Source: Armatimonadota bacterium (GTDB taxonomy: Bacteria > Armatimonadota > Zipacnadia > Zipacnadales > UBA11051). Taken from it: 64,000 nucleotides of DNA. Below the pieces are notes generated by a model. The model ran no database searches. It was given only the letters and a program-made list of their open reading frames with translations, and had not been told where the DNA came from. Positions 1 through 64,000 of the stretch are shown here, piece by piece. A program made the translations under genes and the position numbers. The DNA lies in contig JABLXH010000002.1 of the NCBI GenBank assembly GCA_013178155.1, positions 116,523-180,522 of the forward strand, in the 5' to 3' direction. Numbering within the stretch: the first letter of the stretch is position 1; every line of letters starts with the position of its first letter.

Positions 1-152
1 CTCTTGCACATTGGCATAGAGGGCGGGAGCGCAGCCAAGGTCGGCGCGTTCACTGCCCAGACGCTGGTGGGCCAGGTAAGCGCCCTGGCGCCCGATGGTG
101 GTCAAGTTGTCGGTGATGCCCAGACAAGGCTGGAAACAGACCTTCTTGGACA
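1..152 (-). CDS. DGC-domain-like protein, 5' part (start at 152; gene runs off the window start)
   Basis: Reverse translation gives MSKKVCFQPCLGITDNLTTIGRQGAYLAHQRL..., similar to the N-terminus of the adjacent DGC-domain ORF (GCSGIGRLISTVVRQAVYM). Tandem paralog. Confidence 0.4.
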
Positions 153-167
153 TGGCAGGGCTACCTC

Positions 168-635
168 CTACAGAGTGCTCACCATCTCGTCAGCGAGGAT
201 CCAGTCTATCTGCGCGATGGCCTCATCGGCGATGGCGCGGGCGCAGGCCATTCCCTTCTCGCCCAGTTCCTCGCGCTTCTCCCCGGCCAGCGAGAGCTTG
301 TGCTTGGCCACCACATCGGCGGCGTAGACCCTCCCCGCGATGCGCAAGCCCTTGCCCTCGGCGATAGCTGTGGCGCAACGCGGCCGGCAGCCATCAATGA
401 CCAGCAGGGGGTACCGCCGCGCCGTCTCCAGGGCCTCTGGTGCGTCGCCCGTCAGGGGGCCACTGCCCACTATGACCACTTGGCCGGGCCGGTCCCTCTC
501 GATCATGTAGACGGCCTGGCGTACGACAGTGGAGATGAGGCGGCCAATGCCACTGCACCCAAGTACGGCCACTCTGAAATCCTGGTCAGCCATATTGGTT
601 TCTCCCGGGAAGTGGGGACACAGGTCTATCGCCAT
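168..635 (-). CDS. DGC domain (putative zinc-binding) protein
   Basis: 155 aa with VIDGCRPRCAT (DGC motif) and a Gly-rich GCSGIGR segment. Pfam DGC-type architecture recognised by eye. Confidence 0.55.
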   Translation of the reverse strand: MAIDLCPHFPGETNMADQDFRVAVLGCSGIGRLISTVVRQAVYMIERDRPGQVVIVGSGPLTGDAPEALETARRYPLLVIDGCRPRCATAIAEGKGLRIAGRVYAADVVAKHKLSLAGEKREELGEKGMACARAIADEAIAQIDWILADEMVSTL

Positions 636-754
636 GTATTATCGCTGCTGCGCAAACAGTGTCAATGCGTATCATTCGGTATAATTCCGCAAGAATGCAG
701 GTCTACTCCGCCGTGCAGGGAAGTCCCTTCCCACGTCACGACAGGAGGCTTGCG

Positions 755-1984
755 ATGCCCAGAGCTGCGGAACTCGCCATCAACGGCGGCAAGCCCGCCA
801 AGACCACGCCGTACGGCAGCGGCCCCAAGCACATTCCAGCCGAGAAGGAGGCCGTGTGCAAGGTCCTGGACCGCGGACAATTGCCCTTCAGCCGCGGCCC
901 CGAAGTGATGGCCCTGCGCGAGAAGTGGGCCAAGATGTACGGCGCCACGCATTGCATCACGGCGTCCAGCGGCACTGCCGCCATTCACACCGCGATCGGG
1001 GCACTGGGCATCGGGCGAGGGGACGAGGTCATCACCTCGCCCATCACCGACATGGGCACGCTCATCGCCATCATGGCCCAGAACGCGGTGCCGGTGTTCG
1101 CCGATGTGGACCCGTGGTCACGCAACATGACCCCCGAGAGCATCGCGGCCAAGATCACGCCGCGCACGAAGTGCCTGCTGGTGGTGCACCTGGCCGGCAA
1201 CCCGGTGGACATGCCGGCGGTCATGAAGATCGCGCGGCAGCACAGGCTGAAGGTGGTGGAGGACCTGGCGCAGAGCTACCTGTGCAGCTACAAGGGGAAG
1301 CTGTGCGGCTCCTACGGGGATTTCGGCTGCTTCAGCCTCAACGACAGTAAGCACATCGGGGCCGGTGACGGTGGCATGGTCATCACCAACAACGGAAGGC
1401 TGGCCGACTTGGCGGAGCTCTTCGCCGATAAGTGCTACGACCGCAGCGGCCAGGGACGGCTGCCCTTCATGGTGGGGTACAACTACCGGCTCAACATCAT
1501 GGCGGCGGCGGTGGCCCTGGAACAGATCAAGCGGGTGAGGAAGCTCACCGACACCCGTAACGCCCGCGGTGAGAAGCTCAGCGCGCTCATTGCCGACGCG
1601 CCGGGGGTTATCCCCCACCGCGTCCTGCCCGGGGCGAAGTGTACCTACTGGTATTACCTGCTGGGCCTGGACTTCAGCGTCCTGAAGTGCCACGCGGTCG
1701 TCTTCGCCCAGGCCCTGACCGCCGAGGGCGTGCCCAACTGGCTGGACACTGGCACGGTCCTCAACTGGCCGCTCTTCGCCGAGCGGCGGAGCGACCCATG
1801 GGCCTGTTCCTTCTCCTGCCCGCTCTACGAGGGCGAGGTGGACTACTCGCTGGATAGCTACCCTGGCGTCAAGACCGCCATCACTTCTCAGGTGCGTCTC
1901 CAGCTCAACGAGTGGTGGACCGACAAGGACGTCAAGGACACGGCCAAAGCGATCCGCAAGGTGGCGGAGTACTATGCCGCGTAA
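755..1984 (+). CDS. DegT/DnrJ/EryC1/StrS family sugar aminotransferase (PLP-dependent)
   Basis: AGGAGG RBS 6 nt before ATG at 755. Motifs ASSGTAAIH, GDEVITSPIT and the SLNDSKHIGAGDGG lysine region are typical of the family. Confidence 0.85.
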   Translation: MPRAAELAINGGKPAKTTPYGSGPKHIPAEKEAVCKVLDRGQLPFSRGPEVMALREKWAKMYGATHCITASSGTAAIHTAIGALGIGRGDEVITSPITDMGTLIAIMAQNAVPVFADVDPWSRNMTPESIAAKITPRTKCLLVVHLAGNPVDMPAVMKIARQHRLKVVEDLAQSYLCSYKGKLCGSYGDFGCFSLNDSKHIGAGDGGMVITNNGRLADLAELFADKCYDRSGQGRLPFMVGYNYRLNIMAAAVALEQIKRVRKLTDTRNARGEKLSALIADAPGVIPHRVLPGAKCTYWYYLLGLDFSVLKCHAVVFAQALTAEGVPNWLDTGTVLNWPLFAERRSDPWACSFSCPLYEGEVDYSLDSYPGVKTAITSQVRLQLNEWWTDKDVKDTAKAIRKVAEYYAA

Positions 1985-1987
1985 AGC

Positions 1988-3079
1988 CTAGCAGCGCAGC
2001 AGCCTCCCCGCCGCCTTCAGGACCTGCTCCACTGTGATCCCCTCCATGCACGGCCGGCCCTCGCCGCGCCGGCAGCGGTCAGATGGGCGGCAGGGGCGAT
2101 GGGGACACTCGGACCAGAGGGTGATGGCCTTGTCGCTCTTGGGGCCGTTGCGCAGGGGGCTGGGGCCGAGGAGACAGATGAGCGAGGTGCCCAAGGCGAA
2201 GGTGTAATGCGTCAGACCGGTGTCGGCGCCAATGGCGAGGTTGCAGCGCTGCAGGAACGCCGCCGCGGACCCCAGGGAGGTCTTCCCGGCCAAGATGACG
2301 GGCTTTGACTGCATCTGCGCCGCCAGGGCCTCTGCCCGCGGCACCTCCGCCTTGCTGCCAAAGATGACGCACCGGGCGCCGTAGCGCTCGGCCAGGGCGT
2401 CTCCGACCCGTGCGAAGCGCTCCGTGGGCCACTCACGCGTCGGCTCCGCTGAGAACGCGAGGAGGGCGACGACGGCAGGGCCGTGGCGGTAGGAGCGCTC
2501 GCCAGAGCGCAACCGCCCGTCACCACGACATCGCGTTCCGGTGAGCGCTCCCACCGGCGACAGCTCGCCCAACCCCGCCGCCGCCCACAGCCGTTCCGCC
2601 GTCGCGTGGTCCTCTTCGGACAGGAACAGCTCCGGCACGTAGTCACCCGGGTCCAGGCCCAAGTCCGCGCCCTGCTCCAGGTAGTGTTGACTGATGTAGA
2701 TGTGGTCCATCCGCGTCGGCATCAGGCGGTTGTAGGCGAACCGCGCCCCCTCGCGGGCGTCGTCGCGACCGATGCGCAGCGGTGAGTGGGCGATCCAGGT
2801 CACCAGCCCCGCCTTCAGCAGGCACTGCAGGTCCAGCGTGATATCGTACTTACCGCGCAGGCGCTGCCACATCTCTCGCCATGAGGCCATCCGGCGGGTG
2901 TCCATGACGATGACTTCGTCCACGTGCGGGTTGTGCGCGATGCCCGCCAGCGCCTTGCGCTCCACCACCCAGGCCACATGCCAGTCAGGGTGCTGGAGCT
3001 TGAGCTGCCGCGCCACCGGCGTGCTCTGGATGACATCACCGATGGCCGACAGGCGCACAATCAGAATGCGTTTTGACAC
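1988..3079 (-). CDS. Glycosyltransferase family 9 (heptosyltransferase-like) with C-terminal Cys cluster
   Basis: KRILIVRLSAIGDVIQSTP N-terminal GT9 signature; GADTGLTHYTFALGTSLICLLGP C-terminal GT9 motif. C-terminal C-x4-C-x5-C-x7-C. Start set at GTG 3079 with GGAG RBS; the ORF track's upstream TTG at 3109 is the alternative. Confidence 0.75.
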   Translation of the reverse strand: MSKRILIVRLSAIGDVIQSTPVARQLKLQHPDWHVAWVVERKALAGIAHNPHVDEVIVMDTRRMASWREMWQRLRGKYDITLDLQCLLKAGLVTWIAHSPLRIGRDDAREGARFAYNRLMPTRMDHIYISQHYLEQGADLGLDPGDYVPELFLSEEDHATAERLWAAAGLGELSPVGALTGTRCRGDGRLRSGERSYRHGPAVVALLAFSAEPTREWPTERFARVGDALAERYGARCVIFGSKAEVPRAEALAAQMQSKPVILAGKTSLGSAAAFLQRCNLAIGADTGLTHYTFALGTSLICLLGPSPLRNGPKSDKAITLWSECPHRPCRPSDRCRRGEGRPCMEGITVEQVLKAAGRLLRC

Positions 3080-3113
3080 GCGGGAATCTCCGTTGTAGGA
3101 TGGCCGCAAGCGA

Positions 3114-3164
3114 CCTCACCCCCCACCCGCCTTCTTTCTCCTCGGAGGGGGCTAGGGGGTGAGG
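3114..3164. promoter_or_regulatory. 10-bp inverted repeat (CCTCACCCCC ... GGGGGTGAGG, 31-nt spacer) in the divergent GT9/GT9 intergenic region
   Basis: Directly read: 3114-3123 is the reverse complement of 3155-3164. Lies between divergently transcribed genes. Confidence 0.3.
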
Positions 3165-3181
3165 CAAAGGATGACCAGCCC

Positions 3182-4405
3182 ATGAACCTCCACGAACTGC
3201 GCACCGACTGCGTCCACTTCACCGGCTACCGCCCCTGCCACCGCGGCTGTGAGTGCCGCGGCTGCCCGGACTTCACCGCCGCGGGGCCGAACGTGCTCGT
3301 GCTCAAGCTATACCAGTTGGGCAACATCGTCAAGAGCACCCCGGTGTTGCATGCTCTCCGCAAGCTGCACCCTGACTGCCGCATCAGCTGGATGGCCTCG
3401 CCGGCCGGCTGTGAGCTGCTGGCGCACAATCCCTTCATTCACCAGCTACTGACCGACAACACCAACGACCTGCTCTACTGCCAGCAGATCAAATGGGACC
3501 TCATCCTGTCCCTGGAGGCCAACCGCCAGGCCGCGGCCATCGCCACGAGCCTCAAAGCCGACCGCAAGCTGGGCTTCGGCCTGGACGAGCACGGTAAGCT
3601 GTGGCCGCTTGGCCCCGAGTCTGAGGTGCTCTACAGCTTCAACCTCAGCAACGAGTTGCGGTTCCACGTCAACGACAAGACGGTCCATGAGTTGTACTTC
3701 GACCTGCTGGGTGTGCCCTATGAGGGCGAGGAGTATGTCATCTGTCCGTCGGAGGCTGACTACGCCTACGCTGACCACCTCCTGCGATCACTGGGGCTGG
3801 CACCATCCTCGGTAGGCAAGGCTTCCAGCGCCGCCGGTCCAGGCACCGCCGCCGGGGCAGGATGCCCCGGCTACCGGGAGGCCGGCCCGCCCCTCATCGG
3901 CTTCAACACCGGTGGCAACGCGGCGCGCTTTGAGACCAAGCAATGGACCATTGACGGCTTCGTACAGTTGGCGCGGCTGCTGCACCAGCGCCTCGGGGCG
4001 AAGGTGGTGCTGCTGGGCGGCCCGGCCGAAGTGGCCCGCAACGCCGAGATCCTCTCCCGCACCCGCGACTGTGCCGTGGACAGTGGCTGCGACCACGCCA
4101 TCCTGCAGTTCTGTGCCTTCTTGTCGCGGCTGGACTGCGTGGTCAGCGGCGACGCCTTCGGCCTGCAGGCGGCGGTGGCGATGGGCACGCCAACGGTGGG
4201 TATCTTCGGCCCGACGCCGCCGCAGGAAATCGCGATGTTCGGTCGCGGCCGCAAGGTGGTGGCTCCGGTGGACTGCAGCCCCTGCTACATCCGCAACGCC
4301 CGCGACTGCGAGCGCCACGCCGACTGCATGGAGCTCATCTCCGCCGAGGAGGTCTACGCGGCGGTGGAGGAGCTGCTGCGGGAACAGGGAAGGCTGCCGT
4401 TGTAG
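3182..4405 (+). CDS. Glycosyltransferase family 9 (heptosyltransferase-like) with N- and C-terminal Cys clusters
   Basis: LVLKLYQLGNIVKSTPVLHAL GT9 N-terminal motif; GDAFGLQAAVAMGTPTVGIFGPT C-terminal motif. N-terminal C-x8-C-x3-C-x-C-x2-C and C-terminal C-x2-C-x7-C-x5-C. Confidence 0.75.
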   Translation: MNLHELRTDCVHFTGYRPCHRGCECRGCPDFTAAGPNVLVLKLYQLGNIVKSTPVLHALRKLHPDCRISWMASPAGCELLAHNPFIHQLLTDNTNDLLYCQQIKWDLILSLEANRQAAAIATSLKADRKLGFGLDEHGKLWPLGPESEVLYSFNLSNELRFHVNDKTVHELYFDLLGVPYEGEEYVICPSEADYAYADHLLRSLGLAPSSVGKASSAAGPGTAAGAGCPGYREAGPPLIGFNTGGNAARFETKQWTIDGFVQLARLLHQRLGAKVVLLGGPAEVARNAEILSRTRDCAVDSGCDHAILQFCAFLSRLDCVVSGDAFGLQAAVAMGTPTVGIFGPTPPQEIAMFGRGRKVVAPVDCSPCYIRNARDCERHADCMELISAEEVYAAVEELLREQGRLPL

Positions 4406-4528
4406 GGCGGGGGGCCTGTACCCCGCGGTGCCAGCCGGAGCGGCCGGGCCTGCTTGTCCTGCCCAGAGGGCAGACGGCTTGACGGCAGTCGGGGTCTGAA
4501 GACCCCTCCCACGGAAAGGGTGTGCCTC

Positions 4529-5425
4529 ATGTTCATCGACATCCACGTTCACACGCGGTTGTTCCCGGGGCCCGACCGGCTGGGCGGAGGAAACTATGCG
4601 ACGCCGGAAGAGATCGTCGCCATGTTGCAGCCGCACGGGGTGAAGCGCTGCGTCATCCTGCCCGGGGTGAACCCCGAATGCGCCTATGTGCCGCAAAGTG
4701 TCGGCGAAGTCGTGCACATCTGTGAGCAGTACCCCGACTTCTTCATCCCCTTCATGAACGTGGACCCGCGCCAGGTGAGCAACTCGCCCGACGCCGACCT
4801 GGGGCACATCATGCGCTTCTGGAAGGCCCGTGGCTGCCGGGGGATAGGGGAGGTCTGCGCCAACCTGCGCTTTGACGACCCGCTGATGGCAAACCTGTTT
4901 CGCCATGCCGAAGCGGAGGGGCTGCCGCTGATCTTCCACCTCGCGCCGGGGGACTACGGATACTACGGCATCCGCGAGGACCTGGGTCTGCCAGGGCTGG
5001 AGTGGGCCCTGCGCCAGTTCCCGAACCTGACCATCATCGGCCACTCGCAGCCCTTCTGGGCCGAAATCAGCGGCGACCTGACCGAGGAGCTCCGGAATAC
5101 TTACCCCAAGGGCAAGGTGGCGCCCGGTGGGGCGGTGGTGCGGCTTTTCCGCGAGTGTCCGAACCTCTATGGCGACCTGTCTCCGGCGGCGGGCAGCGGC
5201 TTCAACGCCATCGCGCGCGACCCGGAGTTCGGCTATGGCTTCCTGGAAGAGTTCCAGGATCGCCTGCTGTTCGGCACGGACATCTGCGACCCAAGCAACA
5301 AGCTGACCCTGATAGACTGGCTCAATGACGCGGTGGAGCAGGGTAACATCAGTCGGGAGGCGTATGAGAAGGTCTGCTGGCGGAACGCTGCGAGGGTGTT
5401 AGGGATGGAGGGCGAGGCCGTCTGA
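4529..5425 (+). CDS. Amidohydrolase-2 family TIM-barrel metal-dependent hydrolase
   Basis: MFIDIHVHT start (HxH metal motif), ...GHSQPFW..., LFGTDICDP C-terminal Asp. Start moved to the internal ATG at 4529. Confidence 0.7.
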   Translation: MFIDIHVHTRLFPGPDRLGGGNYATPEEIVAMLQPHGVKRCVILPGVNPECAYVPQSVGEVVHICEQYPDFFIPFMNVDPRQVSNSPDADLGHIMRFWKARGCRGIGEVCANLRFDDPLMANLFRHAEAEGLPLIFHLAPGDYGYYGIREDLGLPGLEWALRQFPNLTIIGHSQPFWAEISGDLTEELRNTYPKGKVAPGGAVVRLFRECPNLYGDLSPAAGSGFNAIARDPEFGYGFLEEFQDRLLFGTDICDPSNKLTLIDWLNDAVEQGNISREAYEKVCWRNAARVLGMEGEAV

Positions 5426-5510
5426 GGCGTGGCCTGCCGGAGGGCCCCGCGTGATCCGGTCTGTCCGCACAGTACTGGCGGAGGCAGCACGGGCCTGCAG
5501 GGGGCTTTCG

Positions 5511-7193
5511 CTACCCCTCCGCGTTCATCTCGATGATCGCCTCGGCCATGCGGCGGCGGGCCTCAAGCAGTGCGGCGTCGCTGCGCGTGTAGGTCGAGTG
5601 ACTCGGCAGGAGCTGCTCGCGGATCTCGTCCAGTAGAGCCTGGGCCCTGATGGCAGCGGGGTGGTCGGGGCCCAGGCGGGCGATGCCCTGCTCCACCAGC
5701 CTGAAGTACTCGTAGTCCTCGGTGCCCTTGCGCACCATCTCCCAGCGGATCGAGTTGCAGATCTTCTCCTGCCCCGGATAGACCACGTGCGGGTCGCCGG
5801 GCGGCAGGGGCAAGCGGCCCAGGGGTAGCCGTTCGCTGCCACCGGTGGCGTTGCTCCAGGGGTCAACGGGGCCCTTCGAGCCGCCCCAGGCACTCCAGTG
5901 GGCATAGCCCCAGTGCAGGTAGCCGGTGGCGCCGTAGCGCCAGTTTAGCCAGGGGATGATGCGGGTCTTCAGCGACGAAAAGTCTAGAAAGCGGTTGGGG
6001 TACGGACCCTGGGGGGCCAGACAGGTGTAGGTCCACAGCTCCTCTCCCTCGGGGCGCGGGCCATCGTGCACTTCCTGGATCTGCGGCACGCGGATCTCGA
6101 TGCAGCCCACCAGCCCCTCCGCCATCACCGCATCTACCCGGCGCACGTCCGGCAGTACGCCGCGCACGAAGTCGGCCATGGCGCGGTAACTGGCCTCGTT
6201 GGCCGGTGTCGGTTCATCGGCCTGATGCAGGATGAAGCGGTCCCACCAGCCACGCTCCTGCAGATGGGCCTTCAGGCTGAGGAGAAAGTCGCGCAGCAAG
6301 GCTCGTCGCTGCGGATCGTCCACCGGCGCCGATGGCAAGCGTTCGCTACTGCCATCCTGGTGGTGAACGGTGAGGCCACCGAAGACGAACTCGCTCTCCC
6401 AGTCGCCCGCGCGTCCGCCCAGGTGTCCCCCCTCGATGCAGTCGGCAACCCCGTAGCGATCGAAGGTCTCGATCCACCGGTCGAGATTGGCATAGTCGAA
6501 GGTGTACTCGTCACCCTGACGGCATGTGCGCACCAGTGAGAAGAGCGGCGTAAGGATGGTGTTGTGCCGGTGCTCCCCCATGTTGCGGGCCACCTTCTCC
6601 ACCCATTGCCACCACTCTTCGGAGAAGCGCTCGACCCGGTACCACTCCTCCAGGCAGCCGGTGGAGAACCAGTTGGTGTTCCACATGGAGGTCTTCACCG
6701 GCAGGCTGAAGGGCCAGACCTCCAGGGCCAGCGGTACGGTGATCGTGTGCGTGTCCGCCTTGATGGTGACGTTGCCGGTGTACTCCCCCGGGGCCGCGTC
6801 GGCCGGCACGGCAACGGTTATCCAGACAGGCTGGGTCCGGTTGGGCTGCAGGCGTGTGGTGGGCCACTCGAGAAACGGGTCAGGAAAGAAGTCTGGCGCG
6901 CGCCGGATGATATGCTCTCCGTCGCCGTTGTCCCGGGTGTTCTCGAAGACAGGCACATAGCCCACAAAGTCCGCCGTCAAGCAGTCTGCCGGGATCGTCG
7001 CACCCTCGGGGCCATGCAGCGGCGACAGCTCCACCCGCACCTCATGGACGCCCTGCGAGGAACGGAGGCAGACCTGTACGTCCTCGCGCTCGTTGCGGGC
7101 AGCGGCCAGGCGAATCCGGTAAGTGGCCTCCGCACTGGGACCGTCGTCCTGGAAGACCTTCTTCAGGCTGTCCTCGACCCAATGGATGAGCAT
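5511..7193 (-). CDS. DUF4091 domain glycoside-hydrolase-like protein
   Basis: C-terminal GYLHWGYAHW ... PPGDPHVVYPG ... SIRWEMVRKGTEDYEYFRL matches the DUF4091 signature. Start trimmed to the internal Met (MLIHWVED). Confidence 0.6.
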   Translation of the reverse strand: MLIHWVEDSLKKVFQDDGPSAEATYRIRLAAARNEREDVQVCLRSSQGVHEVRVELSPLHGPEGATIPADCLTADFVGYVPVFENTRDNGDGEHIIRRAPDFFPDPFLEWPTTRLQPNRTQPVWITVAVPADAAPGEYTGNVTIKADTHTITVPLALEVWPFSLPVKTSMWNTNWFSTGCLEEWYRVERFSEEWWQWVEKVARNMGEHRHNTILTPLFSLVRTCRQGDEYTFDYANLDRWIETFDRYGVADCIEGGHLGGRAGDWESEFVFGGLTVHHQDGSSERLPSAPVDDPQRRALLRDFLLSLKAHLQERGWWDRFILHQADEPTPANEASYRAMADFVRGVLPDVRRVDAVMAEGLVGCIEIRVPQIQEVHDGPRPEGEELWTYTCLAPQGPYPNRFLDFSSLKTRIIPWLNWRYGATGYLHWGYAHWSAWGGSKGPVDPWSNATGGSERLPLGRLPLPPGDPHVVYPGQEKICNSIRWEMVRKGTEDYEYFRLVEQGIARLGPDHPAAIRAQALLDEIREQLLPSHSTYTRSDAALLEARRRMAEAIIEMNAEG

Positions 7194-7430
7194 CTGAATC
7201 CTCCGCTGACCGTGGTGGCGACGCCCCCATCTAACACCTCTCAGGCGCAACCGTCAAGCACCGGAGCAGGTCGTGTGGTGGGGCGCAAGGAACGCCGCGG
7301 CGACTCCTCCCAGGTCCTCATCGCTCTCGTCGGCACACCCCAGCTGGGACACGCTCCTCACCGCAGAGCACCAGACAGGACGCAATCCAATGGCGCACAC
7401 CCCCACGGCAGACCGGGGCTCGATGGCCCA

Positions 7431-7459
7431 TCGACAGATGCGGGGGCACAGGTTAGAAT
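7431..7459 (+). promoter_or_regulatory. Sigma70-like promoter TCGACA-N17-TAGAAT
   Basis: Hexamers at 7431-7436 and 7454-7459 with a 17-nt spacer, upstream of the 7556 gene in a 360-bp divergent intergenic region. Confidence 0.4.
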
Positions 7460-7555
7460 GGACCAGAGAGTTTCCCGGAAGACGTGTCGGAGGTAAGCTG
7501 CGGCGCGGACAGGAGGCCTCAAGCAGTGAGGAAGCCGGCGGCACAGAGACGGGCC

Positions 7556-8923
7556 ATGGGATCTGCTGCCTGCGTGCTGGGCTGCCTTCTCTGCGCGGTT
7601 GTTGGGGCTCAGCCCATGCCTGGCATGCCCAATATGACTGCCTCCGACGAGGAGCCGCCGCATCCAACCAGGGCAGACACTGTCCTCATGCTACCGCATG
7701 GGCGCCCGGCGTCCGGGACGGCGTGGATGCCCGATAGCACGCCGGTATACGGCATCTCCCGACAGAGCGGTCCATGGGAGTGGATGTACCACGGCACCGC
7801 CTTCGCGGCATACGACCGGATGAACGGTCCACGCGGCGACCGCGACCTCACTGGGCCCAACTGGGCCATGGCGATGGGGCGGCGCCGCATTGGCTCTGAC
7901 AGCGAGCTGCAACTGCGTGGGATGGTCTCGCTGGATCCTGTAACGGTTGGGGGAGGGGGATATCCGCTCCTGCTCCAGACCGGGGAGAGCTGGCGCGGTC
8001 AGCCGCTCATGGACCATCAGCATCCCCACAACTACGTCAGCGAACTGGCGGCTCAGTACCGGCGGGCAACTGGCCCATCCTCGGTGGCGTCGCTCTACCT
8101 TGGTGTCGTGGGCGAGCCGGCTTTGGGGCCACCTGCGTTCATGCACCGCACCCTCGCTCTCGACGATCCCCTGGCGCCGATCGGACACCACTGGCAGGAC
8201 TCCACCCATATCGCCTACGGTGTAGTTACATTGGGGTACGCCACAAGAACCTGGCAGATCGAGCTGTCCACGTTCAACGGTCGGGAACCGGGTGAGAACC
8301 GCTCTCGCATCGAAAGCCCCGAGTTTGACTCCGCCAGTGCCAGGCTTTCCCACAACCCTTCGCCGGAGTGGGCTCTGCAGGTCTCGCACGGGTATCTGCG
8401 CCGTCCCGAGGCACTCCATCCTGAAGCCGACATCCACCGCACCACGGCCTCCGCTATCTTCAACCGGCGCCTTGACGAGCGTCGCAACTGGCAGAGTGCA
8501 TTCGTCTGGGGACGCAACAGAGTTGCGGGGCATGACTACGACAGCTTCCTGCTGGAGGCGAGTCGCAAGCGAGACGGAGGCTGGAGCCCATACGTGCGCT
8601 TAGAGCAGGTAAGCAAGAGCAGTGAGGAGCTGGTCCTGCCGTCGGGCTTCACAGCTTCGAAGGGGCACCTTGTCCGGCAGTTCACCCTGGGGGCCGTTCG
8701 CGACCTGCCCATAGGGGGCGGGTACCAATGGGGCGTGGGAGGCCAGGTGATACTTAGCACTGTGCCAGACGCCCTGGAACCAGTCTACGGCCACAACCCC
8801 ACTGGCTGGCTCGTCTTCGTGCGTGTGCACCCTCGACAGATGGAGCATCGCCAGCAAGCCCCAACGGCACGGCCAGAAGAGCGCGAGGCCGACGGCCATG
8901 GGGCCCATGGCTCACATCCCTAA
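7556..8923 (+). CDS. Hypothetical exported protein (signal peptide; Met/His-rich N-terminal segment)
   Basis: MGSAACVLGCLLCAVVGAQP signal-like N-terminus, MPGMPNM and HQHPH motifs, W-rich mature region. No family recognised. The ORF track start at 7484 is the alternative. Confidence 0.5.
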   Translation: MGSAACVLGCLLCAVVGAQPMPGMPNMTASDEEPPHPTRADTVLMLPHGRPASGTAWMPDSTPVYGISRQSGPWEWMYHGTAFAAYDRMNGPRGDRDLTGPNWAMAMGRRRIGSDSELQLRGMVSLDPVTVGGGGYPLLLQTGESWRGQPLMDHQHPHNYVSELAAQYRRATGPSSVASLYLGVVGEPALGPPAFMHRTLALDDPLAPIGHHWQDSTHIAYGVVTLGYATRTWQIELSTFNGREPGENRSRIESPEFDSASARLSHNPSPEWALQVSHGYLRRPEALHPEADIHRTTASAIFNRRLDERRNWQSAFVWGRNRVAGHDYDSFLLEASRKRDGGWSPYVRLEQVSKSSEELVLPSGFTASKGHLVRQFTLGAVRDLPIGGGYQWGVGGQVILSTVPDALEPVYGHNPTGWLVFVRVHPRQMEHRQQAPTARPEEREADGHGAHGSHP

Positions 8924-9035
8924 GCGCGGAGAGCCAGAGCGTGTGCCGGTGCTCAAGGGCCATTGGAGGCGCCCCTCGGGACGACGCGACAACCTTGGGA
9001 TCGGTAGGCAGCGGTAGTGTGGGTGCGGCGGAGCC

Positions 9036-9773
9036 TCAGCGCAGGGGCCAGAATACCACCAGGCAGTCCATCGCCGTCGCCACCAGCCAGTGCAAGAGCC
9101 ACGGGCCGACGAAGGACTTGCCTCGCCAGGCCATCACACCCAGGATGACACCTGCGGCAATCGCCGAGAAGCTCTCCAGCTCCAGTTTGGGGAAGTGCGC
9201 CATGGCGAACGGGACCATCTGGATGAAGATGGCGATGGCCCCCAGACGCCGCCCCAGACCGAACAGCAGAAACCCGCGAAAGAAGAACTCCCACGCCAAG
9301 AAGTAGACTAGCCAACCGGCCATAGAAGGGAAGAGAAGCCAGGCGTTGTCTCGCGCCGGACCATAGCGCGGGTAGAAGGCGTGGAAGTCCGGCCGGCGCG
9401 AGGCGATTGCCAGCAGCGGCAGCATCACCAGGAGCAGGACCACGAGCCACCGCCCCCAGATACGCACGTCACCAGCGGCCAAGCCGAACTCGCTAACTCG
9501 TTCGCGGAACACCAGTCGCACCAGCAAGACCGGCCCCAGAAAGAGCGTCACAAAGTTCAGGGCGTGCCAGCCGAACAGAGCATACTGCGCCGGAATGAAG
9601 CCGAGATGCCCGTGGTAGTGCACCACTGCCAGGGCAAGGGCGGCGTAGACAAGTATGACCGCCTCGCGCCAGGGGGCATCCGGCACCCAAGACAGCGCAG
9701 AACAGGGTTGGTGACATGGCGCTGGCGCTGCGGCTGCATTGGCGGGAGGGGCAGGCGGCAACCCGTCGGTCAT
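9036..9773 (-). CDS. CPBP family intramembrane metalloprotease (CAAX protease / Abi)
   Basis: EFFFRGFLL (EExxxR motif) and FAMAHF (FxxxH motif) within a polytopic hydrophobic protein. Confidence 0.7.
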   Translation of the reverse strand: MTDGLPPAPPANAAAAPAPCHQPCSALSWVPDAPWREAVILVYAALALAVVHYHGHLGFIPAQYALFGWHALNFVTLFLGPVLLVRLVFRERVSEFGLAAGDVRIWGRWLVVLLLVMLPLLAIASRRPDFHAFYPRYGPARDNAWLLFPSMAGWLVYFLAWEFFFRGFLLFGLGRRLGAIAIFIQMVPFAMAHFPKLELESFSAIAAGVILGVMAWRGKSFVGPWLLHWLVATAMDCLVVFWPLR

Positions 9774-9855
9774 GGCGTCGTAACTCCGGACGAATCTGCG
9801 CTGCGACAGCGCTGTCCATTGTCCAACCTTGGCCGAGAGCTGTCAACCCGCGGAT

Positions 9856-9868
9856 GTCACCAGGTGAC
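9856..9868. promoter_or_regulatory. Palindrome GTCACC-A-GGTGAC upstream of the P1 promoter
   Basis: Perfect 6+6 inverted repeat, read directly, 19 nt upstream of the -35 hexamer. Confidence 0.25.
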
Positions 9869-9886
9869 TTGCGCAAACTTTGGGGA

Positions 9887-9916
9887 TTGACAAAGTATTA
9901 TTATGGGTAGTACTAT
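9887..9916 (+). promoter_or_regulatory. Near-consensus promoter TTGACA-N18-TACTAT for paralog P1 (AT-rich island)
   Basis: TTGACA 9887-9892, TACTAT 9911-9916, spacer contains TTATTAT. Same architecture as 10623-10652. Confidence 0.5.
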
Positions 9917-9956
9917 CATTAGTAGTTAAATCACTGCCGGAAGGGAGAGCGCCACG

Positions 9957-10586
9957 ATGAAAGCCCTGCACTGGTCCAGCGCCTTAGCCGTCACAATGGT
10001 AGCTTGCCTCACGCCGGTCGGGGCAGATGATGACCGCTCACGTCGGACCATCACCTCGCCCCCTACCGGCAACGTCTCCGGTCTGTCGCCACAGTCTTAC
10101 CTCTACGACCGTGGTCGCGGCCCTGCATACAGCGACCGACCCGGGCATGGCCCTGCGCCAGCCTACCATCCTCCCCACCATGTCTCGCCTCCCGCGAGAG
10201 GGCCGCACTGGAGCCAGCCAGTGTTGCCACCCGGTCTCCACTACTCGCCGACGCGTGGGATCACGCCAGACTTCCTCGGCTCGGTCATCGTGGCCTGCGA
10301 CGACACGTTCCTGGGGGTCGTTGACCGCAAGTACTGGGAGCCTGACTCGATCTGCAATCCCGACGGCCGCTACGGCGACCCACGGTCTCCGTACTCGATC
10401 TGGAATCCGGACGGACGGTGGGGGACCAAGTGGGGGTATGACAGCCCCTGGAACCCCAACGCCACGTGCCCGCCCAAGGTCTACTTCGGCAACTACTTCT
10501 GGGGCTACCTGTCCACCAATCGGTCGCTGCAGCCCCGGATCAACCCTTACTGGTTGGTGGAGCATCTGGAGAAGAAACTGCGCTGA
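9957..10586 (+). CDS. Secreted protein, paralog P1 (signal peptide + Pro/His-rich linker + conserved NPDGRYG-repeat C-terminal domain)
   Basis: GGAAGGGAG RBS 9 nt upstream; signal peptide MKALHWSSALAVTMVACLTPVGA; C-terminal FLGVVD...SICNPDGRYGDPRSPYSIWNPDGRWG...PYWL aligns with the P2 C-terminus. Confidence 0.7.
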   Translation: MKALHWSSALAVTMVACLTPVGADDDRSRRTITSPPTGNVSGLSPQSYLYDRGRGPAYSDRPGHGPAPAYHPPHHVSPPARGPHWSQPVLPPGLHYSPTRGITPDFLGSVIVACDDTFLGVVDRKYWEPDSICNPDGRYGDPRSPYSIWNPDGRWGTKWGYDSPWNPNATCPPKVYFGNYFWGYLSTNRSLQPRINPYWLVEHLEKKLR

Positions 10587-10622
10587 AAGAGGGCGACGAC
10601 TGACAGACGGTGTAGATATGCC

Positions 10623-10652
10623 TTGACAGCTTATTATCTCAAGTAGTACTAT
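10623..10652 (+). promoter_or_regulatory. Near-consensus promoter TTGACA-N18-TACTAT for paralog P2 (AT-rich island)
   Basis: TTGACA 10623-10628, TACTAT 10647-10652, spacer contains TTATTAT. Identical geometry to the P1 promoter. Confidence 0.5.
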
Positions 10653-10710
10653 TCAGAATAGTAAAACAGACGGGAAGACGTGACAGCCCCGCTGAGAAGG
10701 GGTGAGACCG

Positions 10711-12108
10711 ATGAAAACCTGGTGCCGCAGAGTGCTGGTATTGGCGGTGGCGGCCCTGGTACTGGCGCCTGTGCTCGGCGATGGCGGCAACCGCCGTCGC
10801 ACGGTGACCTCACCGCCTCAGAAAGCGAGCAGCGTATCCAAGTCCGAGGCAACGAAGGCGGCGCCCCGCAGCACGACCGAACGTCGCAGTGAGAACAGCC
10901 ATGCGCGGCCCCGGGCAGCTTCACCAGGCCTGTCCGTCCGGACCCATGCGCCGGCGGCGCCGTCCGTGAGCCCTGGGCCCGGTCGTTCCCTGGCTGGTTC
11001 CCGAGCCCCCGCTGGTGTGCAGCGAACAGCCATACCAGGTCAGCAATCCGACCGACGCGGGGTGAGCGTCTCCTCTCGCTCGCCCATGACCCGGCGCTCA
11101 CTATCCCCAACGCCAAGCACCCGTCCGGTCGCGCCGGCCACGTTGACCACGCCACACATTGCCCGGCGCGACGGCAGCCCTCCGACCAGCGACGCCCTGC
11201 GCAGACCCCCGACCACGTCCCGAGGGCCGATGACCCGGCCCAGTCCAAGACCATCGGCGACATCTCCGACCGAGCCGACCTCACGCCCGGCGCCGTCAGT
11301 GAGCCCTCACAACCCGAGTGCCTCTCACGAGGCGACGTTTGGCCGCCCGCCCGGCCCGCCACGGACCGACGTTCGGCCGGGTAGTGGACCAAGCGGAGAC
11401 AGGCACGACGCAGACCGCGGGACTCGCAACCGAAGAGACGGTGACGGTCCCGGTGAACGCCCCGCACACGACCGCGATCCTGGTCAGCCCCACCGCCCGT
11501 CCTTTGACCGCGATGAGCGGCGACCGGATTACCATTGGAGTGACCGGCACGATGGCCTCGGTCGCGATTGCCGCCACCGGCACCGGCCGCACCACCGCGT
11601 TCCTGTCTGCCGGCCCGTGCCGGTACCCGTCTACATCCCGTGGCCGCGGCCTGTCTGGTACCCGCCGCCTCTGCCGGATGTGGTCGTCGTGACCGAGCGC
11701 GTCGAGGTGCCGGTGCCTTACCCGGTGCCAGAGCCAGCGCCTCTGCCCCCGCCCTATGCGCCGCCGCCTCCGCCCGATGGCGACTGGCCTGTCCTTGGGG
11801 CCGAGATCTGGGCCGCTGACGGCACCTTCCTCGGCGTCATCAGCCTCGACACCACGGACCCCCACTCGATCAGTAACCCCGAGGGCCGCTTTGGCCACCC
11901 CGAGTCGCCGGAGAGCATCTGGAACTACGAGGGTCGCTTCGGCAGCCTGGACTACGACCTCAGCCCGTGGTGTGAGACAGCAACACGCCCGCCGCAGCTC
12001 ATCCTGGACGGACGCTTCCGGGGCTATCTGACGGCCAATGAGCACGTGTTCCCCCGGGTTGATCCGTACTGGCTCGGACAGTACCTTGGCCTGATCGCCG
12101 ACAGCTAG
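10711..12108 (+). CDS. Secreted protein, paralog P2 (signal peptide + about 300-aa disordered Ser/Pro/Arg/His/Asp-rich region + conserved NPEGRFG-repeat C-terminal domain)
   Basis: AAGGGGTGA RBS before ATG 10711; signal MKTWCRRVLVLAVAALVLAPVLG; post-signal RRTVTSPP shared with P1 (RRTITSPP); C-terminal FLGVIS...SISNPEGRFGHPESPESIWNYEGRFG...PYWL. Confidence 0.7.
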   Translation: MKTWCRRVLVLAVAALVLAPVLGDGGNRRRTVTSPPQKASSVSKSEATKAAPRSTTERRSENSHARPRAASPGLSVRTHAPAAPSVSPGPGRSLAGSRAPAGVQRTAIPGQQSDRRGVSVSSRSPMTRRSLSPTPSTRPVAPATLTTPHIARRDGSPPTSDALRRPPTTSRGPMTRPSPRPSATSPTEPTSRPAPSVSPHNPSASHEATFGRPPGPPRTDVRPGSGPSGDRHDADRGTRNRRDGDGPGERPAHDRDPGQPHRPSFDRDERRPDYHWSDRHDGLGRDCRHRHRPHHRVPVCRPVPVPVYIPWPRPVWYPPPLPDVVVVTERVEVPVPYPVPEPAPLPPPYAPPPPPDGDWPVLGAEIWAADGTFLGVISLDTTDPHSISNPEGRFGHPESPESIWNYEGRFGSLDYDLSPWCETATRPPQLILDGRFRGYLTANEHVFPRVDPYWLGQYLGLIADS

Positions 12109-12135
12109 GAGTCCTCACCGCTATCGGCACCACCC

Positions 12136-12170
12136 GTGAGCCGCCCTCGAGGCGGCTCACTTGCTGTGTG
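12136..12170 (+). terminator. Rho-independent-terminator-like hairpin after P2
   Basis: 10-bp perfect stem GTGAGCCGCC/GGCGGCTCAC with a 5-nt loop, followed by TTGCTGTGTG. Confidence 0.5.
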
Positions 12171-12257
12171 ACGGGGGTTGCGTGTTCAGGCTGAGACGAT
12201 AAACTAAGGGCTGAAGTTTGCCGCTGCCGCTCCAACGCCACAGAAGAGAAGGTCAAC

Positions 12258-13415
12258 GTGAGGAATACATTCCTGCCATTCTGTCCGCCCCAGATCGGGG
12301 AAGAGGAGATCGCTGAGGTCGTGGACGCACTGCGCTCGGGGTGGATCACTACGGGCCCGCGGACGCAGCAGTTCGAGACCGACTTCAAGGACTACGTGGG
12401 CGCTCCGGCGGCTCTCGCCGTGAGTTCAGGCACCGCGGCGCTGCACCTGGCCCTGGCAACGCTGCCTGTTGGCCCTGGCGATGAGGTCATCACGACGGCG
12501 CATACCTTCGTTGCCACGGTCAACGCCATCGAGCACACCGGCGCAACTCCCGTCCTGGTGGACGTGGAGCCTGACACCCTGAACATGGACCCGGACCTGG
12601 TCGCTGCGGCTGTGACGCCAAGGACCCGGGCCATCGTGCCGGTGCACTACGCCGGACATCCGGTGGACATGGACCCGCTGTACGCTCTCGCCCAACACCA
12701 CGGCCTGAGCATTGTGGAGGACGCCGCCCATGCGGTCAGTGCCACCTACCGCGACCGGCGCATCGGCGACTGCGACAACCCGGTAGCCTGGAGCTTCTAT
12801 GCCACCAAGAACATGACTACGGCCGAGGGAGGTATGGTAACCGGGCCGCTCGAGTTCATCGAGCGTGCGCGGATTGCCAGCCTGCACGGGATGAGCAAGG
12901 ACGCCTGGAAACGCTTTGGCAAGGGCGGAAGCTGGTACTGGGAAGTTGTCACGGCCGGCTTCAAGTACAACATGCCCGATGTCCTGGCGGCTATTGGCCT
13001 CTGCCAGTTGCGCAAGCTGCAAGGCTTTCAACAGCGCCGCGCCGCGATCGTGGCGGCCTACAACTCGGCTTTCGCGGGCCAGGAGGCACTGGAGTTGCCA
13101 GTGACCCGACCGGACGTCGGCAGCGCCTGGCACCTGTATGTTCTGCGTCTGAACCTCGAGTGCCTCACCATCGGGCGCGACCAGTTCGTGCAAGAGCTCA
13201 TCGCCCGCAACATCGGCGTGTCGGTCCACTGGCCCCCGGTCCACATTCAGCCCTACTATGCGGCCAAGTACGGCTACCAGCCCCTCGACTTCCCGGTCTG
13301 CTATCGCAACTATGAGCGTATGCTGAGCCTGCCACTCCACGCCGGCCTGACCGACCAGGACGTGGCTGACGTGATTGACGCCGTGCGAGACGTCATCAAC
13401 AAGTTCCGGCGCTGA
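12258..13415 (+). CDS. DegT/DnrJ/EryC1/StrS family aminotransferase
   Basis: LPFCPPQIGEEEI...SGW N-terminus, SSGTAALHLAL, GDEVITTAHTF, and the FYATKNMTTAEGG lysine motif. Confidence 0.85.
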   Translation: MRNTFLPFCPPQIGEEEIAEVVDALRSGWITTGPRTQQFETDFKDYVGAPAALAVSSGTAALHLALATLPVGPGDEVITTAHTFVATVNAIEHTGATPVLVDVEPDTLNMDPDLVAAAVTPRTRAIVPVHYAGHPVDMDPLYALAQHHGLSIVEDAAHAVSATYRDRRIGDCDNPVAWSFYATKNMTTAEGGMVTGPLEFIERARIASLHGMSKDAWKRFGKGGSWYWEVVTAGFKYNMPDVLAAIGLCQLRKLQGFQQRRAAIVAAYNSAFAGQEALELPVTRPDVGSAWHLYVLRLNLECLTIGRDQFVQELIARNIGVSVHWPPVHIQPYYAAKYGYQPLDFPVCYRNYERMLSLPLHAGLTDQDVADVIDAVRDVINKFRR

Positions 13416-13450
13416 GAGCTTTCGCTGGGTGCGCCGGGGGAGGGACCACC

Positions 13451-14425
13451 ATGGGGGTCAACCTGAACCTTGGGGGAGTCAGCGTAGGCGCCGGCCGGGG
13501 CATCAGTAGTGGCTGTGGCTCGGTCTTTGGCGTGTTCCTTGGTCTCTTCCTCGTCCCTGCGGCGTTTTACATGGTCTTCTACGGAGAGAAGCGCCTGGTC
13601 AATCACGGGGTGGTCTTTGAGCGGACAGCGCTCACCAGTCCCGAAACCGCTGCCACGCAGAAGGGCGGGCTGGCAAAGGTCAAGGGCAGACCTGCTGGCC
13701 AGTTCGTCGAGGCCCCGCGCTACCCCAAAGCCAAGGTTCTGTACTGGCGCACCAACGTCGAAGAGTACAAAGAGGAGCGCGACTCCGACGGTGAGATCGA
13801 ACGGGACTGGGAGAGCGTGGGCGGCGAGAAGCGGTGGGTACCCTTCACGCTGGGTCCCCTTAAGGTGGATCCGCAGAAGGCCAACCCCGTCGGCGAAGTC
13901 ACGGTCTACAAGGGCTACAAGCCGCGGGGCGCCAGTGAGTTTGACCCGGAACGCTGGGATAGGAGTCCTCAGGTCGGGGATCAGCGCATGACCGTTGAGG
14001 TGCTGCCGACGGACAAAGAATACCTGGTGCTTGGTGAGGTTACCAACGGCGCCATAGCGGGCGGCTCGAGCTTCGTGGTCAGCGCGCTGGACGAGGCCGG
14101 GACAATAGCTGCGCTGAAGCTCGAGTACAAGATCGCGTACTGGCTGATCAAGGGCGGAGCTGTGGTGGCGATGTGGCTTGGCCTCATGGCGATCTTCGGT
14201 CCCCTGATGGCTCTCGTCGGCTGGATTCCCCTCATTGGTGAGCGCCTCACCGGCCTGGTGGCCCTGGGCGCTCTGGCCTTCTCCGTGGTCACCGTGGCGC
14301 TCCTGACCCTGCTGTTCAAGCTCTTTTGGCTCATCGCCCTGGTGGGGGGACTGGCGATCGCTGTTCTCATCGTCCGCGGTATCACCACGCCAAGGCATCG
14401 GCCAGGGACGGCACCCGCGTCCTGA
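13451..14425 (+). CDS. TMEM43-like (DUF1625) membrane protein
   Basis: One N-terminal TM, about 190-aa soluble loop, three C-terminal TMs. Topology and length match the TMEM43 family; by-eye call. Confidence 0.45.
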   Translation: MGVNLNLGGVSVGAGRGISSGCGSVFGVFLGLFLVPAAFYMVFYGEKRLVNHGVVFERTALTSPETAATQKGGLAKVKGRPAGQFVEAPRYPKAKVLYWRTNVEEYKEERDSDGEIERDWESVGGEKRWVPFTLGPLKVDPQKANPVGEVTVYKGYKPRGASEFDPERWDRSPQVGDQRMTVEVLPTDKEYLVLGEVTNGAIAGGSSFVVSALDEAGTIAALKLEYKIAYWLIKGGAVVAMWLGLMAIFGPLMALVGWIPLIGERLTGLVALGALAFSVVTVALLTLLFKLFWLIALVGGLAIAVLIVRGITTPRHRPGTAPAS

Positions 14426-14647
14426 TTGGCCGGCTGCGGCTCGTCGTTCCCACGCGCCAGCGCAGGCTTGAGCGACCGCTGAGAACACCAGCGGTTCGCC
14501 AGCCTGGCACTTCCCATTCTTAAGGGCGTCTTGAGACGTCGGTCGGCTGTTCTTGATGGGGCGTACATAAGATAGCCTTGGGGGACGCACCAGTTCGCCA
14601 TGATGATCCATCGCACCAGCGTCTGGACGCCGTAAGGGGAACACACC

Positions 14648-16930
14648 ATGCCAGATAACTCATCATGGAGCCGTGAAGGGGCGCGCCTGCTGGTTCAAGA
14701 GCACCGCATCAGGCTCGTGGTAGTGGTGGTCCTGGCCACCTTTGTGGTGCTCGCCCGGCACTCACTTACCCATCCCTACGCTGCCCAGTTGTCAGTCCTG
14801 CTGATGCTCGGCGCGCTCCTCCTGGCGCGGTTCGGCGTACGCGAGGGACGAAGGAGCAGGTGGCGTCTGGGGTTCCACTTTGGGGCTGTCGCCCTGGCGG
14901 TCCTCGACCTGGCCGCCGTCACCTCTCTGCTGGTGGGAACGGGTGGGGCTGACAGCGGTTTCTTCTCCCTCTATCTGATCAGCCTAATCTTTGCCGCGAT
15001 CTTCTTCCACGGTCTCGAACTCGCCCTGCTAACCGCACTGGCTGCCGCGCTCTACGTTGGCGTGTCATGGAATACCCTCATCACGCCGGAGCAGATCTGG
15101 CACTCCATCGCTCGGCTTGTCGGACTGGGTGTAGTCTCCTGGTACGCCTATGCGCTCTCGGACGTGATCCGGCGCGAGCAGGAGGCCAGAGACCAGCTCC
15201 TGCGGCACCTCACCGAGGGGGTGCTCGTGTTCGACCGCGAGGAGCACCTGGTCCTGGTCAATGGGCCCATGTTGCGTCTCCTGCCTGGAAGGACCGAAGA
15301 GAGCCTGATTGGCACCGACCGGGCATCACTTGCGGCCGTCGGTGGATTCCTTGGGTGGCTGGTAGCCGACGTCGCCAGCGGGGCAGCAGCAAGCGACAGC
15401 TCCACGCGCGTCGGCTCCTTCCCCGAGGCAGGCCTGCCTCTTGTGGAGTGCGTGACTATCGCCTGCCGTGGTGACCGCAAGCAAGACGGTTGGGTGGTGG
15501 TGTGCAAGGATCTCCAGTCACAGACCGTTGAGACCCGTTCGCCCCGCAATCAGACCATCGAGAAGCTCTCGCCGCTGTCCAACCTCCGCGCCCTGACGCA
15601 GTCGCTGTATAGCATGGCGGGCTATATCGAGGAGCCCAAGCGGGCGCAGGCCATCGAGGCCATACAGCGCCACACCAAGGCCTTGCAGGGCGTCCTTGCC
15701 AATATGCTCCACGACTCCTATGAGGCTCCCGCCGAGGGCGGCAACCTGGATCTGACCTTTGTGGAAGTGCCCAGTCTCCTGCAGGGCATGCGCCGCCTGC
15801 TCCAGATTGCCCAGGGACCCCGTGAGGTGCCCGTAGACGTCATCATGTCCGAGCAGTTGCCGAACCTGAGTGTGGATCGAGCTGCTGTCAGTCAGTCGCT
15901 GCTGCACTTGTCCAAGGGGCTGGTGGCACTGGCCGGACATGACGATCGCCTGGTGATAGACGTACGGACCGTGGACGACTACGTTCGCTTTGCGCTCCAG
16001 CTCACCAGCGACAATGAACCGCTGGAGAGCGACATGGACGGGCAAGCCATGTCGGGCGCCGAGGCGGCCGAGGCCTTTGAAGGGACCGAGGCCTTCCGGA
16101 TCATCGAGGACCATGGCGGCCGCTGGGAGTGTGTCCCTCAGAATGGGCGCGTGCGCCGCGTAGTGGTTGAGCTGCCAATCGAGGGTCCGCCGAAGACGCA
16201 CCAGGTCGATCCCGCCGAGCAAGCGGCCACGCACCGTGAACTGTCGGAGATCGCTGCTACCAGTCTTCAACTGAACCCGGTACTGGCGGCGGAGGTCTCC
16301 AACCAACTGAAGAACTCGCTGAACGTCATCCGGGGCTACGCCGAGATGGCGCTGAAGAGCCAAAGCGAGGAACGTCGTGAGCGGGCCTTGGAGTTGGCTG
16401 TCAGTCTCAGCGACCAGGCCGCTGAGCTTGTTGATTCTCTGCAGCCGTCCGGTGGTCACTTCCCGCACGAGGAGGCTGCGGAGAGCACCCGTGAGAGACT
16501 TGCGGCGACCGCGCCGGAGAAAGCCGCGGTCGCAGCCGCAGGCACGATCCTGGTCGTGGACGACGACCCCTTCATGCGACAACTGCTGATCGATACACTG
16601 GAGGATGCCGGCTACACCACTGCCGGGGCCGATGACGGCATAAAGGCCCTGGACTACATCCGAAGCACCCCTCCCGCCATCCTGTTTGTGGACCTGTCCA
16701 TGCCAGGCCTGAGTGGGGTGGATGTGATGCGCGAGGTCCGGCAAAGAGTGCCCGACCTGCCGGTCGTCCTCATGACAGGCTACACCTACAACCTGGCCAT
16801 GCAGGCGCTCGGCGAGGAGAAGCCCTATGCCGTCATCGGCAAGCCCTTCTCCATCAACGAGGTGCTGGCCATCGTCAATGAGCTAGTCGGATCTCGCCAA
16901 CCCGCGGCCCGGAGCAAGACACCAGCCTGA
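14648..16930 (+). CDS. Membrane sensor with degenerate histidine-kinase core and intact C-terminal response-regulator receiver domain
   Basis: 4-5 N-terminal TMs. HisKA-like helices without His (SPLSNLRALTQSL; NQLKNSLNVIRGYAEMAL). Partial HATPase_c (FRIIEDHGGRWECVP). REC domain with ILVVDDDPFMR, FVDLSMPGLSG and GKP. Confidence 0.7.
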   Translation: MPDNSSWSREGARLLVQEHRIRLVVVVVLATFVVLARHSLTHPYAAQLSVLLMLGALLLARFGVREGRRSRWRLGFHFGAVALAVLDLAAVTSLLVGTGGADSGFFSLYLISLIFAAIFFHGLELALLTALAAALYVGVSWNTLITPEQIWHSIARLVGLGVVSWYAYALSDVIRREQEARDQLLRHLTEGVLVFDREEHLVLVNGPMLRLLPGRTEESLIGTDRASLAAVGGFLGWLVADVASGAAASDSSTRVGSFPEAGLPLVECVTIACRGDRKQDGWVVVCKDLQSQTVETRSPRNQTIEKLSPLSNLRALTQSLYSMAGYIEEPKRAQAIEAIQRHTKALQGVLANMLHDSYEAPAEGGNLDLTFVEVPSLLQGMRRLLQIAQGPREVPVDVIMSEQLPNLSVDRAAVSQSLLHLSKGLVALAGHDDRLVIDVRTVDDYVRFALQLTSDNEPLESDMDGQAMSGAEAAEAFEGTEAFRIIEDHGGRWECVPQNGRVRRVVVELPIEGPPKTHQVDPAEQAATHRELSEIAATSLQLNPVLAAEVSNQLKNSLNVIRGYAEMALKSQSEERRERALELAVSLSDQAAELVDSLQPSGGHFPHEEAAESTRERLAATAPEKAAVAAAGTILVVDDDPFMRQLLIDTLEDAGYTTAGADDGIKALDYIRSTPPAILFVDLSMPGLSGVDVMREVRQRVPDLPVVLMTGYTYNLAMQALGEEKPYAVIGKPFSINEVLAIVNELVGSRQPAARSKTPA

Positions 16931-16953
16931 CCGCGCGCCGCCCCTACGGGCAG

Positions 16954-17970
16954 GTGGCAGTGCTGTTCCGCAATGGCGCGGGACTGAACTTCATCGCCGT
17001 TGCCGGCCGAGGCCTGGACATCACTTCGGCCGAGTACTGCGGCCAGTCGCTGTGCTGGCGGTCACAGACCGGCGACACTGCGGCGGCGTACTTCGAGCCC
17101 GATGGCCTGGGCTGGCTGCGCGGCTTCTTTGGTGGCCTGGTTGCCACCTGCGGCATGACCTACGCTGGCGCTCCTCACGTTGACCCCGATACCGACGAGG
17201 GCGAGCCACACTGGGACCCGGAGCAGGGCAAGTGGCTCAGCACCGGCAGCATGGGTCTGCATGGGCGCGTCAACAACACACCCGCGAAGAATCTCTATGT
17301 GGATGGCGCGTGGGAGGGCGATGACTACGTCTTCTGGGCCCAGGGGAAGATGCGGGAGGGCAAGGTGTTTGGCCCCAACATTCTGCTCACCCGCAGGATC
17401 ACGGGGAAGCTCGGGGTCAACAAGATCTGGTTCCACGACGTGGTCACCAACGAGGGCCATAAGCCCCAGGAGCACATGTTCCTGTACCACGTCAATCTGG
17501 GCTTTCCGCTGATCCAGGCCAACTCTCGGTACCTGGTCAACAGTCGCGAGAGCCGCCCCCGCGATGCCGCCGCTGCGCCGCACTTCGATACCTGGGCTGA
17601 GTTCCCTGGGCCGACGCCCGACCAGGTCGAGTGGGTCTACTATCACGACCTGGCAACCGCCGCCGATGGCACCACCATGGTCGGCTTCGCCAACTCCGTT
17701 CAGGAAGGCGGGGCGATGGGGCTGTACCTGAAGTATGACAAGGGCGCTCTGCCGTACTTCATCGAATGGAAGATGCCCGCCGAGGGCACCTACGTCACCG
17801 GCCTGGAGCCCGCCAACTGCCTGGTCGAGGGCCGCGTGAAAGACCGCCAGGAGGGCCGGTTGGAAGTGCTCAAGCCCGGCCAGGAGAAGGTCTACGACCT
17901 GGAGATCGGCGTCCTGACAACGGCCGAGGAAGTCGCGGCCGTCGAGGATGAGATCAACGCGATGAAGTAG
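16954..17970 (+). CDS. DUF4432-like protein (possible galactose-mutarotase-like fold)
   Basis: 338 aa, no signal peptide, follows the sensor gene 23 bp downstream. Family call by eye; start may be further upstream (GTG 16951). Confidence 0.45.
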   Translation: MAVLFRNGAGLNFIAVAGRGLDITSAEYCGQSLCWRSQTGDTAAAYFEPDGLGWLRGFFGGLVATCGMTYAGAPHVDPDTDEGEPHWDPEQGKWLSTGSMGLHGRVNNTPAKNLYVDGAWEGDDYVFWAQGKMREGKVFGPNILLTRRITGKLGVNKIWFHDVVTNEGHKPQEHMFLYHVNLGFPLIQANSRYLVNSRESRPRDAAAAPHFDTWAEFPGPTPDQVEWVYYHDLATAADGTTMVGFANSVQEGGAMGLYLKYDKGALPYFIEWKMPAEGTYVTGLEPANCLVEGRVKDRQEGRLEVLKPGQEKVYDLEIGVLTTAEEVAAVEDEINAMK

Positions 17971-17992
17971 GGCAGACTGGGTACGCAGGCGG

Positions 17993-18020
17993 TAGGAGCG
18001 GTCTGGTGACCGCTCCTACC
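17993..18020 (+). terminator. 11-bp perfect hairpin (GTAGGAGCGGT-ctggtg-ACCGCTCCTAC) between the DUF4432 gene and the GH gene
   Basis: Directly read. No U-tract, so it may be an attenuator or processing structure rather than an intrinsic terminator. Confidence 0.25.
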
Positions 18021-18057
18021 GGGACAGCCCCAACCCCGAGCCGCTTGGAGCCCAACC

Positions 18058-21000
18058 ATGGACGACTTCGCCCAGCAGTTCCTGGACCCGCCCCGGCAGT
18101 ACCGCCCGGTGCCCTTCTGGTTCCTCAACCATCGCCTGGAAGAGGACCGTCTCCGCTGGCAGATCCGGGAGATGGCGACGAAGGGCGTCGGCGGTGTGGT
18201 GTTGCACGCGCGCCACGGACTGCAGACGCCGTACATGTCAGATGAGTGGATGCGGGCCATCGAGATCTGCGTCGAGGAGTTGGGGCGTCATGGGATGGAG
18301 GCCTGGCTGTACGACGAGGACAACTGGCCCTCGGGCACCTACGGCGGCAAGTTGACCCGGGAGAACCCGCAGTTCCGCATGCGCTACCTGCGGGTTCAGT
18401 CCCTGCGGGTCGCGGGTGGGGTTACGTTCCAGACGACGCTGCAGCCTGACGACAACACGTTGCTTTGCATTCAGGCCGTGCGCATTGCCGACGAGGGGAG
18501 CCTAGCGTTCCAGGGCGATGTGCGGGACATCACCGAGCGTTACCAGGACGGACGGCTGCGCTGGGAAGCCCCACCGGGAAGCTGGCTTGTGGCGCTGTTT
18601 TGGGAATGTCCGGTGGCCGCGAAGGTGACCTTCGCCAACGGCTATTACCTCGACACCATGAACGAGGAGGCCGTCGAGGCCTTTCGCCGACTGGCCTACG
18701 ATCCCTACGACCGGCTGTCCGCCGAGTTCGGCCAGACCATCAAGGGCGTCTTCACCGATGAGCCAGGTCTGATGATCCATGACGGGTTCTTCAAGACCCA
18801 GGCCATGCGCACGACGGTTCAGGACCTGCAGCGTGTCTTGCCGGGGGTGGTGCTGGCCTGGACCCGCGACTTCGAGACCAAGTTCCGGGCCATGCATGGC
18901 TATGACCTGCGCCCCCATCTGCTGGGGCTGGTCTATGATGTGGGACCCGACACGGGCAAGCTGCGGGCCGACTATTTCCGCGCCATCGGCACGTGGTATG
19001 TCGAGAGCTATCACGGCAAGCTCAGCCTCTGGTGCCATGAGCGAGGTCTGGAGTACATCGGGCACACGCTGGAGGAGCCGCTGTTCAAGCAGGTCCGCAC
19101 GCAGGGGAACCAGACATGGGTGCTGACCACCATGGACCGGCCCGGGCTTGACTACCTCGGGCACGGCGTGGGTACCAGGGACAACCCGTTCCGCATCCTG
19201 TCGGGCAAGTGCGCGGCTTCAGTGGCCCACACCCAGGGCAAACCACGGGTGATGTGCGAGGCCTTTGGCGGCAGCGGCCATGGTCATACCCTGCTGGACC
19301 GGCGCCTGGACGCCAACTTCATGGCCGCCCTCGGCGTGAACATGTTCATCCCCCATGCCTTCTACTACTCCTTCGAGGGCTTCCGCAAAACGGACTGGCC
19401 GCCAACCGAGTTCTACCATCAGCCATACTGGGAGTTCTACAAGGAGTTCGCCGACTACCTGGGCCGGCTTTCGCTGGTGCAGTCCCTGGGGCACCACGTG
19501 TCAGTGGCCGCGGTCCTCAGCCCCAACAAGACCATGTACGCTGACATGTTCCGGCAGGGGCAGGCCAACGAGACACCCGAGTGTCAGCAACTCATGGAAC
19601 AGGTGTCGGAAGCCCTGCTGTCGCTGCATTACGACTACGACTTCATTGACGACACACAACTGCCATTGGCAGAGGTGCGGGACGGAGAGCTGGCGTTCCC
19701 GGGCTCTGAAGAGACTTACATGGTGGTGGTGCTGCCAGGAGCGCGGGTCATGAGCCTGGCGGCCGCAACTCGACTGCGGGAGTTCCACGAAGCGGGAGGA
19801 AGCATCATCGCGCTGGGGGAGCTGCCATCCGAAGCTGATGAGCGGGGGCAGGACGAGGCCTTGCGCAGCATCATCGCCGGTATCTTCACCGAACGTGACG
19901 GACAGGCCAGCACCAACCCCGCCGGCGGGCATGCCCTGCACAGCCGGCCCAAGCGGGTCCAGGAGTGGCTGGAACGGCATCTGCCGGAAGTCGCCGCCGC
20001 GGACGTCACCATCCGTAATGCCGAGGGCCGCAACCTGGACAGCATCATCTGCTGCCATCGGTCCAGTGCCGTGGGCGAGAGCTATCTCCTGGTCAACCGC
20101 ACCAAGGAACCGCAGTCGTGTGTGTTTGCCTGCCCTGTGCAGGGGCGCGTCCAGGAGTGGTCCCTGGAGACCGGCGAGAGCGCGCCGGTCGTCACGCGCG
20201 TGAATGACGAAGATTGGTTGGAGGTGGAGCTGGAGTTTGAGGAAGCGGAGGCGCGGTTACTCATCATCACCCCGGGCGCCATGCCGGAGGAGATCGCCGA
20301 ACTGCCGACGCCGACCGTTCTGGACAACCTGCCATTGCAGCCGACGTGGGGCTTTGAGGCCGTAGGCGGCAACGTGGCGATCCTCGACCGGTGGGAGTTC
20401 ACCGCGCGGGACATCGAGGCCGGCAACGCGCTCCATGTGCCGGAGAAGGTCAACACGTACCGCACGGTCTTTCAGACCGCCGGGCGACTGGATGATGTCC
20501 GGCTCGTCTTGGATGACATCGAGCAGTGGATTCCGTCGCACGTGGGCTTTCTCAGCGGCATCAGAAGCCTCGAGGTGTTCGTCAACGGTCAGCAGGTGCC
20601 GCCGCTGGAGCCCTCGCGCTGGCAGGACCCTGACTACCTGTGGGTGCAGATCGGGCCGTATCTGGAGCCGGGGTCGAATCTCATCGAGATTGCCACCATA
20701 TCTCTGTTGAACCCGATGCACGGTCTGCGTGAGCCGGTCTACCTGGTTGGCGCTTTCGCGGTGGACGAGGCGGGCGTCCTCGCGCCGGAGCGGGGGAAGA
20801 TGCGGGGGTTGCACACTGACCACGGCTACGCCCACTTCGCCGGCATCGCGCGGTACCGGCAGACAGTGGACATCCCGGCGCGACTGCTGGGTGACACGCG
20901 GGTAGTGCTGGACCCCGGTGAGGTCCTGGGCTGTCTACGCGTGATTGTCAACGGGAAGGTGGTCGGCACCCGTATCTGGCCACCTTACGAGGTGGACATC

Positions 21001-21129
21001 ACCTCGGCTGCCCGCGCCGGCAGCAACGAGATCGTGCTGGAAGTGGCGGGGACTGTCGGCAACCTGTACAGCAAGGAAACGGTGCCCACTGGTATCTGCG
21101 GCCAGGCGGTCATCTGGGTGCTCGGCTAA
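18058..21129 (+). CDS. Large intracellular glycoside-hydrolase-like protein (GH106-like N-terminus; GH2-type sugar-binding-like C-terminal domain)
   Basis: N-terminal PRQYRPVPFWFLN...KGVGGVVLHARHGL signature seen in big rhamnosidase-like proteins. No signal peptide. 1023 aa. Confidence 0.55.
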   Translation: MDDFAQQFLDPPRQYRPVPFWFLNHRLEEDRLRWQIREMATKGVGGVVLHARHGLQTPYMSDEWMRAIEICVEELGRHGMEAWLYDEDNWPSGTYGGKLTRENPQFRMRYLRVQSLRVAGGVTFQTTLQPDDNTLLCIQAVRIADEGSLAFQGDVRDITERYQDGRLRWEAPPGSWLVALFWECPVAAKVTFANGYYLDTMNEEAVEAFRRLAYDPYDRLSAEFGQTIKGVFTDEPGLMIHDGFFKTQAMRTTVQDLQRVLPGVVLAWTRDFETKFRAMHGYDLRPHLLGLVYDVGPDTGKLRADYFRAIGTWYVESYHGKLSLWCHERGLEYIGHTLEEPLFKQVRTQGNQTWVLTTMDRPGLDYLGHGVGTRDNPFRILSGKCAASVAHTQGKPRVMCEAFGGSGHGHTLLDRRLDANFMAALGVNMFIPHAFYYSFEGFRKTDWPPTEFYHQPYWEFYKEFADYLGRLSLVQSLGHHVSVAAVLSPNKTMYADMFRQGQANETPECQQLMEQVSEALLSLHYDYDFIDDTQLPLAEVRDGELAFPGSEETYMVVVLPGARVMSLAAATRLREFHEAGGSIIALGELPSEADERGQDEALRSIIAGIFTERDGQASTNPAGGHALHSRPKRVQEWLERHLPEVAAADVTIRNAEGRNLDSIICCHRSSAVGESYLLVNRTKEPQSCVFACPVQGRVQEWSLETGESAPVVTRVNDEDWLEVELEFEEAEARLLIITPGAMPEEIAELPTPTVLDNLPLQPTWGFEAVGGNVAILDRWEFTARDIEAGNALHVPEKVNTYRTVFQTAGRLDDVRLVLDDIEQWIPSHVGFLSGIRSLEVFVNGQQVPPLEPSRWQDPDYLWVQIGPYLEPGSNLIEIATISLLNPMHGLREPVYLVGAFAVDEAGVLAPERGKMRGLHTDHGYAHFAGIARYRQTVDIPARLLGDTRVVLDPGEVLGCLRVIVNGKVVGTRIWPPYEVDITSAARAGSNEIVLEVAGTVGNLYSKETVPTGICGQAVIWVLG

Positions 21130-21167
21130 GGTTCCCCCACGGGAAGCCGCCGCCGTCCGCGTGTCGT

Positions 21168-22247
21168 CTAGCGGGTGGCGGTCAGAAGAGCCAGACCGAG
21201 AGCACCGAAGACCATGTCCGGGATCCACCCGGCCCAGAAGGGGTCCAGCGTGCCTGCGAGGCCGAAGGCCAGGGTCCAGGACCGCACGCCGTTGTAGAGG
21301 AAAACGATCCCCACCGCCACGATGACTCCCACGAAACTGCCGTAGCGGGCGCAACGAAAGGCGATGGGTGCGCCGCAGAGCACGAAAACGAGGCTCGCCA
21401 GGGGGAGCGAGTACTTGAAATGCAACTGCACCAGTTCACGGTGAGTGTCGCGCCCGGCGCCGCCGACCGTTGCCACGAGGTCGCCCAGTTCCGCCGCGCT
21501 CATCTCCACGGGGGTGCGCTGGCTGGCATAGTAGTCCTGGAGGGCCCGCCACAGCGTCACCTCCTGCTCGCCGAAAGTCACCGGCGGCCCGGTCTGCTGC
21601 CCGTCCACGTCCAGGCTGACGGAGGCCCCCTGTCGCAGGTACCACACCTCACCGCGCGCCTCAGCCCACTCCGCCGTGGTGATGCCCCGCACCCGGCCGG
21701 CCTCGTCCTGCTGCCAGATGGTGACGCGCTCCAACTGGTTTGACGCGGGATTCATGTGGCCGATGTAGAAGATCCGGCGGGAAGGTCCATCGCGGAAGAA
21801 CACATTGTGCTGCTCCTGCATGACCGGCTGCGTGAGACCGATCTGGGCGAATAGCTCGCGGGCTCGGCGCACAGCCGGGGGAGCCACGTACTCGCCCAGG
21901 ACGAAGGAGGCGACGGCTCCGAGTAGTCCCATGAGGACGAAGGCTCGGCACAGTCGCGGGAAGCCGAGCCCACCGGCGCGCAGGGCCGTGATCTCGCCAT
22001 GGTTCGTCAGCAGGGTCATAGCCATGGCAACGCCCACCAGAGCGCCCACGGGCATGGCCCAGGAGAGGGCATGGGGGATATAGCACGAGAGAAACTGGGC
22101 AAGCAGCCAGATCGGCACGCGGCTGCCCATCAGCACCGCACCCATCTGGCGCGCCACATCGCCCAGCATGATCACCGCGAAGGTCAGAAGCCCGATGGCC
22201 GAGGGGAGCAGAAGCTGAGAGAAGAGATAGCGGTCGCAACGGCGCAT
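21168..22247 (-). CDS. LptF/LptG family LPS export permease (YjgP/YjgQ)
   Basis: 359 aa, 3+3 TM layout with a central periplasmic beta-jellyroll region. RYLFSQLL N-terminus typical of the family. Confidence 0.75.
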   Translation of the reverse strand: MRRCDRYLFSQLLLPSAIGLLTFAVIMLGDVARQMGAVLMGSRVPIWLLAQFLSCYIPHALSWAMPVGALVGVAMAMTLLTNHGEITALRAGGLGFPRLCRAFVLMGLLGAVASFVLGEYVAPPAVRRARELFAQIGLTQPVMQEQHNVFFRDGPSRRIFYIGHMNPASNQLERVTIWQQDEAGRVRGITTAEWAEARGEVWYLRQGASVSLDVDGQQTGPPVTFGEQEVTLWRALQDYYASQRTPVEMSAAELGDLVATVGGAGRDTHRELVQLHFKYSLPLASLVFVLCGAPIAFRCARYGSFVGVIVAVGIVFLYNGVRSWTLAFGLAGTLDPFWAGWIPDMVFGALGLALLTATR

Positions 22248-22262
22248 GGGCGCTCCCTGGTT

Positions 22263-22640
22263 TCAGCGCTCCAGGACCACGAAGGCGATCGCGTGGTCGC
22301 GTTCATGGGAGAGACTGACGTGGATGGTTTCGACGCCCAGCCGCCGACTGACCTGCTCCGCCTGGCCGGTCACCACCAGTGCCGGACGGCCACTGGGGGA
22401 GGGCACAACCTCCACATCGCGAAGCGTCATGCCATCGGAGAACCCAGTTCCCAGCGCCTTCAAGAAGGCTTCCTTGGCGGCAAAGCGAGCGGCGTAGCGC
22501 TCATCGCAGCCGCGGCCGAAGCCGCAGTAGGCCTGCTCGGCACCGGTGAAGACCCGGTCGAGAAAGCGGTGGCCATAGCGTTGCCGCAGGCGGGCGAGGC
22601 GTTCGACGCTGCAGATGTCTACTCCGATGCCGACCACCAT
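22263..22640 (-). CDS. acpS: Holo-[acyl-carrier-protein] synthase
   Basis: MVVGIGVDICSVERL ... GVETIHVSLSHERDHAIAFVVLE. Start trimmed to the internal ATG at 22640. Confidence 0.8.
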   Translation of the reverse strand: MVVGIGVDICSVERLARLRQRYGHRFLDRVFTGAEQAYCGFGRGCDERYAARFAAKEAFLKALGTGFSDGMTLRDVEVVPSPSGRPALVVTGQAEQVSRRLGVETIHVSLSHERDHAIAFVVLER

Positions 22641-22647
22641 AGGTTGG

Positions 22648-23694
22648 TTACTCGTGCACAGTAAGGGGTGTCCCCACAGGGATGTTGTTGTACAACTCGA
22701 TGGCGTCATGGTTGTACATGCGCATACATCCCCCGGAAATGCGCCGGCCAATGGAGGACGGCTGGTTGGTGCCATGGATGCCAATCACCCGGCCGGTGGT
22801 TCGCCCCCGGGCGGTGGTGCCCAACCAGCGGGCGCCCAGGGGGTTACGGCTGCTGCCGCCGGGCATATACTCGCCCCAATAGGCGTTCCACGGAGGCCAG
22901 ACCGCCTTGTTGGCGATGTGGAACTGGCCCACTGGTGTGTTGTTCCCTTCGCCCGTGCAGATCGGGTAACGCTTGACCGGCTGGCCGAGGAAGTACACCT
23001 GCAGCCAGCGCCCCGAGCGGCTCGCTTCCAGGCTGTACATGCGCTCCCGGACGATCACGTACGCAGTCGTGCCAGACGCGACGAGACGATACAGGCCCTG
23101 GTGCTGTTGGTCCAGCAGCTCGACCTGAATGCCGAAAAGCGGCCCGAGGGCCTTGACAGGGAGCTTGAGTTGGCCATACTCAGACAGCGGCGCCGCCTGC
23201 AGAGGCACCTCCCGGTAGTTGCGCCGGGCGTCTGACCCGTCCAGGGCGAAGGTGATGAGGGCATCGGGCAACACCACGGCGGCTCGCTGCTGTCCCGCCG
23301 ACCAGTGCAGTTCTCCTCCCATAAGGCGCAGCAGCGGACCGAACGCAACATATGAGACATTGCCTCTGACCGAGGCCATCACAAAGGGCTGGTAACGCTC
23401 CAGGACGCGCCTCACGCGCCGACCCAGGTCGCCGCCATCGCCCACTTCGGCCAGGTTCGGCGGCGGCGTGGTGGTGGGGCCACGGTTGGCTGCGGTACCC
23501 CTGGCCACCGGGACGTAGGCCGTCGGCCGCAGGGGGGCAACAGCGGCTCGGGAGCCAGGTGTGGCGGCTGCGGCCAGCGACCGCAGGAGCATCAGGTCAG
23601 AGAACTGCAGAGTCAGGTAGCCAAGACCAGCGACAAAGACAACGAAGAGCAAGCGTGGCCACAGGGACGAGGTGGGCGGCGAGCTTGGCTTCAT
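22648..23694 (-). CDS. L,D-transpeptidase (YkuD domain) with N-terminal membrane anchor
   Basis: C-terminal IGIHGTNQPSSIGRRISGGCMRM catalytic His/Cys motif. The 616-aa ORF was trimmed to the Met (MKPSSPP...) at 23694. Confidence 0.8.
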   Translation of the reverse strand: MKPSSPPTSSLWPRLLFVVFVAGLGYLTLQFSDLMLLRSLAAAATPGSRAAVAPLRPTAYVPVARGTAANRGPTTTPPPNLAEVGDGGDLGRRVRRVLERYQPFVMASVRGNVSYVAFGPLLRLMGGELHWSAGQQRAAVVLPDALITFALDGSDARRNYREVPLQAAPLSEYGQLKLPVKALGPLFGIQVELLDQQHQGLYRLVASGTTAYVIVRERMYSLEASRSGRWLQVYFLGQPVKRYPICTGEGNNTPVGQFHIANKAVWPPWNAYWGEYMPGGSSRNPLGARWLGTTARGRTTGRVIGIHGTNQPSSIGRRISGGCMRMYNHDAIELYNNIPVGTPLTVHE

Positions 23695-23835
23695 CGTGGG
23701 CTGTCCACTATGCTGGAGAAGGTTAGGTCGCCTCGGGGGGCGAACGCCACTTGGCAGTGCAGTCCAAGCAAATGTACCAGAAGCCGCCGTTTTGCGCAAG
23801 TTGCCCCAGTCACAGTCGGAGGTAAGGAACACCCA

Positions 23836-24657
23836 ATGGAGTTGTCTCTGCCCGTCGTCTGTATCACTGCTGATAACCTGGCTGCGGGATGGGAACAGGC
23901 GGTGGTGGCGTGCTGGGAACAGGGAGCCCGCATCCCAACCCAGTACGACCGGGAGGGTGATGAGCCCAGCCGGGATGTGTCTCTCTTCCTGGCTGTGAAG
24001 GACCCCTTCGCAGAGCCGCGCATCCACCGCGCCATGCCCGGAGGCTTTGACGATCTTGAGGTCTACCGGCAGGAGGTGGTGGATGGCATCCACGACCACT
24101 GGATCGCGCCTGAGGAGGGCAAGTGGCAGTACACCTACCACGAACGCATCACGGCCTACTCGGTGCCGGGTCTGCCCGAGCCGGTAAACCAGCTCGACGC
24201 CGTGGTAGAGGCGCTGGTGCAAGCGCCGCACACCCGCCGTGCGCAGTGTGTGCTGTGGAAGCCGTGGGTAGATCCCGCCTCTGATGACCCGGCGTGTATG
24301 CAACGGCTGTGGTTCCGCATCTTCGGCGACCGTCTCCTGCTGGCGGCTCACATGCGCAGCAATGACGCTTTCAAGGCCGCCTTCATGAACATGTACGCCT
24401 TCACCGACTTGCAGCGCGTTGTGGCCGAGAGGGTCAGCGAGGGGTTGGGCAGAGAGATCAAGGTGGGGCAGTACAACCACGTGGTGGACAGTTTCCATAT
24501 CTACGGCTCTTACTTTGCGGACTTCGAGGGGTTTCTGAGGACGCTGGAGACCCGAACCTTCGAGCAGCGGACCTACTGCACCGCAGAAGTCCAGGTGTTC
24601 ATTGACGAGGCGCGAGCCAAGGTGGCCGCGGCTCTGCAGAACGAGAAACGGACCTGA
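23836..24657 (+). CDS. Thymidylate synthase (ThyA)-fold protein, divergent
   Basis: GGAGGT RBS. PACMQRLWF (ThyA PCHxxFQF catalytic Cys region), HMRSNDAF (ThyA RSxD), DSFHIYGSY (ThyA DxHxY). N-terminal half lacks the DRTGTGT and ELLWF motifs. Confidence 0.6.
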   Translation: MELSLPVVCITADNLAAGWEQAVVACWEQGARIPTQYDREGDEPSRDVSLFLAVKDPFAEPRIHRAMPGGFDDLEVYRQEVVDGIHDHWIAPEEGKWQYTYHERITAYSVPGLPEPVNQLDAVVEALVQAPHTRRAQCVLWKPWVDPASDDPACMQRLWFRIFGDRLLLAAHMRSNDAFKAAFMNMYAFTDLQRVVAERVSEGLGREIKVGQYNHVVDSFHIYGSYFADFEGFLRTLETRTFEQRTYCTAEVQVFIDEARAKVAAALQNEKRT

Positions 24658-24683
24658 GTTTCACCACTGACCGAGGCCAGTTC

Positions 24684-25277
24684 ATGAAGCTTCATTTTGC
24701 GGTGGTAGCTCCGCTGTTAGCTGGCGTGTTGGCCTGTGTCCCTGCCTTCGGGGACGGTACCGAAGAGCAGCCTTGGGACCGCATCTCCGACGCGCTCTTG
24801 CCGCTGTCTTTGGCTGCGACGGGGTACGAGCTGCTGCAGGACGACCCCTACGGGCGCGAAACGGGTCGCCGCATGGCGGACACGATGATCATCACCACGG
24901 GAACGGTGTTGCTGACGAAGGACGTCGTGCATTCCCGGCGCCCCCGCCCGAGCACAGAGGTGGACGGTTTCCCGAGCGGTCACACCGCCTATGCCTTTGC
25001 TCTGGCGGAGGCCGTCGGGGCCCGCGAGCCCAAGGCCAGGCCCTGGCTGTACGTCTACGCGGCGGCCGTGGGGTGGTCGCGGGTCGAGCTGAATCGGCAT
25101 GACTGGGACCAGGTCATTGGCGGGGCAGTGCTGGGCTACCTGATCGGACACCAGACTGGGCGCGGGCGATGGCGACTGCTTGGCCACCGCGACGAACAGG
25201 CCACTTTGGCTGACCGTGGCCGGCTGAGCCTGGGGGCATCCTCCGGCTTCGGCGCACGGTATGACTTCAGTTTCTGA
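24684..25277 (+). CDS. PAP2 superfamily phosphatase (signal peptide)
   Basis: KDVVHSRRPRP, PSGHT and SRVELNRHDWDQV are the three PAP2 motifs. Confidence 0.75.
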   Translation: MKLHFAVVAPLLAGVLACVPAFGDGTEEQPWDRISDALLPLSLAATGYELLQDDPYGRETGRRMADTMIITTGTVLLTKDVVHSRRPRPSTEVDGFPSGHTAYAFALAEAVGAREPKARPWLYVYAAAVGWSRVELNRHDWDQVIGGAVLGYLIGHQTGRGRWRLLGHRDEQATLADRGRLSLGASSGFGARYDFSF

Positions 25278-25326
25278 AGTTCGGTGCCAGATCGCGGATT
25301 TGTGGTGTGCTGCGTCACACAAACCG

Positions 25327-25355
25327 TTGACAGCTTGCCAGGGGGTTGGTATACT
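25327..25355 (+). promoter_or_regulatory. Promoter TTGACA-N17-TATACT at the head of the guaA 5' leader
   Basis: Hexamers at 25327-25332 and 25350-25355. Followed by the CCACC-gagtt-GGTGG hairpin at 25357-25371 and about 250 nt of leader. Confidence 0.45.
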
Positions 25356-25611
25356 TCCACCGAGTTGGTGGACCCCACGGCCCCCGGCGCAGAGAGTGGT
25401 CGGTTCGAGTCTAGACACCGGGGCGTCTTTCTCAGAATTCCCTGACGCGCATGCAGACATGACTGAGGCGTAAGCCTCGTCGGCGCGCCTTTACGTTGAC
25501 CGACCCCACAGTGAGTTCACACCGTCCCCAGGGTTCAGATTCCGTAGCCCGCTCCGGGTCATCGACCCGGCACTCGGTGGTTGCCCTCCGGGTGGGCGTG
25601 CTACCTCATGG

Positions 25612-27165
25612 TTGGAGCCAATGACTGCTGCCGCCAGTCCCGAGACCGTGCTCGTCCTGGATTTCGGCGCCCAATACGTGCAGCTCATCGCGCGGAAGGT
25701 GCGCGAACAGCAGGTCTACTCGGAAATCGTTCCCCATGACACGCCCGTGTCGGAGCTTATGGCCCGGCAACCGAAGGGCCTGATCTTGTCGGGCGGTCCT
25801 GCCAGCGTCTACGAGGCAGGGGCGCCGACCGTCGATCCGGCGCTGTTCGCCTCCGGGCTACCGATCCTGGGCATCTGCTATGGGCAGCAACTGATGGCCC
25901 ACCTGACCGGAGGAACGGTCAGCCCGGGGACGGAGCGGGAGTATGGACACGCGGAGCTGGAGGTCCTGGAGCCAGAGCCGCTTTTCTCGGGGCTGGGCAG
26001 CCCCCTCAAGGTCTGGATGAGTCACGGCGACCGCGTGACGGCTGTGCCCCCAGGTTTTCGGGTACTGGCCCGTAGCGGAAACGCCCCGGTTGCGGCGATG
26101 GGAGATGCCAGTCGCAGGCTCTACGGGGTGCAGTTCCACCCGGAGGTCCATCACACACCGGACGGCAACGCGATCCTGAGGCATTTCCTTTACGATGTCT
26201 GTGGCTGCACCGGCGACTGGCAGCCCGGATCATTCATTGAGCAGTCGGTTCGCGAGCTGCAGGAACGCGTGGGGGACAAGCGCGTGCTGTGTGCGCTGTC
26301 CGGCGGGGTCGATTCCTCGGTTGTTGCTGCGCTCCTGCGCAGGGCGATCGGGCCCCAGCTCACCTGCATGTTCATTGACCATGGCCTGCTGCGTAAGCAT
26401 GAGGCCGAGCGCATCTGCGAGGTATTCGGGCGCATGCTTGGGGAGCAGTTCGTGTTCGTGGACGCCTCCGAGCGCTTCCTCAGTCGCCTGGACGGAGTGT
26501 TGGACCCCGAGGCGAAGCGGCGCATCATTGGGGAGAATTTCATCCGGGTCTTTGAGGAGGAGAGCGCCAAGCTGGGGCAGTTTGACTTCATCGCCCATGG
26601 CACCCTCTATCCGGATGTCATTGAGAGCGGCGGAGGCGCCACGGCCACCATCAAGACGCATCACAATGTGGGCGGCTTACCGGCTGATATGAAGTATGAG
26701 AATCTGGAACCTCTGCGCCGCCTCTTCAAGGATGAGGTGAGACAGCTAGGGGTCCAGTTGGGGCTGCCCGCGGAGATCGTGCAACGGCAGCCTTTCCCGG
26801 GCCCTGGACTGGCCGTAAGGGTTTCCGGAGCAGTAACGCCTGAGCGCTTGCACATAGCGCGGGAAGCTGACGCGATCCTGCAGGAGGAGTTGGAGGCGGC
26901 CGGGCTGACAGGGGCCATCGCGCAGTGCTTCGCCGTGCTGCTGGACACCCGCAGTGTGGGCGTGATGGGCGACGGCCGCACCTACTCACAGCCAGTGGTC
27001 CTGCGGGCGGTGACCACCGAGGACTTCATGACGGCCGACTGGTTCCGAATGCCCCACGACGTGCTGGCGCGCATCGCGACCCGCATCGTCAATGAGGTGC
27101 CCGGTGTCAACCGGGTGCTTTACGACGTCACCACCAAACCGCCGGGAACCATCGAATGGGAATGA
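25612..27165 (+). CDS. guaA: GMP synthase (glutamine-hydrolysing)
   Basis: GATase-1 (GICYGQQLM ... HPEV), ATP-PPase SGGVDSSV motif and the C-terminal dimerisation domain ending ...IEWE. Confidence 0.95.
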
Positions 27166-27764
27166 CTGACGGGGTTGACTGGCTGGCTGACCTGGACCGC
27201 GTGCTGCTGCCCGAGTCCGTCCTGCGGCAACGGGTCCGGGAACTGGCGCAGGCCATCGCCGCGGACTATGCGGGCAAGGACCTGCTGGTGCTGGGTGTGC
27301 TGACCGGTTCTTTCGTCTTTGTGGCCGATCTGGTGCGAGCTCTGGATCTGCCCCTTGAGGTTGGTTTCATCAGTGCTTCCAGCTACGGCAAACAGTCTGC
27401 CAGCAACGGCCAGGTGACCGTGCTGGAGGGCCTCTGGCCGGAGCTCAGTGGACGCGACGTGCTCCTGGTTGAGGATATCGTGGACAGTGGGCACACGCTG
27501 GCGCACCTGCGGCAGGAGTTGGCGCGGCGAGGCCCGAGGTCAGTCGCCGTATGCTGTCTCCTGGACAAGACGGAGCGCCGCGAGGTGCCGGTGACGGTTG
27601 AGTACCTGGGCTTCTCCGTCCCCAATGAGTTTCTGGTTGGTTACGGGTTGGACTATGCCGGCCGTTTCCGCCATCTGCCCTATGTGGCAGCCCTGAAGGC
27701 CGAGGCCTATCAGGGCAAGGACGAGCAATCTTCTGAGGTGCTGGATGATGTTGGAGCTGAGTGA
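27156..27764 (+). CDS. hpt: Hypoxanthine-guanine phosphoribosyltransferase
   Basis: [18 protein letters not shown]-binding motif. Overlaps guaA by 10 nt. Has about 20 extra C-terminal residues overlapping the rho start. Confidence 0.85.
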
Positions 27765-29010
27765 GCTGCAATCCAAGACGGTGGATGAGCTGCGCGATAT
27801 CGCGGCATCGCTCAACATCGAGGGCGTACGCACGCTACGCAAGCAGGATCTGTGCATGAAGATCCTGTCGGGGCAGAGCGAGCAAAACGGCCACAAGTAT
27901 GGTTACGGTATCCTGGAGGTCATGCCGGACGGCCGTGGCTACCTGCGCGCCGATGGCTATTCGCCAGACCCCCAGAAGGATATCTACGTCGCTGACACCC
28001 AGATCAAACGCTTCGGGCTGCGAACCGGCGATCTGGTCAGTGGCCCCGTGCGCCCCCCCAAGGACACGGAGCGATACTGGTCGTTGCTGCGGGTGCAGAC
28101 CATCAACGGCGCGTCTCCTGAGGAGATGCGGAACCGGCCACAGTTTGAGGAACTGACACCTATCTACCCCGACGAGCGGCTGTATCTGGAGACCGAGGGG
28201 CCCAGCGGCATCACCGGGCGTTTCATGGACATTGTCACGCCGGTGGGGCGGGGCCAGCGCGGCCTCATCGTGGCTCCGCCGAAGGCCGGGAAGACAACGA
28301 TCATCAAGAACATCGCCAATGCTCTCACCAAGAACTACGATGACATTCTGCTGATGGTCTTGCTGATTGACGAGCGTCCGGAGGAAGTCACTGACATCGC
28401 GCGGTCGGTGGACGGCGAGGTCATCGCCTCGACCTTCGATGAGATGCCGGAAAACCATATGAAGGTGGCCGACCTGGTCCTCGCCCGTGCCAAACGACTG
28501 GTGGAACTTGGCGAGGATGTGGTCGTCCTGATGGACAGCATCACCCGTCTCGCGCGCGCCAGTAACCTGACGGTTGAACCCAGCGGCCGGACGCTGTCCG
28601 GAGGTCTGGACCCCACCGCGCTGTACCGTCCCAAGCGCTTCCTGGGGGCAGCCCGCAATATCGAAAACGGCGGCAGCCTCACGATCCTGGCCACCATCCT
28701 CGTAGAGACGGGAAGCCGCATGGACGACATGATCTTTGAGGAGTTCAAGGCGACTGGCAACCTCGACCTGGTCCTGACGCGTGAATGCGCGGAGCGAGGC
28801 GTGTTCCCCGCCATTGACATTCAGCGCTCCAGCACGCGGCACCAGGAGCTGTTGTTCAACGACGAGGAGATGCAGACGATCTGGCAACTGCGTCGCGCGC
28901 TGCATTCGCTGGACACGGTCGAAGCTGCCGAGATCCTGCTATCGGGGCTGCGCAAGACACGCAACAACCAGGAATTCCTGGCGATGGCTGTAGACACGTT
29001 CAGCCGCTGA
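27745..29010 (+). CDS. rho: Transcription termination factor Rho
   Basis: N-terminal RNA-binding domain. Walker A APPKAGKTT; Q- and R-loops; ends ...LAMAVDTFSR. Confidence 0.95.
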   Translation: MMLELSELQSKTVDELRDIAASLNIEGVRTLRKQDLCMKILSGQSEQNGHKYGYGILEVMPDGRGYLRADGYSPDPQKDIYVADTQIKRFGLRTGDLVSGPVRPPKDTERYWSLLRVQTINGASPEEMRNRPQFEELTPIYPDERLYLETEGPSGITGRFMDIVTPVGRGQRGLIVAPPKAGKTTIIKNIANALTKNYDDILLMVLLIDERPEEVTDIARSVDGEVIASTFDEMPENHMKVADLVLARAKRLVELGEDVVVLMDSITRLARASNLTVEPSGRTLSGGLDPTALYRPKRFLGAARNIENGGSLTILATILVETGSRMDDMIFEEFKATGNLDLVLTRECAERGVFPAIDIQRSSTRHQELLFNDEEMQTIWQLRRALHSLDTVEAAEILLSGLRKTRNNQEFLAMAVDTFSR

Positions 29011-29030
29011 CACAACCCGGAGGCACCGCC

Positions 29031-29834
29031 ATGACCGGTTACCGCCGTCTGCCTGCTCTGCTTCTCCCCAGCGCCCTGGCGCTGCTTGTCTGCCTGGTGG
29101 GCTCTTGCCAACAGCCCGGCCTAGAAGGCACCACCAGTGATGCCGAGGCTAAGGTAGACGTCCTGAGCCAGGACATTCAGATCCTTTACACCCTCAACCG
29201 TCTCGATCTCAAACCCGAGCAATACACCACCTTACTGGGGATCATTGACCGCATGGCGGCGGAGGTGGCGCCGGCGCAGGCCCAGCGCGAGGCCGCCCTC
29301 AAGGAACTGGCGCCGCTGCTGAGCCAGAAGCGAGCCGCGTTGCTTGAGGACAAGGAGCCGGGGGAAGAGCTGGAGGACCAGATCCGGGAAGTACAGGGGC
29401 GCGCCGACGACGCCTATGGGTTGGAGGTCGAGACCCGGAGCAAGTACGCCGCAGAGTTCCGCAAGGCGCTCAGTCCGGAGCAGACAGCCATCATCACCGG
29501 TGCTGACGAGGCAGCCACGCAGGCGGCCGAACTCCTGAACTGGATCCGGGAGCTACCTGAAGCGGAGTATGCCGAGGAAGCCGAGGCCAATGCCCAGGAA
29601 CTGGCTGACCCGGAGGTGGGTCTGAATGCCGAAGCCATCCTCCGCATCTTCTCGGAAGCCCGCAAGCTGAGTGCCGAGGAGTATGCACAGAAGCTGCCCG
29701 GGTTCACCACGGAACTGGCGAAGATCTATATGCCCATGCCTGACGCCGCTGACGAGTCGCTTGCCGACTGGTTCGGTGCGCCACGTTTGGCGGTGTTGCT
29801 ACGGGAGCGGGCGTCGAAGCTGGGCGGACAGTAG
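29031..29834 (+). CDS. Hypothetical secreted/lipoprotein, alpha-helical (Glu/Ala-rich)
   Basis: Signal peptide ending LLVCLVGSC (marginal lipobox). Coiled-coil-like, acidic. Confidence 0.5.
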   Translation: MTGYRRLPALLLPSALALLVCLVGSCQQPGLEGTTSDAEAKVDVLSQDIQILYTLNRLDLKPEQYTTLLGIIDRMAAEVAPAQAQREAALKELAPLLSQKRAALLEDKEPGEELEDQIREVQGRADDAYGLEVETRSKYAAEFRKALSPEQTAIITGADEAATQAAELLNWIRELPEAEYAEEAEANAQELADPEVGLNAEAILRIFSEARKLSAEEYAQKLPGFTTELAKIYMPMPDAADESLADWFGAPRLAVLLRERASKLGGQ

Positions 29835-29860
29835 GTGGCCCGGTAACCGCGGGTCAACCG

Positions 29861-31072
29861 GTGTGGCAGACGGGACAGAGGCCTCGCTTGCGGATCGCAA
29901 TCTTCACCAACACTTACTGGCCAACCGTCAACGGTGTTGCCATCTCAGTTGCCAACCTCAAGCGGGGGCTAGAGGCGGCCGGCCACGAGGTGTGGGTCTT
30001 TGCCCCCTCACCGCCGGGCTTTGATCGAGCTCAGGATGAGCCCGGGGTCGTGCGCTTCCCGGCGGTGGCCGCACCGGTAGAGGCTGACTACCCTTTGGCC
30101 GTCCCCTGCTCGCGGGCCGTGGTACGGACGCTGCGCCAACTGAACTTCGACCTGGTCCATACCGAACACCCCATGTGGGTCGGGTCCTGGGGCGCCTGGT
30201 ATGCGCGCTGTACCCGCAGACCCCTTGTCACCACCATCCACACCCAGTACGAGACTTACAGCCGGCTGATCCCTCTGCCCAATGCACTGGTGGACGCCTA
30301 TCTGCGCGCTCAGGTGCGGGCGTACTGCAATAGTTGTGACTGGGTAACCACGCCGGCCGCCAGTGCCCGTGACCGGCTGCTGGCCCGCGGTGTGAAGGCT
30401 CCCATTGAGGTAGTCTATAATCCCACTGACCTCTCGGAGTGCTTCCGAGCCGATGGCCGGGCTCTGCGGCGGGAGCTCGGTACCAGCGATGGCGAACTGC
30501 TGTTGGGCTACGTGGGGCGGCTGGCCCCGGAGAAGGGCCTGCCAGACTTGATCAAAGCGGCAGGCCTGGTCCTGCAGCGGCTCCCCCAGGCGCGGCTGAT
30601 CGTGATCGGCGATGGGCCGTCGCGGCCCAAGATCGAGGCGATGGCCAGGGCACTGCCCAACGGGGACCGCGTTCGTTTCCTGGGCCGCGTGCCGCATGAT
30701 CGCGTCCCCGAACACCAGGCCGCACTGGACCTGTTCATCACCGGCAGCCAGATGGAGGTCCAGCCGCTTTCCTTTGCCGAAGCTTTCGCCACGGGCACGC
30801 CGATTGTGGCCTACGACGTACCAGGTAACAACGACATGATCGAGGATGGTGTGACTGGGCGTCTGGTCCCCCCGCAAGAGGGGGCGAATGGACTTGCGGC
30901 CGCTGCCATCGAGCTACTGACGTCGCCTGACACTCTCGCCCGGCTCAGCGCCAACGCGCGGACCTGCTCCCAGCGCTTTGACCAGCCTCAAGTCGTGCAG
31001 CGCATGCTGGAAGTCTATCAGTGGGCGATCGAGCGAGCCAACGGCCGCCGCAGACGGTCTGGACCCGGTTAG
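29861..31072 (+). CDS. Glycosyltransferase family 4 (GT-B, glycos_transf_1)
   Basis: RIAIFTNTYWPTVNGVA N-terminus and the GT4 C-terminal ELLLGYVGRLAPEKG ... FITGSQMEVQPLSFAEAFATGTPIVA motif. Confidence 0.8.
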   Translation: MWQTGQRPRLRIAIFTNTYWPTVNGVAISVANLKRGLEAAGHEVWVFAPSPPGFDRAQDEPGVVRFPAVAAPVEADYPLAVPCSRAVVRTLRQLNFDLVHTEHPMWVGSWGAWYARCTRRPLVTTIHTQYETYSRLIPLPNALVDAYLRAQVRAYCNSCDWVTTPAASARDRLLARGVKAPIEVVYNPTDLSECFRADGRALRRELGTSDGELLLGYVGRLAPEKGLPDLIKAAGLVLQRLPQARLIVIGDGPSRPKIEAMARALPNGDRVRFLGRVPHDRVPEHQAALDLFITGSQMEVQPLSFAEAFATGTPIVAYDVPGNNDMIEDGVTGRLVPPQEGANGLAAAAIELLTSPDTLARLSANARTCSQRFDQPQVVQRMLEVYQWAIERANGRRRRSGPG

Positions 31073-31110
31073 TGCATGCCACCGCAGCCATGCGGCCAAC
31101 CTGACAGGAG

Positions 31111-32283
31111 GTGCTCTTGTTGAAGCCTGTAAAGACGGCGCTGGTCGGCATTTCGGGCATTGGAGGCTACCATCGCGAGTTGCTGCACTCTCTTGAGATG
31201 GTAGACCTTGTCGCGGCATGTGACCGCTGGCCGGAGCGAACACCTGTGGCCGAGGCGCTCGCGAAGCTGCGGGAATGGGAAGTTCCCTTCTATGAGGACA
31301 TCTGGGCGATGCTGGACGACGTGGACGTGGAGATGGTGCTCATCGCCACGCCCCACCCGTTCCATGCGCCCTACGCCCTGGGCTGTCTGGAGCGCAACCT
31401 GCATGTCCTATGTGAGAAGCCGGTGACGGTCCTGGCCGCCGACGGTCTGCAAGTGGCCCAGACGGCAGCTCAGCGTCGGCGCTTCGTGGCGGTGGACTTC
31501 CAGTTTGCCAGCTACAAGCATTCCCAGCAGTTGAAGGAACTCATCTGCAGCGGCGAGTTGGGTGAACTCCGGGAGGTCGTGGGGGTCATGGAGTGGTTCC
31601 GCGCCGACAGCTACTACGAACGCGCCGACTGGTCCGGCAAGCGATACTACGAGGACCTGCCGTGCTGGGACGGCGTCCTGATGAACCAGGCGGTCCACCT
31701 GGTGAACTCAGCCCTGCAATTGGGCACCACAGAGGCCGGCTTCGCGGTGCCAAAGCGTCTGCAAGCCGAAATGTACCGGGTGCACGACATCGAGTGCGAG
31801 GACCTGGCCTCCATCCGTGCCGACCTGGGCGAAGCCACGATGCACCTGTATGCCACCACCTGCTGTGATGCCGACTACCGTACCAGCCTGGAGATCGTCG
31901 GGACCAGGGGACGAGCGAGCTGGGACACGGAGCGGGCGGTCGTCCACCGTGAGGGGCATGACGAGGTGGTCCTCGACGCGCCCAGCGACCGGGACGCCAT
32001 TCACCGAAACCTGCTGGCCTGCATCCGTGGCCTGGAGAAGCGCCTGTATGCGCCAGCAGACGAGGCGGTGAAGGCGACAATGACCGTCAACGGCGCCTAC
32101 GTCTCCGCCGGAAGCATCCCGCGACGCACCTGGGACGACATCGCTGGCCTGCGCGAGCTAATGGATGCCGCGGCCGAGGAACGGAAGCTACTGGCCGAGA
32201 TGCCGGGTGTGGCGTGGGGGCAGGTGGGCGAGGTTGTGGAGCAGTCTGAGTTTGCGAGTTTCGCGGGGCTAGCCGACGACTGA
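31111..32283 (+). CDS. Gfo/Idh/MocA family NAD(P)-dependent oxidoreductase
   Basis: ALVGISGIGGYH Rossmann motif; EKP motif (LCEKPVTV). Confidence 0.8.
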   Translation: MLLLKPVKTALVGISGIGGYHRELLHSLEMVDLVAACDRWPERTPVAEALAKLREWEVPFYEDIWAMLDDVDVEMVLIATPHPFHAPYALGCLERNLHVLCEKPVTVLAADGLQVAQTAAQRRRFVAVDFQFASYKHSQQLKELICSGELGELREVVGVMEWFRADSYYERADWSGKRYYEDLPCWDGVLMNQAVHLVNSALQLGTTEAGFAVPKRLQAEMYRVHDIECEDLASIRADLGEATMHLYATTCCDADYRTSLEIVGTRGRASWDTERAVVHREGHDEVVLDAPSDRDAIHRNLLACIRGLEKRLYAPADEAVKATMTVNGAYVSAGSIPRRTWDDIAGLRELMDAAAEERKLLAEMPGVAWGQVGEVVEQSEFASFAGLADD

Positions 32284-32361
32284 TCGCGTTGCGCGTATCA
32301 GCACGAAGCACTGGGGCGACGGCGTGAGCCGTCGCCCCATCGATTCGGTCTGCTGGCCTGC

Positions 32362-33192
32362 TCAGGCAGTGCGCCAGGGGACCGGCAGCGACACAGCCGG
32401 CGTGACTTTGGCCGCCGGGGCGGTCTTGAGATGGGCCCCCGCCAGGTTCCAGATGGTGTTGACGACGACGATTGCGGCGGCCAGGATGGCAGCGTAGATC
32501 ATCATGGAGCCCAGCGAGTTGGTGTCCTGATCCTTGGAAAGCTTGAACAGTATGCCCATGATGAGACCTAGCGGGGGACAGAAGAAGGCACCGATGACGA
32601 GGCCGATCATGGTGAAGACTGCTACGCCGACGACATTGGGCACCTGGCCCCGGGCCACGGCAGTGATGGCCGCCGAAACCGCCCACAGACGAAGCCCCTC
32701 GCCGATGAGGCAGAGAAAGGCCGCCAGCGCCAGCCCAGCACAGACGATGAACATGATGCGCGGGTCGGAGAACAGTCCGAAGCCGAGTGCCTTGAACTGG
32801 GCGTAGGTTAGCGTCTTGATGGTGGCAAAGCCACCTGCGCTGCCCAGGAAACCCTTGGCCGCTGCGGCGAGGCCGCCGGTGAAGGCCGCCGCAAGAATGG
32901 CTGCCACCACGATCGCCGGCCGTTGCTTCCGCAGCTCCTGGGCCTGCTGCTTGTCAAAGACGCGCAGACGCTTCTCCTCGGCGCTCTCACCCGGTGCAAC
33001 CAGGCCCGCAGCCGCCGGATTGGCCGCCGCGGCCGCTCCAGTGGCTGGCTTGGCCACCGTGCGAGCATTCTGTTGGGCCTGCTTGACGATATCCACCCGC
33101 GCCTGTACGAGATCGAGACCGCAGTCAAGACACTGGGTATCAGTCTGGCTGACCTTGGCCCCGCACTTGGGGCAGTTGCTCATGACACGCAT
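32362..33192 (-). CDS. Zinc-ribbon membrane protein (hypothetical)
   Basis: CPKCG ... CLDCG zinc ribbon followed by about four TM helices. Start set at ATG 33192 with GTGAGG RBS. Confidence 0.5.
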   Translation of the reverse strand: MRVMSNCPKCGAKVSQTDTQCLDCGLDLVQARVDIVKQAQQNARTVAKPATGAAAAANPAAAGLVAPGESAEEKRLRVFDKQQAQELRKQRPAIVVAAILAAAFTGGLAAAAKGFLGSAGGFATIKTLTYAQFKALGFGLFSDPRIMFIVCAGLALAAFLCLIGEGLRLWAVSAAITAVARGQVPNVVGVAVFTMIGLVIGAFFCPPLGLIMGILFKLSKDQDTNSLGSMMIYAAILAAAIVVVNTIWNLAGAHLKTAPAAKVTPAVSLPVPWRTA

Positions 33193-33377
33193 CGACACAG
33201 CCTCACAGGAAGAATGTCTCCCACGGGAGGCGATTATAGCAGACAGCGAAGGCGTGACCAACAGGGATTGTGGTGCCTTGCCGGCCAAGCCAGAAAAGCC
33301 CGGCGCCGAGGGAGGTCCAGAAGCGCTCGCCGGTGAACTGAAACTCTCAACACGCGGTCAGGAGGCCTCTCGGGGCA

Positions 33378-35375
33378 GTGGCAGAAGCTGAAGCCAGCAT
33401 CGATACCACCCACGAACAGGTAGTGTTGGGAGGCGGAGAGCGTCTGTCAGCTGCTACCGTCATTGTGGCGGTGGGTTTCCTGGGCCTGTCTCTGTTTTGG
33501 ATGCTGCAGGCAGGGATCATCTCGCACGGGGTACAGTTGGGCGAGAGCGTGCCGGTGGTGCCGGCGGTTGGGGCGCTGTTAGTCTTGACAGTGCTGGGCC
33601 TTACGCTCCGGCGGCTGGGCTGGCGCTGGCGCGTGCCACCGGGCCAGGTCCTTTACATCTACTGCTTCCTGTGCGTGGCGGTGACCATGAACTCGGTGGG
33701 CGTGGCGCGGATGCTGTTTCCTGAAGCCACGGCGGTCTACTATTTCGCCACGCCCGAGAACGACTTCGAGACACTGCAGAAGTACATGCCCACCTGGTTG
33801 GCCCCGCAGGATCCCAAGGTCATCCAGGAGATGTACGAGGGCGCTGCCGACGAGAAGGTGCCGTGGAAGCCCTGGCTGCGGCCCCTCTTCTTTTGGACCC
33901 TGTTTCTGGGCGGTCTGTTCGTGTCCATGCAGGGGATGACGGCACTCTTCCGACGGCAATGGGCGGACAAGGAGCGCCTGACCTTCCCTATCGTGCAGCT
34001 CGTCCTGGACATCGCCGACCAGGAGGGGCGACGGGTAGTGGGGGGCTTCTTTGGCAACCCGCTCATGTGGGTTGGGTTTGGCATAGCGGCTCTGTACAAC
34101 GTTGGTAACATCCTGAACGCCTGGAATCCGGCCGTGCCGGCCATGGGTCGGGAGTACGCTATCGGGCGGTTCTTCACCGAACGGCCGCTTTCGGCGATCA
34201 ACCCGCTCAGCATCGCCTGGCGACCCGAGAACATTGGACTGGGCTACCTGGTGCCGACGGAGATCACGCTGTCGGTGTGGGTGTTCTACCTGGCCCTGCG
34301 CATCTCCAACGTTATCGCGACGGCGGGCGGATACGAGATTGCCGGTTTCCCGTTTGATCGGGAGCAATCGGCGGGATCGTACCTGGTGTTGGCGCTCTTT
34401 CTGATCTGGGTGGCGCGGGACCATCTCAAGGCCGCCTTCGCAACCGCCTTCACCGCGCATCGGCCGCTTGATGACCGCGGCGAGCCCATGTCGTATCGAA
34501 TGGCCTTCCTGGCGACCTTCGGAGGGCTGGCGCTCATGCTGGCGATTGCCCTCAAGGCCGGGATGTGGCTGGGCACCGCACTCATCTACTTTGGTCTCGT
34601 GCTGCTCTTTGCGCTGGTGTACGCCAGGGCGCGGGCGGAAGCGGGCGCAGCCATGGTGTGGCTGTTTCCGTTCTACCTGCACAAACAGATGATGATCCAC
34701 GTGGCCGGGTCGGAGCCCTTCTCGCGGGGCGGTAACTGGAGCAACCTGACCATGCTCTCCACCTTCATGTTCATCTCCCGGGGCTTCTTCCAGTCCCTGA
34801 TGGCCTACCAGATGGAGAGCACCAAGATCGCGCAGGAGGCGCGGCTGCGACAGCGAACAATGGTCGTGTGGCTGCTGAGCGCGCTGGTGCTGGGGTTGTT
34901 GGGAGCCTATGTGACCCACTTGCACGCCTACTACACCCACGGGGCGAACATCCTGGAGGGGGGCAGCACCGAGGGTGGCTATCGGGTGATGCTGGCTCGC
35001 CAGGAGTTTGAGGAGCTCTCCAGCTTCCTGAAGGCCCAGCGCCCACCAGACCTGGCGCGCACGTGGGCGGGCCTCTTTGGCGCGGTCTTCACCCTGGGGC
35101 TGATACTGGTGCGCACGTACTCGCTGCGCTTTCCGCTTCACCCGCTGGGTTTCGCCATGGTTACCTCTTACGGCGGACCGCTGTGGGGGCCGTTCCTGCT
35201 GGTGTGGATCGTCAAGACCGTGGTGTTGCGGATCGGCGGGATGCGCGCCTACCGACGTGGCATTCCGTTTTTCCTGGGGATCGTGATGGGCCACTTCTTC
35301 GTGGCTGGTCTCATCTGGGGCTGGTTGAGTATCATCAATGAGATGTACCGTCGCTACGTCGTGCATTTCGGCTAG
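33378..35375 (+). CDS. Large polytopic membrane protein, unknown family (paralog A; about 13-14 TM)
   Basis: Shares WADKERLTFPIVQL, PTEITLSVWVFYL and PLHPLGFAMVTSY motifs with the 54230-56218 protein. Start uncertain. Confidence 0.6.
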   Translation: MAEAEASIDTTHEQVVLGGGERLSAATVIVAVGFLGLSLFWMLQAGIISHGVQLGESVPVVPAVGALLVLTVLGLTLRRLGWRWRVPPGQVLYIYCFLCVAVTMNSVGVARMLFPEATAVYYFATPENDFETLQKYMPTWLAPQDPKVIQEMYEGAADEKVPWKPWLRPLFFWTLFLGGLFVSMQGMTALFRRQWADKERLTFPIVQLVLDIADQEGRRVVGGFFGNPLMWVGFGIAALYNVGNILNAWNPAVPAMGREYAIGRFFTERPLSAINPLSIAWRPENIGLGYLVPTEITLSVWVFYLALRISNVIATAGGYEIAGFPFDREQSAGSYLVLALFLIWVARDHLKAAFATAFTAHRPLDDRGEPMSYRMAFLATFGGLALMLAIALKAGMWLGTALIYFGLVLLFALVYARARAEAGAAMVWLFPFYLHKQMMIHVAGSEPFSRGGNWSNLTMLSTFMFISRGFFQSLMAYQMESTKIAQEARLRQRTMVVWLLSALVLGLLGAYVTHLHAYYTHGANILEGGSTEGGYRVMLARQEFEELSSFLKAQRPPDLARTWAGLFGAVFTLGLILVRTYSLRFPLHPLGFAMVTSYGGPLWGPFLLVWIVKTVVLRIGGMRAYRRGIPFFLGIVMGHFFVAGLIWGWLSIINEMYRRYVVHFG

Positions 35376-35450
35376 AGGCGGTGGCCGGGACGACAGGCGG
35401 ACCAGGTCGGACCGGTCTCTCGCGGCGGTGTCGTCCACAGGAGAGATACG

Positions 35451-38400
35451 ATGGCTGCACGCAACTGCTGGAAGTCAACCCTGGGGTGGAGCATGGCCTG
35501 TCTGGCGTTGGTCGGGGCCTTAGCCAGCCTGGCGCCGGCGGCGATGGATTATGAGGCCCTGGCCTCGCAGATTGATATGGGGCGCCTCGTGCGGGACCTG
35601 CGGGCCATGGAGGCCCTTGGATCGCGTGTAGTTGGATACCCGGGCAATGCACGCGCCGCTGCGATGATCCAGGAGGAGTTCGAGCGCCTCGGTCTGGAGA
35701 CGATGGTCCAGGAGTACGATCTGCCGTCGCCCGTGGATTACGGCAGCAAGCTGCGGTTGGGTGATCGCGAATACGATCTGTCGGCCCTCTGGCCCAACCA
35801 TGTCCGAACGTGCCAGGTCCCGGCCGCGGGTCTCACCGGCCCCGTCATTTACGTCGGCGCCGGTTCGCTGGCCGACTTTAACGGTAAGGACACGGCCGGG
35901 GCCATCGTACTGATGGACTTTAACACCCAACAGAACTGGCTGAACGTGCCCCTGCTGGACGCCGCAGCGGTGATCTTCGTTGAGCCCCTGAGCATGACCC
36001 GCGGCGAGGCGGAGATGAAGTTCGTCCGGGCGCCCATCAATGTCCCCCGGTTCTATCTCCGGGGCACCGATGCAGCGGAGGTGCTCGCCAAGGTGGCGGA
36101 GCAGCCCGTCACCGGCACCATCAGCGCCGACGAACCACTCCGCTGGCGCAGCACCGTCAACCGCAACATCATCGGTATTCTCCCTGGCAAGGGGGGAACG
36201 CTGAGGGAAGAGCCCATCGTCCTGCAGGCTTACTATGACTCGGTCTCGGTAGTGCCCAGGCTGGCGCCCGGAGCGGAGAACGCCACGGGTATCTGTGCGT
36301 TGTTGGAGCTGGCGCGGCTGCTCACTCGCCCGGAGTATCGGCCGCAGCGCACGGTCATCTTCCTGGCCACCAGTGGGCACTTCCAGGCGCTCGCCGGTAC
36401 GCGGGAGTTTCAGGCGCTTTGGGGACGGGAGCCCCGCAAGGAGCGCAATCGCCTGGACCAGCTCAGGAAGCTCGAAGAGGAGCTGGACGAGCTCAACAAG
36501 CTCAAGGAGAAGCTCACCAGGGACCTTGCCAAGCTCAGCGAGGCGCGGGCCCAGATCACCTCGGAGACGACGTTCTTTAAGAATGTCGTTAACGTTGGGC
36601 AACTGGAGTTGTCACCCGAGGTCGCGGAGCTTCGTCTGGCCCGCCTGGATCGGGACATCAAGCGCAAGCAAGACTATATCGCTATCTGGAAGAAGCTGGA
36701 CTCGCTGGGCAAGATCCAACTGTTCATCGGCCTGGACCTGAGCACCCGCAGCGGCGCTCTGGGCCCCTTCCAGTCGGGCTGGTACTACAACCAGTCCCAT
36801 CTGCTGCGGTTCTACTCGCCTCTGGGCAAGCAATTCGCCCAGTACGCTTCGGCGGCCGCCGAGGCCCTCGGGTACAACACGGCGGATGTGTTCGTAGATG
36901 GGATCAACCCGGTCAAGGGCCGCGAGTGGCACACCTTCTTCCCGGGCAAGGTGGCCTTTGACCACGAGATGATCATCAGGGGAGGGCGGCCGGGCATTGT
37001 TCTGGCTACCGTCAACGACGGGCGACCCCTGGTGGATACGCCGCTGGACACCGTAAGCAATCTCGACCTGGCCAATCTGGAGACCCAGGTGCGGATGCTG
37101 GCGTGTATGCTGACCAGCTTCCTGAGCGATGAGACGCTGGGAGACAAGGCGCTCAAGCGCATCCGGGCGCTGAAGAAGATGGACGACCTCAAGGACATCC
37201 TGGGCACCGTGCTGGAGTTCCGTCGCCGCGACAGCTTTGTGCCTAACACCCCGGTTCCCGGCTCGCTGGTGGTCATTCAGGGCAGCTATCGGATGATGAT
37301 GGGTGTGCACACCGAAGTGCTGGCCATGGCCAATGAGACCAGTGAGTTCCTGATGCGGGGCGAAGTCGGTGGGGGCAGTATCCTGGAGGCCTACAACTTT
37401 GACAATGGTACCGGGGACGTCATCTATGCCCCGGATATGGGTCCGGACGGCGACAAGAAGTACCCACGGACGGTCCAGGGGCGGGCCGGACTGAAGCGCC
37501 CCATCATCGTCTTCAACTGCGTCCCCACTGACATCTTCGACCTCGTGGATGAGCGGTATTTCCAGACCCTGCAGAAGGTCTTCATCTACGACGCCAAAGA
37601 CTACTCGGAGCCGATCTCCTTCGGCTACAGTCTGTCTTCCATGGGAGCGTCGGCCTCGGAGTTTCCATCGTTCGTCGAGCCAGTGGGGACGATCTTCTCG
37701 ATGCCCGAGGTGGATGTCCAGGTCACCATGTCCATGGGCCTGCTGGGTGTGCGCCTGGTGCTCATCAACTCAACCGATGACCGCCCCACGGGCGTGGGCT
37801 TCCCGGCGCGGACGACACGTCGGATCGCTCTCACCCCACTTCAGGTCGGGAAGGACATGTGGCAACTGGACGAGTTCCGCATGGCCAGACTGCGGGCACG
37901 GGGCATCCAGAACGCCCGGCTGGAGCGACTGCATACCGCTGCCGCAGAATCACTTAAGGTCGCGCAGGAGGAGTTGAAGGCCCGACGCTATGACCTGGGG
38001 GTCTCGGCGGCCCGCCACGCGTGGGGCTATGAGTCCCGGGCCTACCCGGATGTGCAGAAAACGGCGATTGACGTGGTGAAGGGTGTGCTGTTCTATCTGG
38101 CGATGCTGTTGCCCTTCGCCTACTTTGGCGAGCGCCTGCTGATCGCCTCGCGCACCATCGTCGGCACCATCCTGGGCACGCTGGGTGTCTTCCTGGTGGT
38201 GTTCTTCGGGTTGGCGATGGTGCACCCGGCCTTCACTCTCACCGCCAACCCCCCCATCATCCTGCTGGCATTCATCATCATGGCCTTGGCGGTGATGGTC
38301 ATCGCGATCGTCACCATGAAGTTCAACCAGGAGCTCAAGTCCATGAAGCAGGCGCGGGGTGGGGTGCACGAGGCGGATGTGGGACGGCTGTCCGCCGCTT

Positions 38401-40181
38401 CTGCGGCGTTCAGCCTGGGCATCGCCAACATGCGGCGGCGCAAGCTGCGCACCGCGCTGACGGCGACGACGCTGGTGCTTCTCACCTTCACGGTGCTGAG
38501 TTTCACCTCGGTCCGAGAGAGCCTGCGTACCAACGAGATACGCTTGCCCCACAAGCCTGGTTATCAGGGTGTCATGTTGCGCGACCGCGCCTGGCTGTCG
38601 CTGGAGGAGCCTACGGCCTACATTCTGAAGAACGAGTTGCACAAGGTCGGGACTGTCGCCACCCGGTCGTGGTACACCTCCGGCCAGATCGACAAGGAGG
38701 CGATGATAGACGTCACCAGCGCCGCTGACACCAGTAAGAAATACGTGGTGAGCTGCATCCTGGGGCTGACGCCGCAGGAAGAGGACGTGATGGACATCAA
38801 CCGGGCAGTGATGGCTGGGCGCTGGATCAAGCCGGGTGACAAGGATGTCTGCCTGCTGCCAGCCACGGTGGCCTCTGGCCTGGGTATCAGTGAGCAGCAG
38901 CTTGGGTCCGCGGAGGTCCTGGTCTTCGGTACGCGGTTCCGTGTCATCGGCATCGTCAGCGAGAATGCCATGCGCAAGATGCGGGACCTGGACGGCGAAC
39001 CAATGATGCCTGTGAACTACGCCCTGCTTCGGCCGGAGGTGCTCAAGGAGCTCCAGCGCCAGGCCGAGCAGCGGTCGCAGTTGGGACAGACCAATGCCCA
39101 GTCCTTGCTGCAGGAGTACAAGCATTTCGGCCCGGAGAAACTCATCATCCTGCCCTATGAGCAGACGCTGCAGTTGGGTGGTACATTGCGCTCGATCGCG
39201 GTCCGCTACGAGGACCCCGAGAAAGTGCTGCCCGACGTGCGACAGATGATGAACCGCTTTGCCCTCAGCCTCTATGCCGGATACAAGGACCAGACCCTGC
39301 TGTTCAGCTCCGTGGGGGTGACGTCCTTCTCTGGCCTGGAGGCGCTGGTCATCCCGATCCTCATCGCTGCCCTGATCGTGCTGAACACGATGCTGGGAGC
39401 GGTGCATGAGCGCGTGCGAGAGATCGGCATCTACAGTTCGCTTGGCCTGGCTCCGGTCCACGTCTCCATGCTCTTCCTGGCTGAGGCCTCGGTCTTTGCC
39501 AACCTCGGCGCCATCGTGGGCTACCTGCTGGGCCAGATCGTAACGAAGGTACTCTACGCCACCGGCAGCATGCATGGCATTGAGCTCAACTACAGCTCGA
39601 TGTCGGCGGTATCGGTGACGATCGTGGTTATTCTGGTGGTGTTGTTGTCCACGCTGTACCCATCCAAGAAGGCGGGGGAGATCGCCTCTCCGGGCATCGA
39701 GCGCAAGTGGTCGCTGCCGGAACCCGAGGGCGACCTGATGACGGTGGTGCTGCCCTTCACGGTGACCGGTCGCGATGCGTGGGGCGTGTCGGCGTTCCTG
39801 AAGGAGTTCTTCGACGAGTATGTGGGCTACGCGGGCGGGGAGTTCCTGGCCGAGGACGTCAAGCTGGAGCCGGTGGACTGCGAGCGCGGCAAGGGCATGC
39901 AGGTGTCGCTGCGCATGTGGCTGGCGCCCTACGACCTGGGCGTGAGCCAGGCGTTCCGCCTGACTTGTGAACCCACCGAGGACGGCGATATCTTCGCCAT
40001 CGTGATCCGTCTGGACCGCCTCGCCGGCGACATCACGTCCTGGAAGAAGACCAACACCCTCTTCCTGGCGGGCATTCGCAAGCAGTTCCTGATCTGGCGC
40101 ACGGTGCCGCAGGCTGAGAAGGTCGCCTACGCCGACCGAGCCGAGAAGATCCTGGCGGGTGAGGAGATCGAGGTGGCTTGA
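35451..40181 (+). CDS. Giant fusion protein: signal/anchor + PA-domain + M28-peptidase-like domain (degenerate metal/catalytic residues, coiled-coil insertion) + about 330-aa unknown domain + 3 TM + MacB/FtsX-type permease domain + about 160-aa C-terminal cytoplasmic domain
   Basis: AGGAGAG RBS. M28 N-terminal LRAMEALGSRVVGYPGN, PA-like DFNGKDTAGAIVLMDF, NRNIIGILPGKG...LQAYYDSV...GAENATG. Coiled coil RKLEEELDELNKLKEKL. FtsX TM1 ANMRRRKLRTALTATTLVLL and REIGIYSSLGLAPVHVSMLFLAEA. Confidence 0.75.
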   Translation: MAARNCWKSTLGWSMACLALVGALASLAPAAMDYEALASQIDMGRLVRDLRAMEALGSRVVGYPGNARAAAMIQEEFERLGLETMVQEYDLPSPVDYGSKLRLGDREYDLSALWPNHVRTCQVPAAGLTGPVIYVGAGSLADFNGKDTAGAIVLMDFNTQQNWLNVPLLDAAAVIFVEPLSMTRGEAEMKFVRAPINVPRFYLRGTDAAEVLAKVAEQPVTGTISADEPLRWRSTVNRNIIGILPGKGGTLREEPIVLQAYYDSVSVVPRLAPGAENATGICALLELARLLTRPEYRPQRTVIFLATSGHFQALAGTREFQALWGREPRKERNRLDQLRKLEEELDELNKLKEKLTRDLAKLSEARAQITSETTFFKNVVNVGQLELSPEVAELRLARLDRDIKRKQDYIAIWKKLDSLGKIQLFIGLDLSTRSGALGPFQSGWYYNQSHLLRFYSPLGKQFAQYASAAAEALGYNTADVFVDGINPVKGREWHTFFPGKVAFDHEMIIRGGRPGIVLATVNDGRPLVDTPLDTVSNLDLANLETQVRMLACMLTSFLSDETLGDKALKRIRALKKMDDLKDILGTVLEFRRRDSFVPNTPVPGSLVVIQGSYRMMMGVHTEVLAMANETSEFLMRGEVGGGSILEAYNFDNGTGDVIYAPDMGPDGDKKYPRTVQGRAGLKRPIIVFNCVPTDIFDLVDERYFQTLQKVFIYDAKDYSEPISFGYSLSSMGASASEFPSFVEPVGTIFSMPEVDVQVTMSMGLLGVRLVLINSTDDRPTGVGFPARTTRRIALTPLQVGKDMWQLDEFRMARLRARGIQNARLERLHTAAAESLKVAQEELKARRYDLGVSAARHAWGYESRAYPDVQKTAIDVVKGVLFYLAMLLPFAYFGERLLIASRTIVGTILGTLGVFLVVFFGLAMVHPAFTLTANPPIILLAFIIMALAVMVIAIVTMKFNQELKSMKQARGGVHEADVGRLSAASAAFSLGIANMRRRKLRTALTATTLVLLTFTVLSFTSVRESLRTNEIRLPHKPGYQGVMLRDRAWLSLEEPTAYILKNELHKVGTVATRSWYTSGQIDKEAMIDVTSAADTSKKYVVSCILGLTPQEEDVMDINRAVMAGRWIKPGDKDVCLLPATVASGLGISEQQLGSAEVLVFGTRFRVIGIVSENAMRKMRDLDGEPMMPVNYALLRPEVLKELQRQAEQRSQLGQTNAQSLLQEYKHFGPEKLIILPYEQTLQLGGTLRSIAVRYEDPEKVLPDVRQMMNRFALSLYAGYKDQTLLFSSVGVTSFSGLEALVIPILIAALIVLNTMLGAVHERVREIGIYSSLGLAPVHVSMLFLAEASVFANLGAIVGYLLGQIVTKVLYATGSMHGIELNYSSMSAVSVTIVVILVVLLSTLYPSKKAGEIASPGIERKWSLPEPEGDLMTVVLPFTVTGRDAWGVSAFLKEFFDEYVGYAGGEFLAEDVKLEPVDCERGKGMQVSLRMWLAPYDLGVSQAFRLTCEPTEDGDIFAIVIRLDRLAGDITSWKKTNTLFLAGIRKQFLIWRTVPQAEKVAYADRAEKILAGEEIEVA

Positions 40182-40209
40182 GGGCTCGGGCGCGGCACTG
40201 GAAGAAGCC

Positions 40210-40250
40210 AAACGGGGCGGTCACGGCGGTGGCCGCCCCGTTTCCGTTTC
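40210..40250. terminator. Bidirectional terminator-like hairpin between convergent genes
   Basis: 11-bp perfect stem AAACGGGGCGG / CCGCCCCGTTT followed by TTTCCGTTTC; A-rich on the other side. Confidence 0.45.
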
Positions 40251-40263
40251 AGGTGCGCAAGGA

Positions 40264-40833
40264 CTAGGCCGGCGGGGCTGCCAGGCGGCAGATCATGGCC
40301 GCCATGTAGCCGGCCCCAAAACCGTTGTCTATGTTGACCACAGCCAGTCCCGCGGCGCAGCTGTTGAGCATTGAGAGCAACGCCGCCACCCCGCCAAAGC
40401 TGGCGCCATATCCCACACTCGTCGGCACGCCAATGACCGGCTTGTCCACCAGCCCACCGACGACGCTGGCCAAAGCGCCCTCCATGCCCGCCACCACCAC
40501 AATGGCCCCCGCCGCTACCAGCTCGTCACGATGCCGCAGTAACCGATGCAGGCCGGAGACCCCCACGTCAAAGAGGCGTCGGGCAGGCACCGAAGCGGCC
40601 TCGATGACGGCGGCCGCTTCCTCGGCAACCGGAATGTCCGAAGTCCCGGCAGTGATGACCAAAGCCGGCGGGATGCCCGGACGGGGCGGATCGGGCTCGC
40701 CCAGGCGAATGATACGGGCCGTAGCGTCATAGGTGGCCTCCGGGCAGCGCTCACACACGGCGGCGTAGGCCTCTTCGTTGGCCCGCGAGTGGAGCCTCCC
40801 CGCAGGGCAGCAGCTCTTCCGGGCCGAACTCAC
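40264..40833 (-). CDS. PurE-like AIR-carboxylase family protein (LarB / NCAIR-mutase-related)
   Basis: [17 protein letters not shown]...[17 protein letters not shown]...[10 protein letters not shown] PurE-fold motifs. Shorter than typical LarB (true start may be upstream). Confidence 0.6.
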
Positions 40834-40861
40834 GACCGACTAGGGCAAGGAGGCCTGTTCC

Positions 40862-41620
40862 ATGCGACTGCAGGGCAGAGCGGCACTGATTACTGGGGCC
40901 TCGCGCGGGATCGGCAGGGCGATCGCCCGACGGTTCGCCGCCGAGGGCTGTAACGTCGCACTAAACTACGTGAGCGAGGCTGGTCGCGACAACGCCGCCG
41001 AGGCCGAGGCGCTGGCGGCAGAAGTGCGGGGTCTGGGCCGCAAGGCCCTCTGCCTGGAGGCCGATGTCACCGATTTCGCCGCGGTCCAGGCCATGGTGGC
41101 GGCGGCGGTGGAGGCACTCGGGGGGCTTCACATCCTGGTCAACAACGCGGGCATCACCCGAGACCGCACCCTGCGCAAGCTCTCCCCCGAGGACTGGCAG
41201 GCAGTGCTGGACGTAAACCTCACCGGCGCCTTCAACTGCGCCAAGGCGGTGCTGGAGCCGATGCTGGAGCAGGGCTATGGCCGGATCATCAGCCTCGCCT
41301 CCGTGGTGGGTCTGATGGGGAACTTCGGCCAGGCCAACTATGCGGCCAGCAAAGCGGGGCTGACTGGCTTCAGCAAGTCGCTGGCCCGCGAGGTCGCTCG
41401 TAAGGGCGTCACCGTCAACTGCATTGCGCCGGGGTTCATTGACACCGAGATGACCCGGGCCATCCCCCAGGATGTCATCCCGCAGATCCTGGCTCAGATC
41501 CCGATGGGGGCGATGGGAACGGTGGAGGATGTGGCTAACGCAGCGCTGTTCCTGGCTTCTGAGGAGGCAGGGTACATCACGGGACAGGTGCTATCGGTGA
41601 ACGGCGGGATGTACATGTAG
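40862..41620 (+). CDS. fabG: 3-oxoacyl-[ACP] reductase
   Basis: TGASRGIGRAIA Rossmann motif; NNAGI; YAASKAG catalytic YxxxK. Confidence 0.9.
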   Translation: MRLQGRAALITGASRGIGRAIARRFAAEGCNVALNYVSEAGRDNAAEAEALAAEVRGLGRKALCLEADVTDFAAVQAMVAAAVEALGGLHILVNNAGITRDRTLRKLSPEDWQAVLDVNLTGAFNCAKAVLEPMLEQGYGRIISLASVVGLMGNFGQANYAASKAGLTGFSKSLAREVARKGVTVNCIAPGFIDTEMTRAIPQDVIPQILAQIPMGAMGTVEDVANAALFLASEEAGYITGQVLSVNGGMYM

Positions 41621-41625
41621 GCATA

Positions 41626-41671
41626 TTGTAATACATTGTACTTGTTGTTATACTTCCTACATTTATGTAGG
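41626..41671 (+). promoter_or_regulatory. TA-operon promoter TTGTAA-N17-TATACT with adjacent perfect palindromic operator CCTACAT-tt-ATGTAGG
   Basis: -35 at 41626-41631, -10 at 41649-41654, inverted repeat at 41656-41671. AT-rich island in GC-rich DNA. Confidence 0.45.
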
Positions 41672-41686
41672 AAGGGAATGAGTAAG

Positions 41687-41938
41687 ATGGGAACGACGAT
41701 GACGATGGGACCAAAAGGCCAGATCGTCATACCTGCTGCGGTCAGGCGGGCTGTGGACTTGCAGCCTGGGCAACGGGTGGACATTGAGGTGCGCAACGGA
41801 GTCGTGGTGCTGACGCCGATCCCGAATGATCTGATCAAGTACCTGGCTGGCAAGTACAAGGGCACTCCGTCTCCCCTGAAGGACCTCATTGCGGAGCACG
41901 CGGAGGAGGTGCGCCGCGATGAAGAAGGTCGCCTTTGA
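41687..41938 (+). CDS. AbrB/MazE/SpoVT-type antitoxin (VapB-like)
   Basis: MGPKGQIVIPAAVRRAVDLQPGQRVDIEVRNGVVVLTPIP SpoVT/AbrB swapped-hairpin motif. Start chosen for a 9-nt spacing from GGAAGGGA. Confidence 0.65.
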   Translation: MGTTMTMGPKGQIVIPAAVRRAVDLQPGQRVDIEVRNGVVVLTPIPNDLIKYLAGKYKGTPSPLKDLIAEHAEEVRRDEEGRL

Positions 41939-42335
41939 CGCCTGCGCCATCCTGGCCTGGCTCTGGGGTGAGAGGGGGGCTGTCCTGGTTTCCGAGCTAC
42001 TCCGCGAGGTGGCCGAGGGCCGGGCCTGGGGCGCAGTCTGTAGCATTAATCTGGGCGAGGTGTACTACCGGACGTGTCGCGAGAAGGGCCCCACCAACGC
42101 GGATAGCGATCTGCAGATGCTTCGCAAGCTCCCCTGGCAGGTCGTGCCGGCCTCGGATGACCTCGTCTGGGCGGCAGCGCGACTCAAGGCGCAGTATCCC
42201 ATCTCCTACGCCGACGCCTTCGCCCTCGCCTGTGCCCAGCATCATGACGCCGTCCTGGTGACCAACGACCCCGAGCTGGTGAGTGTGGAGCATGGCACGC
42301 CGGTGCTGTGGGGCACCGACGAAGCCGCTGACTAG
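41919..42335 (+). CDS. vapC: PIN-domain toxin
   Basis: VAFDACAILAWL (first acidic residue), ...LGEVYY..., ADAFALACAQHHDAVLVTNDPEL (C-terminal Asp). GGAGGAGG RBS; overlaps the antitoxin by 20 nt. Confidence 0.8.
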   Translation: MKKVAFDACAILAWLWGERGAVLVSELLREVAEGRAWGAVCSINLGEVYYRTCREKGPTNADSDLQMLRKLPWQVVPASDDLVWAAARLKAQYPISYADAFALACAQHHDAVLVTNDPELVSVEHGTPVLWGTDEAAD

Positions 42336-42360
42336 CAGCTAGCTCGATCGGGAGGCCGCT

Positions 42361-43944
42361 TTGTCCAGCAAACTGGTGTCGGTGGAAGAGGCCGTGGCCC
42401 GCATCCCCAATGGCGCGACCGTCGGGGTGGGCGGGTTCGTCGGGGCGGGGCATCCGGAGGCGCTGACCGAGGGCATCGAACGGCGCTTCCTGGACGAGGG
42501 CCGCCCGCGCGACCTGACGGTCCTCTACGCCGCCGGACAGGGTGACGGTCAGGCGCGGGGCATCAACCACCTGGCGCACGAAGGGCTCGTGAAGCGGGTC
42601 ATCGGGGGCCACTGGGGGCTGTGTCCGGCCCTGGGACGGCTGGCGGTCGAGGGCAAGGTGGAGGCGTACAACTGGCCTCAGGGCGTCATCTGCCATCTGC
42701 TGCGCGACATCGCCGCCGGACGACCGGGAGCCATCACCCATATCGGCCTGAAGACCTACGTGGACCCGCGCCATGGCGGCGGGAAGCTCAATGAGCGGAC
42801 CACAGAGGACCTGGTGGAGATTGTGCACCTCGCGGGGCGTGAGTGGATGTTCTACCATGCCTTCCCCGTGCACGTGGCGCTGATCCGGGGGACCACGGCT
42901 GACGAGCGCGGCAACATTACCATGGAGCATGAGGCGCTCTTTGGCGACATGCTGGCGCTGGCACAGGCCGCACGCAATAGCGGGGGGATCGTGCTGGCCC
43001 AGGTCAAACGCATCGCCGCCGCGGGGAGTCTGCCTCCCCAGCAGGTGAGGGTGCCTGGCATCCTGGTGGATGCGGTGGTGGTGGCAGACGAAGAGCACCA
43101 CGGCCAGACCTTCGGCACCGCCTACAATCCGGCCTTCTCGGGCGCCATCCGGGTGCCGTTCGACAGTATCGAGTGGCTTCCCATGGACGAGAGAAAGGTG
43201 ATCGCACGGCGCGCGGCACTGGAACTGCGTCCAGGCGCGGTGATCAACCTGGGTATCGGCATGCCGGAGGGCATCGCCGCTGTAGCCAATGAGGAGGGCA
43301 TCGTCGGCAGCCTGACACAGACCGTGGAGGCCGGGCCGATCGGTGGCGTCCCCGCCAGCGGTCTGGACTTCGGCGCCGCCGCGAACCCCGAGGCCATCGT
43401 GGACCAGCCGGCGCAGTTTGACTTCTACGATGGCGGTGGCCTGGACCTGGCCTTCCTGGGCATGGCTCAGGCTGACGCGGCGGGCAATGTGAACGTCAGC
43501 AAGTTTGGCCCCAGGATCGCCGGCTGCGGTGGTTTCATCAACATCACTCAGACAGCGGCGAAGGTGGTCTTCTGTGGCACCTTCACCGCAGGCGGGCTGG
43601 AGGTAGCGGTGACCGACGGCCGCCTCCAGATCACCCAGGAGGGCAAGTACCACAAGTTCGTGCAGGCGGTCGAACACGTGACCTTCTCGGGTGAGTATGC
43701 CCGGGAGAAGGGCCAAAGCGTGCTCTATGTGACCGAGCGCGCGGTGTTTGAGCTGCGGGACGGGAGACTCTTGCTGACCGAGGTCGCTCCGGGGGTGGAC
43801 GTGGACGCCCAGGTGCTGGCCCAGATGGACTTCCGACCAGACGTTGCGCCCGATCTGCGTGACATGGACGCCCGCGTCTTCCGCGACATGCCGATGGGGC
43901 TGGGAGACGGGGATAGCAGGATAGGTGGGCCGTACCTCACATAG
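42361..43944 (+). CDS. Acyl-CoA:acetate/3-ketoacid CoA-transferase (fused alpha/beta subunits)
   Basis: TTG start per ORF track. [17 protein letters not shown]-terminal motif and an SENG-like [10 protein letters not shown] region. 527 aa, typical of the propionate CoA-transferase family. Confidence 0.75.
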
Positions 43945-44017
43945 GTCGGGCATCCGTGCGCGACAACACCACGACAGGCAAGATGCCTGTCCCACGCGCC
44001 AGAAAGGGGCCTTCGCC

Positions 44018-46525
44018 GTGAGGACCGTCTCGGCGGTCGCGCTGTGCCTGCTGCCATCGCTCGGCCTGGCGTATCACCCGGGGACCAACATCACGCGCGG
44101 CATCTACCTGAACCCGGCTCCCTTGATGAGCACCGGGCACTGGACGGCCTTCGGTGAGGGCTTCAGCTTCACCGAGGAGTCAGCGCACAGCGGACGAGCG
44201 AGCATCGAGTGCGTGCATCCAGGGCCGGGCGTCGAGGGGGTCGGAGCCGCGCAGGACGTGAAGGTCGGCCAGATCGCCCCTGCACCGCTGAGGATTTCAG
44301 GTTGGAGCAAGGCCGAAGGCGTCGTCGGTGCTGACAGGGCCTGGAATTACTCGGTCTACGCCGACGTGCGCTGCGCTGACGGCAGCAGTATCTACATGCA
44401 GATTGCCACTTTCAGCGGCGGTACCCACGACTGGGAATACGCCGAGACCGTCGTCGAGCCCAAGGCGCCGGTCACGACGGTCGCGCTCTACGTCTTCCTC
44501 CGTCAGGCCACGGGGAGGGTCTGGTTCGATGACATCTTCCTGGGGCCGGTGGACGGGCCAAACCTGGTGCGGAACCCCGGCTTTGAGCCCGAGGACCGGG
44601 TGGACGTGGCAGCCCGCGACGCCATGCTGCACACGCTGCAGGACCTGGGGGTCAACGCCCTGCACATCTACCTGTCCGGCAGTCCGGGTTACTGGCAGGG
44701 CAGCAACGGCCAGGGCAACGCCACCGTGTGGGACTTCCTGAAGCTCATGAGGGAGCGAGGGACCGGCGTGTGGGTTACGACCGGCGGGCCCGAGACGCCG
44801 GGCTTCGCCGACGCCGATGACCCCAACTTTCCGCAGTACGCCTGTGTCAATGGTCCGTGGGGAGAGGCCTGGGTCAAGACGCTGGGGCTGGCGGCGGCCT
44901 ATGACTTCGCGGGCATCTCGCTGGTGCCCGATGAGTACAACTGGCTCTACCACAGCCTGAGGGACGCCTACAGCAAGCACTCTGACCCCAGAGTGGCGGA
45001 GTTCTACCAGAAGCTGCCGGCGATGTGCGACTGTCCGGTCTGTCGGGAGCTCTACCGGACGAAGTTCGGCGCTGAGATGCCCACCCTGCCCCTCGACACC
45101 GTTTTTCCCCAGCAGAGCCAGGCGTACCGGGACTACCTCCGGCTGCGCTACGACAGCACCACGGAGTGGCTGCGACGGGGGGCACAGGCGGTGCATGGGG
45201 CCAATCCCCGCATCCGGGCGGACAGCCTCCTCTGTGTGTCGCCCATCTGTCACGATGACTGGTGGGGACCGGGCATCGCCTGGGACCGCCTGGGCGAGAC
45301 GGGCATTGACTTTCCGACAACCGACCCCTACATCCAGCTTCACAACTACCTCGGCGACAGCACCCACTGGTATGTGACCGAGACGGCCGCCCATCTGACA
45401 GCGGCGACACCGAAGCGACAGTGCGGGATTGTGCTGGAGGCCAGCCGGCTCTATCCGGAGTACCGCGAGATAGACCCGGTGGAGGCCTACGGGAGCGCGC
45501 TCAGCGCCGTATGCCACGGGGCGAAGGAGCTGGCCTGGTGGTACTACACCAACCTGACCGGAGAGAGTGGTGTTACCGGCCGCCCCGAGGTGTACTACGC
45601 CTGCCTCAAAGGGCTCTACGGCCTGCTCGCGCAGGCGGACACCTGGCTTGGGGGCCTGCACCCATACCAGCCGGTGGCATTGCTGTACTCGCGGGCCAGC
45701 GACGATTGGTGGCGGTTCTACTCGCAGCCGGAACCCACGGCCTTCCTGCAGCCACCGGTCAGAGATGCGCGCCATGCCAACGTGGCGCAGAAGGAAGTGC
45801 TTTACTACCTCTTCCGCCGCGGAGTGCCGACTGCCCTGCACTACCTGGAGAGTGTGACCGCAGAGCAGTTACGCGGCTACCAGGCCATCGTGGTGCCCTT
45901 CCCATTGGCGATCAGCGACCAGCAGGCGGCCCTGCTGCAGCAGTTGGCGAGGAGTGGCAAGCGGACCGTTGTCGTCTCGCAGAACGGCCCACTGGATGAC
46001 TTTGGCGCCTTGCGCGAGCGGCCGGCGCTGTCCGGCATGGTCCAGGGCGCAGAGGGGCCGAACGGGCGGCGGTTCGGCCGGGGCCGCGTGTGGTTTCTGC
46101 GGGATGACTTCGGCTATCGGCTGGTTGCCCACGGCGACAACCAGAAGCGCACGCGAGCGGAGCGTATCCAGCCCGACCCCATCGCGGCAGAGCCAGCCGC
46201 CGCTTTCGACCGCATCCTGCGTGCCGCCTGCGGGCATGAGCCCTGGGTGCTGGAGCAGTTGCCCTCCGCCGACCTGGAAGCGACGGCGCTGACCAATGCC
46301 CAGGGCGATCTGGTGGTGCTGACGACGAACTGGACCGATACCCCACAGCGCTGCCGGATCCGGCTGCCGCGGGTGGGCGGCTCCACGCTGTACGGCTTCC
46401 GCCTGGGACCGCGGGGACACTGGGCGCGCGACAGCGTGGGTCTGGAACTCAGGGCCGAGGAATACGTGGGGGACGTGGACCTGGGGCCGCAGGAGGCCTG
46501 TCTGTGGCGCATGCCAGTGCGCTGA
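44018..46525 (+). CDS. Secreted glycoside-hydrolase-like protein (CBM-like N-terminus, TIM-barrel, GH42-type trimerisation-like C-terminal region)
   Basis: GTG 44018 with AGAAAGGGG RBS gives signal peptide VRTVSAVALCLLPSLGLA. C-terminal GYQAIVVPFPLAISDQQAALLQQLARSGKRTVVVS resembles the GH42 trimerisation module. Confidence 0.5.
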   Translation: MRTVSAVALCLLPSLGLAYHPGTNITRGIYLNPAPLMSTGHWTAFGEGFSFTEESAHSGRASIECVHPGPGVEGVGAAQDVKVGQIAPAPLRISGWSKAEGVVGADRAWNYSVYADVRCADGSSIYMQIATFSGGTHDWEYAETVVEPKAPVTTVALYVFLRQATGRVWFDDIFLGPVDGPNLVRNPGFEPEDRVDVAARDAMLHTLQDLGVNALHIYLSGSPGYWQGSNGQGNATVWDFLKLMRERGTGVWVTTGGPETPGFADADDPNFPQYACVNGPWGEAWVKTLGLAAAYDFAGISLVPDEYNWLYHSLRDAYSKHSDPRVAEFYQKLPAMCDCPVCRELYRTKFGAEMPTLPLDTVFPQQSQAYRDYLRLRYDSTTEWLRRGAQAVHGANPRIRADSLLCVSPICHDDWWGPGIAWDRLGETGIDFPTTDPYIQLHNYLGDSTHWYVTETAAHLTAATPKRQCGIVLEASRLYPEYREIDPVEAYGSALSAVCHGAKELAWWYYTNLTGESGVTGRPEVYYACLKGLYGLLAQADTWLGGLHPYQPVALLYSRASDDWWRFYSQPEPTAFLQPPVRDARHANVAQKEVLYYLFRRGVPTALHYLESVTAEQLRGYQAIVVPFPLAISDQQAALLQQLARSGKRTVVVSQNGPLDDFGALRERPALSGMVQGAEGPNGRRFGRGRVWFLRDDFGYRLVAHGDNQKRTRAERIQPDPIAAEPAAAFDRILRAACGHEPWVLEQLPSADLEATALTNAQGDLVVLTTNWTDTPQRCRIRLPRVGGSTLYGFRLGPRGHWARDSVGLELRAEEYVGDVDLGPQEACLWRMPVR

Positions 46526-46550
46526 GCCTGACTACCCTGGAGGCAAGGAC

Positions 46551-47828
46551 ATGACTGTGACGCCTGACCTGCGCGACGCCAACGCCGTGGCGAGGGCCGT
46601 CGGCCTACCGGAGGCACCCGAGATATGGCGGCGGACGTGGCCGCAGTCGGCCGATTCCTTCGGCGCGGGCGAGGTGTTCTTTCTGACAGAAGACTGGGTG
46701 CCGAGAGCCTGCGAGGCCCTCCGCGTCAGCCAGGAAGTCACCACTGCTCTCCAGGACTGCGCGGCGGCGGTGCGGGAGAGCCCCGCAATGCAGCGCCTGG
46801 CATGGCACCTGCACTGGTTGCTGTGCCTGTCGGGCCTGTCGCCCGAGGTGAGTGCCTGGCCGCGTCTCTCCGATGACCACCCGGCAGGGCCCATGCTCTA
46901 TGGGCTCGTCGTGCTTTCCGGCTGGCCGCACCTGCGGGAAATCCACGCCGCACGCGGGTTGGACCTGGAGATCACTCTGGACACCATGTCCGACCTCGAC
47001 ACCTGGACCCGCGACTGGCACGCCTGGGAGGGTGGCTACCGCTTCACCGCGCTCGGCTGGATGCAGCACCACCTTCGCGGCCAACTGCTGCAACTCGGTC
47101 GGCTGCAGTACCTGCCGGGCTCCTACCACCACGCCTTTCGCTGGTACCGACATACCTCTACCGGCCGGGTCATCGCTCTGGCTGAGGATGGCCTGCTCTT
47201 CCGCGAGGATGGGCAGTTCGCCAGTGCTGACGGCAGCTCGGTCCGTCGAGGTCTCTGGCGGTCGAGCTTTACGGAGACGGTCAGCCGCGTAACGGGCCAG
47301 CCGGTCACGCCCGAGGGGAAAGTGTTGCCGGAGGCAGTGACCCTGGACACGGCAGAATGGTGTGAGGTGCTGCGGCGTGGTGACCCGGTGATGACGGTGC
47401 ACATACCGTCGCGGGGCCGGATGGACCCGGCCTCGTGTGGTGAGTCCTTCGCCCGCGCGGTGGCCGTGTACCGGGAGCACTACCCGGATGTTCCCTATCG
47501 CGCCTTTACCTGCCAGTCGTGGCTGTTGGACCCTCAGTTCGAGCAACTGGACCCCGCGCCACCCAACATCTGCGCGTTCATGCAGGAGTGGTACCTACAC
47601 CCGGTTGAGCGCGCGGCGGAGGAGCAGACCTGGGAGCGGGTCTTTGACCTGTTCGGCCACAGCCAGCCCGACTGGGAAAACGCTCCCCAGGACACGAGCC
47701 TTCGGCGGGCGCTTGTCGCTTTCGCGCGGCAGGGCGGCCACATGCGCGGTGGCGGTGGAGTCATCTTTCCAAAGGACGTGGGCGACTGGGGCCGTCAGGG
47801 GTACCGAGCCCGCGGCGGCGTCGCGTAG
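46551..47828 (+). CDS. GNAT-like acyltransferase family protein (NAT_N/GNAT_C-type, DUF5596-like)
   Basis: C-terminal VHIPSRGRMDPASCGESF...AFTCQSWLLDPQ resembles the GNAT_C signature (HIP...C.SWLLDP). By-eye call. Confidence 0.4.
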   Translation: MTVTPDLRDANAVARAVGLPEAPEIWRRTWPQSADSFGAGEVFFLTEDWVPRACEALRVSQEVTTALQDCAAAVRESPAMQRLAWHLHWLLCLSGLSPEVSAWPRLSDDHPAGPMLYGLVVLSGWPHLREIHAARGLDLEITLDTMSDLDTWTRDWHAWEGGYRFTALGWMQHHLRGQLLQLGRLQYLPGSYHHAFRWYRHTSTGRVIALAEDGLLFREDGQFASADGSSVRRGLWRSSFTETVSRVTGQPVTPEGKVLPEAVTLDTAEWCEVLRRGDPVMTVHIPSRGRMDPASCGESFARAVAVYREHYPDVPYRAFTCQSWLLDPQFEQLDPAPPNICAFMQEWYLHPVERAAEEQTWERVFDLFGHSQPDWENAPQDTSLRRALVAFARQGGHMRGGGGVIFPKDVGDWGRQGYRARGGVA

Positions 47829-47858
47829 CTCTCCTGTGGTCGCCAAAGGAAGCACCAA

Positions 47859-50582
47859 GTGAGACTGGTGGCTCTTCTTTACCTGGCAGCCCTCGGCTGT
47901 GCTGACGCTCGAGGAGCGGTTACCCTCTTTGTGTCGCCCCAGGGGCGCGACGACTGGCCGGGCACGCATGACCGCCCCTTCGCCAGCGTGCAGCGAGCAC
48001 GGGACGCTCTGCGCGAACTCCGCGCCGCCGGTCGTATCGGTGGACCCGTGACGGTCTACCTGCGGGACGGCATGCATGTGCTGTCTGAGACGCTGGTGCT
48101 TGGCCCCGAGGACTCGGGCACGCCCAGAGCCCCGGTGATCTACCGCGCCTACCCGGGCGAGACCCCCACCCTAACGGGGGGACAGGCCGTCGGCGGTTTC
48201 GTGCCCTATCAGGGGCAAATCCTGAGGACAGACGTGAGCGCTCAGATCCCCCCAGGCCAGCGTCCGGAGCTGCTGGTCTTTGCGGGGCAGCGTCAGGAGA
48301 TGGCACGCACGCCCAACCGTGATCCTGACGACCCCAATGGTGGGCGCTGGGCTTTTGCGGCCGGGGAGCGGATGGAAATGTATGCCGATCGGCCCGACGA
48401 GGAGGGCTATCTGGCCCAGCACCCGGAACTGGACTTCTGGCAGCGCAACATCCCCCGCTACCGGCGCCTGCTGCCCATGCGGCCGGAGGATGTCCTGCCC
48501 TGGGAGCACCCCGAGGACGGGGAAGTCTCCATCTTCCCCCGCTTCAACTGGTCGCACTATCTCCTGCCCATTGAGTCCTTCGATGCCGCTTCGCGCACGA
48601 TGCACCTGGGGGAGGGGTCCTTTTACGAGATCCGGCCGGGGGACCGCTACTTCGTCCGCGGACACCTCGAAGACCTCGACAGTCCCGGTGAGTGGTACCT
48701 GGACCCGCGGACCTCAGAGCTATACTTCTGCCCGCCAGAACCCCTGGCTGGCCGACCGGTGTACATACCCGTCATAACCCACGCGGTGACGTTGACCCAC
48801 TGCAGCGATGTCACGCTTCAGGGGTTCACCATCGAGTGTTGTGCCGGCTCAGGCGTGGTGCTGCAGGACTGTCACCGGGTCACCGTCGCGGCCAACACAA
48901 TCCGGAACGTGGGCGGCGTTGACGGTGTCGGGGTGGGCGTCGAGGGCGGCAGTCGTAACCGGATAGTGGGTAACGACATCTATGACACCGGTTCCAGTGG
49001 CATCCGACTGGGCGGCGGCGACGCGTACCGGCTGGAGTTGGGCCGCAACGAGGCTGACAACAACCACATCCACCACGTGGGGCGCGTGGGCCGCCAGGCC
49101 AATGGTGTGCAGTTGTACTGGGGGGCGGGCAATGGTGTCTCGCACAACCTGATCCACGACATCCCCCACTCGGGTATCCTGATGTGGGGGCCGGCACACA
49201 CCATCGAGTACAACCGGCTGGTTCGCACCTGCCTGGAGAGCGAGGACTGCGGCGCCATCGGCGGAGGCGCCATAGACTGGCTTTCCTGGCAGGGCGCCGT
49301 GATACGCTACAACTGGATCCAGGACACGGTAGGTTTCGGCTATGACCAGCAGGCGCAATGTTGGCGGTCACCTTACTTCGCCCACGCGCTCTACCCGGAC
49401 TGGGCAGCCAGCGGCGTGCGGATTGTGGGCAACATCCTCGTCCGCGCCCCCGTCAGTCTACTGTACCTCCATAGCGGCCGAGACAACCTCATCGACAACA
49501 ACGTGCTCATCGAGGGGGGCCAGCAGCAACTGACGTGGACCGGTTGGACCACCGGGACCGGCTTCTGGAGCAGCATGGTGGACGGCTGGATCCGCAACTA
49601 TGAGACCGCAGCGAAAAGCCCGGCCTGGCAGCGGGTCAGGACTCTGCGGGATCCGCGCGCGGTGCCGTTGGCCGACGGACGCGTCATGCACGGCAATGTG
49701 TTTCGGCACAACATCGTCTTCTTCCGCTCACCGCAAGCGGCGCTGGTGCAGGTCAATGACGTGTCTCTGGATCATAATGAAGCGGACTGGAACCTCTACT
49801 ACCACTCCGGCCGCCCCCTGACCACGGGTGTGCTGCGAGCTCGGGTGGAGTGCGGACCCAACCTGCTGGTGAACCCGGGCCTGGAGCAGGGACCGGTCGG
49901 TGAGCTGCCCGCCCAGTGGGCGTGGGGGCTGAAGGCGACAGAGCGGACGCGGCTGGAGGTAGTGGAAGGCGAAGCACATACCGGCACCCGTTCGCTGCTC
50001 ATTGAGCCGGCGTCGGTGGCCTCAGGCACGGTCCCTCCCACGGGCTACATCGCTCCCGGCGCGCCCCAGACCTTCCGGCCGGGACAGGCGTACCGCCTTG
50101 CAGCCTGGATGAGAGCCCAGGGCGGCCCGATTGGTGTCGCCCTGCAGGCCTACTCCTGGGAGCGGGATACACATAACTGGTCTGTATCGCAAACCGTGTC
50201 GCCGACGACAGAATGGCGACCCTATGAGTTGGTCTTCCGACTGCCCGAGCGGACGTCGCCCGACTACAGGGCCACAATGGCTACCTTCCTGCCGCGGATT
50301 GCCTTCACCGCCGGTCCAGGGAAAGTCTGGGTGGATGACCTGTCGCTGCGGGAGGTGGAGGCCCTCTCCGAGTGGGAGTCTTGGCAGGCAGCGGGGATGG
50401 ACCGGCACTCACTGATCGCCGATCCGCTCTTCGTAGACGCCGCGCACGATGACTATCGCCTGCGCCCGGAGTCGCCCGCGCTGCAGATGGGCTTTCGGCC
50501 CATACCAACCGAGAAGATCGGCTGCTACCGCAGCCCCCTGCGGGCCAGTTGGCCGGTCACGATCGACCCATCTGGCAGGTGA
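47859..50582 (+). CDS. Secreted right-handed parallel beta-helix protein with C-terminal CBM4/9-like domains
   Basis: Signal peptide MRLVALLYLAALGCADA. Beta-helix repeats (NTIRNVGGVDGVGVGVEGGSRNRIVGNDIYDTGSSGIRL...). C-terminal NLLVNPGLEQG...EGEAHTGTRSLLIEP CBM-like. Confidence 0.65.
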   Translation: MRLVALLYLAALGCADARGAVTLFVSPQGRDDWPGTHDRPFASVQRARDALRELRAAGRIGGPVTVYLRDGMHVLSETLVLGPEDSGTPRAPVIYRAYPGETPTLTGGQAVGGFVPYQGQILRTDVSAQIPPGQRPELLVFAGQRQEMARTPNRDPDDPNGGRWAFAAGERMEMYADRPDEEGYLAQHPELDFWQRNIPRYRRLLPMRPEDVLPWEHPEDGEVSIFPRFNWSHYLLPIESFDAASRTMHLGEGSFYEIRPGDRYFVRGHLEDLDSPGEWYLDPRTSELYFCPPEPLAGRPVYIPVITHAVTLTHCSDVTLQGFTIECCAGSGVVLQDCHRVTVAANTIRNVGGVDGVGVGVEGGSRNRIVGNDIYDTGSSGIRLGGGDAYRLELGRNEADNNHIHHVGRVGRQANGVQLYWGAGNGVSHNLIHDIPHSGILMWGPAHTIEYNRLVRTCLESEDCGAIGGGAIDWLSWQGAVIRYNWIQDTVGFGYDQQAQCWRSPYFAHALYPDWAASGVRIVGNILVRAPVSLLYLHSGRDNLIDNNVLIEGGQQQLTWTGWTTGTGFWSSMVDGWIRNYETAAKSPAWQRVRTLRDPRAVPLADGRVMHGNVFRHNIVFFRSPQAALVQVNDVSLDHNEADWNLYYHSGRPLTTGVLRARVECGPNLLVNPGLEQGPVGELPAQWAWGLKATERTRLEVVEGEAHTGTRSLLIEPASVASGTVPPTGYIAPGAPQTFRPGQAYRLAAWMRAQGGPIGVALQAYSWERDTHNWSVSQTVSPTTEWRPYELVFRLPERTSPDYRATMATFLPRIAFTAGPGKVWVDDLSLREVEALSEWESWQAAGMDRHSLIADPLFVDAAHDDYRLRPESPALQMGFRPIPTEKIGCYRSPLRASWPVTIDPSGR

Positions 50583-50586
50583 ACTC

Positions 50587-53500
50587 ATGAGAGCGCTTGG
50601 CGCTGTGCTGTGGACCCTGGCCTTGGCTGGAGCGTGGGGCGCGGCGCCCGCGGCTGAGGTCCTGACCTACAAGCTCCTCGGCACCCCCGATCCGGCGGCT
50701 ACCGGCGGCGAGGCCAAGAGGCTGGACGCCGAGGGAATCTACTGCTGGTGGGACGGCCCGGCCCTGAAGCCCGGGTATTTCGAGGTGGTTGCCCGGGCGC
50801 GGACGGTGGGCGCGGCGGGTGTTCTGCAGTTCGTGCTGTGCCAATCCGGCAAGGACGCCCCACCGCTGTACCCGGTATCTCGCACGCAGCGTGGCGAGGT
50901 CACCACCCCGGAGTATGCCGAGATCTACTGCGGCACGTTCTACTGGGACGGGTCCTACACGCCGCGCGTGTCCGACTGGAGTAGCGGTGGTCTGATGGTG
51001 GACTGGGTGAAGCTGGTGCCCGTCCCGCTGGCGGCCATCCGTGACCCCGACCCCGGCCAGATAAAGCGCGTCCTGGCCCCACGGTTCCCCACGCCGCCCG
51101 CGATTGATGGTGAACTGAGCGAATGGGCGCAGGTGCCGGCCCTGGCGCTTGGCCCCGGCGTGGCCCGGGGGAGCCGATACGGCGGTTCGAGTGACCTGAC
51201 CGCGCTCTGCCGCTGGGCCTGGGATGACCGGGCGCTGTACTTCGCAGCTCAGGTGCAGGACGATCATGCCACCTTCCTGCCTGACCCCAGGGAACTGGGT
51301 GATCTCTGGCAATACGACTGCGTCCAGATGGCCTTCGACGCGGCCCATGACGCCCGCACGCCCGGTTACGACGACGATGACTACGAATACGGGTTCGGCC
51401 AGACCGCCAGCGGACCACGGGCCTACCGCTGGGTGACCGGCAACAACCTGGTGCTCGGCGACGTGCCCACAGTAACGGTGGGCGTCGAGCGGGACGAGGG
51501 GCGGGCCATCACCACCTACGAGGTGCGCATCCCCTGGACCGAGCTGCTGCCCTTCTCGCCGACCACGAGATCCTGCGGCATGACCGTCGTGGTGGATGAC
51601 AACGACGGCGAGGCGGCCCAGGAGAGCTGGCTGGAGTGGACGCCGGGCATCACCGGACCCAAAGACCCAAGCGCCTTTGGTCTGCTGACCCTCATAGATG
51701 AGCCGCCCGCGGCCACCGAGGTCATCGCCTGGCTAGCGGGTGAGAGCGACCAGTCCGATCGCGAACAGTCGCGCTTTGTGCTGAACGTCAACAGTCCCCG
51801 GCCGCTGGGCCCGGTGACCGTGGAGTGGGTTCTTCGCGCCGACGACCGGGAGCTAACCCGTGCACAGCGAGCGGCTGAACTCAACGCTGCGGCCGACCAG
51901 GTGCCGCTGGAACTGGACCTGAGCGCTATCGGGCAGGGCCGCTTCACGCTGCGAGCAGCACTGCTGCGTGGAGCGGAGACCGTCGCGACCGCGGAGTTGC
52001 CGTTCGCCCGCTATGCCATCGCGGATCTGCAGCAGCGGCTGGAGCGCCTGCGAGCGCGGCAGGAGCAGCTTTGGCAGCGCTGCGAGGCATGGAGAGCGCA
52101 GGGCGGCCACGGCTGGTATCCCCGCGCCACTCTGGGCGTGGTCTTCGAGTTCGTCCGGAACACCGCCGATGACCTGGACAAGCGCCTGTGCGAGCGTGCC
52201 GAAGCTGTGATGGCCGATCTGGAGCGCATGCTGGACGAGGCGGAGTCCGAACTGAACGCCCTGCAAGCCGGCCAGGCCACCGACTGGCCCATGTCGCCGA
52301 TGGTTCGCGAACGCCTCACCGTCCGCGAGGGCGGCTTCTGGGAAGGCGACCAGCCGGTCTTTCTCATCGGTTTCTGCGGCTGGTGGCAGGTGTGGACCGA
52401 ATGCCGACGTCTGGCCGACTACGGGATGAACCACGCCGAGGAAAGCATCGTGGCCCCCTTCGCGCTGTTGCCGGCCCCGGACGGGGACCCACCGCAGGCG
52501 ATGCTGGAGGCTAACGAGTGGGCGTGGGAGCGCGGTGACGAAAAGGGCTTCCGCTACAGCCGCATGGTCGCCTGCAACCAGTTGCCCGCCAGCTTCCGCG
52601 AGAAGTACCCGGAGGCCGGGGGTGGGGGCTGGGGCGGCGTCTCGACCCTACAACCGGCGGTCAGGGACTTCGAGCGGCGCTACCTGAGCATCATCACGGG
52701 TGCCGCGGCGAAGTACGTTTCACCGGGAGTGTACGTGCTGTACGGCGAGAATACCCACACTCTCTCTCGGCATCCACTGGAAGTGGCTGCCTTCCAAACG
52801 TGGCTGCAGGAGCGGTATGGCAGCATTGCCGCCCTCAATGCGGCCTGGGGCACGGCCTACCCGGACTTCACGGCGGTGGGCAATGGCGAGGACGCCTCCG
52901 GGCCTGTCGCCTGGTACGACCGGGGGATCTTCAACCAGAAGCTCTTCACTGACTGGTCGGCCTGGCTGGTACGGACCGCCAAGGAGAACGACCCGCAGGC
53001 TCTCTGCACCGGCTACCCGTCCTTGCTGAGCTGGGATGACTCCTCGGACTTCTCGGCCGGCATTGACATGGAAGCGTTGTGCCGGGTCTTCGATGTAAAC
53101 GGCTTTGATACAGCGGCGTTGGACTACGGCGGGAAGCAATGGGCCATGAACTCCATCACGGGTTTCGCCATGCCCCAGGAGCTGCTGCGCGCCTTCAACC
53201 CCGACCATCCCAACTACGACCCCGAGCTGCACATGGTGAATCTCAAGCAGCTCTATCCGCCCGAGTACATCCGGGCGGCGATGTGGCAGGGCTTCCTGCA
53301 CGGGCTGTCGGCATCCAGTCTGTGGGTCTACCAGCGCAGCGAGGGCATTGACTCCATGCTGACCTTCCAGCCACGGGTGATGGAAGAGTACCTGCGCACC
53401 GGGCTGGACCTGAGGCGCCTGGTGGCGCCGGTGCGTGCCTTCCAGCGCGCGCGGGAGGAAGTGGCGATCCTCTACTCCCTGACCTCCATCGCCTACAACG

Positions 53501-54138
53501 CCCAACACCTGCCGGAGCTGCGGTCGGCCTATGAGGGCACCTTCTTCCTTGACGCGGACGTGGGCTTTGTCACGGAGCGCACTACTCTGGAGAACGGCCT
53601 TGCGGGCAGGAAACTGCTGATTGTGCCCGCGGCCTCGCACGTGCCACCGCCGGTCGTAGCGGCTGTCCGCCAGTGGGTGGAGGCCGGGGGCACCCTGTGG
53701 CTGGTCGGTGATTGCCTGACGCATGACACGGCCAACCAGCCGCTGGCGGCCCTCACTGACCTGGAGCCGGCCCGGCTCGAGGGCGAGACCATCCAACGTG
53801 CAGACCTGGGCCAGGGGCTGGTGGTGCAGACCGTGGACCGGCGTGATACGGGCGTGTACCGGCGCCTGGGCGAGGCGATGTTTGGCAAGGCAGGAGTGAC
53901 CCGTGCCCTGCGAGTGGTTGGTGCGGCCGGCGAGCCGGTGGATGGGGTGGAGTTCCGAACGGCGACGCACGACGGCAGCGTCCTGGCGTATGCGCTCAAC
54001 ATGAACAAGGCGCCGGTGACGCTGATGGTCAGCGGCGCCGAAGGTGGCATCCGGGACTTGCGCACGGGGACAAGGCGGACGTGGCCGCTGACCCTGGCGC
54101 CACTGGAGCTTGTCTTTGGGGTGCTGGACAAGCGGTGA
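50587..54138 (+). CDS. Secreted CBM9-like + GH42-like beta-galactosidase-family protein (1183 aa)
   Basis: Start moved to ATG 50587 (signal MRALGAVLWTLALAGAWGAAPAA). CBM9-like block (YDCVQMAFDAAHD...YEVRIPW). GH42-like core and trimerisation motif LLIVPAASHVPPPVVAAVRQWVEAGGTLWLVGD. Confidence 0.6.
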   Translation: MRALGAVLWTLALAGAWGAAPAAEVLTYKLLGTPDPAATGGEAKRLDAEGIYCWWDGPALKPGYFEVVARARTVGAAGVLQFVLCQSGKDAPPLYPVSRTQRGEVTTPEYAEIYCGTFYWDGSYTPRVSDWSSGGLMVDWVKLVPVPLAAIRDPDPGQIKRVLAPRFPTPPAIDGELSEWAQVPALALGPGVARGSRYGGSSDLTALCRWAWDDRALYFAAQVQDDHATFLPDPRELGDLWQYDCVQMAFDAAHDARTPGYDDDDYEYGFGQTASGPRAYRWVTGNNLVLGDVPTVTVGVERDEGRAITTYEVRIPWTELLPFSPTTRSCGMTVVVDDNDGEAAQESWLEWTPGITGPKDPSAFGLLTLIDEPPAATEVIAWLAGESDQSDREQSRFVLNVNSPRPLGPVTVEWVLRADDRELTRAQRAAELNAAADQVPLELDLSAIGQGRFTLRAALLRGAETVATAELPFARYAIADLQQRLERLRARQEQLWQRCEAWRAQGGHGWYPRATLGVVFEFVRNTADDLDKRLCERAEAVMADLERMLDEAESELNALQAGQATDWPMSPMVRERLTVREGGFWEGDQPVFLIGFCGWWQVWTECRRLADYGMNHAEESIVAPFALLPAPDGDPPQAMLEANEWAWERGDEKGFRYSRMVACNQLPASFREKYPEAGGGGWGGVSTLQPAVRDFERRYLSIITGAAAKYVSPGVYVLYGENTHTLSRHPLEVAAFQTWLQERYGSIAALNAAWGTAYPDFTAVGNGEDASGPVAWYDRGIFNQKLFTDWSAWLVRTAKENDPQALCTGYPSLLSWDDSSDFSAGIDMEALCRVFDVNGFDTAALDYGGKQWAMNSITGFAMPQELLRAFNPDHPNYDPELHMVNLKQLYPPEYIRAAMWQGFLHGLSASSLWVYQRSEGIDSMLTFQPRVMEEYLRTGLDLRRLVAPVRAFQRAREEVAILYSLTSIAYNAQHLPELRSAYEGTFFLDADVGFVTERTTLENGLAGRKLLIVPAASHVPPPVVAAVRQWVEAGGTLWLVGDCLTHDTANQPLAALTDLEPARLEGETIQRADLGQGLVVQTVDRRDTGVYRRLGEAMFGKAGVTRALRVVGAAGEPVDGVEFRTATHDGSVLAYALNMNKAPVTLMVSGAEGGIRDLRTGTRRTWPLTLAPLELVFGVLDKR

Positions 54139-54229
54139 AGTCCGCTGTAAGCTAAGTGCCTACGATGATCCAGGAGCGACCCTTGGTGGTCGCTCCGTCG
54201 TTGCCTACCCGAGTTTCCGGAGTGCTGCA

Positions 54230-56218
54230 GTGGACGAGCAACCTGCCGGGCAAAGCTCCCGACCTGACCCCCTGGCGCTGTCGGCCAGGTCGGCCAGCAG
54301 TGCCCGGGGCATCACGTGGCGCATTGTTATCATCGCCTTCCTGATCGCCCCCCTTAACACCTACTTCATGGCCTACCTGCTGGGGCCCCGCGGCATCGAG
54401 GACCCCACCGTTGTAGCGCTCTTTTGGAACGTCGTGTTCCTGCTTACCGTTTTCCGGCTCGTCAATGGGCTGCTACAGCGCTACGCGCCGCGTATCGCTT
54501 TCTCCCCGGCGGAGATTCTGGCTTTCTTCATCCTCACCGCCGTGTCCACCGCGCCCTCCGGCCTGGACACCATGAAGACCACCTTCGCCACGATGCAGGG
54601 CGTGGCGCGGTTCGCAAGCGAGGTGAACCACTGGGAGCAGCTCTTCGGGCGCGAGCTGCCGCTGTCCATGACGGTCAACGACGAGCGGGTGCTGGAGCGG
54701 CTGTGGGAGGGGGATTCCAGCATCTTCGACCCGCGCAACTACCGCGCCTGGATCGGGCCGGTGTTCATGTGGTGGCTGCTGTATCTCTTCCTCTGGACCG
54801 CCCCGGCGGGGTTTGCCGTGTTGCTGCGCAAGCGCTGGGTGGAGCAGGAGCGCATGAGCTTTCCCATCGTGCAACTGCCCTACGAGCTCGCCCAGCCGCG
54901 CACCCCGGCCTTCAGGACGACAGCTTTCTATGTGGCGGCCGGGGTCGTGGCCGCCATCAACCTCATCAACGGCCTGCACGAGTTCTACCCCGGCGTGCCG
55001 CTGATCACCCTGAAGATCTGGCAGAGTCAGACGCTCAACATCGGACGCTTCTTCGTGGGCCGTCCCTGGAACGCCATCGGCACCTTCGAGATGTGTCTCT
55101 ACCCCTTCGTCATCGGCCTGGGGCTGTTGCTGCCCACCGAGTTGAGCCTGTCGCTATGGTTCTTCTACCTGTTTTGGAAGGCCGAGGCCATCCTGGCGGC
55201 ATGGTTGGGCGTTACCCTGCCGGAGTTCCCGTACATGAAGGAGCAGTCCTTCGGCGGTTATCTGGCCATTCTGGGGTTCTCATTGTGGGCGGCGCGGCGG
55301 TACTTCGCCGGGGTCTGGACCCGCGTTGTCACGGGCGTCCGGGGTGAAGATGACAGCAACGAGGCGCTCTCGTATCGCCAGGCCTCGCTGCTGTTTGTGC
55401 TATGCGCGACGGGCGCTGTGCTCATCGGCACCTCCATCAAGATGTCGCCCTGGGTTGCGATCGCCTTCTTTGTGCAGTACTACGCCATGACTGCCATTGT
55501 GGGGCGTATCCGGGCGGAGATGGGCCTGCCTACCCACGAACTGGAGCGGCTGGGCCCCACGGTGATGCAGGGCAACCTGCTGGGCCCCCGCATTCTGGGG
55601 GTGCAGAACCTGACGTCGCTTTCGCTCTTCTTTGGCTTCACCCGCGGACTGCGGAACATCCCCTTCCCGCACCAGCTCGAGGGCCTGTACCTGGCCGAGC
55701 GCGAGGGGGCCAGCATGAAGCGCATGCTGGGGGCTACGATGGCCATGGTCCCCTTCGCTGTCGCTCTGGCCTTCTTCTTCACGCTCATGCTGGGCTACCA
55801 GCATGGCATCGGCTACTACAAGTCCGGCTGGTACCCCTGGTCGGCGCAGGAGGCCTGGAACCAGCTCGCGAACTGGCTTAATGCCAATCAGGGGTTCCAG
55901 TGGGGGCGGATCCTGGCCAGCATCATCGGCTTCTTCGTCTACTTTGGCCTGATGCTGGTGCGGACCCGCTGGGTCTCGTGGCCACTGCATCCCGCGGGCT
56001 TCGCGCTGTCTACAACCTACTACATGGCCCACATGTGGTTCCCGATGTTCCTGGCGTGGCTGACCAAGTCCGTCACCATGCGTTACGCCGGGGCACGGTC
56101 GCAGCGGGTCTTGAGGTCGGTGGCCTTTGGGCTGATCCTGTCTGACATCATGACCGGGACCCTGTGGATCCTTTACGGGCTGTTCACCAACACGCGAACC
56201 TATTCGTTCTGGCCCTAG
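54230..56218 (+). CDS. Large polytopic membrane protein, unknown family (paralog B of 33378-35375)
   Basis: WVEQERMSFPIVQL, PTELSLSLWFFYL and PLHPAGFALSTTY motifs match paralog A. Start set at GTG 54230 (GGAG 7 nt upstream); the ORF track start at 54110 would overlap the upstream gene. Confidence 0.55.
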   Translation: MDEQPAGQSSRPDPLALSARSASSARGITWRIVIIAFLIAPLNTYFMAYLLGPRGIEDPTVVALFWNVVFLLTVFRLVNGLLQRYAPRIAFSPAEILAFFILTAVSTAPSGLDTMKTTFATMQGVARFASEVNHWEQLFGRELPLSMTVNDERVLERLWEGDSSIFDPRNYRAWIGPVFMWWLLYLFLWTAPAGFAVLLRKRWVEQERMSFPIVQLPYELAQPRTPAFRTTAFYVAAGVVAAINLINGLHEFYPGVPLITLKIWQSQTLNIGRFFVGRPWNAIGTFEMCLYPFVIGLGLLLPTELSLSLWFFYLFWKAEAILAAWLGVTLPEFPYMKEQSFGGYLAILGFSLWAARRYFAGVWTRVVTGVRGEDDSNEALSYRQASLLFVLCATGAVLIGTSIKMSPWVAIAFFVQYYAMTAIVGRIRAEMGLPTHELERLGPTVMQGNLLGPRILGVQNLTSLSLFFGFTRGLRNIPFPHQLEGLYLAEREGASMKRMLGATMAMVPFAVALAFFFTLMLGYQHGIGYYKSGWYPWSAQEAWNQLANWLNANQGFQWGRILASIIGFFVYFGLMLVRTRWVSWPLHPAGFALSTTYYMAHMWFPMFLAWLTKSVTMRYAGARSQRVLRSVAFGLILSDIMTGTLWILYGLFTNTRTYSFWP

Positions 56219-56293
56219 GGCCAAAGCCACCGACGGGTACCCGGGCGTTGCCCATGCGGCAGCCACGGGGATACCGAGAAGGGATGGCCGAGG

Positions 56294-57121
56294 ATGAACA
56301 TCTGGGACTGCCATGTGCACATGCGGGGCGGCGAGACGGCGGACGAGATCCTGAGAGGCATGGACGCGGCTGGCATCACGCGCATCTGCCTGTTCGCCCG
56401 CTATCCTGGACGCGACATCGAGGGCCACGGTCCGCCACCAGCCGAAGCGTACCGACCGGCCATCGAGGAAGTCGCTGCCATCCAGGAGGTGGACCCGGAC
56501 CGCATCTACGGGCTCTTCTGGCCGGATCCCCGCAGCGAGGGCATCCTGGACCTGGTTGAGTACGCACTGCTGGATAAGGGGCTCCGGGGGCTCAAGATGA
56601 TCCCGAACCACTGGTCACCGTGTGACGAACTGCTCTTTCCGTTGTATGAGAAGATGCAGGCGATCGGCAAGCCCATCCAGTTTCACTCGGGCATTCTCTA
56701 CGGCTTCGGCGACAGCTCACGCTTCTGCCAGCCGGTGCTGTATGAAGCTCTGGTCAACTTTCCCGGGGTACGGTTCTCGCTGGCACATATCAGTTGGCCG
56801 TGGGTGGATGAATGCATCGCGGTCTTCGGGCGGTTCCGGGCCGCCGTCCGTTACCAGACCGCGGACTGCCAGATGTGGATAGACACCTGTCGGGGCACGC
56901 CGGATGCCTGGCGGCTGGAGGCGCTGCGGAAGGCCGTGCCGTTCTGCGGCACGAAGCGGCTGATGTATGGCACAGACTGCACGGCCGGCAGCATTGCGGG
57001 CAATGCTCCGTGGCACATCAGGAAGGATACGGACATCCTGGTCAACGAGATGGGCCTCTCGGAGGAGCAGGTCGAGGAGTTCTTCTGGGGAGCAGCCGAG
57101 GCGCTCTACAGCGGCGGATAG
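56294..57121 (+). CDS. Amidohydrolase-2 family TIM-barrel hydrolase
   Basis: MNIWDCHVHM (HxH), ...FHSG..., LAHISWPW, MYGTDC. Paralogous in type to 4529-5425. Confidence 0.7.
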   Translation: MNIWDCHVHMRGGETADEILRGMDAAGITRICLFARYPGRDIEGHGPPPAEAYRPAIEEVAAIQEVDPDRIYGLFWPDPRSEGILDLVEYALLDKGLRGLKMIPNHWSPCDELLFPLYEKMQAIGKPIQFHSGILYGFGDSSRFCQPVLYEALVNFPGVRFSLAHISWPWVDECIAVFGRFRAAVRYQTADCQMWIDTCRGTPDAWRLEALRKAVPFCGTKRLMYGTDCTAGSIAGNAPWHIRKDTDILVNEMGLSEEQVEEFFWGAAEALYSGG

Positions 57122-57143
57122 GGGGCATGTCGTCCCCGAGCAA

Positions 57144-57183
57144 CAGGGCCGGCCTCTCTCGCGGGGCCGGCCCTGTGTTGTCT
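57144..57183. terminator. Bidirectional terminator-like hairpin between convergent genes
   Basis: 11-bp perfect stem CAGGGCCGGCC / GGCCGGCCCTG followed by TGTTGTCTG. Confidence 0.45.
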
Positions 57184-57196
57184 GCCGCCATGGGCG

Positions 57197-59386
57197 CTAC
57201 TTGGTGAGCTTCACGGTCTGCTCCGACACCACTGCGCCCGAGGCATCGAGTAGCTGCGCCAGGACCGTGTACTCGTTGGCTTTGCCGAGGAAGACCTCAG
57301 GGCTCACCTCCGGGCTCTGCCAGCGTCCCTCGCTGTCGGCCTTGAGATTGCCCTGCCAGAGCTGTCCTGTCACCGTCGTAATGAGCCGGGTGCGAAAACT
57401 GATAGTCAGGCGCACGGTGCTGCCCGGGGGCGCGGTCCCTTCGACGACGATGGGGTCCGTCACCGCACTGCCGTCGGCCGGACTGGCAATCTGCAGCTCA
57501 TTGGGCAGTGTGGCGTCAATGGTCAGGCGGTTGGTTGCAGCCATGGTGGCGGCTTTGCCCCCCGGTGGGCGGTAGCGCACTGTAACCTCGGCGTCTGTAA
57601 CCTGATCGCCGGCTTGCACGGTGTAGGTGCCGCGGTAGTTGAGGGTGTTGCCGTCCCGCGTCATGGGCAGTCCGCGCTTCCAGTCGCCGATGCTAAACGT
57701 CGCCACCCCGCCTGGCTCCGCCACACGGGCGCTCACCGTGACTGTCTGGCCCAGTAAGAGCACCCCGCGCGCGTTGTGCCACACGGCCGCGATGGCAGCC
57801 GCCGCAGGAGCCGAGACACGGAAGGCCCACTCGTTGGTGGCCTCATTGCCCGCCAGGTCTTGCAGGCGGACCTGCACCCGATGCTTCCCGGGCGCGAGGT
57901 CCTGGGCATTGTAGATCGCCCTCCCATCACCGACCGCTGTGTCTGCGGTTACGTCCTCCCCGTCCACATGCAGCGTCACACTGGCGGCGTCAACGCCGGA
58001 GCCCTCCCCATCGCTGTAGCCGATCTCGATGCTGGGGCTGCTGTTCTCAACCACGCTGTCCGGCGCGGGGATACTGTCGGCGAAGACCGGGGCCGTGTTG
58101 TCAATGGTCAGGGTCTGGACCGCCATGACCGGTCGGGCCCGTTTGCCGCCCTTGGTGAGATTCCCGACCAGTCGGAGGCCCTTGGCCTCCACGCCTGCGG
58201 GCACAGTGAAGTCCGCCCGGTACACCCCCGGCTCCGCTTCCGGCAGAGCCACCGACGGAGCCACACGGTTGGAGATGCTGGCACTGGCCTCCCCGCCCGG
58301 AGTGCCCTGCAACTGGATGGACAGCACATCACCCGACTTGAAGGCTGTTCCCGGGTTGCTCAAGCCGATGGTCAGGATCTCAACCTTCTCGCTGGCAGGG
58401 GGTGGTGTCGGCGCAGCCGCCAGCTCGATCTGCCATATGGTGCGTGTCATGGGCTGGAAGCGAGCGGTGACTTCGCTGCCGGCCGTGACCTGTTGCAGAC
58501 TGGCCGCACTGCCATCCGCCATGCTCACGCGCACATTGCTGCTCAGGGATAGGGCGCTGCCATCCTCAAAGAGCAAGGTGTTGGCGGCGACGGCGGCTAT
58601 CTTGCCCGTCTTCTCGCCGTACGAAGCAGCTAGCTGCTGAACCTTGCCCTCCGCATCCACCTGAGCCTGGACCAGGTCTCCGACCTGTAGGTCGGCGGCC
58701 TGCGCGGGCGCCGCTCCTCCGTCAGCGGGGCCGCGGGTGAGGGGCGTGCCGGGTGGGAGCTGGAGCAGGCGCAGGTTGTCGCTGCCACTGAGCTGCAGGA
58801 CGACACTGGGCACCGCGCCCTGGAAGAGCTGCACCACCGTGCCCTCCAGCGATGTGAGCTCCGGAACCGGCGGCTCTACCACTGCCGGAGGACCCACAAC
58901 GGTTGGGGGCCCCTCGGTGGGCGGTAGAGCGGTCGCGCCACCAGACGTTCCGTCCAGCGGGATGTCGATGAAGGCGGTCTGCAAGGCAGGGTCCCATTTC
59001 ACCGTGCCGCCGAAGGCCTCGGCCGGGAAGCGTAGCGGGACGTAGGTGCTGCCCCCGATCAGCATCGGCGCCACCGGCAGCGGCACTGACGCCCCGTTGA
59101 CCTTGGCGGTGCGTACACCGATCGTGAGCTCGATGGTGGTATTGCCGCGAATGGCGAGAATCATCTGCTGGGCGGCAAACCATTTCACTTCGGCATTGAG
59201 CGCCTCAAAGACGTCGCGCATGGGCAGCAGGATGCTCCCGCTAACATTGACGGGCGACCGACTGGTGATCAGTGGCGCGCCGTTGATGACGACGGAGGCC
59301 GCAAACACGCTACTGGTCATGCCGAGCAGGGCGAGCACGAGGCCGACCGACCGCGAAAGCCTCTGCCCTAACGGTTGGCTTCGCAT
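57197..59386 (-). CDS. Secreted copper-amine-oxidase N-terminal-domain (stalk-like) protein with Ig-like repeats
   Basis: Signal peptide. Two VNGxxxxLPxxxxxGxTxVPLR...WD repeats at the N-terminus. Long Thr/Val-rich beta-sandwich-like repeats. Confidence 0.6.
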   Translation of the reverse strand: MRSQPLGQRLSRSVGLVLALLGMTSSVFAASVVINGAPLITSRSPVNVSGSILLPMRDVFEALNAEVKWFAAQQMILAIRGNTTIELTIGVRTAKVNGASVPLPVAPMLIGGSTYVPLRFPAEAFGGTVKWDPALQTAFIDIPLDGTSGGATALPPTEGPPTVVGPPAVVEPPVPELTSLEGTVVQLFQGAVPSVVLQLSGSDNLRLLQLPPGTPLTRGPADGGAAPAQAADLQVGDLVQAQVDAEGKVQQLAASYGEKTGKIAAVAANTLLFEDGSALSLSSNVRVSMADGSAASLQQVTAGSEVTARFQPMTRTIWQIELAAAPTPPPASEKVEILTIGLSNPGTAFKSGDVLSIQLQGTPGGEASASISNRVAPSVALPEAEPGVYRADFTVPAGVEAKGLRLVGNLTKGGKRARPVMAVQTLTIDNTAPVFADSIPAPDSVVENSSPSIEIGYSDGEGSGVDAASVTLHVDGEDVTADTAVGDGRAIYNAQDLAPGKHRVQVRLQDLAGNEATNEWAFRVSAPAAAAIAAVWHNARGVLLLGQTVTVSARVAEPGGVATFSIGDWKRGLPMTRDGNTLNYRGTYTVQAGDQVTDAEVTVRYRPPGGKAATMAATNRLTIDATLPNELQIASPADGSAVTDPIVVEGTAPPGSTVRLTISFRTRLITTVTGQLWQGNLKADSEGRWQSPEVSPEVFLGKANEYTVLAQLLDASGAVVSEQTVKLTK

Positions 59387-59580
59387 GCGAAATCACCCTT
59401 TCGATTCTATGGGAGGTGGCTCTTGGTGTGGTTCGTCCCTTCGAGGGGCATTCCCTTTCGCACCATCTGCCAAACCCCCGTTTGGGGGTGATGGCGCTCT
59501 TTCCTGGCCGTTCTTCCCCTGAGTGAGCGATTGTGCTATGATTCCCCGGGCGGCCAATCGCGAGCGAGGAACTGGTCCCT

Positions 59581-59958
59581 TTGAGCTACACGGCAGGCGT
59601 AATACTGGCCTGCGGAGCCATGGCCGTCGTCATTGGTATGGCTCACCAGATCTGGCTTTACACCCGCGGCCACAGCCTGATCACACGCCGCCAGTTCGTC
59701 CTGCGGATCGTCAATGGGCTTCTGCTGCTAACCACGGTCGCAATGATCTTTGCGGGTTCGGCCTATCGCCCGCAGGACCTGAGGCTGGCCCTGCTGCTAT
59801 GGGCTGTGTTGACCGTGTTGCCAGTGGCTGTGATCATTCTGGCGCTGGTTGACCTCCGCGAGATCCAGCGCGTTCGGCACCAGCGCCAAGCTGAACTCTA
59901 CCAACACTTGGCCCAGTTGCAGAGCGAGTTACGCGACAAGGGGGCAGACAAGCGCTGA
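59581..59958 (+). CDS. Small hypothetical membrane protein (three predicted TMs) immediately upstream of ribD
   Basis: TTG start per ORF track; start uncertain; hydrophobic. Confidence 0.3.
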   Translation: MSYTAGVILACGAMAVVIGMAHQIWLYTRGHSLITRRQFVLRIVNGLLLLTTVAMIFAGSAYRPQDLRLALLLWAVLTVLPVAVIILALVDLREIQRVRHQRQAELYQHLAQLQSELRDKGADKR

Positions 59959-59978
59959 GCGAGGGCCCCGAACTCTGG

Positions 59979-61055
59979 ATGCGGCGAGCCCTAGAGCTGG
60001 CGGAGCGCGGCCTTGGACGCACCTCTCCGAACCCGGCGGTGGGGGCTGTGGTGGTGCGCGAGGGCGAGGTGGTTGCCGAGGCCTGGCACCAGCGGGCTGG
60101 GGAGCTGCATGCCGAGCGTCTGGCGCTCCTGCAGGCGGGCGAACGCGCACGTGGCGCTGAGCTTTACTGCACCCTGGAACCATGCTGCCACTACGGACGC
60201 ACGCCGCCGTGCACTGACATCATCATCCAGAGTGGTGTCAGTGCGGTCTGGTACGCGGCCGACGACCCGGACCCGCGCTGTGCCGGCAAGGGCGCCGAGA
60301 CGCTCCGGGCCGCTGGTGTCACCGTCCATCGGGGCTTGCTGGCCCCTGAGGCTGAACGGCTCAACGAGGCATATCTGCAGCACAAACGGACCGGGCTACC
60401 GTTCGTCACCGTGAAGCTGGCGTGCAGTCTGGACGGGAAGGTGGCGACCCGCACCGGCCAGTCGCGCTGGATTACGGGGCCTGAGGCTCGCACCCTCGTC
60501 CATGAGTTGCGGGATCGGTCTGACGCTGTTATGGTGGGAGTCGGGACGGTACTGGCCGACGACCCCCAACTGAATGTGCGCCTCGACCGCGAAGGGACGA
60601 GCGACCCCTTGCGGGTCGTGGTGGACTCGCGCGCCCGGACGCCGGCGGAGGCCAGAGTCCTGGCTCCCGGCGCTCCCTGCGTCGTGGCGGTCACCACTGG
60701 CGCCGCCCCAGACCGGGTGCAGAAGCTGGTGGCGGCAGGGGCTGAAGTGCTGTCGCTGCCCTCTGACCACGGCCAAGTGGACCTGCGAGCGCTGCTGACA
60801 GAGTTGGGCGCCAGAGGCGTGATGAGTCTGCTGTGCGAAGGCGGCCCCACCCTGGCGGCGTCGCTGCTTACCGCCGGACTGGTCAATAAGTGCCTGTTCT
60901 TCTATGCCCCGAAGCTGCTGGGGAGTGAGGGGCTGTCAGCGGTCGGGGAGCTGGGCCTTGACGAGGTGGCCCAGGCGCCGACCCTGCGGCTCGAGGAAGT
61001 AAGAAGACTCGGAGATGACCTGCTGGTGACGGCGTACCCGTGTTCACCGGACTGA
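59979..61055 (+). CDS. ribD: Bifunctional riboflavin biosynthesis deaminase/reductase
   Basis: MRRALELAERGLGRTSPNPAVG start; deaminase HAE...PCxxC zinc motif (CTLEPCCHYGRTPPC); C-terminal reductase domain. Confidence 0.9.
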   Translation: MRRALELAERGLGRTSPNPAVGAVVVREGEVVAEAWHQRAGELHAERLALLQAGERARGAELYCTLEPCCHYGRTPPCTDIIIQSGVSAVWYAADDPDPRCAGKGAETLRAAGVTVHRGLLAPEAERLNEAYLQHKRTGLPFVTVKLACSLDGKVATRTGQSRWITGPEARTLVHELRDRSDAVMVGVGTVLADDPQLNVRLDREGTSDPLRVVVDSRARTPAEARVLAPGAPCVVAVTTGAAPDRVQKLVAAGAEVLSLPSDHGQVDLRALLTELGARGVMSLLCEGGPTLAASLLTAGLVNKCLFFYAPKLLGSEGLSAVGELGLDEVAQAPTLRLEEVRRLGDDLLVTAYPCSPD

Positions 61056-61675
61056 TTCGCGAAATCGGCACCATCTTAAGCGTGCGGCCGACCGCCACGG
61101 GGCGCGACCTGGTCGTTCGGTGTCCGCTGCTGGCCGCCGAGGCGCTGACGGGCGACAGCATTGCCGCCAACGGTGTCTGCCTGACCGTAACCGCGCTGAC
61201 CGGCGACGGCTACGCTTGCCACGCGGGCGCTGAGACCCTTGGCCGTAGCACTGCTGGCTCCTGGGAGCCCGGGCGGCGTCTGAACCTGGAGCCGGCGCTG
61301 CGAGTCGGGGACCGTCTGGGCGGGCATTTTGTGCAGGGCCATGTGGACTGCGTAGGCCGATGTGTGGGACGACAGGCCCGCGGGGAGACCGTCCTTTTTG
61401 AGTTCAGCCTGCCTCCTGAGCAGTCCGTTTTCCTGGTGGAAAAGGGCAGCGTGGCCGTGGACGGCATCAGTCTGACCGTCACAGGTGTCCGCGATGACGT
61501 GTTCGGGGTAGCCATCATCCCCCACACCCTCGCCCAGACCACGCTGCAGGACATGCAACCCGGCCAAGACGTGAACATCGAGGTCGATATCCTGGCCAAG
61601 TATGTGCACCGTGCGCTGGGGTTGCGCGCAGGCGGCATCACCTCCGAGTTTCTCGCGGAGCACGGCTACATGTAG
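61040..61675 (+). CDS. ribE: Riboflavin synthase alpha subunit
   Basis: MFTGLIREIGTI start. Duplicated lumazine-binding repeats (GDSIAANGVCLTV / GSVAVDGISLTV). Confidence 0.9.
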   Translation: MFTGLIREIGTILSVRPTATGRDLVVRCPLLAAEALTGDSIAANGVCLTVTALTGDGYACHAGAETLGRSTAGSWEPGRRLNLEPALRVGDRLGGHFVQGHVDCVGRCVGRQARGETVLFEFSLPPEQSVFLVEKGSVAVDGISLTVTGVRDDVFGVAIIPHTLAQTTLQDMQPGQDVNIEVDILAKYVHRALGLRAGGITSEFLAEHGYM

Positions 61676-61693
61676 GAGCGTCGGCGGGGACTG

Positions 61694-62941
61694 ATGCCCC
61701 GCCTCGAGACGACCATGGACGCAGACGATGCGGTACAAGCAGCGCTGGAGACCCTACGACGCGGCAGCTTCGTGATCGTGGTGGACGAACACGAGCCAGG
61801 GGCGTCCGGCGATCTGGTGCTGGCCGCCAGCGAGGCTACTGCTGAGCGGCTCAACTTCATGATGCGGGAGGCCCGTGGCCTGATGGTCGTGGCGCTGACC
61901 CCGGAGCGCCTGGACGAACTCGACCTGCCGCCAATGGTCTCCGACCTGTGGCAGGTGGACAGCGACCGGGCGGCTTTTGCCGTCTCCGTGGACGCCCGTA
62001 TCGGCGGCGACGATAGTGCCGTGGGCAAGGCGACAACCATCGCCGCGCTGCTGAACCCGGAGACGACCCCCCGCGACCTGCTGCGACCGGGTCACATCCT
62101 GCCGGTGCGGGCAGCCCCGGGCGGCTGCCTCGTGCGCGCTGGGCACACCGAGGCGGCGCTGGACCTGGCCCACCTGGCCGGCCTCTACCCGGCGGCGGTT
62201 CTGTGCCGTATACTGGCTCCCGATGGCCAGCCCGCGGACCTGCAGCAGCTTCGAGAGTTTGCGGCCCGCCATGACCTTCCCATCGTCTCAATCGCCGAGC
62301 TCATCGCTCGCCGGCGCACCACCGAGAAGCTGGTCATCCGCCAGGCCGAGGCGCTGCTACCGACGGTGTTTGGGGAGTTTCGAGTCATCATCTACTCCAG
62401 TGTGCTGGACGGCGCTGACTACATCGCTATCTGCAAGGGCGACCTGAGTGCCTGTGCGGCACCGCTGGTGCGCGTGCACTCTGGCTGTGTGACCGGCGAC
62501 CTGCTGGGGTCATTGAAGTGTGACTGCGGCTGGCAGCTCTCGGCCGCGCTGCAGATGATCGAGGCCGAAGGCTGTGGCGTGCTGGTCTACATTCCCGGAC
62601 ACGAAGGCCGGGGCATCGGCCTGGCCAACAAGATCCGGGCCTATCACCTCCAGGACTGTGGGCTGGACACGGTCGAGGCGAACGTGGCACTGGGTTTCCC
62701 GCCCGATCTGCGAGACTATGGCCTCGGGGCACAGGTACTGGCCGATCTGGGGATCACGCGCATGCGGCTGATGACGAACAACCCCGCCAAGTACGCAGCA
62801 CTGATTGGGCACGGCCTGGAAGTTGTGGAACGCGTCTCGCTGGAGTGCCCGGGCAATCAGTACAACCTGCGGTACCTGGTCACCAAACGGGACAAGCTGG
62901 GGCATTTGCTGCAGCAGTGCGATACCGATGAGGGAGATTAG
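61694..62941 (+). CDS. ribBA: Bifunctional 3,4-dihydroxy-2-butanone-4-phosphate synthase / GTP cyclohydrolase II
   Basis: DHBP synthase N-terminal half ([12 protein letters not shown]...EGDLV); GCH-II zinc motif CDCGWQL and [15 protein letters not shown]. Confidence 0.95.
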
Positions 62942-62943
62942 AG

Positions 62944-63417
62944 ATGGCCAACTATGAGGGCACCTACGAGGCGGCTGGATTGAGGTTTGCAGTGGTGGTC
63001 AGCCGCTTCAATGATTTCATCACTCGGCGACTGCTGGACGGGGCTCAGGACGCCATCAACCGGCACGGTGGCGATGCGACACAGTGCGACTATGCCTGGG
63101 TGCCGGGCGCCTTTGAGTTGCCCCTGGTCGCCAAGCGGCTGGCGGAGAGCGGACGCTACGATGCCGTTATCTGCCTGGGGGCGGTCATCCGCGGCGGGAC
63201 GGCGCACTTCGACTACGTTGCCGGCGAGGCGGCCAAGGGCATCGGGCTGGCCAACTTGCAGACTGGGGTGCCCATCGTCTTTGGCGTGCTGACGACCGAC
63301 ACCCTGGAACAGGCCATCGAGCGGGCGGGTGTGAAGCTCTCGAACCGCGGCGCCGAGGCCGCCATGACGGCCATCGAGATGGCAAACCTGCTGAAGCAGT
63401 TGCCGAAGGGAGACTAA
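62944..63417 (+). CDS. ribH: 6,7-dimethyl-8-ribityllumazine synthase
   Basis: [21 protein letters not shown] ... WVPGAFELP ... [15 protein letters not shown]. Confidence 0.95.
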
Positions 63418-63418
63418 C

Positions 63419-64000
63419 ATGCAGCAGCGGGCGGGTGTGAGTGGCTGCGCCCTACTGGCGCTGGCCCTGGCCTTTGGGGTGGTGGGCGGCGTTGGTGGGG
63501 CGTACGTGATCTGCCAGCGCGTGCTCGCGCGGACGCAGCCAGCGGACCAGACCCTGTCGACCGCCCCGAGCACTGACACCACCAAGCTGGTCGTAACGAG
63601 CGATGAGAACGCCATCGTGAAGGCCGTGAAGAAGGCGGGGCCTTCAGTGGTGAAGATCGTTGCCGCCCAGGAGCCGGTCAGCCCGTGGGAGTACTTCTAT
63701 GGTGGGGGCCCGCGCGTGGGCATCGGTTCCGGCTTCATCGTCACCTACAAGGGGCGACAGGTCGTCCTCACCAATCACCACGTCATCGCGGGGGCCCAGC
63801 GCCTGGTGGTCAAGCTCACCGATGGCCGCCAGATCGAGGGAAGGTACGGCGGGTCGGAGGAGAGCTCGGACATTGGAGTCGTGGAACTGGTGGACCCGCC
63901 GGCGGGGCTCAAGAGCGCTACCCTGGGCGACAGCGAGGCCCTGCAGATCGGTGAGTGGGTCATCGCTATCGGCAACCCCTTTGACTATGAGAACACCGTC
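63419..64000 (+). CDS. HtrA/DegP-family trypsin-like serine protease, N-terminal part (runs off the window end)
   Basis: Translated by hand: signal/TM, then GSGFIV...TNHHVIAGA (His), DIGVVEL (Asp), GNPF. Not in the ORF track because no stop is reached. Confidence 0.85.
   Translation, partial: MQQRAGVSGCALLALALAFGVVGGVGGAYVICQRVLARTQPADQTLSTAPSTDTTKLVVTSDENAIVKAVKKAGPSVVKIVAAQEPVSPWEYFYGGGPRVGIGSGFIVTYKGRQVVLTNHHVIAGAQRLVVKLTDGRQIEGRYGGSEESSDIGVVELVDPPAGLKSATLGDSEALQIGEWVIAIGNPFDYENTV

What the first reader, a model, noticed from the sequence alone, without database searches (positions are those of the whole stretch)
33378..35375. Paralogous 665/702-aa polytopic membrane proteins of unrecognised family, each encoded next to a giant exported protein
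The proteins at 33378-35375 and 54230-56218 share several blocks: W(A/V)(D/E)(K/Q)ER(L/M)(T/S)FPIVQL (nt 33961-34000 and 54841-54880), RFF..RP, PTE(I/L)(T/S)LS(V/L)W(V/F)FYL and PLHP(L/A)GFA(M/L).T(S/T)Y, with a similar about 13-14 TM layout. One is 75 bp upstream of the 1576-aa M28/FtsX fusion. The other overlaps the stop of the 1183-aa CBM9/GH42-like exported protein and precedes an amidohydrolase. I cannot assign them to a named transporter or GT-C family from sequence. The conserved acidic/Arg motif in the first large loop hints at a GT-C-like glycosyltransferase (PMT/ArnT/YfhO-like) or an export function dedicated to large secreted proteins.
Basis: partly seen in the sequence, partly recalled or inferred. 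Interest (0 to 1): 0.65.

Follow-up and report, generated by a model that had tools for sequence, protein, structure and literature searches.

The report
Divergent OPT-fold transporters of Armatimonadota
The two membrane proteins are real paralogs of an uncharacterised, Armatimonadota-wide family (Pfam DUF6785+DUF6784) that has the fold of the plant Yellow-Stripe/OPT solute transporters, not of a glycosyltransferase, and one of them is a conserved partner of a giant MacB/FtsX-like membrane protein.

Summary
The ORFs at 33378-35375 (665 aa) and 54230-56218 (662 aa, not 702) are paralogs: 29% identity over 613 aa, E=5e-63.

The sequence link to OPT is faint: 1 of 70 family members passes the Pfam OPT threshold.

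Paralog 1 sits directly upstream of the 1576-aa protein in all 17 distinct genome-derived loci that hold a giant. In the reciprocal search, 22 of 24 informative metagenomic loci show the same pairing. That giant is a polytopic MacB/FtsX-like protein with a non-canonical M28-like ectodomain, not a secreted protein.

More distant giants instead carry a different OPT-family gene downstream, plus an ABC ATPase and a small FtsX gene upstream.

Paralog 2's CBM9 neighbour is conserved only in a 92% ortholog.

Best reading: these are secondary solute transporters, probably importers. Paralog 1 probably works with the MacB-like machine. Substrates are unknown.

The parts
33378..35375 (+). Paralog 1, 665 aa. 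Pfam DUF6785 (residues 27-522) plus DUF6784 (566-657). Its fold is that of a YS1/OPT elevator-type transporter. It belongs to the clade that is always followed by the giant MacB-like gene.
33960..34001 (+). Family-wide motif W195-A-D-K-E199-R-L-T-F-P204-I-V-Q-L. W, E and P are invariant in 70 diverse members. It lies at the end of the long helix 163-198, flanked by Arg/Lys, so it is probably on the cytoplasmic side.
   Evidence: Invariant columns. Helices. A similar ERLPFP motif occurs in the X668 OPT-like family.
34626..34646 (+). Motif R417-A-R-A-E421-A-G at the end of helix 398-422. R and E are invariant. It is a candidate proton- or substrate-binding site in the C-terminal half of the core domain; this is inference only.
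   Evidence: The analogy is to the Asp446/490/494 region of HvYS1 (PMC9691689). It has not been mapped residue by residue.
35133..35150 (+). Motif P586-L-H588-P-L-G in the DUF6784 part. H and P are invariant family-wide.
35451..40181 (+). Conserved partner of paralog 1: a 1576-aa polytopic protein. In order it has a signal anchor (10-28), a PA-like plus M28-like ectodomain with a non-canonical site, a coiled coil, a conserved unknown region, 3 TM segments (872-954), a MacB-like unit (TM 1003-1021, MacB_PCD, FtsX TMs 1293-1402), and a 170-aa cytoplasmic C-terminal domain.
   Evidence: Synteny.
32362..33288 (-). Divergently transcribed protein with a Zn-ribbon and about 4 TM segments (308 aa). 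It is conserved upstream of the pair. Its Zn-ribbon is homologous to the N-terminal Zn-ribbon of the ABC ATPase found in the sister (type B) loci.
   Evidence: Neighbour cluster (8 loci; 9 loci). hhalign probability 94.6%, E=6.6e-8.
54230..56218 (+). Paralog 2, 662 aa from GTG 54230. DUF6785 plus DUF6784, with the same YS1/OPT fold. It sits in a remote clade of the family.
50587..54138 (+). Upstream neighbour of paralog 2: a secreted 1183-aa protein with a signal peptide, a CBM9 domain and weak GH42/GH14-like hits.
42361..50582 (+). Co-directional genes upstream in the paralog 2 cluster: a 527-aa unknown, an 866-aa unknown, a NAT_N/GNAT_C acyltransferase-like gene (46551-47828), and a 907-aa beta-helix (pectate-lyase-like)/CBM4_9 protein (47859-50582).
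   Evidence: The same order occurs in L005/L006.
56294..57121 (+). Downstream neighbour of paralog 2: an Amidohydro_2 family protein, 275 aa.

Best explanation
Both genes encode members of a large, Armatimonadota-expanded family (Pfam DUF6785 plus DUF6784, which together form one protein fold). The family is a very divergent branch of the OPT/YSL transporter superfamily (TC 2.A.67). The proteins are about 16-helix secondary transporters built like barley YS1, with a substrate-binding core domain that moves against a scaffold domain (the elevator mechanism).

By analogy with every characterised OPT member, they most likely perform proton-coupled uptake of an oligomeric organic solute: a peptide, a glycopeptide or an oligosaccharide-like compound. 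The family-wide invariant Arg, Glu, Arg and His residues (R192, E199, R417/E421 and H588 in paralog 1) are the candidate coupling or binding residues.

Paralog 1 is the dedicated partner of the adjacent 1576-aa protein. That protein is the membrane and periplasmic component of a MacB/FtsX-type (type VII ABC-like) machine with a PA/M28-like ectodomain. MacB-type proteins act on substrates at the outer face of the membrane and have no transmembrane pathway of their own. The OPT-fold partner would therefore supply the transmembrane step. I favour import of what the ectodomain captures or processes.

Paralog 2 is a stand-alone member in a seven-gene co-directional cluster with secreted glycan-active enzymes. 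It probably imports a product of that cluster.

Shown: paralogy, family membership, fold, the conserved and reciprocal gene pairing, and the domain content of the giant. Inferred: transport activity, direction, proton coupling, physical or functional coupling to the giant, and substrates.
For: Fold:
- AF2 models have pLDDT 86.4 and 88.4.
- Foldseek gives probability 1.00, E=3.5e-8, with all other hits at TM about 0.1.
- HvYS1 is an OPT-family, proton-driven, elevator-type symporter (PMC9691689).

Sequence:
- Family member P0230 passes Pfam OPT (27.1 bits against a 25.8 cutoff; residues 392-646 against profile positions 361-612).

Size and topology:
- About 16 helices and about 660 aa, matching prokaryotic OPTs, which have 16-17 TMS and 524-690 aa (PMC3061005).

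Family breadth:
- 6419 clusters at 50% identity.
- Several paralogs occur per MAG. They sit in varied catabolic contexts: GNAT, GFO/IDH/MocA, DUF4838, heparinase-like, alginate lyase, GH-like. This is the pattern expected of nutrient transporters.

Pairing:
- The giant lies immediately downstream on the same strand in all 17 distinct genome-derived loci that hold a giant, counting the window. These range from Armatimonadia to Fimbriimonadaceae.
- In the reciprocal test, 22 of 24 informative metagenomic giants at 53% identity or more have DUF6785 directly upstream.
- No terminator-like site lies in the 75-nt gap.

Independent support:
- Giants at 36-49% identity carry a different 668-aa OPT-family protein ('X668') immediately downstream in 38 loci.
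- X668 member L141 hits Pfam OPT at E=1.6e-10.
- NCBI names X668 proteins 'peptide transporter' or 'OPT/YSL family transporter'.
- So the giant family is coupled to an OPT-fold protein in two different gene arrangements.
Against: - No transport assay exists for any member.
- The two window proteins themselves do not hit Pfam OPT even at E<=1. Only 1 of 70 members does. Profiles find no YS1 sequence in the PDB. Homology therefore rests mainly on predicted structure.
- No internal repeat was detectable.
- Neighbourhoods of other paralogs are heterogeneous. Some are biosynthetic or envelope contexts, such as a GT4-GT2-GT4 cluster and LpxD/BamA, which would fit export equally well.
- The M28-like domain lacks the canonical catalytic residues. 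The simple 'peptidase feeds peptide importer' picture is weak.
- No ABC ATPase lies within 10 kb of the pair in any of the 17 distinct genome-derived loci or in the window. How the MacB-like unit is energised in this lineage is unknown.
- Paralog 2's context is conserved only in a near-identical relative.
Confidence: 0.7

Rival explanations
1. The OPT-fold protein works as an exporter, or as a non-importing subunit, that hands a cytoplasmic product (a small peptide, a glycolipid head group or an envelope precursor) to the periplasmic domains of the MacB-like giant. The giant then expels or installs it in the envelope. This would resemble the way MacAB-TolC or LolCDE act on periplasmic-face substrates.
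For: - MacB-type machines need another route across the inner membrane for their substrates (established knowledge of MacB, LolCDE and FtsEX).
- The pair lies in a conserved housekeeping or envelope-like block with a GT4 glycosyltransferase and a Zn-ribbon membrane protein.
- Another family member sits beside a GT4-GT2-GT4 cluster and LpxD/OmpH/BamA genes.
- The giant is more conserved (61-68% identity) than typical catabolic genes.
Against: - All characterised OPT members are importers (PMC3061005).
- Many other paralogs sit among catabolic enzymes.
- No outer-membrane or adaptor (MFP/TolC-like) genes were seen next to the pair.
Confidence: 0.2
2. Classic peptide scavenging: the M28 domain of the giant is an active extracellular aminopeptidase, and paralog 1 imports the released peptides.
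For: - Pfam Peptidase_M28 hit, E=1e-11.
- Best PDB sequence matches are PA-domain aminopeptidases 2ek8 and 6hc6.
- OPT proteins transport oligopeptides (PMC3061005).
- The Fervidibacter sacchari paper reads its OPT transporter and M28 peptidases as peptide catabolism (PMC11535203).
Against: - Positions aligned to the AAP ligands and catalytic base are substituted: His97 to Tyr, Asp117 to Glu, Glu151 to His, Glu152 to Phe.
- These substitutions are conserved across about 70 giants of both arrangements.
- The inactive M28 homolog nicalin is also among the hits.
- Only profile positions 1-78 of 193 match.
- An aminopeptidase would release single amino acids, not oligopeptides.
Confidence: 0.12
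3. One reading: a GT-C-like glycosyltransferase (PMT/ArnT/YfhO-like), or a dedicated secretion factor for the neighbouring giant proteins.
For: - The proteins are polytopic and of similar size to GT-C enzymes.
- They carry a conserved acidic/Arg motif.
- They lie next to large proteins.
Against: - The motif is flanked by Arg/Lys on the predicted cytoplasmic side.
- The CBM9 protein has its own Sec signal peptide.
- Giant adjacency for paralog 2 is not conserved.
- Adjacent genes of 1000 aa or more are enriched (17.8% against 5.5%) almost solely because of the MacB-like partner.
Confidence: 0.02

Closest known systems
Barley Yellow Stripe 1 (HvYS1; PDB 7WSR/7WST), YSL branch of the OPT superfamily
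   Same: - Length is similar (600 against 662-665 aa).
- Both have many helices, including short, re-entrant or horizontal ones, consistent with core plus scaffold domains and an elevator mechanism (PMC9691689).
   Different: - Sequence identity is only 9-12%.
- No sequence-level hit to YS1.
- The origin is bacterial (Armatimonadota).
- The substrate is surely not iron-phytosiderophore.
- YS1's Cys250-Cys671 disulfide, its dimer beta-strand and its Asp446/490/494 triad could not be checked residue by residue.
Prokaryotic OPT family proteins (TC 2.A.67, Pfam PF03169), including the 'X668' OPT/YSL-like proteins of Fervidibacter and other Armatimonadota
   Same: - Size is about 650-690 aa with about 16 TMS.
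- They lie next to the same giant M28-like/MacB-like gene family.
- Motifs are shared and co-linear (ERL-x-FP; AR-x-x-G...PF).
- The X668 HMM gives weak, co-linear matches: 27 of 503 proteins at 12 bits or more, against 0 reversed decoys.
   Different: - The Pfam OPT model misses 69 of 70 DUF6785 proteins.
- hhalign of X668 against DUF6785 scores no better than shuffled controls.
- Gene order differs: DUF6785 is upstream of the giant, X668 is downstream.
- X668 loci carry an ABC ATPase and a small FtsX gene; DUF6785 loci do not.
MacB / LolCE / FtsX type VII ABC transporter permeases (for the partner protein)
   Same: The partner has the N-in TM1, periplasmic core domain (MacB_PCD) and three further TMs (FtsX domain) arrangement. 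In sister loci, an ABC ATPase and a second FtsX-only subunit are encoded alongside.
   Different: - About 1000 extra N-terminal residues: PA/M28-like ectodomain, coiled coil and 3 extra TMs.
- An extra 170-aa C-terminal domain.
- No ATPase within 10 kb in this lineage.
- An obligatory OPT-fold neighbour, which to my knowledge has not been described for MacB, Lol or FtsEX systems. No paper mentioning DUF6785 or DUF6784 was found.
Non-catalytic M28 homologs such as nicalin or transferrin receptor (for the ectodomain of the partner)
   Same: M28 fold signature with a PA-like insertion, and loss of canonical co-catalytic zinc residues. Nicalin is among the sequence hits.
   Different: The replacement residues (Tyr, Glu, His) are themselves strictly conserved across the family. 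A modified active or binding site cannot be excluded.

Membership tests
Pfam DUF6785 + DUF6784 (uncharacterised) | Match to both HMMs above the gathering thresholds | tested here: met
   Paralog 1 scores 409.9 and 76.3 bits. Paralog 2 scores 420.6 and 93.8 bits. The cutoffs are 25 and 26.4.
OPT/YSL superfamily (TC 2.A.67) | Three-dimensional fold of the only solved member (HvYS1): core plus scaffold domains | tested here: met
   [not shown]
OPT/YSL superfamily (TC 2.A.67) | Match to Pfam OPT (PF03169) above the gathering score | tested here: not met
   Neither window protein hits at E<=1. Only 1 of 70 family members does (P0230, 27.1 bits against 25.8).
OPT/YSL superfamily (TC 2.A.67) | About 16 (17) transmembrane segments; prokaryotic members 524-690 aa | tested here: met
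   About 16 long helices in both models, which are 665 and 662 aa. Reference values come from PMC3061005.
OPT/YSL superfamily (TC 2.A.67) | Internal sequence repeats (2 to 4 to 8 to 16 TMS duplications) | tested here: inconclusive
   hhalign of the N-half against the C-half of the family alignment gave no signal (probability 0.2%). The divergence may simply be too great.
OPT/YSL superfamily (TC 2.A.67) | Cation (H+)-coupled uptake of oligopeptides, glutathione or metal chelates | not testable with these tools
   Needs transport assays.
GT-C glycosyltransferases (PMT, ArnT, PglB/AglB, YfhO) | GT-C fold, with the catalytic acidic motif in the first extracytoplasmic loop | tested here: not met
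   [not shown]
MOP flippases / MFS transporters | Characteristic folds | tested here: not met
   [not shown]
MacB/FtsX type VII ABC permease (partner protein 35451-40181) | FtsX TM domain plus periplasmic core domain | tested here: met
   FtsX E=1e-14. MacB_PCD E=8e-6 at 26.7 bits, just under its cutoff of 27. Precomputed MacB_PCD hits in the orthologs are marked weak.
MacB/FtsX type VII ABC permease (partner protein 35451-40181) | Cognate ABC ATPase (fused or encoded alongside) | tested here: not met
   None was found in the window ORFs tested or within 10 kb in the 17 distinct genome-derived loci that hold a giant. One is present directly upstream of the distant giants (Zn-ribbon plus ABC_tran). 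An ATPase encoded elsewhere in the genome cannot be excluded.
Peptidase family M28 (ectodomain of the partner) | Co-catalytic zinc ligands and catalytic Glu (His97, Asp117, Glu151/152 of AAP) | tested here: not met
   They are aligned to Tyr, Glu, His and Phe. These substitutions are conserved in about 70 homologs.

The most novel reading that the evidence does not exclude
An OPT-fold secondary transporter and a giant MacB/FtsX-like protein with a remodelled M28/PA ectodomain form one conserved two-part membrane machine across Armatimonadota. Sister lineages add a Zn-ribbon ABC ATPase and a small FtsX subunit.

The machine would couple extracytoplasmic capture or processing, driven by mechanotransmission, to elevator-type translocation. 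One possible job is recycling of glycopeptide or muropeptide-like fragments. In the ATPase-less lineage represented here, the OPT-fold partner, and so the proton-motive force, might have taken over part of the energising role.
Probability: 0.2. Interest if true: 0.8.

Novelty: new variant of a known kind. Interest (0 to 1): 0.5.

Why it matters
- The work assigns a fold and a probable activity class to a Pfam DUF pair. That pair covers about 6400 sequence clusters at 50% identity and several genes per genome in Armatimonadota, a phylum noted for polysaccharide degradation (PMC11535203).
- Bacterial OPT-family transporters had not been characterised biochemically as of the 2011 review (PMC3061005). 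Only one OPT-superfamily structure, from a plant, turned up in the PDB searches.
- The reciprocal, two-arrangement linkage between OPT-fold proteins and a MacB-like giant is a concrete, testable prediction of a new functional partnership for type VII ABC-like machinery. It can be tested by AF-multimer modelling, co-purification, and the cultivated Fervidibacter sacchari.
- It also shows that Pfam's split into DUF6785 and DUF6784 describes one continuous transporter fold.

Tried and rejected
- NCBIfam gave no hit for either protein.
- The literature has no paper containing DUF6785, DUF6784, PF20581 or PF20580.
- Sequence profiles A1 and A2, and P0230, searched against PDB sequences gave no YS1 hit, only a chance SDH hit at E=1.
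- The afdb50 fold library was unavailable.
- An internal-repeat search by hhalign found nothing.
- hhalign of X668 against DUF6785 scored 21.9, equal to the block-shuffled null of 21.4 +/- 3.2. I therefore do not claim HH-level homology, despite a 432-column co-linear alignment.
- hhalign of the Zn-ribbon/4-TM protein against the small FtsX subunit showed no relation.
- The ORF at 42184-43995(-) ('hyp602'), and others such as 33579-35438(-), are shadow ORFs of + strand genes.
- The general claim that family members sit next to giant proteins was tested. The enrichment (17.8% against 5.5% of neighbours at 1000 aa or more) comes almost entirely from the one MacB-like partner.
- The GT-C, MOP, MFS and protein-export readings were rejected on fold.
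Full report
**1. Observation**

The window has about 65% GC. It comes from an Armatimonadetes MAG: protein P0001 is 100% identical to the first ORF and is named HPY69_00825.

ORF 33378-35375(+) encodes 665 aa. The second ORF is open from TTG 54110. GTG 54230 has a GGAG 8 nt upstream, and orthologs are 653-662 aa with full coverage from that start. Paralog 2 is therefore 662 aa and does not overlap the stop of the upstream gene at 54138.

BLASTP between the two gives 29% identity over 613 aa, E=5e-63. They coincide with columns that are invariant in alignments of 39, 70 and 44 family members.

**2. Family**

Both proteins match Pfam DUF6785 (E about 1e-122) and the C-terminal DUF6784 (E=1e-21 and 1e-27). 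There is no NCBIfam model and no paper mentioning either DUF.

A family profile finds 6419 clusters at 50% identity with E<=1e-3, and 2174 with E<=1e-30, among 1.84 billion representatives. Every hit that carries an organism-level name is Armatimonadota or a MAG labelled candidate division WS1; a few are named only 'bacterium'. The named groups include Armatimonadia, Zipacnadales, Chthonomonadales and Fimbriimonadaceae. Single MAGs carry several paralogs, for example four loci each from CAYSRY and DPJP.

**3. Fold**

AlphaFold2 models built from family alignments are confident: paralog 1 has pLDDT 86.4 and pTM 0.88; paralog 2 has pLDDT 88.4 and pTM 0.89.

HvYS1 is an OPT-family, proton-driven symporter. 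It has a substrate-binding core and a scaffold domain and is proposed to work as an elevator. Its authors found no structural homologs in 2022 (PMC9691689).

Both models have about 16 long helices, as expected for OPT proteins. Prokaryotic OPT members have 16-17 TMS and 524-690 aa (PMC3061005). The Pfam split into DUF6785 and DUF6784 is therefore one continuous transporter fold.

**4. Limits of the homology claim**

At the sequence level the link is faint.
- The window proteins do not hit Pfam OPT even at E<=1.
- One of 70 diverse members does: P0230, at 27.1 bits against a cutoff of 25.8, with residues 392-646 on profile positions 361-612.
- Family profiles do not retrieve YS1 from PDB sequences.
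- No internal repeat is detectable.

I therefore file the family as a divergent branch that shares the OPT/YSL fold. It is not a member of Pfam OPT.

**5. Rejection of the GT-C and export readings**

The conserved W-x3-E-R-x-x-F-P motif follows the long helix 163-198. It sits in a stretch with six Arg/Lys (RRQWADKER...GRR). The preceding 104-162 segment is net acidic. By the positive-inside rule the motif is cytoplasmic, unlike the outer-loop catalytic acids of GT-C enzymes. This is my inference.

The CBM9 neighbour has its own signal peptide, MRALGAVLWTLALAGAWGAAPAAEV, from ATG 50587. The 1576-aa neighbour is an integral membrane protein.

**6. The 1576-aa neighbour**

From N- to C-terminus it has:
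- A hydrophobic segment at 10-28.
- A PA-like plus M28-like region. Pfam M28 gives E=1e-11 but covers only profile positions 1-78 of 193. The best PDB sequence hits are the aminopeptidases 2ek8 and 6hc6, and the inactive homolog nicalin also appears.
- A coiled-coil-like insertion.
- A conserved unknown region.
- Three TM segments at 872-954.
- A MacB-like unit: TM 1003-1021, MacB_PCD (E=8e-6), and the FtsX TMs at 1293-1402 (E=1e-14).
- A conserved 170-aa C-terminal domain.

Positions aligned to the AAP zinc ligands and catalytic base are Tyr, Glu, His and Phe. These substitutions (AYYDS, PGAE[N/S/Q], [S/G][G/A]H[F/C]) are conserved in about 70 homologs. This looks like a remodelled site rather than a decayed one. 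The canonical peptidase site is absent.

**7. Linkage of paralog 1 and the giant**

Annotated contexts of orthologs at 57-58% identity show the order Rho - hypothetical - GT4 - (divergent Zn-ribbon membrane protein) - DUF6785 - M28/MacB_PCD/FtsX giant - ... - AIRC. In L001 the DUF6785 gene is duplicated in tandem.

Counting the window, 17 distinct genome-derived loci hold a giant: L001, L002, L010-L019, L021, L027, L038 and L063, with L003 and L020 as duplicates of L002. In all of them the giant lies immediately downstream on the same strand as the DUF6785 gene. The giants are 61-68% identical over about 1560 aa in most of these loci. They are 50-57% identical in L027 and 44% in the Fimbriimonadaceae locus L038. 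Every locus whose DUF6785 is at least 57% identical to paralog 1, and which has downstream DNA, is in this set.

These genes form one clade in an NJ tree. A sister clade at about 54% identity lacks the giant.

For the reciprocal test, I searched metagenomes with the giant and got 79 loci. Of 24 giants at 53% identity or more with informative upstream DNA, 22 have DUF6785 directly upstream. The exceptions are L077 and L084. No terminator-like site lies in the 75-nt gap in the window.

**8. A second, independent pairing**

Giants at 36-49% identity lack DUF6785. They have a conserved operon instead:
- an FtsX-only protein of 247 aa;
- a Zn-ribbon plus ABC_tran ATPase of 301 aa;
- the giant;
- a 668-aa polytopic protein ('X668'), immediately downstream in 38 loci.

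X668 has no Pfam family in 31 of 32 members. Member L141:10692-12704 hits Pfam OPT at E=1.6e-10 (40.7 bits; residues 165-453 on profile positions 105-414). NCBI names X668 proteins 'peptide transporter' or 'OPT/YSL family transporter'. Their sources are Armatimonadota, including the cultivated Fervidibacter sacchari (WP_018195293.1).

X668 and DUF6785 share co-linear motifs: ERLPFP against ERLTFP, and Y-x-DARM-x-GLTG...IPF against YARARAEAG...FPF. An X668 HMM gives weak but co-linear hits to 27 of 503 DUF6785 proteins. The maximum is 19.1 bits, and the best hits are in the paralog 1 clade. Reversed decoys give 0 such hits and block-shuffled decoys give 1. However, hhalign scores no better than shuffled controls, so direct homology between the two families remains unproven.

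The Zn-ribbon of the divergent upstream gene in the window (32362-33288) is homologous to the ATPase's N-terminal Zn-ribbon (hhalign probability 94.6%, E=6.6e-8). This ties the two arrangements together.

No ABC ATPase lies within 10 kb of the pair in any of the 17 distinct loci or in the window ORFs tested.

**9. Paralog 2**

Paralog 2 closes a seven-gene co-directional cluster:
- a 527-aa unknown and an 866-aa unknown;
- a NAT_N/GNAT_C gene;
- a 907-aa beta-helix/CBM4_9 protein;
- the secreted 1183-aa CBM9 protein;
- paralog 2 itself;
- an Amidohydro_2 gene.

The cluster is identical in a 92% ortholog. A 71% ortholog follows ABC_tran - FtsX (1137 aa) - hypothetical - PQQ-like genes. A 58% ortholog is divergent from a 1294-aa alpha-amylase-family protein. 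The CBM9 linkage is therefore not conserved.

Other paralog groups have their own recurrent neighbours:
- aminotransferase-like, GNAT and radical SAM;
- GFO/IDH/MocA and GNAT;
- DUF4838 and heparinase II/III-like;
- URO-D, alginate lyase and GH-like;
- a GT4-GT2-GT4 cluster next to LpxD/BamA genes.

Across all loci, neighbours of 1000 aa or more are enriched (17.8% against 5.5%). Almost all of this comes from the MacB-like partner.

**10. Mechanism**

Shown: the fold, the family and the pairing.

Inferred: the proteins are elevator-type secondary transporters. Because all characterised OPT members are H+-coupled importers (PMC3061005), they are probably importers of oligomeric solutes. Precedents in the superfamily include peptides, glutathione and metal chelates. 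Peptidoglycan fragments are transported by C. albicans Opt4, according to the abstract of PMC12284242 seen. From genome context, beta-xylan oligosaccharides have also been proposed (PMC3061005).

MacB-type proteins transmit conformational change to periplasmic domains. They do not themselves carry substrates across the inner membrane; this is established knowledge of MacB, LolCDE and FtsEX. An OPT-fold partner is a logical provider of the transmembrane step.

I favour import of what the ectodomain captures or processes. Export towards the machine is the main rival. A simple aminopeptidase-plus-peptide-importer model is weakened by the missing catalytic residues.

**11. Novelty and verdict**

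The family is catalogued but uncharacterised. Its assignment to the OPT/YSL fold, its phylum-wide expansion, and its conserved reciprocal partnership with a MacB-like giant appear undescribed in the searchable literature. The partnership also appears in a second arrangement, with a different OPT-family gene plus an ABC ATPase.

It is a new variant of a known kind of transporter, not a categorically new system. Interest is moderate at 0.5. The substrate and the meaning of the partnership remain open.

Noticed in passing
L089-L147 (for example L147:10731-12734, L141:10692-12704): 'X668' is a 650-690-aa polytopic family always found downstream of the distant giants. Thirty-one of 32 members have no Pfam hit, yet NCBI names them 'peptide transporter' or 'OPT/YSL family transporter'. 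One member hits Pfam OPT at E=1.6e-10. This is a gap in Pfam coverage of the OPT superfamily.
   Followed up: partly
window 32362-33288 (-): The divergent upstream gene encodes a Zn-ribbon plus about 4 TM segments. Its Zn-ribbon is homologous to the N-terminal Zn-ribbon fused to the ABC ATPase in the sister operons (hhalign probability 94.6%). The ribbon is kept in this lineage, but the ATPase is not encoded nearby.
   Followed up: partly
window 36210-36420 (residues about 254-323 of the 1576-aa protein): The M28-like motifs AYYDS, PGAEN and SGHF replace the canonical HxDS, GADD and EE. They are conserved in about 70 homologs, which suggests a remodelled rather than decayed metal or active site.
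   Followed up: partly
L001 10001-14088; L017 7846-11935: Two tandem copies of the paralog 1-type DUF6785 gene lie upstream of the giant in two MAGs.
   Followed up: no
L130: One metagenomic giant is flanked by both a DUF6785 gene (upstream, P0230-like) and an X668 gene (downstream).
   Followed up: no
L004/L029 4944-9673: Six tandem N_methyl/SBP_bac_10 (DUF1559-like, prepilin-type) genes lie divergent from a DUF6785 paralog. The same kind of gene recurs downstream of the type B operons (L102:7325-8089).
   Followed up: no
window 1-25000: This part of the window is rich in glycan-related genes: two DegT aminotransferases, two GT9 heptosyltransferase-like genes, GH123 (5511-7250, -), a 1023-aa GH106-like rhamnosidase (18058-21129), a second Amidohydro_2 gene, a PilS-like histidine kinase/response regulator hybrid, and a YkuD L,D-transpeptidase with a Cu_amine_oxidN1 domain.
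   Followed up: no
window 42361-46525: Two proteins with no Pfam match head the paralog 2 cluster: an 866-aa protein (43925-46525), scanned, and a 527-aa protein (42361-43944), whose ortholog has no precomputed Pfam hit. Both are conserved in L005/L006.
   Followed up: no
window 33579-35438 (-), 37950-40211 (-), 42184-43995 (-): Long antisense shadow ORFs (603-753 aa) lie opposite real genes. They are typical of 65% GC DNA and are not genes, judged by GC3 frame analysis and synteny.
   Followed up: yes
window 59979-63417: A riboflavin biosynthesis operon (RibD, lumazine-binding riboflavin synthase, RibBA, probable lumazine synthase) lies downstream. It is syntenic with L005.
   Followed up: no

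What the first reader, a model, noticed from the sequence alone, without database searches (positions are those of the whole stretch)
35451..40181. 1576-aa single-polypeptide fusion of a PA/M28 peptidase-like ectodomain with a MacB/FtsX-type permease domain, with no ABC ATPase in the neighbourhood
FtsX/MacB/LolCE-type permease domains are normally separate 4-TM proteins, or fused to an N-terminal cytoplasmic ABC ATPase. Here the FtsX module carries the basic pre-TM1 motif NMRRRKLRTALT near nt 38430, a periplasmic domain of about 270 aa, and the REIGIYSSLGLAP...FLAEA signature near nt 39417. It forms the C-terminal half of a protein whose N-terminal about 500 aa is an extracytoplasmic PA-domain/M28 aminopeptidase-like module. 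A further roughly 330-aa unassigned domain and three extra TM helices sit in between. The C-terminal about 160 aa (nt 39690-40181) is cytoplasmic with no Walker A, so no ATPase is encoded in the protein or within at least 5 kb either side. I do not recognise this architecture as a described system. A peptidase-like ectodomain hard-wired to a mechanotransmission-type permease would be a new variant of the FtsEX-EnvC / MacB theme.
Basis: partly seen in the sequence, partly recalled or inferred. Interest (0 to 1): 0.85.

Follow-up and report, generated by a model that had tools for sequence, protein, structure and literature searches.

The report
Giant pseudo-peptidase fused to MacB/FtsX permease
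This is a real 1576-residue membrane protein that fuses an aminopeptidase-shaped but probably catalytically dead outer domain to a MacB/FtsX-type "mechanical" ABC-transporter permease; it belongs to a large, uncharacterised family that always sits beside a peptide-transporter-like membrane protein, and whose ATPase motor is encoded next to it in sister lineages but not in this one.

Summary
ORF 35451-40181 is a single gene. It is conserved at full length in at least 577 species genomes (Armatimonadota, Latescibacterota, Gemmatimonadota, WS1, Poribacteria).

- signal peptide
- PA-inserted M28 fold whose canonical zinc and catalytic residues are replaced
- coiled-coil hairpin
- beta-rich domain
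- helical bundle
- three extra TM helices
- canonical type VII (MacB/FtsX/LolC) permease with a MacB-like periplasmic domain
- family-specific cytoplasmic C-terminal domain, tentatively helix-grip/START-like

There is no ABC ATPase anywhere in the 64 kb window. That does not make the family ATPase-free. Sister clades keep a LolD/MacB-class ATPase and a 240-aa mini-FtsX in the same operon. The closest sequenced genome carries such a paralogous locus. The coupling-helix motifs are equally conserved in every clade.

A polytopic partner is almost always adjacent: DUF6785/DUF6784 here, a divergent OPT "peptide transporter" elsewhere.

Best reading: the large permease subunit of an undescribed type VII ABC mechanotransmission system, with a built-in pseudo-peptidase effector and its ATPase supplied in trans. 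Verdict: new variant of a known kind, function untested.

The parts
33378..35375 (+). Partner gene: a 665-aa polytopic membrane protein (DUF6785 + DUF6784), 75 nt upstream and on the same strand.
   Evidence: Pfam DUF6785 E 1.8e-122 and DUF6784 E 2.4e-21. About 11 hydrophobic segments. It lies directly upstream of the giant gene in 18 of 19 loci of the window's clade. It is distantly related to the OPT-like type B partner of other clades (hhalign probability 81.6%, E 1.1e-5).
35451..40181 (+). The whole 1576-aa ORF, including the stop codon.
   Evidence: Full-length homologues at 36-94% identity.
35451..35543 (+). N-terminal signal peptide or anchor (aa 1-31).
   Evidence: Hydrophobic segment at aa 10-28. 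Helix 7-25 with low pLDDT.
35544..36440 (+). PA-inserted M28 fold, N-terminal half (aa 32-330). It carries the degenerate motifs AYYDS, PGAENATG and TSGHF.
36456..36704 (+). Coiled-coil hairpin inserted into the M28 fold (aa 336-418).
   Evidence: AF2 helices 336-368 and 389-418, pLDDT 78-97. Poorly conserved in sequence.
36720..37130 (+). M28 fold, C-terminal half (aa 424-560). Asp429 is invariant and the fifth-ligand position 505 is variable.
37188..37820 (+). Beta-rich extracytoplasmic domain (aa 580-790), with no family assignment.
   Evidence: AF2 strands 581-771. No Pfam hit even at E 10. Many invariant residues.
37833..38087 (+). Three-helix bundle next to the membrane (aa 795-879). Its last helix runs into the first extra TM helix.
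   Evidence: AF2 helices 795-816, 822-843 and 847-879. Invariant A864 Y865 P866 T871 D874 V875 G878.
38088..38312 (+). Three extra TM helices that precede the FtsX module (aa 880-954).
   Evidence: Hydropathy peaks at 872-890, 903-921 and 936-954. AF2 helices. Conserved in all clades.
38313..38456 (+). Cytoplasmic linker and the amphipathic helix before TM1, with the basic motif NMRRRK (aa 955-1002).
   Evidence: AF2 helix at model residues 120-137, which is aa 979-996. The motif is conserved in every clade.
38457..38513 (+). FtsX/MacB TM1 (aa 1003-1021).
38523..39317 (+). MacB-type periplasmic core domain (aa 1025-1289).
39327..39686 (+). FtsX TM2, the coupling helix (ERVREIGIYSSLGLAP), TM3 and TM4 (aa 1293-1412).
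   Evidence: Pfam FtsX at aa 1300-1408. phmmer to MacB 5lil and LolC. E1320 R1321 E1324 I1327 G1332 are invariant. The motif is equally conserved in all clades.
39690..40178 (+). Family-specific cytoplasmic C-terminal domain (aa 1414-1576), with the hallmark motifs WLAPYDLGVSQ and IRKQFLIWRT.

Best explanation
The gene encodes the large transmembrane subunit of a previously undescribed type VII (MacB/FtsX/LolCE-type) ABC mechanotransmission system.

Shown:
- A canonical 4-TM FtsX module is present, with a MacB-like periplasmic domain and an intact coupling helix.
- About 850 extracytoplasmic residues and three extra TM helices precede it. These comprise a PA-inserted M28 fold that lacks the canonical co-catalytic zinc site, a coiled-coil hairpin, a beta-rich domain and a helical bundle.
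- A conserved cytoplasmic domain follows it.
- A polytopic partner is almost always adjacent: DUF6785/6784 here, a divergent OPT-type 'peptide transporter' in other clades.

Inferred:
- ATP binding and hydrolysis by a LolD/MacB-class ATPase drives the stalk helices and the periplasmic domain. That ATPase is encoded in trans in this lineage, most likely at a paralogous locus together with a 240-aa mini-FtsX.
- The motion is passed to the hard-wired pseudo-aminopeptidase module. That module acts as a ligand-binding receptor or effector, not a canonical exopeptidase. This parallels FtsEX acting on the coiled-coil plus degenerate-peptidase protein EnvC, except that here everything is one polypeptide.
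- Because the partner is OPT-like and sister-clade operons carry a PqqD-type peptide chaperone, the substrate is most likely a peptide or peptide conjugate handled at the cytoplasmic membrane or periplasm. The substrate is the weakest step.
For: - ATPase linkage in the family. An ABC ATPase lies directly upstream together with a mini-FtsX in clade 7 (12 of 15 by my HMM scan, plus L088). It lies 3.6-5.8 kb downstream in clades 6 and 8. These ATPases score best against LolD, MacB-NBD, YbbA, DevA and FtsE models and are 72% identical between clades.
- ATPase in trans is plausible. GCA_021372615.1 holds both the syntenic orthologue of this gene (78% identity) and a paralogous locus ordered mini-FtsX, ABC, giant, type B partner. 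Two other MAGs also carry both types.
- No relaxation of the NBD-facing elements. The pre-TM1 motif, the coupling helix and the CTD motifs are equally conserved in ABC-linked and ABC-unlinked clades.
- Partner. A type A or type B gene is adjacent in nearly all loci that have enough flank. Type B hits Pfam OPT above cutoff in one member and collinearly in another, and NCBI names several 'peptide transporter'. Types A and B are linked by hhalign.
Against: - No ATPase, mini-FtsX, PqqD-like or 330-aa accessory gene occurs in the 64 kb window.
- None lies within 10 kb in any of the 19 loci of this clade, nor in the 26 Latescibacterota/Gemmatimonadota-clade loci. Two large clades have therefore lost linkage consistently, which would also fit ATPase independence.
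- Co-occurrence of the two locus types was seen in only three genomes and was not tested systematically.
- No contact between the ectodomain and the periplasmic domain, or between the CTD and an NBD, was modelled. The two halves were predicted separately, and the C-terminal half has pTM of only 0.44.
- The coiled-coil hairpin is poorly conserved.
- An invariant constellation (Y261, Y262, D263, H310, D429, E506) could be a remodelled catalytic site rather than a binding site.
- The OPT link for the type A partner in this window is only indirect.
Confidence: 0.55

Rival explanations
1. This is an ATPase-independent permease. In this clade and in the Latescibacterota clade, the giant protein, perhaps as a homodimer together with the DUF6785 partner, works without any ABC ATPase. 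The conserved cytoplasmic C-terminal domain (helix-grip/START-like) would replace the NBD as a ligand-gated or dimerising driver, or the protein would serve as a static scaffold or receptor.
For: No ATPase in 64 kb. None within 10 kb in 19 plus 26 loci of two clades. The CTD is the most diagnostic and most highly conserved part of the family. It has a fold class known for binding small hydrophobic ligands (tentative).
Against: The CTD is equally present and conserved in the clades that do carry an adjacent ATPase, so it is not a substitute that arose with loss of the ATPase. The coupling-helix motif ER.REIG, which contacts the NBD in type VII transporters (established knowledge; MacB review PMC5985334), stays invariant. 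The closest genome has an ATPase and mini-FtsX at a paralogous locus.
Confidence: 0.2
2. This is an extract-and-hydrolyse machine. The M28-like domain would be catalytically active through a remodelled site, for example a mononuclear metal held by Glu276, His310 and Asp429. The type VII permease would deliver membrane- or periplasm-derived substrate to it, as YbbAP does for the lipid hydrolase TesA.
For: The pocket residues Y261, Y262, D263, H310, D429 and E506 are invariant in 47 of 47 sequences, which argues for a functional site. The fold is complete. A type VII ABC paired with a hydrolase has a precedent (PMC12646458, title and abstract). M28-fold glutaminyl cyclases are among the top structural neighbours.
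Against: Three of the first four canonical catalytic or ligand positions are replaced, including the general-base Glu. The fifth ligand position is variable. Membrane-complex pseudo-M28 proteins also appear among the hits: nicalin by sequence, and transferrin receptor and GAA1 by structure. No activity can be inferred from sequence.
Confidence: 0.15
3. This is a peptide natural-product (RiPP) export and maturation system. The PqqD-like protein and the unknown 330-aa protein of the sister-clade operons would modify a precursor peptide, which the ABC system would export and the M28-like domain would trim.
For: A PqqD-family (RiPP recognition element) gene lies in the clade 6, 8 and 1 operons. 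MacB-type pumps do export peptides (established knowledge).
Against: No conserved precursor-like small ORF was found. None of these accessory genes is in this window. The system is single-copy, syntenic with housekeeping genes such as rho, and conserved across phyla with 72% identical ATPases. That pattern is unlike sporadic biosynthetic clusters.
Confidence: 0.07
4. This is an assembly or annotation artefact: two genes, an M28 lipoprotein and an FtsX permease, joined by a frameshift or misassembly.
For: None beyond the unusual length.
Against: The frame is continuous. Eighty-six independently assembled loci from several phyla encode the same 1500-1900-aa protein. The junction region (aa 795-1000) contains many invariant residues.
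Confidence: 0.01

Closest known systems
MacB (MacAB-TolC) and the MacB/type VII ABC superfamily
   Different: There is no fused N-terminal NBD and no adaptor or TolC genes nearby. It adds an 850-aa ectodomain, three extra TM helices and a 160-aa cytoplasmic C-terminal domain. All NCBIfam MacB, LolCE and FtsX models score far below their cutoffs.
FtsEX-EnvC (also FtsEX-PcsB, RipC and CwlO)
   Same: A type VII module is associated with a coiled-coil element plus a peptidase-fold domain that lacks catalytic residues. EnvC is a coiled coil plus a degenerate LytM domain (PMC7668044). The mechanotransmission logic is the same.
   Different: Here the effector is covalently fused and N-terminal. Its fold is M28/PA, not M23/LytM or CHAP. 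The coiled coil is a short hairpin inserted in the M28 fold. The periplasmic domain resembles the MacB type. No amidase or cell-division genes are nearby. Contact between the hairpin and the periplasmic domain was not tested.
LolCDE
   Same: In sister clades the system is one ATPase gene plus two unequal FtsX-type permeases (giant plus mini-FtsX), as with LolC and LolE using LolD. The adjacent ATPases score best on the LolD model.
   Different: The second permease lacks a periplasmic domain; it has only an Ala/Glu-rich loop of about 60 aa. All scores are below the LolC, LolD and LolE equivalog cutoffs. There is no LolA/LolB context.
YbbAP-TesA
   Different: YbbP is a duplicated FtsX permease with a separate, active lipid hydrolase partner. 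Here there is a single FtsX module with a fused, canonically inactive M28 fold.
PA-domain M28 aminopeptidases (Aneurinibacillus AM-1 aminopeptidase 2ek8, Aeromonas AAP 1rtq, Shewanella 3iib)
   Different: The canonical His-Asp-Glu-Asp-His zinc ligands and the catalytic Glu are not conserved. There is an 80-aa coiled-coil insertion. The domain is tethered to a 7-TM region.
Membrane-complex pseudo-M28 proteins (transferrin receptor, nicalin, GPI-transamidase GAA1; nicastrin from my own knowledge)
   Different: Those are eukaryotic single-pass proteins and none is fused to a transporter module. The relationship is at fold level only.

Membership tests
Type VII ABC transporter permease (FtsX/MacB/LolCE superfamily) | C-terminal FtsX domain (TM2-TM4) recognised by PF02687 above the gathering score. 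| tested here: met
Type VII ABC transporter permease (FtsX/MacB/LolCE superfamily) | Large extracytoplasmic domain between TM1 and TM2 with the MacB periplasmic-core fold. | tested here: met
Type VII ABC transporter permease (FtsX/MacB/LolCE superfamily) | Cytoplasmic coupling helix between TM2 and TM3, and a basic amphipathic segment before TM1 (the NBD docking elements). | tested here: met
   ERVREIGIYSSLGLAP aligns with MacB's ERTKEIGVRMAIGAR. It is invariant or near-invariant in 47 sequences and in all clades. Actual docking was not tested.
Type VII ABC transporter permease (FtsX/MacB/LolCE superfamily) | A cognate ABC ATPase, either fused or encoded with the permease. | tested here: inconclusive
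   Absent from the ORF and from the 64 kb window, and from all 19 loci of this clade. Present next to the gene in clades 6, 7 and 8. Present at a paralogous locus in the nearest genome. The source genome outside the window could not be searched.
MacB proper (NF007826, fused NBD-permease) | N-terminal NBD fused to the permease; full-length match to the equivalog model. | tested here: not met
   18.5 bits against a cutoff of 966, C-terminal region only. No Walker A in the ORF.
LolC/LolE and FtsX equivalogs | Full-length match above the NCBIfam cutoff. | tested here: not met
   lolCE 25.8 against 362; LolC 22.1 against 473; FtsX models 17-21 against 225-250.
M28 metallo-aminopeptidase (MEROPS M28, PF04389) | The M28 alpha/beta fold. 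| tested here: met
M28 metallo-aminopeptidase (MEROPS M28, PF04389) | Co-catalytic zinc ligands His, Asp, Glu, Asp, His and the catalytic Glu. | tested here: not met
   Relative to 2ek8, the His ligand is Tyr261, the bridging Asp is Glu276, and the Glu-Glu pair is His310-Phe311. Y261 and H310 are invariant; position 505, the presumed last His, is His in 18 of 47. Placement of the last two ligands is inferred from motif position, not from a residue-level structural alignment.
PA (protease-associated) domain insertion | PA domain inserted in the M28 fold. | tested here: inconclusive
FtsEX-EnvC-type amidase-activator systems | A coiled-coil partner bound by the FtsX periplasmic domain, and control of a cell-wall hydrolase. 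| not testable with these tools
   A coiled-coil hairpin exists. No multimer or full-length model was possible, and no hydrolase genes are linked.
OPT oligopeptide transporter family (PF03169), for the adjacent partner | Match to PF03169 above the gathering score. | tested here: inconclusive
   The type B partner P0351 scores 37.5 bits against a cutoff of 25.8. L079's type B partner scores 24.8 bits over a different, collinear part of the profile. Eight other type B members give no hit. The type A partner in this window (DUF6785/6784) gives no OPT hit. It is linked to type B only by hhalign, probability 81.6% over about 190 residues.
SRPBCC / Bet v 1 / START-like helix-grip fold, for the C-terminal domain | Helix-grip fold with a ligand cavity. 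| tested here: inconclusive

The most novel reading that the evidence does not exclude
The giant protein and its OPT-like/DUF6785 partner would form the core of a so-far undescribed envelope machine. It is widespread in Armatimonadota, Latescibacterota and their neighbours. In it, a type VII ABC-type module moves a pseudo-aminopeptidase 'hand' that captures or gates peptide-like cargo for the neighbouring channel. In this clade and in Latescibacterota it would run without a dedicated ABC ATPase, using the conserved START-like cytoplasmic domain instead. That would make it the first ATPase-free type VII mechanotransducer.
Probability: 0.15. Interest if true: 0.85.

Novelty: new variant of a known kind. 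Interest (0 to 1): 0.6.

Why it matters
Only a handful of type VII ABC systems are understood: MacAB, LolCDE, FtsEX, YbbAP, and the Bce and Hrt types. Each has shown a different way of turning cytoplasmic ATP hydrolysis into work outside the membrane.

This family adds a version in which the extracytoplasmic effector is built into the permease. That effector is a peptidase fold stripped of its canonical catalytic site plus a coiled coil, reminiscent of EnvC. The family also carries an unexplained conserved cytoplasmic domain and is paired with an OPT-like transporter.

It is present in hundreds of species of poorly studied phyla, including cultured Chthonomonas, so it is open to experiment. 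It could reveal a new envelope or peptide-handling pathway. It also offers a natural test of whether type VII permeases can share an ATPase in trans or do without one.

Tried and rejected
- Two genes or a frameshift: rejected.
- ATPase hidden in the window: a six-frame Walker A/LSGGQ scan and tblastn with the sister-clade ATPase, mini-FtsX, PqqD-like and 330-aa proteins found only Rho's P-loop and the giant's own FtsX domain.
- Pfam on the isolated middle domain, the CTD and the M28 C-terminal half at E<=10: nothing.
- PDB sequence search with the M28 C-terminal half: only chance ADAM17 hits.
- Profile searches of both partner families against PDB sequences: nothing.
- Promoter and terminator scan of 33000-40600: no more sites than in shuffled sequence, so uninformative.
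- All-versus-all clustering of flanking ORFs: noisy because of alternative-frame ORFs in GC-rich DNA. It was useful only for spotting the PqqD-like cluster.
- Small ORFs upstream of sister-clade operons as candidate precursor peptides: not conserved.
- Literature: no paper mentions DUF6785 or DUF6784, and none links M28 with FtsX in this sense.
- AFDB fold search: the library was not available.
- A direct OPT signal in the window's own partner (type A): not found.
Full report
**1. Observation**

The window contains one uninterrupted ORF, ATG 35451 to stop 40181, 1576 aa.
- Pfam places FtsX (PF02687) at aa 1300-1408, 51.9 bits.
- Pfam places Peptidase_M28 (PF04389) at aa 239-322, 45.5 bits, covering only the first 78 of 193 profile positions.
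- NCBIfam gives only weak partial hits of the C-terminal region to ADOP, LolCE, LolC, FtsX and MacB models, all far below their cutoffs. No dedicated model exists.
- A six-frame scan for Walker A and LSGGQ motifs over all 64 kb finds no ABC ATPase. The only convincing P-loop is in Rho.

The description is therefore correct, and the absence of an ATPase extends 35 kb upstream and 24 kb downstream.

**2. One gene, and a large family**

A search of 5.8 billion proteins returned more than 100 full-length clusters of 1500-1700 aa at 39-94% identity. Most are from Armatimonadota MAGs and are auto-named 'M28 family peptidase' or 'FtsX-like permease family protein'.

These include Armatimonadota (Chthonomonas calidirosea, Fimbriimonadaceae, Capsulimonadaceae, Fervidibacter), Latescibacterota, Gemmatimonadota, WS1 and Poribacteria.

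The C-terminal 167 aa alone find 990 clusters at 50% identity with E<=1e-10. The match is always at the C-terminus of proteins of about 1450-1900 aa. Shorter hits look like fragments.

Conservation is high along the whole length, including the junctions between modules. A fusion artefact is excluded.

**3. Anatomy**

Ectodomain. AlphaFold2 on aa 1-880 with a 47-sequence alignment gave a confident model, pLDDT 89.7 and pTM 0.89. Its parts are:
- signal or anchor helix
- M28 fold with a PA-type insertion (aa about 32-330 and 424-560)
- two-helix coiled-coil hairpin inserted in the M28 fold (336-368 and 389-418)
- beta-rich domain (about 580-790)
- three-helix bundle (795-879) that continues into the membrane

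C-terminal half. The model of aa 860-1576 is less confident overall (pLDDT 75.3, pTM 0.44) but good in the periplasmic domain and the C-terminal domain. Its parts are:
- three extra TM helices
- amphipathic helix before TM1
- TM1
- periplasmic domain of about 265 aa
- TM2, coupling helix, TM3, TM4
- beta-alpha-beta4-alpha-alpha domain

Hydropathy agrees with a signal peptide plus seven TM helices. The topology puts the 850-aa module and the MacB-like domain outside and the C-terminal domain inside.

**4. The M28 site**

The alignment to the PA-aminopeptidase 2ek8 gives these replacements:
- zinc-ligand His: Tyr261
- bridging Asp: Glu276
- catalytic Glu: His310
- ligand Glu: Phe311

In 47 homologues, Y261, Y262, D263, H310, D429 and E506 are invariant. 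E276 is present in 42 of 47 and F311 in 38 of 47. The position I take as the last His ligand (505) is His in only 18 of 47.

By the defining criterion of M28 enzymes this is not a member. It has the fold without the co-catalytic site. The invariant pocket shows that the site is still used, either for binding or for a non-canonical chemistry.

**5. Context in the window**

The upstream genes are rho, a 267-aa unknown, a GT4 glycosyltransferase, a GFO/IDH/MocA oxidoreductase and a divergent zinc-ribbon protein. Then comes a 665-aa polytopic DUF6785+DUF6784 protein at 33378-35375, on the same strand, with a 75-nt gap before the giant gene. Downstream, the next gene is convergent (AIRC-like). This order is syntenic with GCA_021372615.1.

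**6. Context in the family**

I fetched 88 loci and scanned them with my own HMMs. I then clustered the giant proteins by their C-terminal 720 aa. A polytopic partner of about 650-830 aa is almost always adjacent.

| Clade | Loci | Partner | ABC ATPase |
|---|---|---|---|
| 4 (the window's) | 19 | type A (DUF6785/6784) directly upstream in 18 of 19 | none within flanks |
| 3 | 3 | type A upstream | none |
| 5 | 3 | type A about 3 kb upstream in two loci; type B downstream in the third | none |
| 7 | 15 | type B (no Pfam hit) directly downstream | directly upstream, with a mini-FtsX of about 240 aa |
| 6 (includes Chthonomonas) and 8 (Poribacteria) | 18 and 1 | type B downstream | 3.6-5.8 kb downstream |
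| 1 (Latescibacterota and Gemmatimonadota) | 26 | type B downstream, and often type A upstream | none within 10 kb |

The gene order in clades 6 and 8 is: giant, B, unknowns including a conserved protein of about 330 aa, PqqD-like, mini-FtsX, ABC. Clade 1 also carries the 330-aa and PqqD-like genes.

Types A and B are remote homologues (hhalign probability 81.6%, E 1.1e-5, including a shared ERLxFP motif). Type B is a divergent OPT-family transporter. One member scores 37.5 bits on PF03169 against a cutoff of 25.8. Another scores 24.8 bits over a different, collinear part of the profile. NCBI names several 'peptide transporter'. Type A shows no direct OPT signal.

The adjacent ATPases score best on the LolD, MacB-NBD, YbbA, DevA and FtsE models, that is, the type VII class. 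They are 72% identical between clades 6 and 7.

**7. Where is the ATPase for this gene?**

It is not in the window. Three observations bear on the question.
- GCA_021372615.1 carries the syntenic 78%-identical orthologue and also a paralogous clade-7 locus ordered mini-FtsX, ABC, giant, (toxin-antitoxin insertion), type B. Two Zipacnadia MAGs likewise carry both types.
- The elements that face the NBD in type VII transporters are as conserved in the ATPase-unlinked clades as in the linked ones. These are the pre-TM1 basic helix and the ER.REIG coupling helix.
- The C-terminal domain is present and conserved in all clades, so it did not arise as a replacement for a lost ATPase.

Together these favour an ATPase supplied in trans. 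That remains an inference. Two large clades have consistently unlinked loci, and I could not search whole genomes.

**8. Mechanism proposed**

Shown: the type VII permease fold, the MacB-type periplasmic domain, the fused pseudo-M28/PA ectodomain with a coiled-coil hairpin, the conserved partner, and the ATPase plus mini-FtsX in sister operons.

Inferred:
- The protein pairs with a second FtsX-type subunit (the mini-FtsX, or itself) and two LolD-class NBDs.
- ATP-driven movement of the TM1/TM2 stalk and the periplasmic domain is transmitted to the covalently attached ectodomain.
- The ectodomain binds rather than cleaves its ligand.
- Because of the OPT-like partner and the PqqD-type peptide chaperone in the fuller operons, the cargo is probably a peptide or peptide conjugate.

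The closest functional analogy is FtsEX-EnvC (PMC7668044), with YbbAP-TesA (PMC12646458) as the analogy if the domain turns out to be catalytic.

**9. Comparison and novelty**

It works like, and its C-terminal half is a member of, the type VII ABC permease superfamily. It is not MacB, LolC/E or FtsX by their family models. It is not an M28 peptidase by the catalytic criterion.

No curated family covers the beta-rich domain, the extra TM helices or the C-terminal domain. No paper was found.

I rate it a new variant of a known kind. It is a widespread, multi-component, unstudied type VII system with a hard-wired pseudo-peptidase effector.

**10. Limits**

- The two halves were modelled separately.
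- No multimer modelling was possible.
- The AFDB library was unavailable.
- The helix-grip assignment for the CTD and the placement of the last two M28 ligands are tentative.
- Co-occurrence of the two locus types rests on three genomes.
- The substrate is conjecture.

Noticed in passing
window 54110-56218 (+), with 50449-54138 and 47859-50582: A second DUF6785+DUF6784 gene (E 1.2e-125 and 8.9e-27) sits directly after a 1229-aa CBM9/GH-like ORF and a 907-aa beta-helix/CBM ORF. DUF6785 proteins therefore also occur away from the giant gene, next to glycan-active proteins.
   Followed up: partly
window 43925-46525 (+) and 29031-29834 (+): An 866-aa ORF and a 267-aa ORF have no Pfam match. The 267-aa gene is syntenic in GCA_021372615.1, between rho and the GT4 gene.
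   Followed up: no
L088 15000-15654 (GCA_021372615.1): A nucleotidyltransferase/HepT-like toxin-antitoxin pair is inserted between the paralogous giant gene and its type B partner.
   Followed up: no
L043 16782-19982; L003 19338-20785; L054 17185-18532: Sister-clade operons carry a conserved unknown protein of about 330 aa (25-30% identity across phyla, no Pfam hit) and a PqqD-family protein between the type B partner and the mini-FtsX/ABC pair.
   Followed up: partly
L007 6080-6796, L088 8160-8882, L043 19979-20704: A mini-FtsX of about 240 aa has, in place of the periplasmic domain, an Ala/Glu-rich loop of about 60 aa. It keeps the SVTERFREIGTMK coupling helix.
   Followed up: partly
L007 6848-7756: The clade-7 ATPase in this locus has an N-terminal extension of about 50 aa with weak zinc-ribbon hits (PF23470, E 0.0039).
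   Followed up: no
L003 10001-17131 (Poribacteria): A 2376-aa version of the giant protein has an added N-terminal region with a faint LysM hit. Other family members reach 2400-3050 aa.
   Followed up: no

What the first reader, a model, noticed from the sequence alone, without database searches (positions are those of the whole stretch)
35541..36960. The M28-like domain of the fusion protein looks catalytically dead and carries a about 100-aa coiled-coil insertion, an EnvC-like logic
Aligning by eye to M28 consensus motifs, three positions are altered. The HxDS zinc-ligand motif reads YYDS. The GA-D-D/N-xSG bridging-Asp motif reads GAENATG. The catalytic/ligand Glu-Glu pair reads HF (ATSGHFQALAG). 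A heptad-rich segment (RKERNRLDQLRKLEEELDELNKLKEKLTRDLAKLSEARAQ, nt about 36424-36540) is inserted between the first and second halves of the peptidase fold. A degenerate peptidase domain plus coiled coil attached to FtsX is exactly how EnvC/PcsB (degenerate LytM/CHAP-activating) partners work with FtsEX. Here the analogous parts are in one chain, with a pseudo-M28 instead of a pseudo-M23. This suggests a regulatory or binding role rather than proteolysis.
Basis: inference. Interest (0 to 1): 0.7.

Follow-up and report, generated by a model that had tools for sequence, protein, structure and literature searches.

The report
Remodelled M28 head on MacB-type permease
A 1,576-residue envelope protein of an Armatimonadota bacterium carries a peptidase-shaped outer domain that has lost the standard zinc-peptidase residues and is fused to a MacB-type ABC transporter permease; it belongs to a large, unstudied protein family, and its coiled-coil arm is a lineage-specific add-on, not the core of the mechanism.

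Summary

The interpretation needs three corrections.
- The replaced residues are conserved, not decayed. His310 is in 98% of 150 representatives, out of 717 clusters found, and no member keeps the Glu-Glu pair. The pocket is remodelled and under selection, not simply dead.
- The hairpin is lineage-specific. Over half the representatives have almost nothing in that loop. Chthonomonadales have two transmembrane-like segments there, and Latescibacterota have a different module.
- The permease is MacB/LolCE-like (Foldseek E 8e-13), not true FtsX (E about 1e-3).

Related genomes show a conserved cluster: a DUF6785-like membrane protein, a 330-aa protein, a PqqD-like protein, a minimal FtsX permease and a LolD/MacB-type ATPase. 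Only the DUF6785 gene is in this window.

My best reading is a non-canonical ligand-binding head driven by a type VII ABC motor. A rewired hydrolase is not excluded. I found no literature on this family.

The parts
35451..40181 (+). Whole ORF: 1,576-aa fusion protein ('GIANT') with an M28-like ectodomain and a MacB-type permease
   Evidence: ORF list. Pfam Peptidase_M28 and FtsX. Full-length homologs of 1,450-1,700 aa.
35451..35549 (+). N-terminal signal peptide or membrane anchor (aa 1-33)
   Evidence: Hydropathy window aa 13-33. Low pLDDT helix in the model.
35550..36425 (+). First part of the M28 fold (aa 34-96 and 229-325) with an inserted PA (protease-associated) domain (aa about 97-228)
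36231..36233 (+). Tyr261 codon, at the position of zinc ligand His97 of AAP
   Evidence: Tyr in 113/117 close homologs and in 74% of representatives.
36276..36278 (+). Glu276 codon, at the position of the bridging Asp (AAP Asp117, SGAP Asp97)
   Evidence: Alignment to SGAP. Glu in 106/117 homologs. Glu or Asp in most representatives.
36378..36383 (+). His310-Phe311 codons, at the positions of catalytic Glu151 and zinc ligand Glu152
   Evidence: His in 117/117 homologs and in 98% of representatives. No Glu at either position in any sequence examined.
36426..36713 (+). Inserted antiparallel helical hairpin (aa 326-421: helices 336-368 and 389-418, beta tip 380-387)
   Evidence: AF2 secondary structure and pLDDT 76-97. 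Heptad test. Most relatives match in two stretches that skip this part of the query. Lineage-specific length and content.
36714..37160 (+). Second half of the M28 fold (aa 422-570). It holds Asp429 (nt 36735-36737, equivalent to Asp179) and Asp529 (nt 37035-37037, at the His256 position).
37173..37820 (+). Beta-rich ectodomain module (aa 575-790), fold not identified
   Evidence: AF2 model strands 580-771, pLDDT mostly above 80. Conserved across the family.
37833..38087 (+). Three long helices (aa 795-879) leading from the ectodomain into the membrane
   Evidence: AF2 model H795-816, H822-843, H847-879.
38073..38321 (+). Three additional, highly conserved transmembrane helices (aa 875-957)
   Evidence: Hydropathy. 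Conservation 0.8 or higher.
38451..39674 (+). MacB/LolCE-type permease module: TM1 (aa 1001-1021), periplasmic Porter/Sabre-like domain (aa 1022-1285), TM2-4 (PF02687, aa 1286-1408) with an ERxREIG coupling-helix motif
   Evidence: Pfam FtsX E 9.5e-14. NCBIfam lolCE and MacB partial hits. Profile hits to YtrF, MacB, LolF, LolC. Foldseek MacB 5gko E 8.4e-13 against FtsX E 6e-4 or weaker. PF12704 MacB_PCD in homologs.
39678..40178 (+). Conserved cytoplasmic C-terminal alpha/beta domain (aa 1410-1576), no Pfam family
   Evidence: Conservation. AF2 pLDDT about 85. Only weak SRPBCC/START-like fold matches, E about 1e-2.
33378..35375 (+). Upstream co-directional partner gene: polytopic membrane protein with DUF6785 and DUF6784
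   Evidence: Pfam E 1.8e-122 and 2.4e-21. A homolog lies on the same strand upstream of the giant gene in 36 of 86 loci. Distant paralog of the downstream 'M681' partner in other lineages (hhalign prob 86%).

Best explanation
The region is the extracytoplasmic head of a 1,576-aa single-chain component of a type VII (MacB/LolCDE-class) ABC machine.

Domain order (shown):
- Sec signal or anchor.
- PA-domain M28 fold (aa 34-570), interrupted by a helical hairpin (aa 326-421).
- A beta-rich domain.
- A three-helix stalk.
- Three extra transmembrane helices.
- A MacB-type 4-TM permease with a Porter/Sabre-like periplasmic domain.
- A conserved cytoplasmic C-terminal domain.

The M28 site (shown): the canonical H-D-E-E-D-H constellation is replaced family-wide by Y-(E/D)-H-(F/H/Y)-D-D. 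The domain is therefore not a standard co-catalytic zinc aminopeptidase.

The mechanism (inferred):
- The remodelled, conserved polar pocket binds a ligand, most plausibly a peptide or a chain terminus of an envelope substrate. It would act as a receptor or gate, as the non-catalytic M28-fold ectodomains do in the transferrin receptor, Nicalin, nicastrin and GPAA1.
- The head is moved by ATP-driven mechanotransmission through the MacB-type module.
- The ATPase and a minimal 4-TM FtsX partner are encoded beside the gene in other lineages. In this lineage they are probably supplied in trans, possibly from a paralogous locus.
- The DUF6785 membrane protein encoded directly upstream is a conserved partner.
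- The hairpin is a clade-specific strut grown from a loop that faces the membrane. It is not the universal coupling device.
For: Fold and site:
- Motif alignments.
- The six-site pattern is YEHFDD in 82/117 close homologs, and none is canonical.
- His is at the Glu151 position in about 146 of 150 representatives, and no Glu is at 310 or 311.
- The site positions rank at the 80th-99th conservation percentile.

Family size: 717 clusters (at 50% identity) with E<=1e-30, and at least 469 species genomes.

Permease type:
- Pfam FtsX and MacB_PCD in homologs.
- Foldseek hits MacB, Spr0694/5, LolCE and HrtB at E 1e-13 to 1e-7, and FtsX only at 6e-4 or weaker.

Conserved partners:
- M681 in 49 loci, DUF6785 in 36, P330 in 33, PqqD-like in 28, and an ABC ATPase in 19-21 of 86 loci.
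- The ATPase's best NCBIfam match is LolD at 241 bits, followed by MacB, DevA, YbbA and FtsE.
- The small partner is a 209-260-aa FtsX-only permease.

Two paralogous loci per genome: four metagenome-assembled genomes (MAGs) carry both a window-type locus and an ATPase-adjacent paralog (L008/L043, L009/L051, L021/L028, L019/L067).

Hairpin as an add-on. In Chthonomonadales the same loop carries two hydrophobic segments with Kyte-Doolittle (KD) hydropathy 2.0-2.7.

Link to non-catalytic relatives:
- Nicalin is the best PDB sequence match to the core segment aa 205-330 (E 1e-5).
Against: - No ligand, substrate or phenotype is known for any member, and I found no literature.
- Strong conservation of Glu276, His310, Asp429 and Asp529 fits a metal or catalytic site as well as it fits a binding pocket. 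The title of Bzymek et al. 2005 (reference 47 in PMC3426542; PDB 2anp) calls the E151H variant of AAP 'functional'.
- No ABC ATPase is encoded anywhere in the 64-kb window. ATP coupling for this particular protein is inferred from relatives.
- I could not obtain model coordinates. The pocket geometry and the contacts of the hairpin were not examined.
- The Asp529/His256 equivalence rests on a weak profile alignment.
Confidence: 0.5

Rival explanations
1. Rewired hydrolase. The M28-like domain is still an enzyme with a permuted metal site (Glu276, His310, Asp429, Asp529, plus His311 in some lineages). It processes a substrate handed to it by the MacB-type module. This would be a one-chain analogue of YbbAP-TesA.
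For: - The replaced positions are conserved at the 80th-99th percentile across a deep family.
- The Latescibacterota pattern YEHHDD restores two His plus three carboxylates, the same ligand composition as the canonical site but in permuted positions.
- The title of Bzymek et al. 2005 (reference 47 in PMC3426542; PDB 2anp) calls E151H AAP 'functional'.
- Type VII ABC systems with a true hydrolase partner exist (PMC12646458).
Against: - Four of the five canonical ligands and the general base are changed.
- Position 311 is usually Phe, which cannot ligate a metal.
- Tyr261 replaces His97.
- No carboxylate is positioned as a general base in the alignment.
- No geometric check was possible.
Confidence: 0.25
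2. The hairpin docks onto the periplasmic domain of the FtsX-like module, in cis or in a dimer partner. ATP-driven squeezing is relayed through the hairpin to the pseudo-M28 domain, which then activates a separate cell-wall hydrolase.
For: - A confident antiparallel helical hairpin with a heptad pattern is present.
- A paralogous clade has an even longer charged coiled coil at the same site.
- The catalytic site is non-canonical.
Against: - The loop holds under 20 residues in 66 of 142 representatives and 20-40 residues in another 26.
- The sequence is the least conserved part of the protein.
- Transmembrane-like segments or an unrelated module replace it in other lineages.
- No segment of the permease co-varies in length with it.
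- The permease is MacB/LolCE-like with a Sabre-type beta insert, not an X-lobe.
- The hairpin is an internal loop insertion, not an N-terminal stalk followed by a restraining arm.
- No amidase or other hydrolase gene is conserved nearby.
Confidence: 0.15
3. Inert scaffold. The M28-like domain is only a structural spacer that holds the ectodomain together. The pocket has no ligand. The conserved polar residues replace the metals as a stabilising network.
For: - Non-catalytic M28 folds used as structural or receptor modules are common: transferrin receptor, Nicalin, GPAA1.
- Many of the invariant positions are general M28 structural motifs, such as the equivalents of xDS, GA, ND..P and T..D.
Against: - His310 at 98% and Asp429 at 91% across sequences of 50% identity or less is unusually strict for a purely structural replacement.
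- The PA domain, which caps the pocket in PA-domain aminopeptidases (general knowledge, not tested here), is also among the best conserved parts (aa 151-200).
Confidence: 0.1

Closest known systems
PA-domain M28 aminopeptidases (Aneurinibacillus AM-1 aminopeptidase 2ek8, B. subtilis BSAP/YwaD 6hc6, P. aeruginosa PaAP) and Aeromonas/Vibrio aminopeptidase AAP (1rtq)
   Same: - Shared structural motifs: RV.G, xDS, PGA, ND..P, T..D.
- Pfam PF04389 is matched above its threshold.
   Different: - Only one of the five zinc ligands is identical (Asp429). The bridging Asp is Glu, and the general-base Glu is His.
- A 96-aa hairpin is inserted.
- The domain is fused to about 1,000 further residues, including 7 transmembrane helices.
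Non-catalytic M28-fold ectodomains of eukaryotic membrane complexes: transferrin receptor, Nicalin (BOS complex), GPAA1 (GPI transamidase); nicastrin by general knowledge
   Same: - An M28 fold, membrane-tethered and without the canonical zinc site, serves as the outer head of a membrane machine.
   Different: - This protein is bacterial and fused in one chain to an ABC permease.
- The substituted residues are strictly conserved here.
- There is no evidence of common descent beyond the M28 superfamily.
FtsEX-EnvC (also PcsB, CwlO, RipC)
   Same: A type VII ABC permease is combined with a degenerate peptidase-like domain and an antiparallel coiled coil (PMC7668044).
   Different: - The fold is M28, not LytM or CHAP.
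- The hairpin is an internal, poorly conserved loop insertion that is dispensable across the family.
- The permease lacks the X-lobe and is closer to MacB/LolCE.
- No amidase partner is conserved nearby.
- All parts are in one polypeptide.
MacB, LolCDE and YbbAP-TesA type VII ABC systems
   Same: - 4-TM FtsX-family core with a Porter/Sabre-type periplasmic domain.
- A LolD/MacB-type ATPase is present in cognate operons.
- A possible heterodimer with a second FtsX-family subunit, as in LolC/LolE.
- YbbAP pairs with a periplasmic hydrolase (PMC12646458).
   Different: - An extra 870-aa ectodomain, three extra transmembrane helices and a C-terminal cytoplasmic domain.
- The partner permease is a minimal 209-260-aa FtsX with no periplasmic domain.
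- Additional conserved partners: DUF6785/M681, P330 and a PqqD-like protein.
- No adaptor or outer-membrane duct genes were seen.

Membership tests
MEROPS M28 / Pfam PF04389 co-catalytic zinc aminopeptidases | Alpha/beta aminopeptidase fold (clan MH) | tested here: met
   [not shown]
MEROPS M28 / Pfam PF04389 co-catalytic zinc aminopeptidases | Profile match above Pfam's gathering score | tested here: met
   PF04389 scores 45.5 bits against a cut-off of 21.3, but covers only profile positions 1-78 of 193 because of the insertion.
MEROPS M28 / Pfam PF04389 co-catalytic zinc aminopeptidases | Five zinc ligands: His, Asp (bridging), Glu, Asp, His | tested here: not met
   The positions read Tyr261, Glu276, Phe311, Asp429, Asp529. 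None of 117 homologs or 150 representatives is canonical.
MEROPS M28 / Pfam PF04389 co-catalytic zinc aminopeptidases | General-base Glu preceding the ligand Glu (AAP Glu151) | tested here: not met
   His310 is found in 117/117 homologs and 98% of representatives.
EnvC/PcsB-type FtsEX-coupled hydrolase activators | N-terminal antiparallel coiled coil with heptads conserved among homologs | tested here: not met
   A hairpin exists. It is an internal loop insertion, the least conserved segment, and the loop holds under 20 residues in 66/142 representatives.
EnvC/PcsB-type FtsEX-coupled hydrolase activators | The coiled coil binds the periplasmic domain (X-lobe) of FtsX | not testable with these tools
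   No coordinates, PAE or multimer prediction were available. Indirectly, no permease segment co-varies in length with the hairpin.
EnvC/PcsB-type FtsEX-coupled hydrolase activators | The partner permease is true FtsX, with an X-lobe in place of the Sabre domain | tested here: not met
   Foldseek gives MacB E 8.4e-13 and FtsX E 6e-4 to 8e-3. The periplasmic insert is beta-rich. Homologs match PF12704 MacB_PCD.
EnvC/PcsB-type FtsEX-coupled hydrolase activators | Degenerate LytM or a CHAP/NlpC domain, and a cognate cell-wall hydrolase | tested here: not met
   The domain has the M28 fold. No amidase or other hydrolase is among the conserved neighbours.
Type VII ABC transporter permeases (MacB/LolCE/FtsX superfamily) | FtsX-family 4-TM domain with a coupling helix | tested here: met
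   PF02687 E 9.5e-14 over aa 1300-1408. The ERxREIG motif is invariant. Profile hits to YtrF, MacB, LolF and LolC.
Type VII ABC transporter permeases (MacB/LolCE/FtsX superfamily) | Large periplasmic domain between TM1 and TM2 (Porter plus Sabre) | tested here: met
   The AF2 periplasmic domain has pLDDT 85-96. Foldseek hits whole MacB/LolCE chains and isolated MacB periplasmic domains 5c59 and 5lj8.
Type VII ABC transporter permeases (MacB/LolCE/FtsX superfamily) | Cognate LolD/MacB/FtsE-type ATPase | tested here: inconclusive
   None is encoded in the 64-kb window. One is present next to the gene, or 3-6 kb downstream, in 19-21 of 86 related loci, and its best NCBIfam match is LolD.
Non-catalytic M28-fold ectodomains (transferrin receptor, Nicalin, GPAA1, nicastrin) | M28 fold, membrane-tethered, canonical zinc site lost | tested here: met
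   Topology.
Non-catalytic M28-fold ectodomains (transferrin receptor, Nicalin, GPAA1, nicastrin) | Demonstrated non-enzymatic receptor or scaffold role | not testable with these tools
   This needs biochemistry.

The most novel reading that the evidence does not exclude
This family is the core of an undescribed type VII ABC envelope machine, widespread in Armatimonadota, Latescibacterota, Gemmatimonadota and candidate phyla. Its parts would be the giant M28-headed permease, a minimal FtsX, a LolD-like ATPase, DUF6785/M681 polytopic proteins, a 330-aa protein and a PqqD-like peptide chaperone. The M28-fold head would use a permuted Glu-His-Asp-Asp site to bind or process peptide or lipopeptide substrates extracted from the membrane. 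That would make it a bacterial counterpart of nicastrin, Nicalin or GPAA1, coupled to mechanotransmission.
Probability: 0.3. Interest if true: 0.75.

Novelty: new variant of a known kind. Interest (0 to 1): 0.55.

Why it matters
Type VII ABC transporters (MacB, LolCDE, FtsEX, YbbAP) do mechanical work in the bacterial envelope. Each characterised system has revealed a different job.

This family adds an architecture I found no description of. A complete but re-residued M28 fold is fused to the permease, and the gene sits in a conserved multi-gene cluster. The family is large: 717 clusters at 50% identity and at least 469 species. Databases label it only 'M28 family peptidase' or 'FtsX-like permease'.

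The finding gives a concrete, testable case of what a peptidase fold becomes when its metal ligands are swapped but kept under selection. It also offers a bacterial parallel to the M28-like heads of eukaryotic membrane complexes. Finally, it warns against annotating these proteins as peptidases.

Tried and rejected
- I looked for an ABC ATPase in the whole 64-kb window, using Walker A and LSGGQ regexes in six frames and tblastn with the operon ATPase, the small FtsX, P330 and the PqqD-like protein. None was found. Only the giant gene's own FtsX region matched.
- Gene context for four individual homologs looked unconserved at first. The conserved cluster emerged only after I clustered ORFs from 86 loci.
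- hhalign of the second half of the domain against single-sequence AAP gave only E 0.32. I keep the Asp529/His256 equivalence as moderate confidence.
- phmmer of the DUF6785 protein and of M681 against PDB found nothing. NCBIfam and Pfam found nothing for M681 or P330.
- I tested whether the upstream Zn-ribbon membrane protein is related to P330. It is not; only a CxxC match was found.
- I looked for a permease element that co-occurs with the hairpin, as an X-lobe analogue. None was found.
- Literature searches for DUF6785, M28 with FtsX, and pseudo-M28 found nothing relevant.
- I considered cell-division FtsX and rejected it on fold ranking and domain content.
- The model coordinates are not exposed by the tools. 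Distances in the pocket and hairpin packing could not be measured.
Full report
**What is there.**
The finding lies inside one long ORF, window 35451-40181 on the + strand, 1,576 aa.
- Pfam finds Peptidase_M28 at aa 239-322 (E 9.6e-12). Only profile positions 1-78 of 193 are matched.
- Pfam also finds FtsX at aa 1300-1408 (E 9.5e-14).
- Hydropathy gives the following topology:
  - signal or anchor at aa 13-33;
  - ectodomain at aa 34-870;
  - three transmembrane helices at aa 875-957;
  - permease TM1 at aa 1001-1021;
  - a periplasmic domain at aa 1022-1285;
  - TM2-4 at aa 1286-1408;
  - a cytoplasmic C-terminal domain at aa 1410-1576.

**Checking the three motifs.**
- Direct translation shows ...QAYYDSVSVVPRLAPGAENATG...FLATSGHFQALAG.
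- phmmer against PDB aligns aa 29-328 with the PA-domain aminopeptidase 2ek8 (E 1e-8), and aa 250-324 with Aeromonas/Vibrio aminopeptidase AAP.
- A profile of 83 family members gives the same alignments at E 1e-19 to 1e-20. hhalign agrees (probability 94%).
- In all of them:
  - Tyr261 replaces His97;
  - His310-Phe311 replace Glu151-Glu152;
  - GAENATG lies on GA(D/N)D(D/N)xSG.
- Against S. griseus aminopeptidase, Glu276 falls exactly on the bridging Asp97. That change is conservative.
- I recalled the AAP and SGAP sequences from memory. I checked them by confirming that the published ligand numbers fall on H, D, E, E, D, H.
  - A profile with the hairpin removed aligns LFIGLDLS on ALQLDMT, so Asp179 is kept as Asp429.
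  - hhalign and the motif NPRIHTTQDT / RPLVDTPLDT place Asp529 on His256. That alignment is weak (E 0.32), so this equivalence has moderate confidence.

**Fold and insertion.**
- AlphaFold2 with the family alignment gave a confident model of aa 1-880 (pLDDT 90.8, pTM 0.89).
- The fold is therefore complete. It is interrupted, between the strand bearing His310 and the strand bearing Asp429, by helices 336-368 and 389-418 with a small beta tip.
- Helix 1 has a significant heptad pattern: 205 of 20,000 shuffles reach the observed score. Helix 2 shows conserved hydrophobic stripes only at clade level.

**Is the site dead or remodelled?**
- In 117 full-length homologs the six positions read YEHFDD in 82, and none is canonical. 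His310 and Asp429 are invariant.
- An exhaustive search with the ectodomain found 717 clusters (at 50% identity) with E<=1e-30.
- In the best 150 representatives:
  - His occupies the Glu151 position in about 98%;
  - no sequence has Glu at position 310 or 311;
  - Asp429 is in 91%, Asp529 in 81%, Glu276 in 73% (Asp is next most common) and Tyr261 in 74%;
  - these positions rank at the 80th-99th conservation percentile of the domain.
- Latescibacterota read YEHHDD, which is two His plus three carboxylates in permuted positions.
- The canonical zinc aminopeptidase site is gone across the whole family. What replaced it is under purifying selection. That fits a ligand or metal pocket better than decay.
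- The title of Bzymek et al. 2005 (reference 47 in PMC3426542; PDB 2anp) calls the E151H variant of AAP 'functional'. The Glu-to-His change alone is therefore not proof of inactivity. The loss of His97, Glu152 and His256 is the stronger argument.

**Is the hairpin the key?**
- It is the least conserved stretch of the protein, with conservation 0.33-0.5 against 0.6-0.9 elsewhere.
- Most distant relatives match the query in two stretches that skip it.
- The loop holds under 20 residues in 66 of 142 representatives and 20-40 residues in 26 more.
- Its content depends on lineage:
  - short linkers in many Armatimonadota;
  - about 95-106 aa of charged hairpin in the window's clade;
  - 130-165 aa of coiled coil in a paralogous clade;
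  - a 116-141-aa non-coiled helical module in Latescibacterota and Gemmatimonadota;
  - about 85 aa with two hydrophobic, transmembrane-like segments (KD 2.0-2.7) in Chthonomonadales.
- The Chthonomonadales case implies that this loop faces and can reach the membrane. This is an inference.
- No other segment of the protein, including the periplasmic permease domain, changes length with the presence of the hairpin (n=288).
- The hairpin is therefore a real but accessory, clade-specific element.

**What the 'FtsX' part is.**
- A second model (aa 960-1576, pLDDT 76, with the periplasmic and C-terminal domains confident) matches MacB (E 8.4e-13), Spr0694/5, LolC/E and HrtB.
- True FtsX chains score only E 6e-4 to 8e-3.
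- The periplasmic insert is beta-rich (Sabre-like) and homologs match PF12704 MacB_PCD.
- EnvC binds the FtsX-specific X-lobe, which occupies the place of the Sabre domain (PMC7668044). That feature is not met here.

**System context.**
- The window has no ABC ATPase.
- A genome scan found relatives in at least 469 species: Armatimonadota (including Zipacnadia, Chthonomonadales, Fimbriimonadales and Fervidibacter), Latescibacterota, Gemmatimonadota and WS1.
- Clustering the neighbouring ORFs of 86 loci shows a conserved, co-directional set. After the giant gene come:
  - a 681-aa polytopic protein ('M681', 49 loci);
  - a 330-aa protein (33 loci);
  - a PqqD-like protein (28 loci; PF05402 E 1e-8 to 1e-11);
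  - a minimal 209-260-aa FtsX-only permease;
  - an ABC ATPase (19-21 loci), whose best NCBIfam matches are LolD, MacB, DevA, YbbA and FtsE.
- In a paralogous clade the order is small FtsX, then ATPase, then the giant gene, then M681.
- A DUF6785/DUF6784 protein sits upstream in 36 loci, including the window (33378-35375). It is a distant paralog of M681 (hhalign probability 86%).
- Four MAGs carry both a window-type locus and an ATPase-adjacent paralog (L008/L043, L009/L051, L021/L028, L019/L067). The ATPase for the window-type protein may therefore come in trans. This is an inference.

**Mechanism proposed.**
- Shown:
  - the architecture;
  - the loss of the canonical site;
  - the conservation of the new residues;
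  - the MacB-type permease;
  - the conserved partners.
- Inferred:
  - The M28-fold head is a non-canonical ligand-binding or gating module.
  - It is moved by ATP-driven mechanotransmission, and DUF6785/M681 proteins act as membrane partners.
  - The hairpin acts as a membrane- or partner-directed strut.
- The PqqD-like partner and the peptidase ancestry make a peptide-like ligand the most plausible. This is speculation.
- Rivals:
  - a rewired hydrolase, analogous to YbbAP-TesA (PMC12646458): 0.25;
  - an inert scaffold: 0.10.

**Comparison and novelty.**
- The protein works like a type VII ABC system with an attached (pseudo)hydrolase.
- It is a structural member of the M28 fold but fails the family's catalytic criteria.
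- It fails four of five EnvC-type criteria. The fifth could not be tested.
- Its nearest conceptual relatives are the non-catalytic M28-like heads of eukaryotic membrane complexes. Nicalin is the best PDB sequence hit for the core segment (E 1e-5).
- I found no paper on this family. Sources name it only 'M28 family peptidase' or 'FtsX-like permease family protein'.
- I rate it a new variant of a known kind, with interest 0.55.

Noticed in passing
window 33378-35375 (+): The gene directly upstream (76-nt gap, same strand) encodes a 665-aa polytopic membrane protein with DUF6785 and DUF6784. A homolog lies on the same strand upstream of the giant gene in 36 of 86 loci. It is a distant paralog of the 681-aa membrane protein that follows the giant gene in other lineages. 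Its function is unknown, and it has no PDB or NCBIfam match.
   Followed up: partly
window 32362-33288 (-): A 308-aa protein with an N-terminal zinc ribbon and several hydrophobic segments is transcribed divergently from the DUF6785 gene. The same arrangement recurs in about 18 related loci of the window's clade. It is not related to the 330-aa operon protein of other lineages.
   Followed up: partly
L040 14610-19668 (also L029, L036, L048, L058, L059, L076, L081): A conserved operon lies downstream of the giant gene in other lineages. In order it encodes a 681-aa membrane protein, a 250-330-aa protein with a CxxC motif, a PqqD-like (RiPP-recognition-element-type) protein, a minimal 209-aa FtsX-only permease and a LolD/MacB-type ATPase. 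None of these is in the 64-kb window.
   Followed up: partly
L048, L058, L061, L076, L081 (Chthonomonadales), loop equivalent to window 36426-36713: At the site where the window protein has its helical hairpin, these proteins have about 85 residues with two strongly hydrophobic, transmembrane-like segments. This suggests that this loop of the M28-like domain faces the membrane.
   Followed up: partly
window 39678-40178 (+), aa 1410-1576: There is a well conserved cytoplasmic C-terminal alpha/beta domain with no Pfam match. It gives only weak fold matches (E about 1e-2) to SRPBCC/START-like ligand-binding proteins (Rv2186c, PYL receptors). Known MacB, LolC and FtsX proteins, as far as I know, have nothing at this position.
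   Followed up: partly
window 38073-38321 (+), aa 875-957: Three extra transmembrane helices lie between the ectodomain and the MacB-type module. They are among the most conserved parts of the protein (conservation 0.8 or higher). A motif VHPAF and a conserved cytoplasmic stretch GVHEADVGRLSAA precede permease TM1.
   Followed up: no
P0116 / L003 8001-15131 (Candidatus Poribacteria): This family member has 2,376 aa, a faint LysM match and a 538-residue insertion at the hairpin site. Members of 2,400-3,000 aa (P0147, P0215, P0228, P0241) carry the ectodomain far from their N-terminus, so further fusions exist.
   Followed up: no
window 37173-37820 (+), aa 575-790: An all-beta domain of about 215 residues follows the M28 fold. 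It is confidently modelled and conserved, but the fold searches did not identify it because clan MH matches dominate the lists.
   Followed up: no
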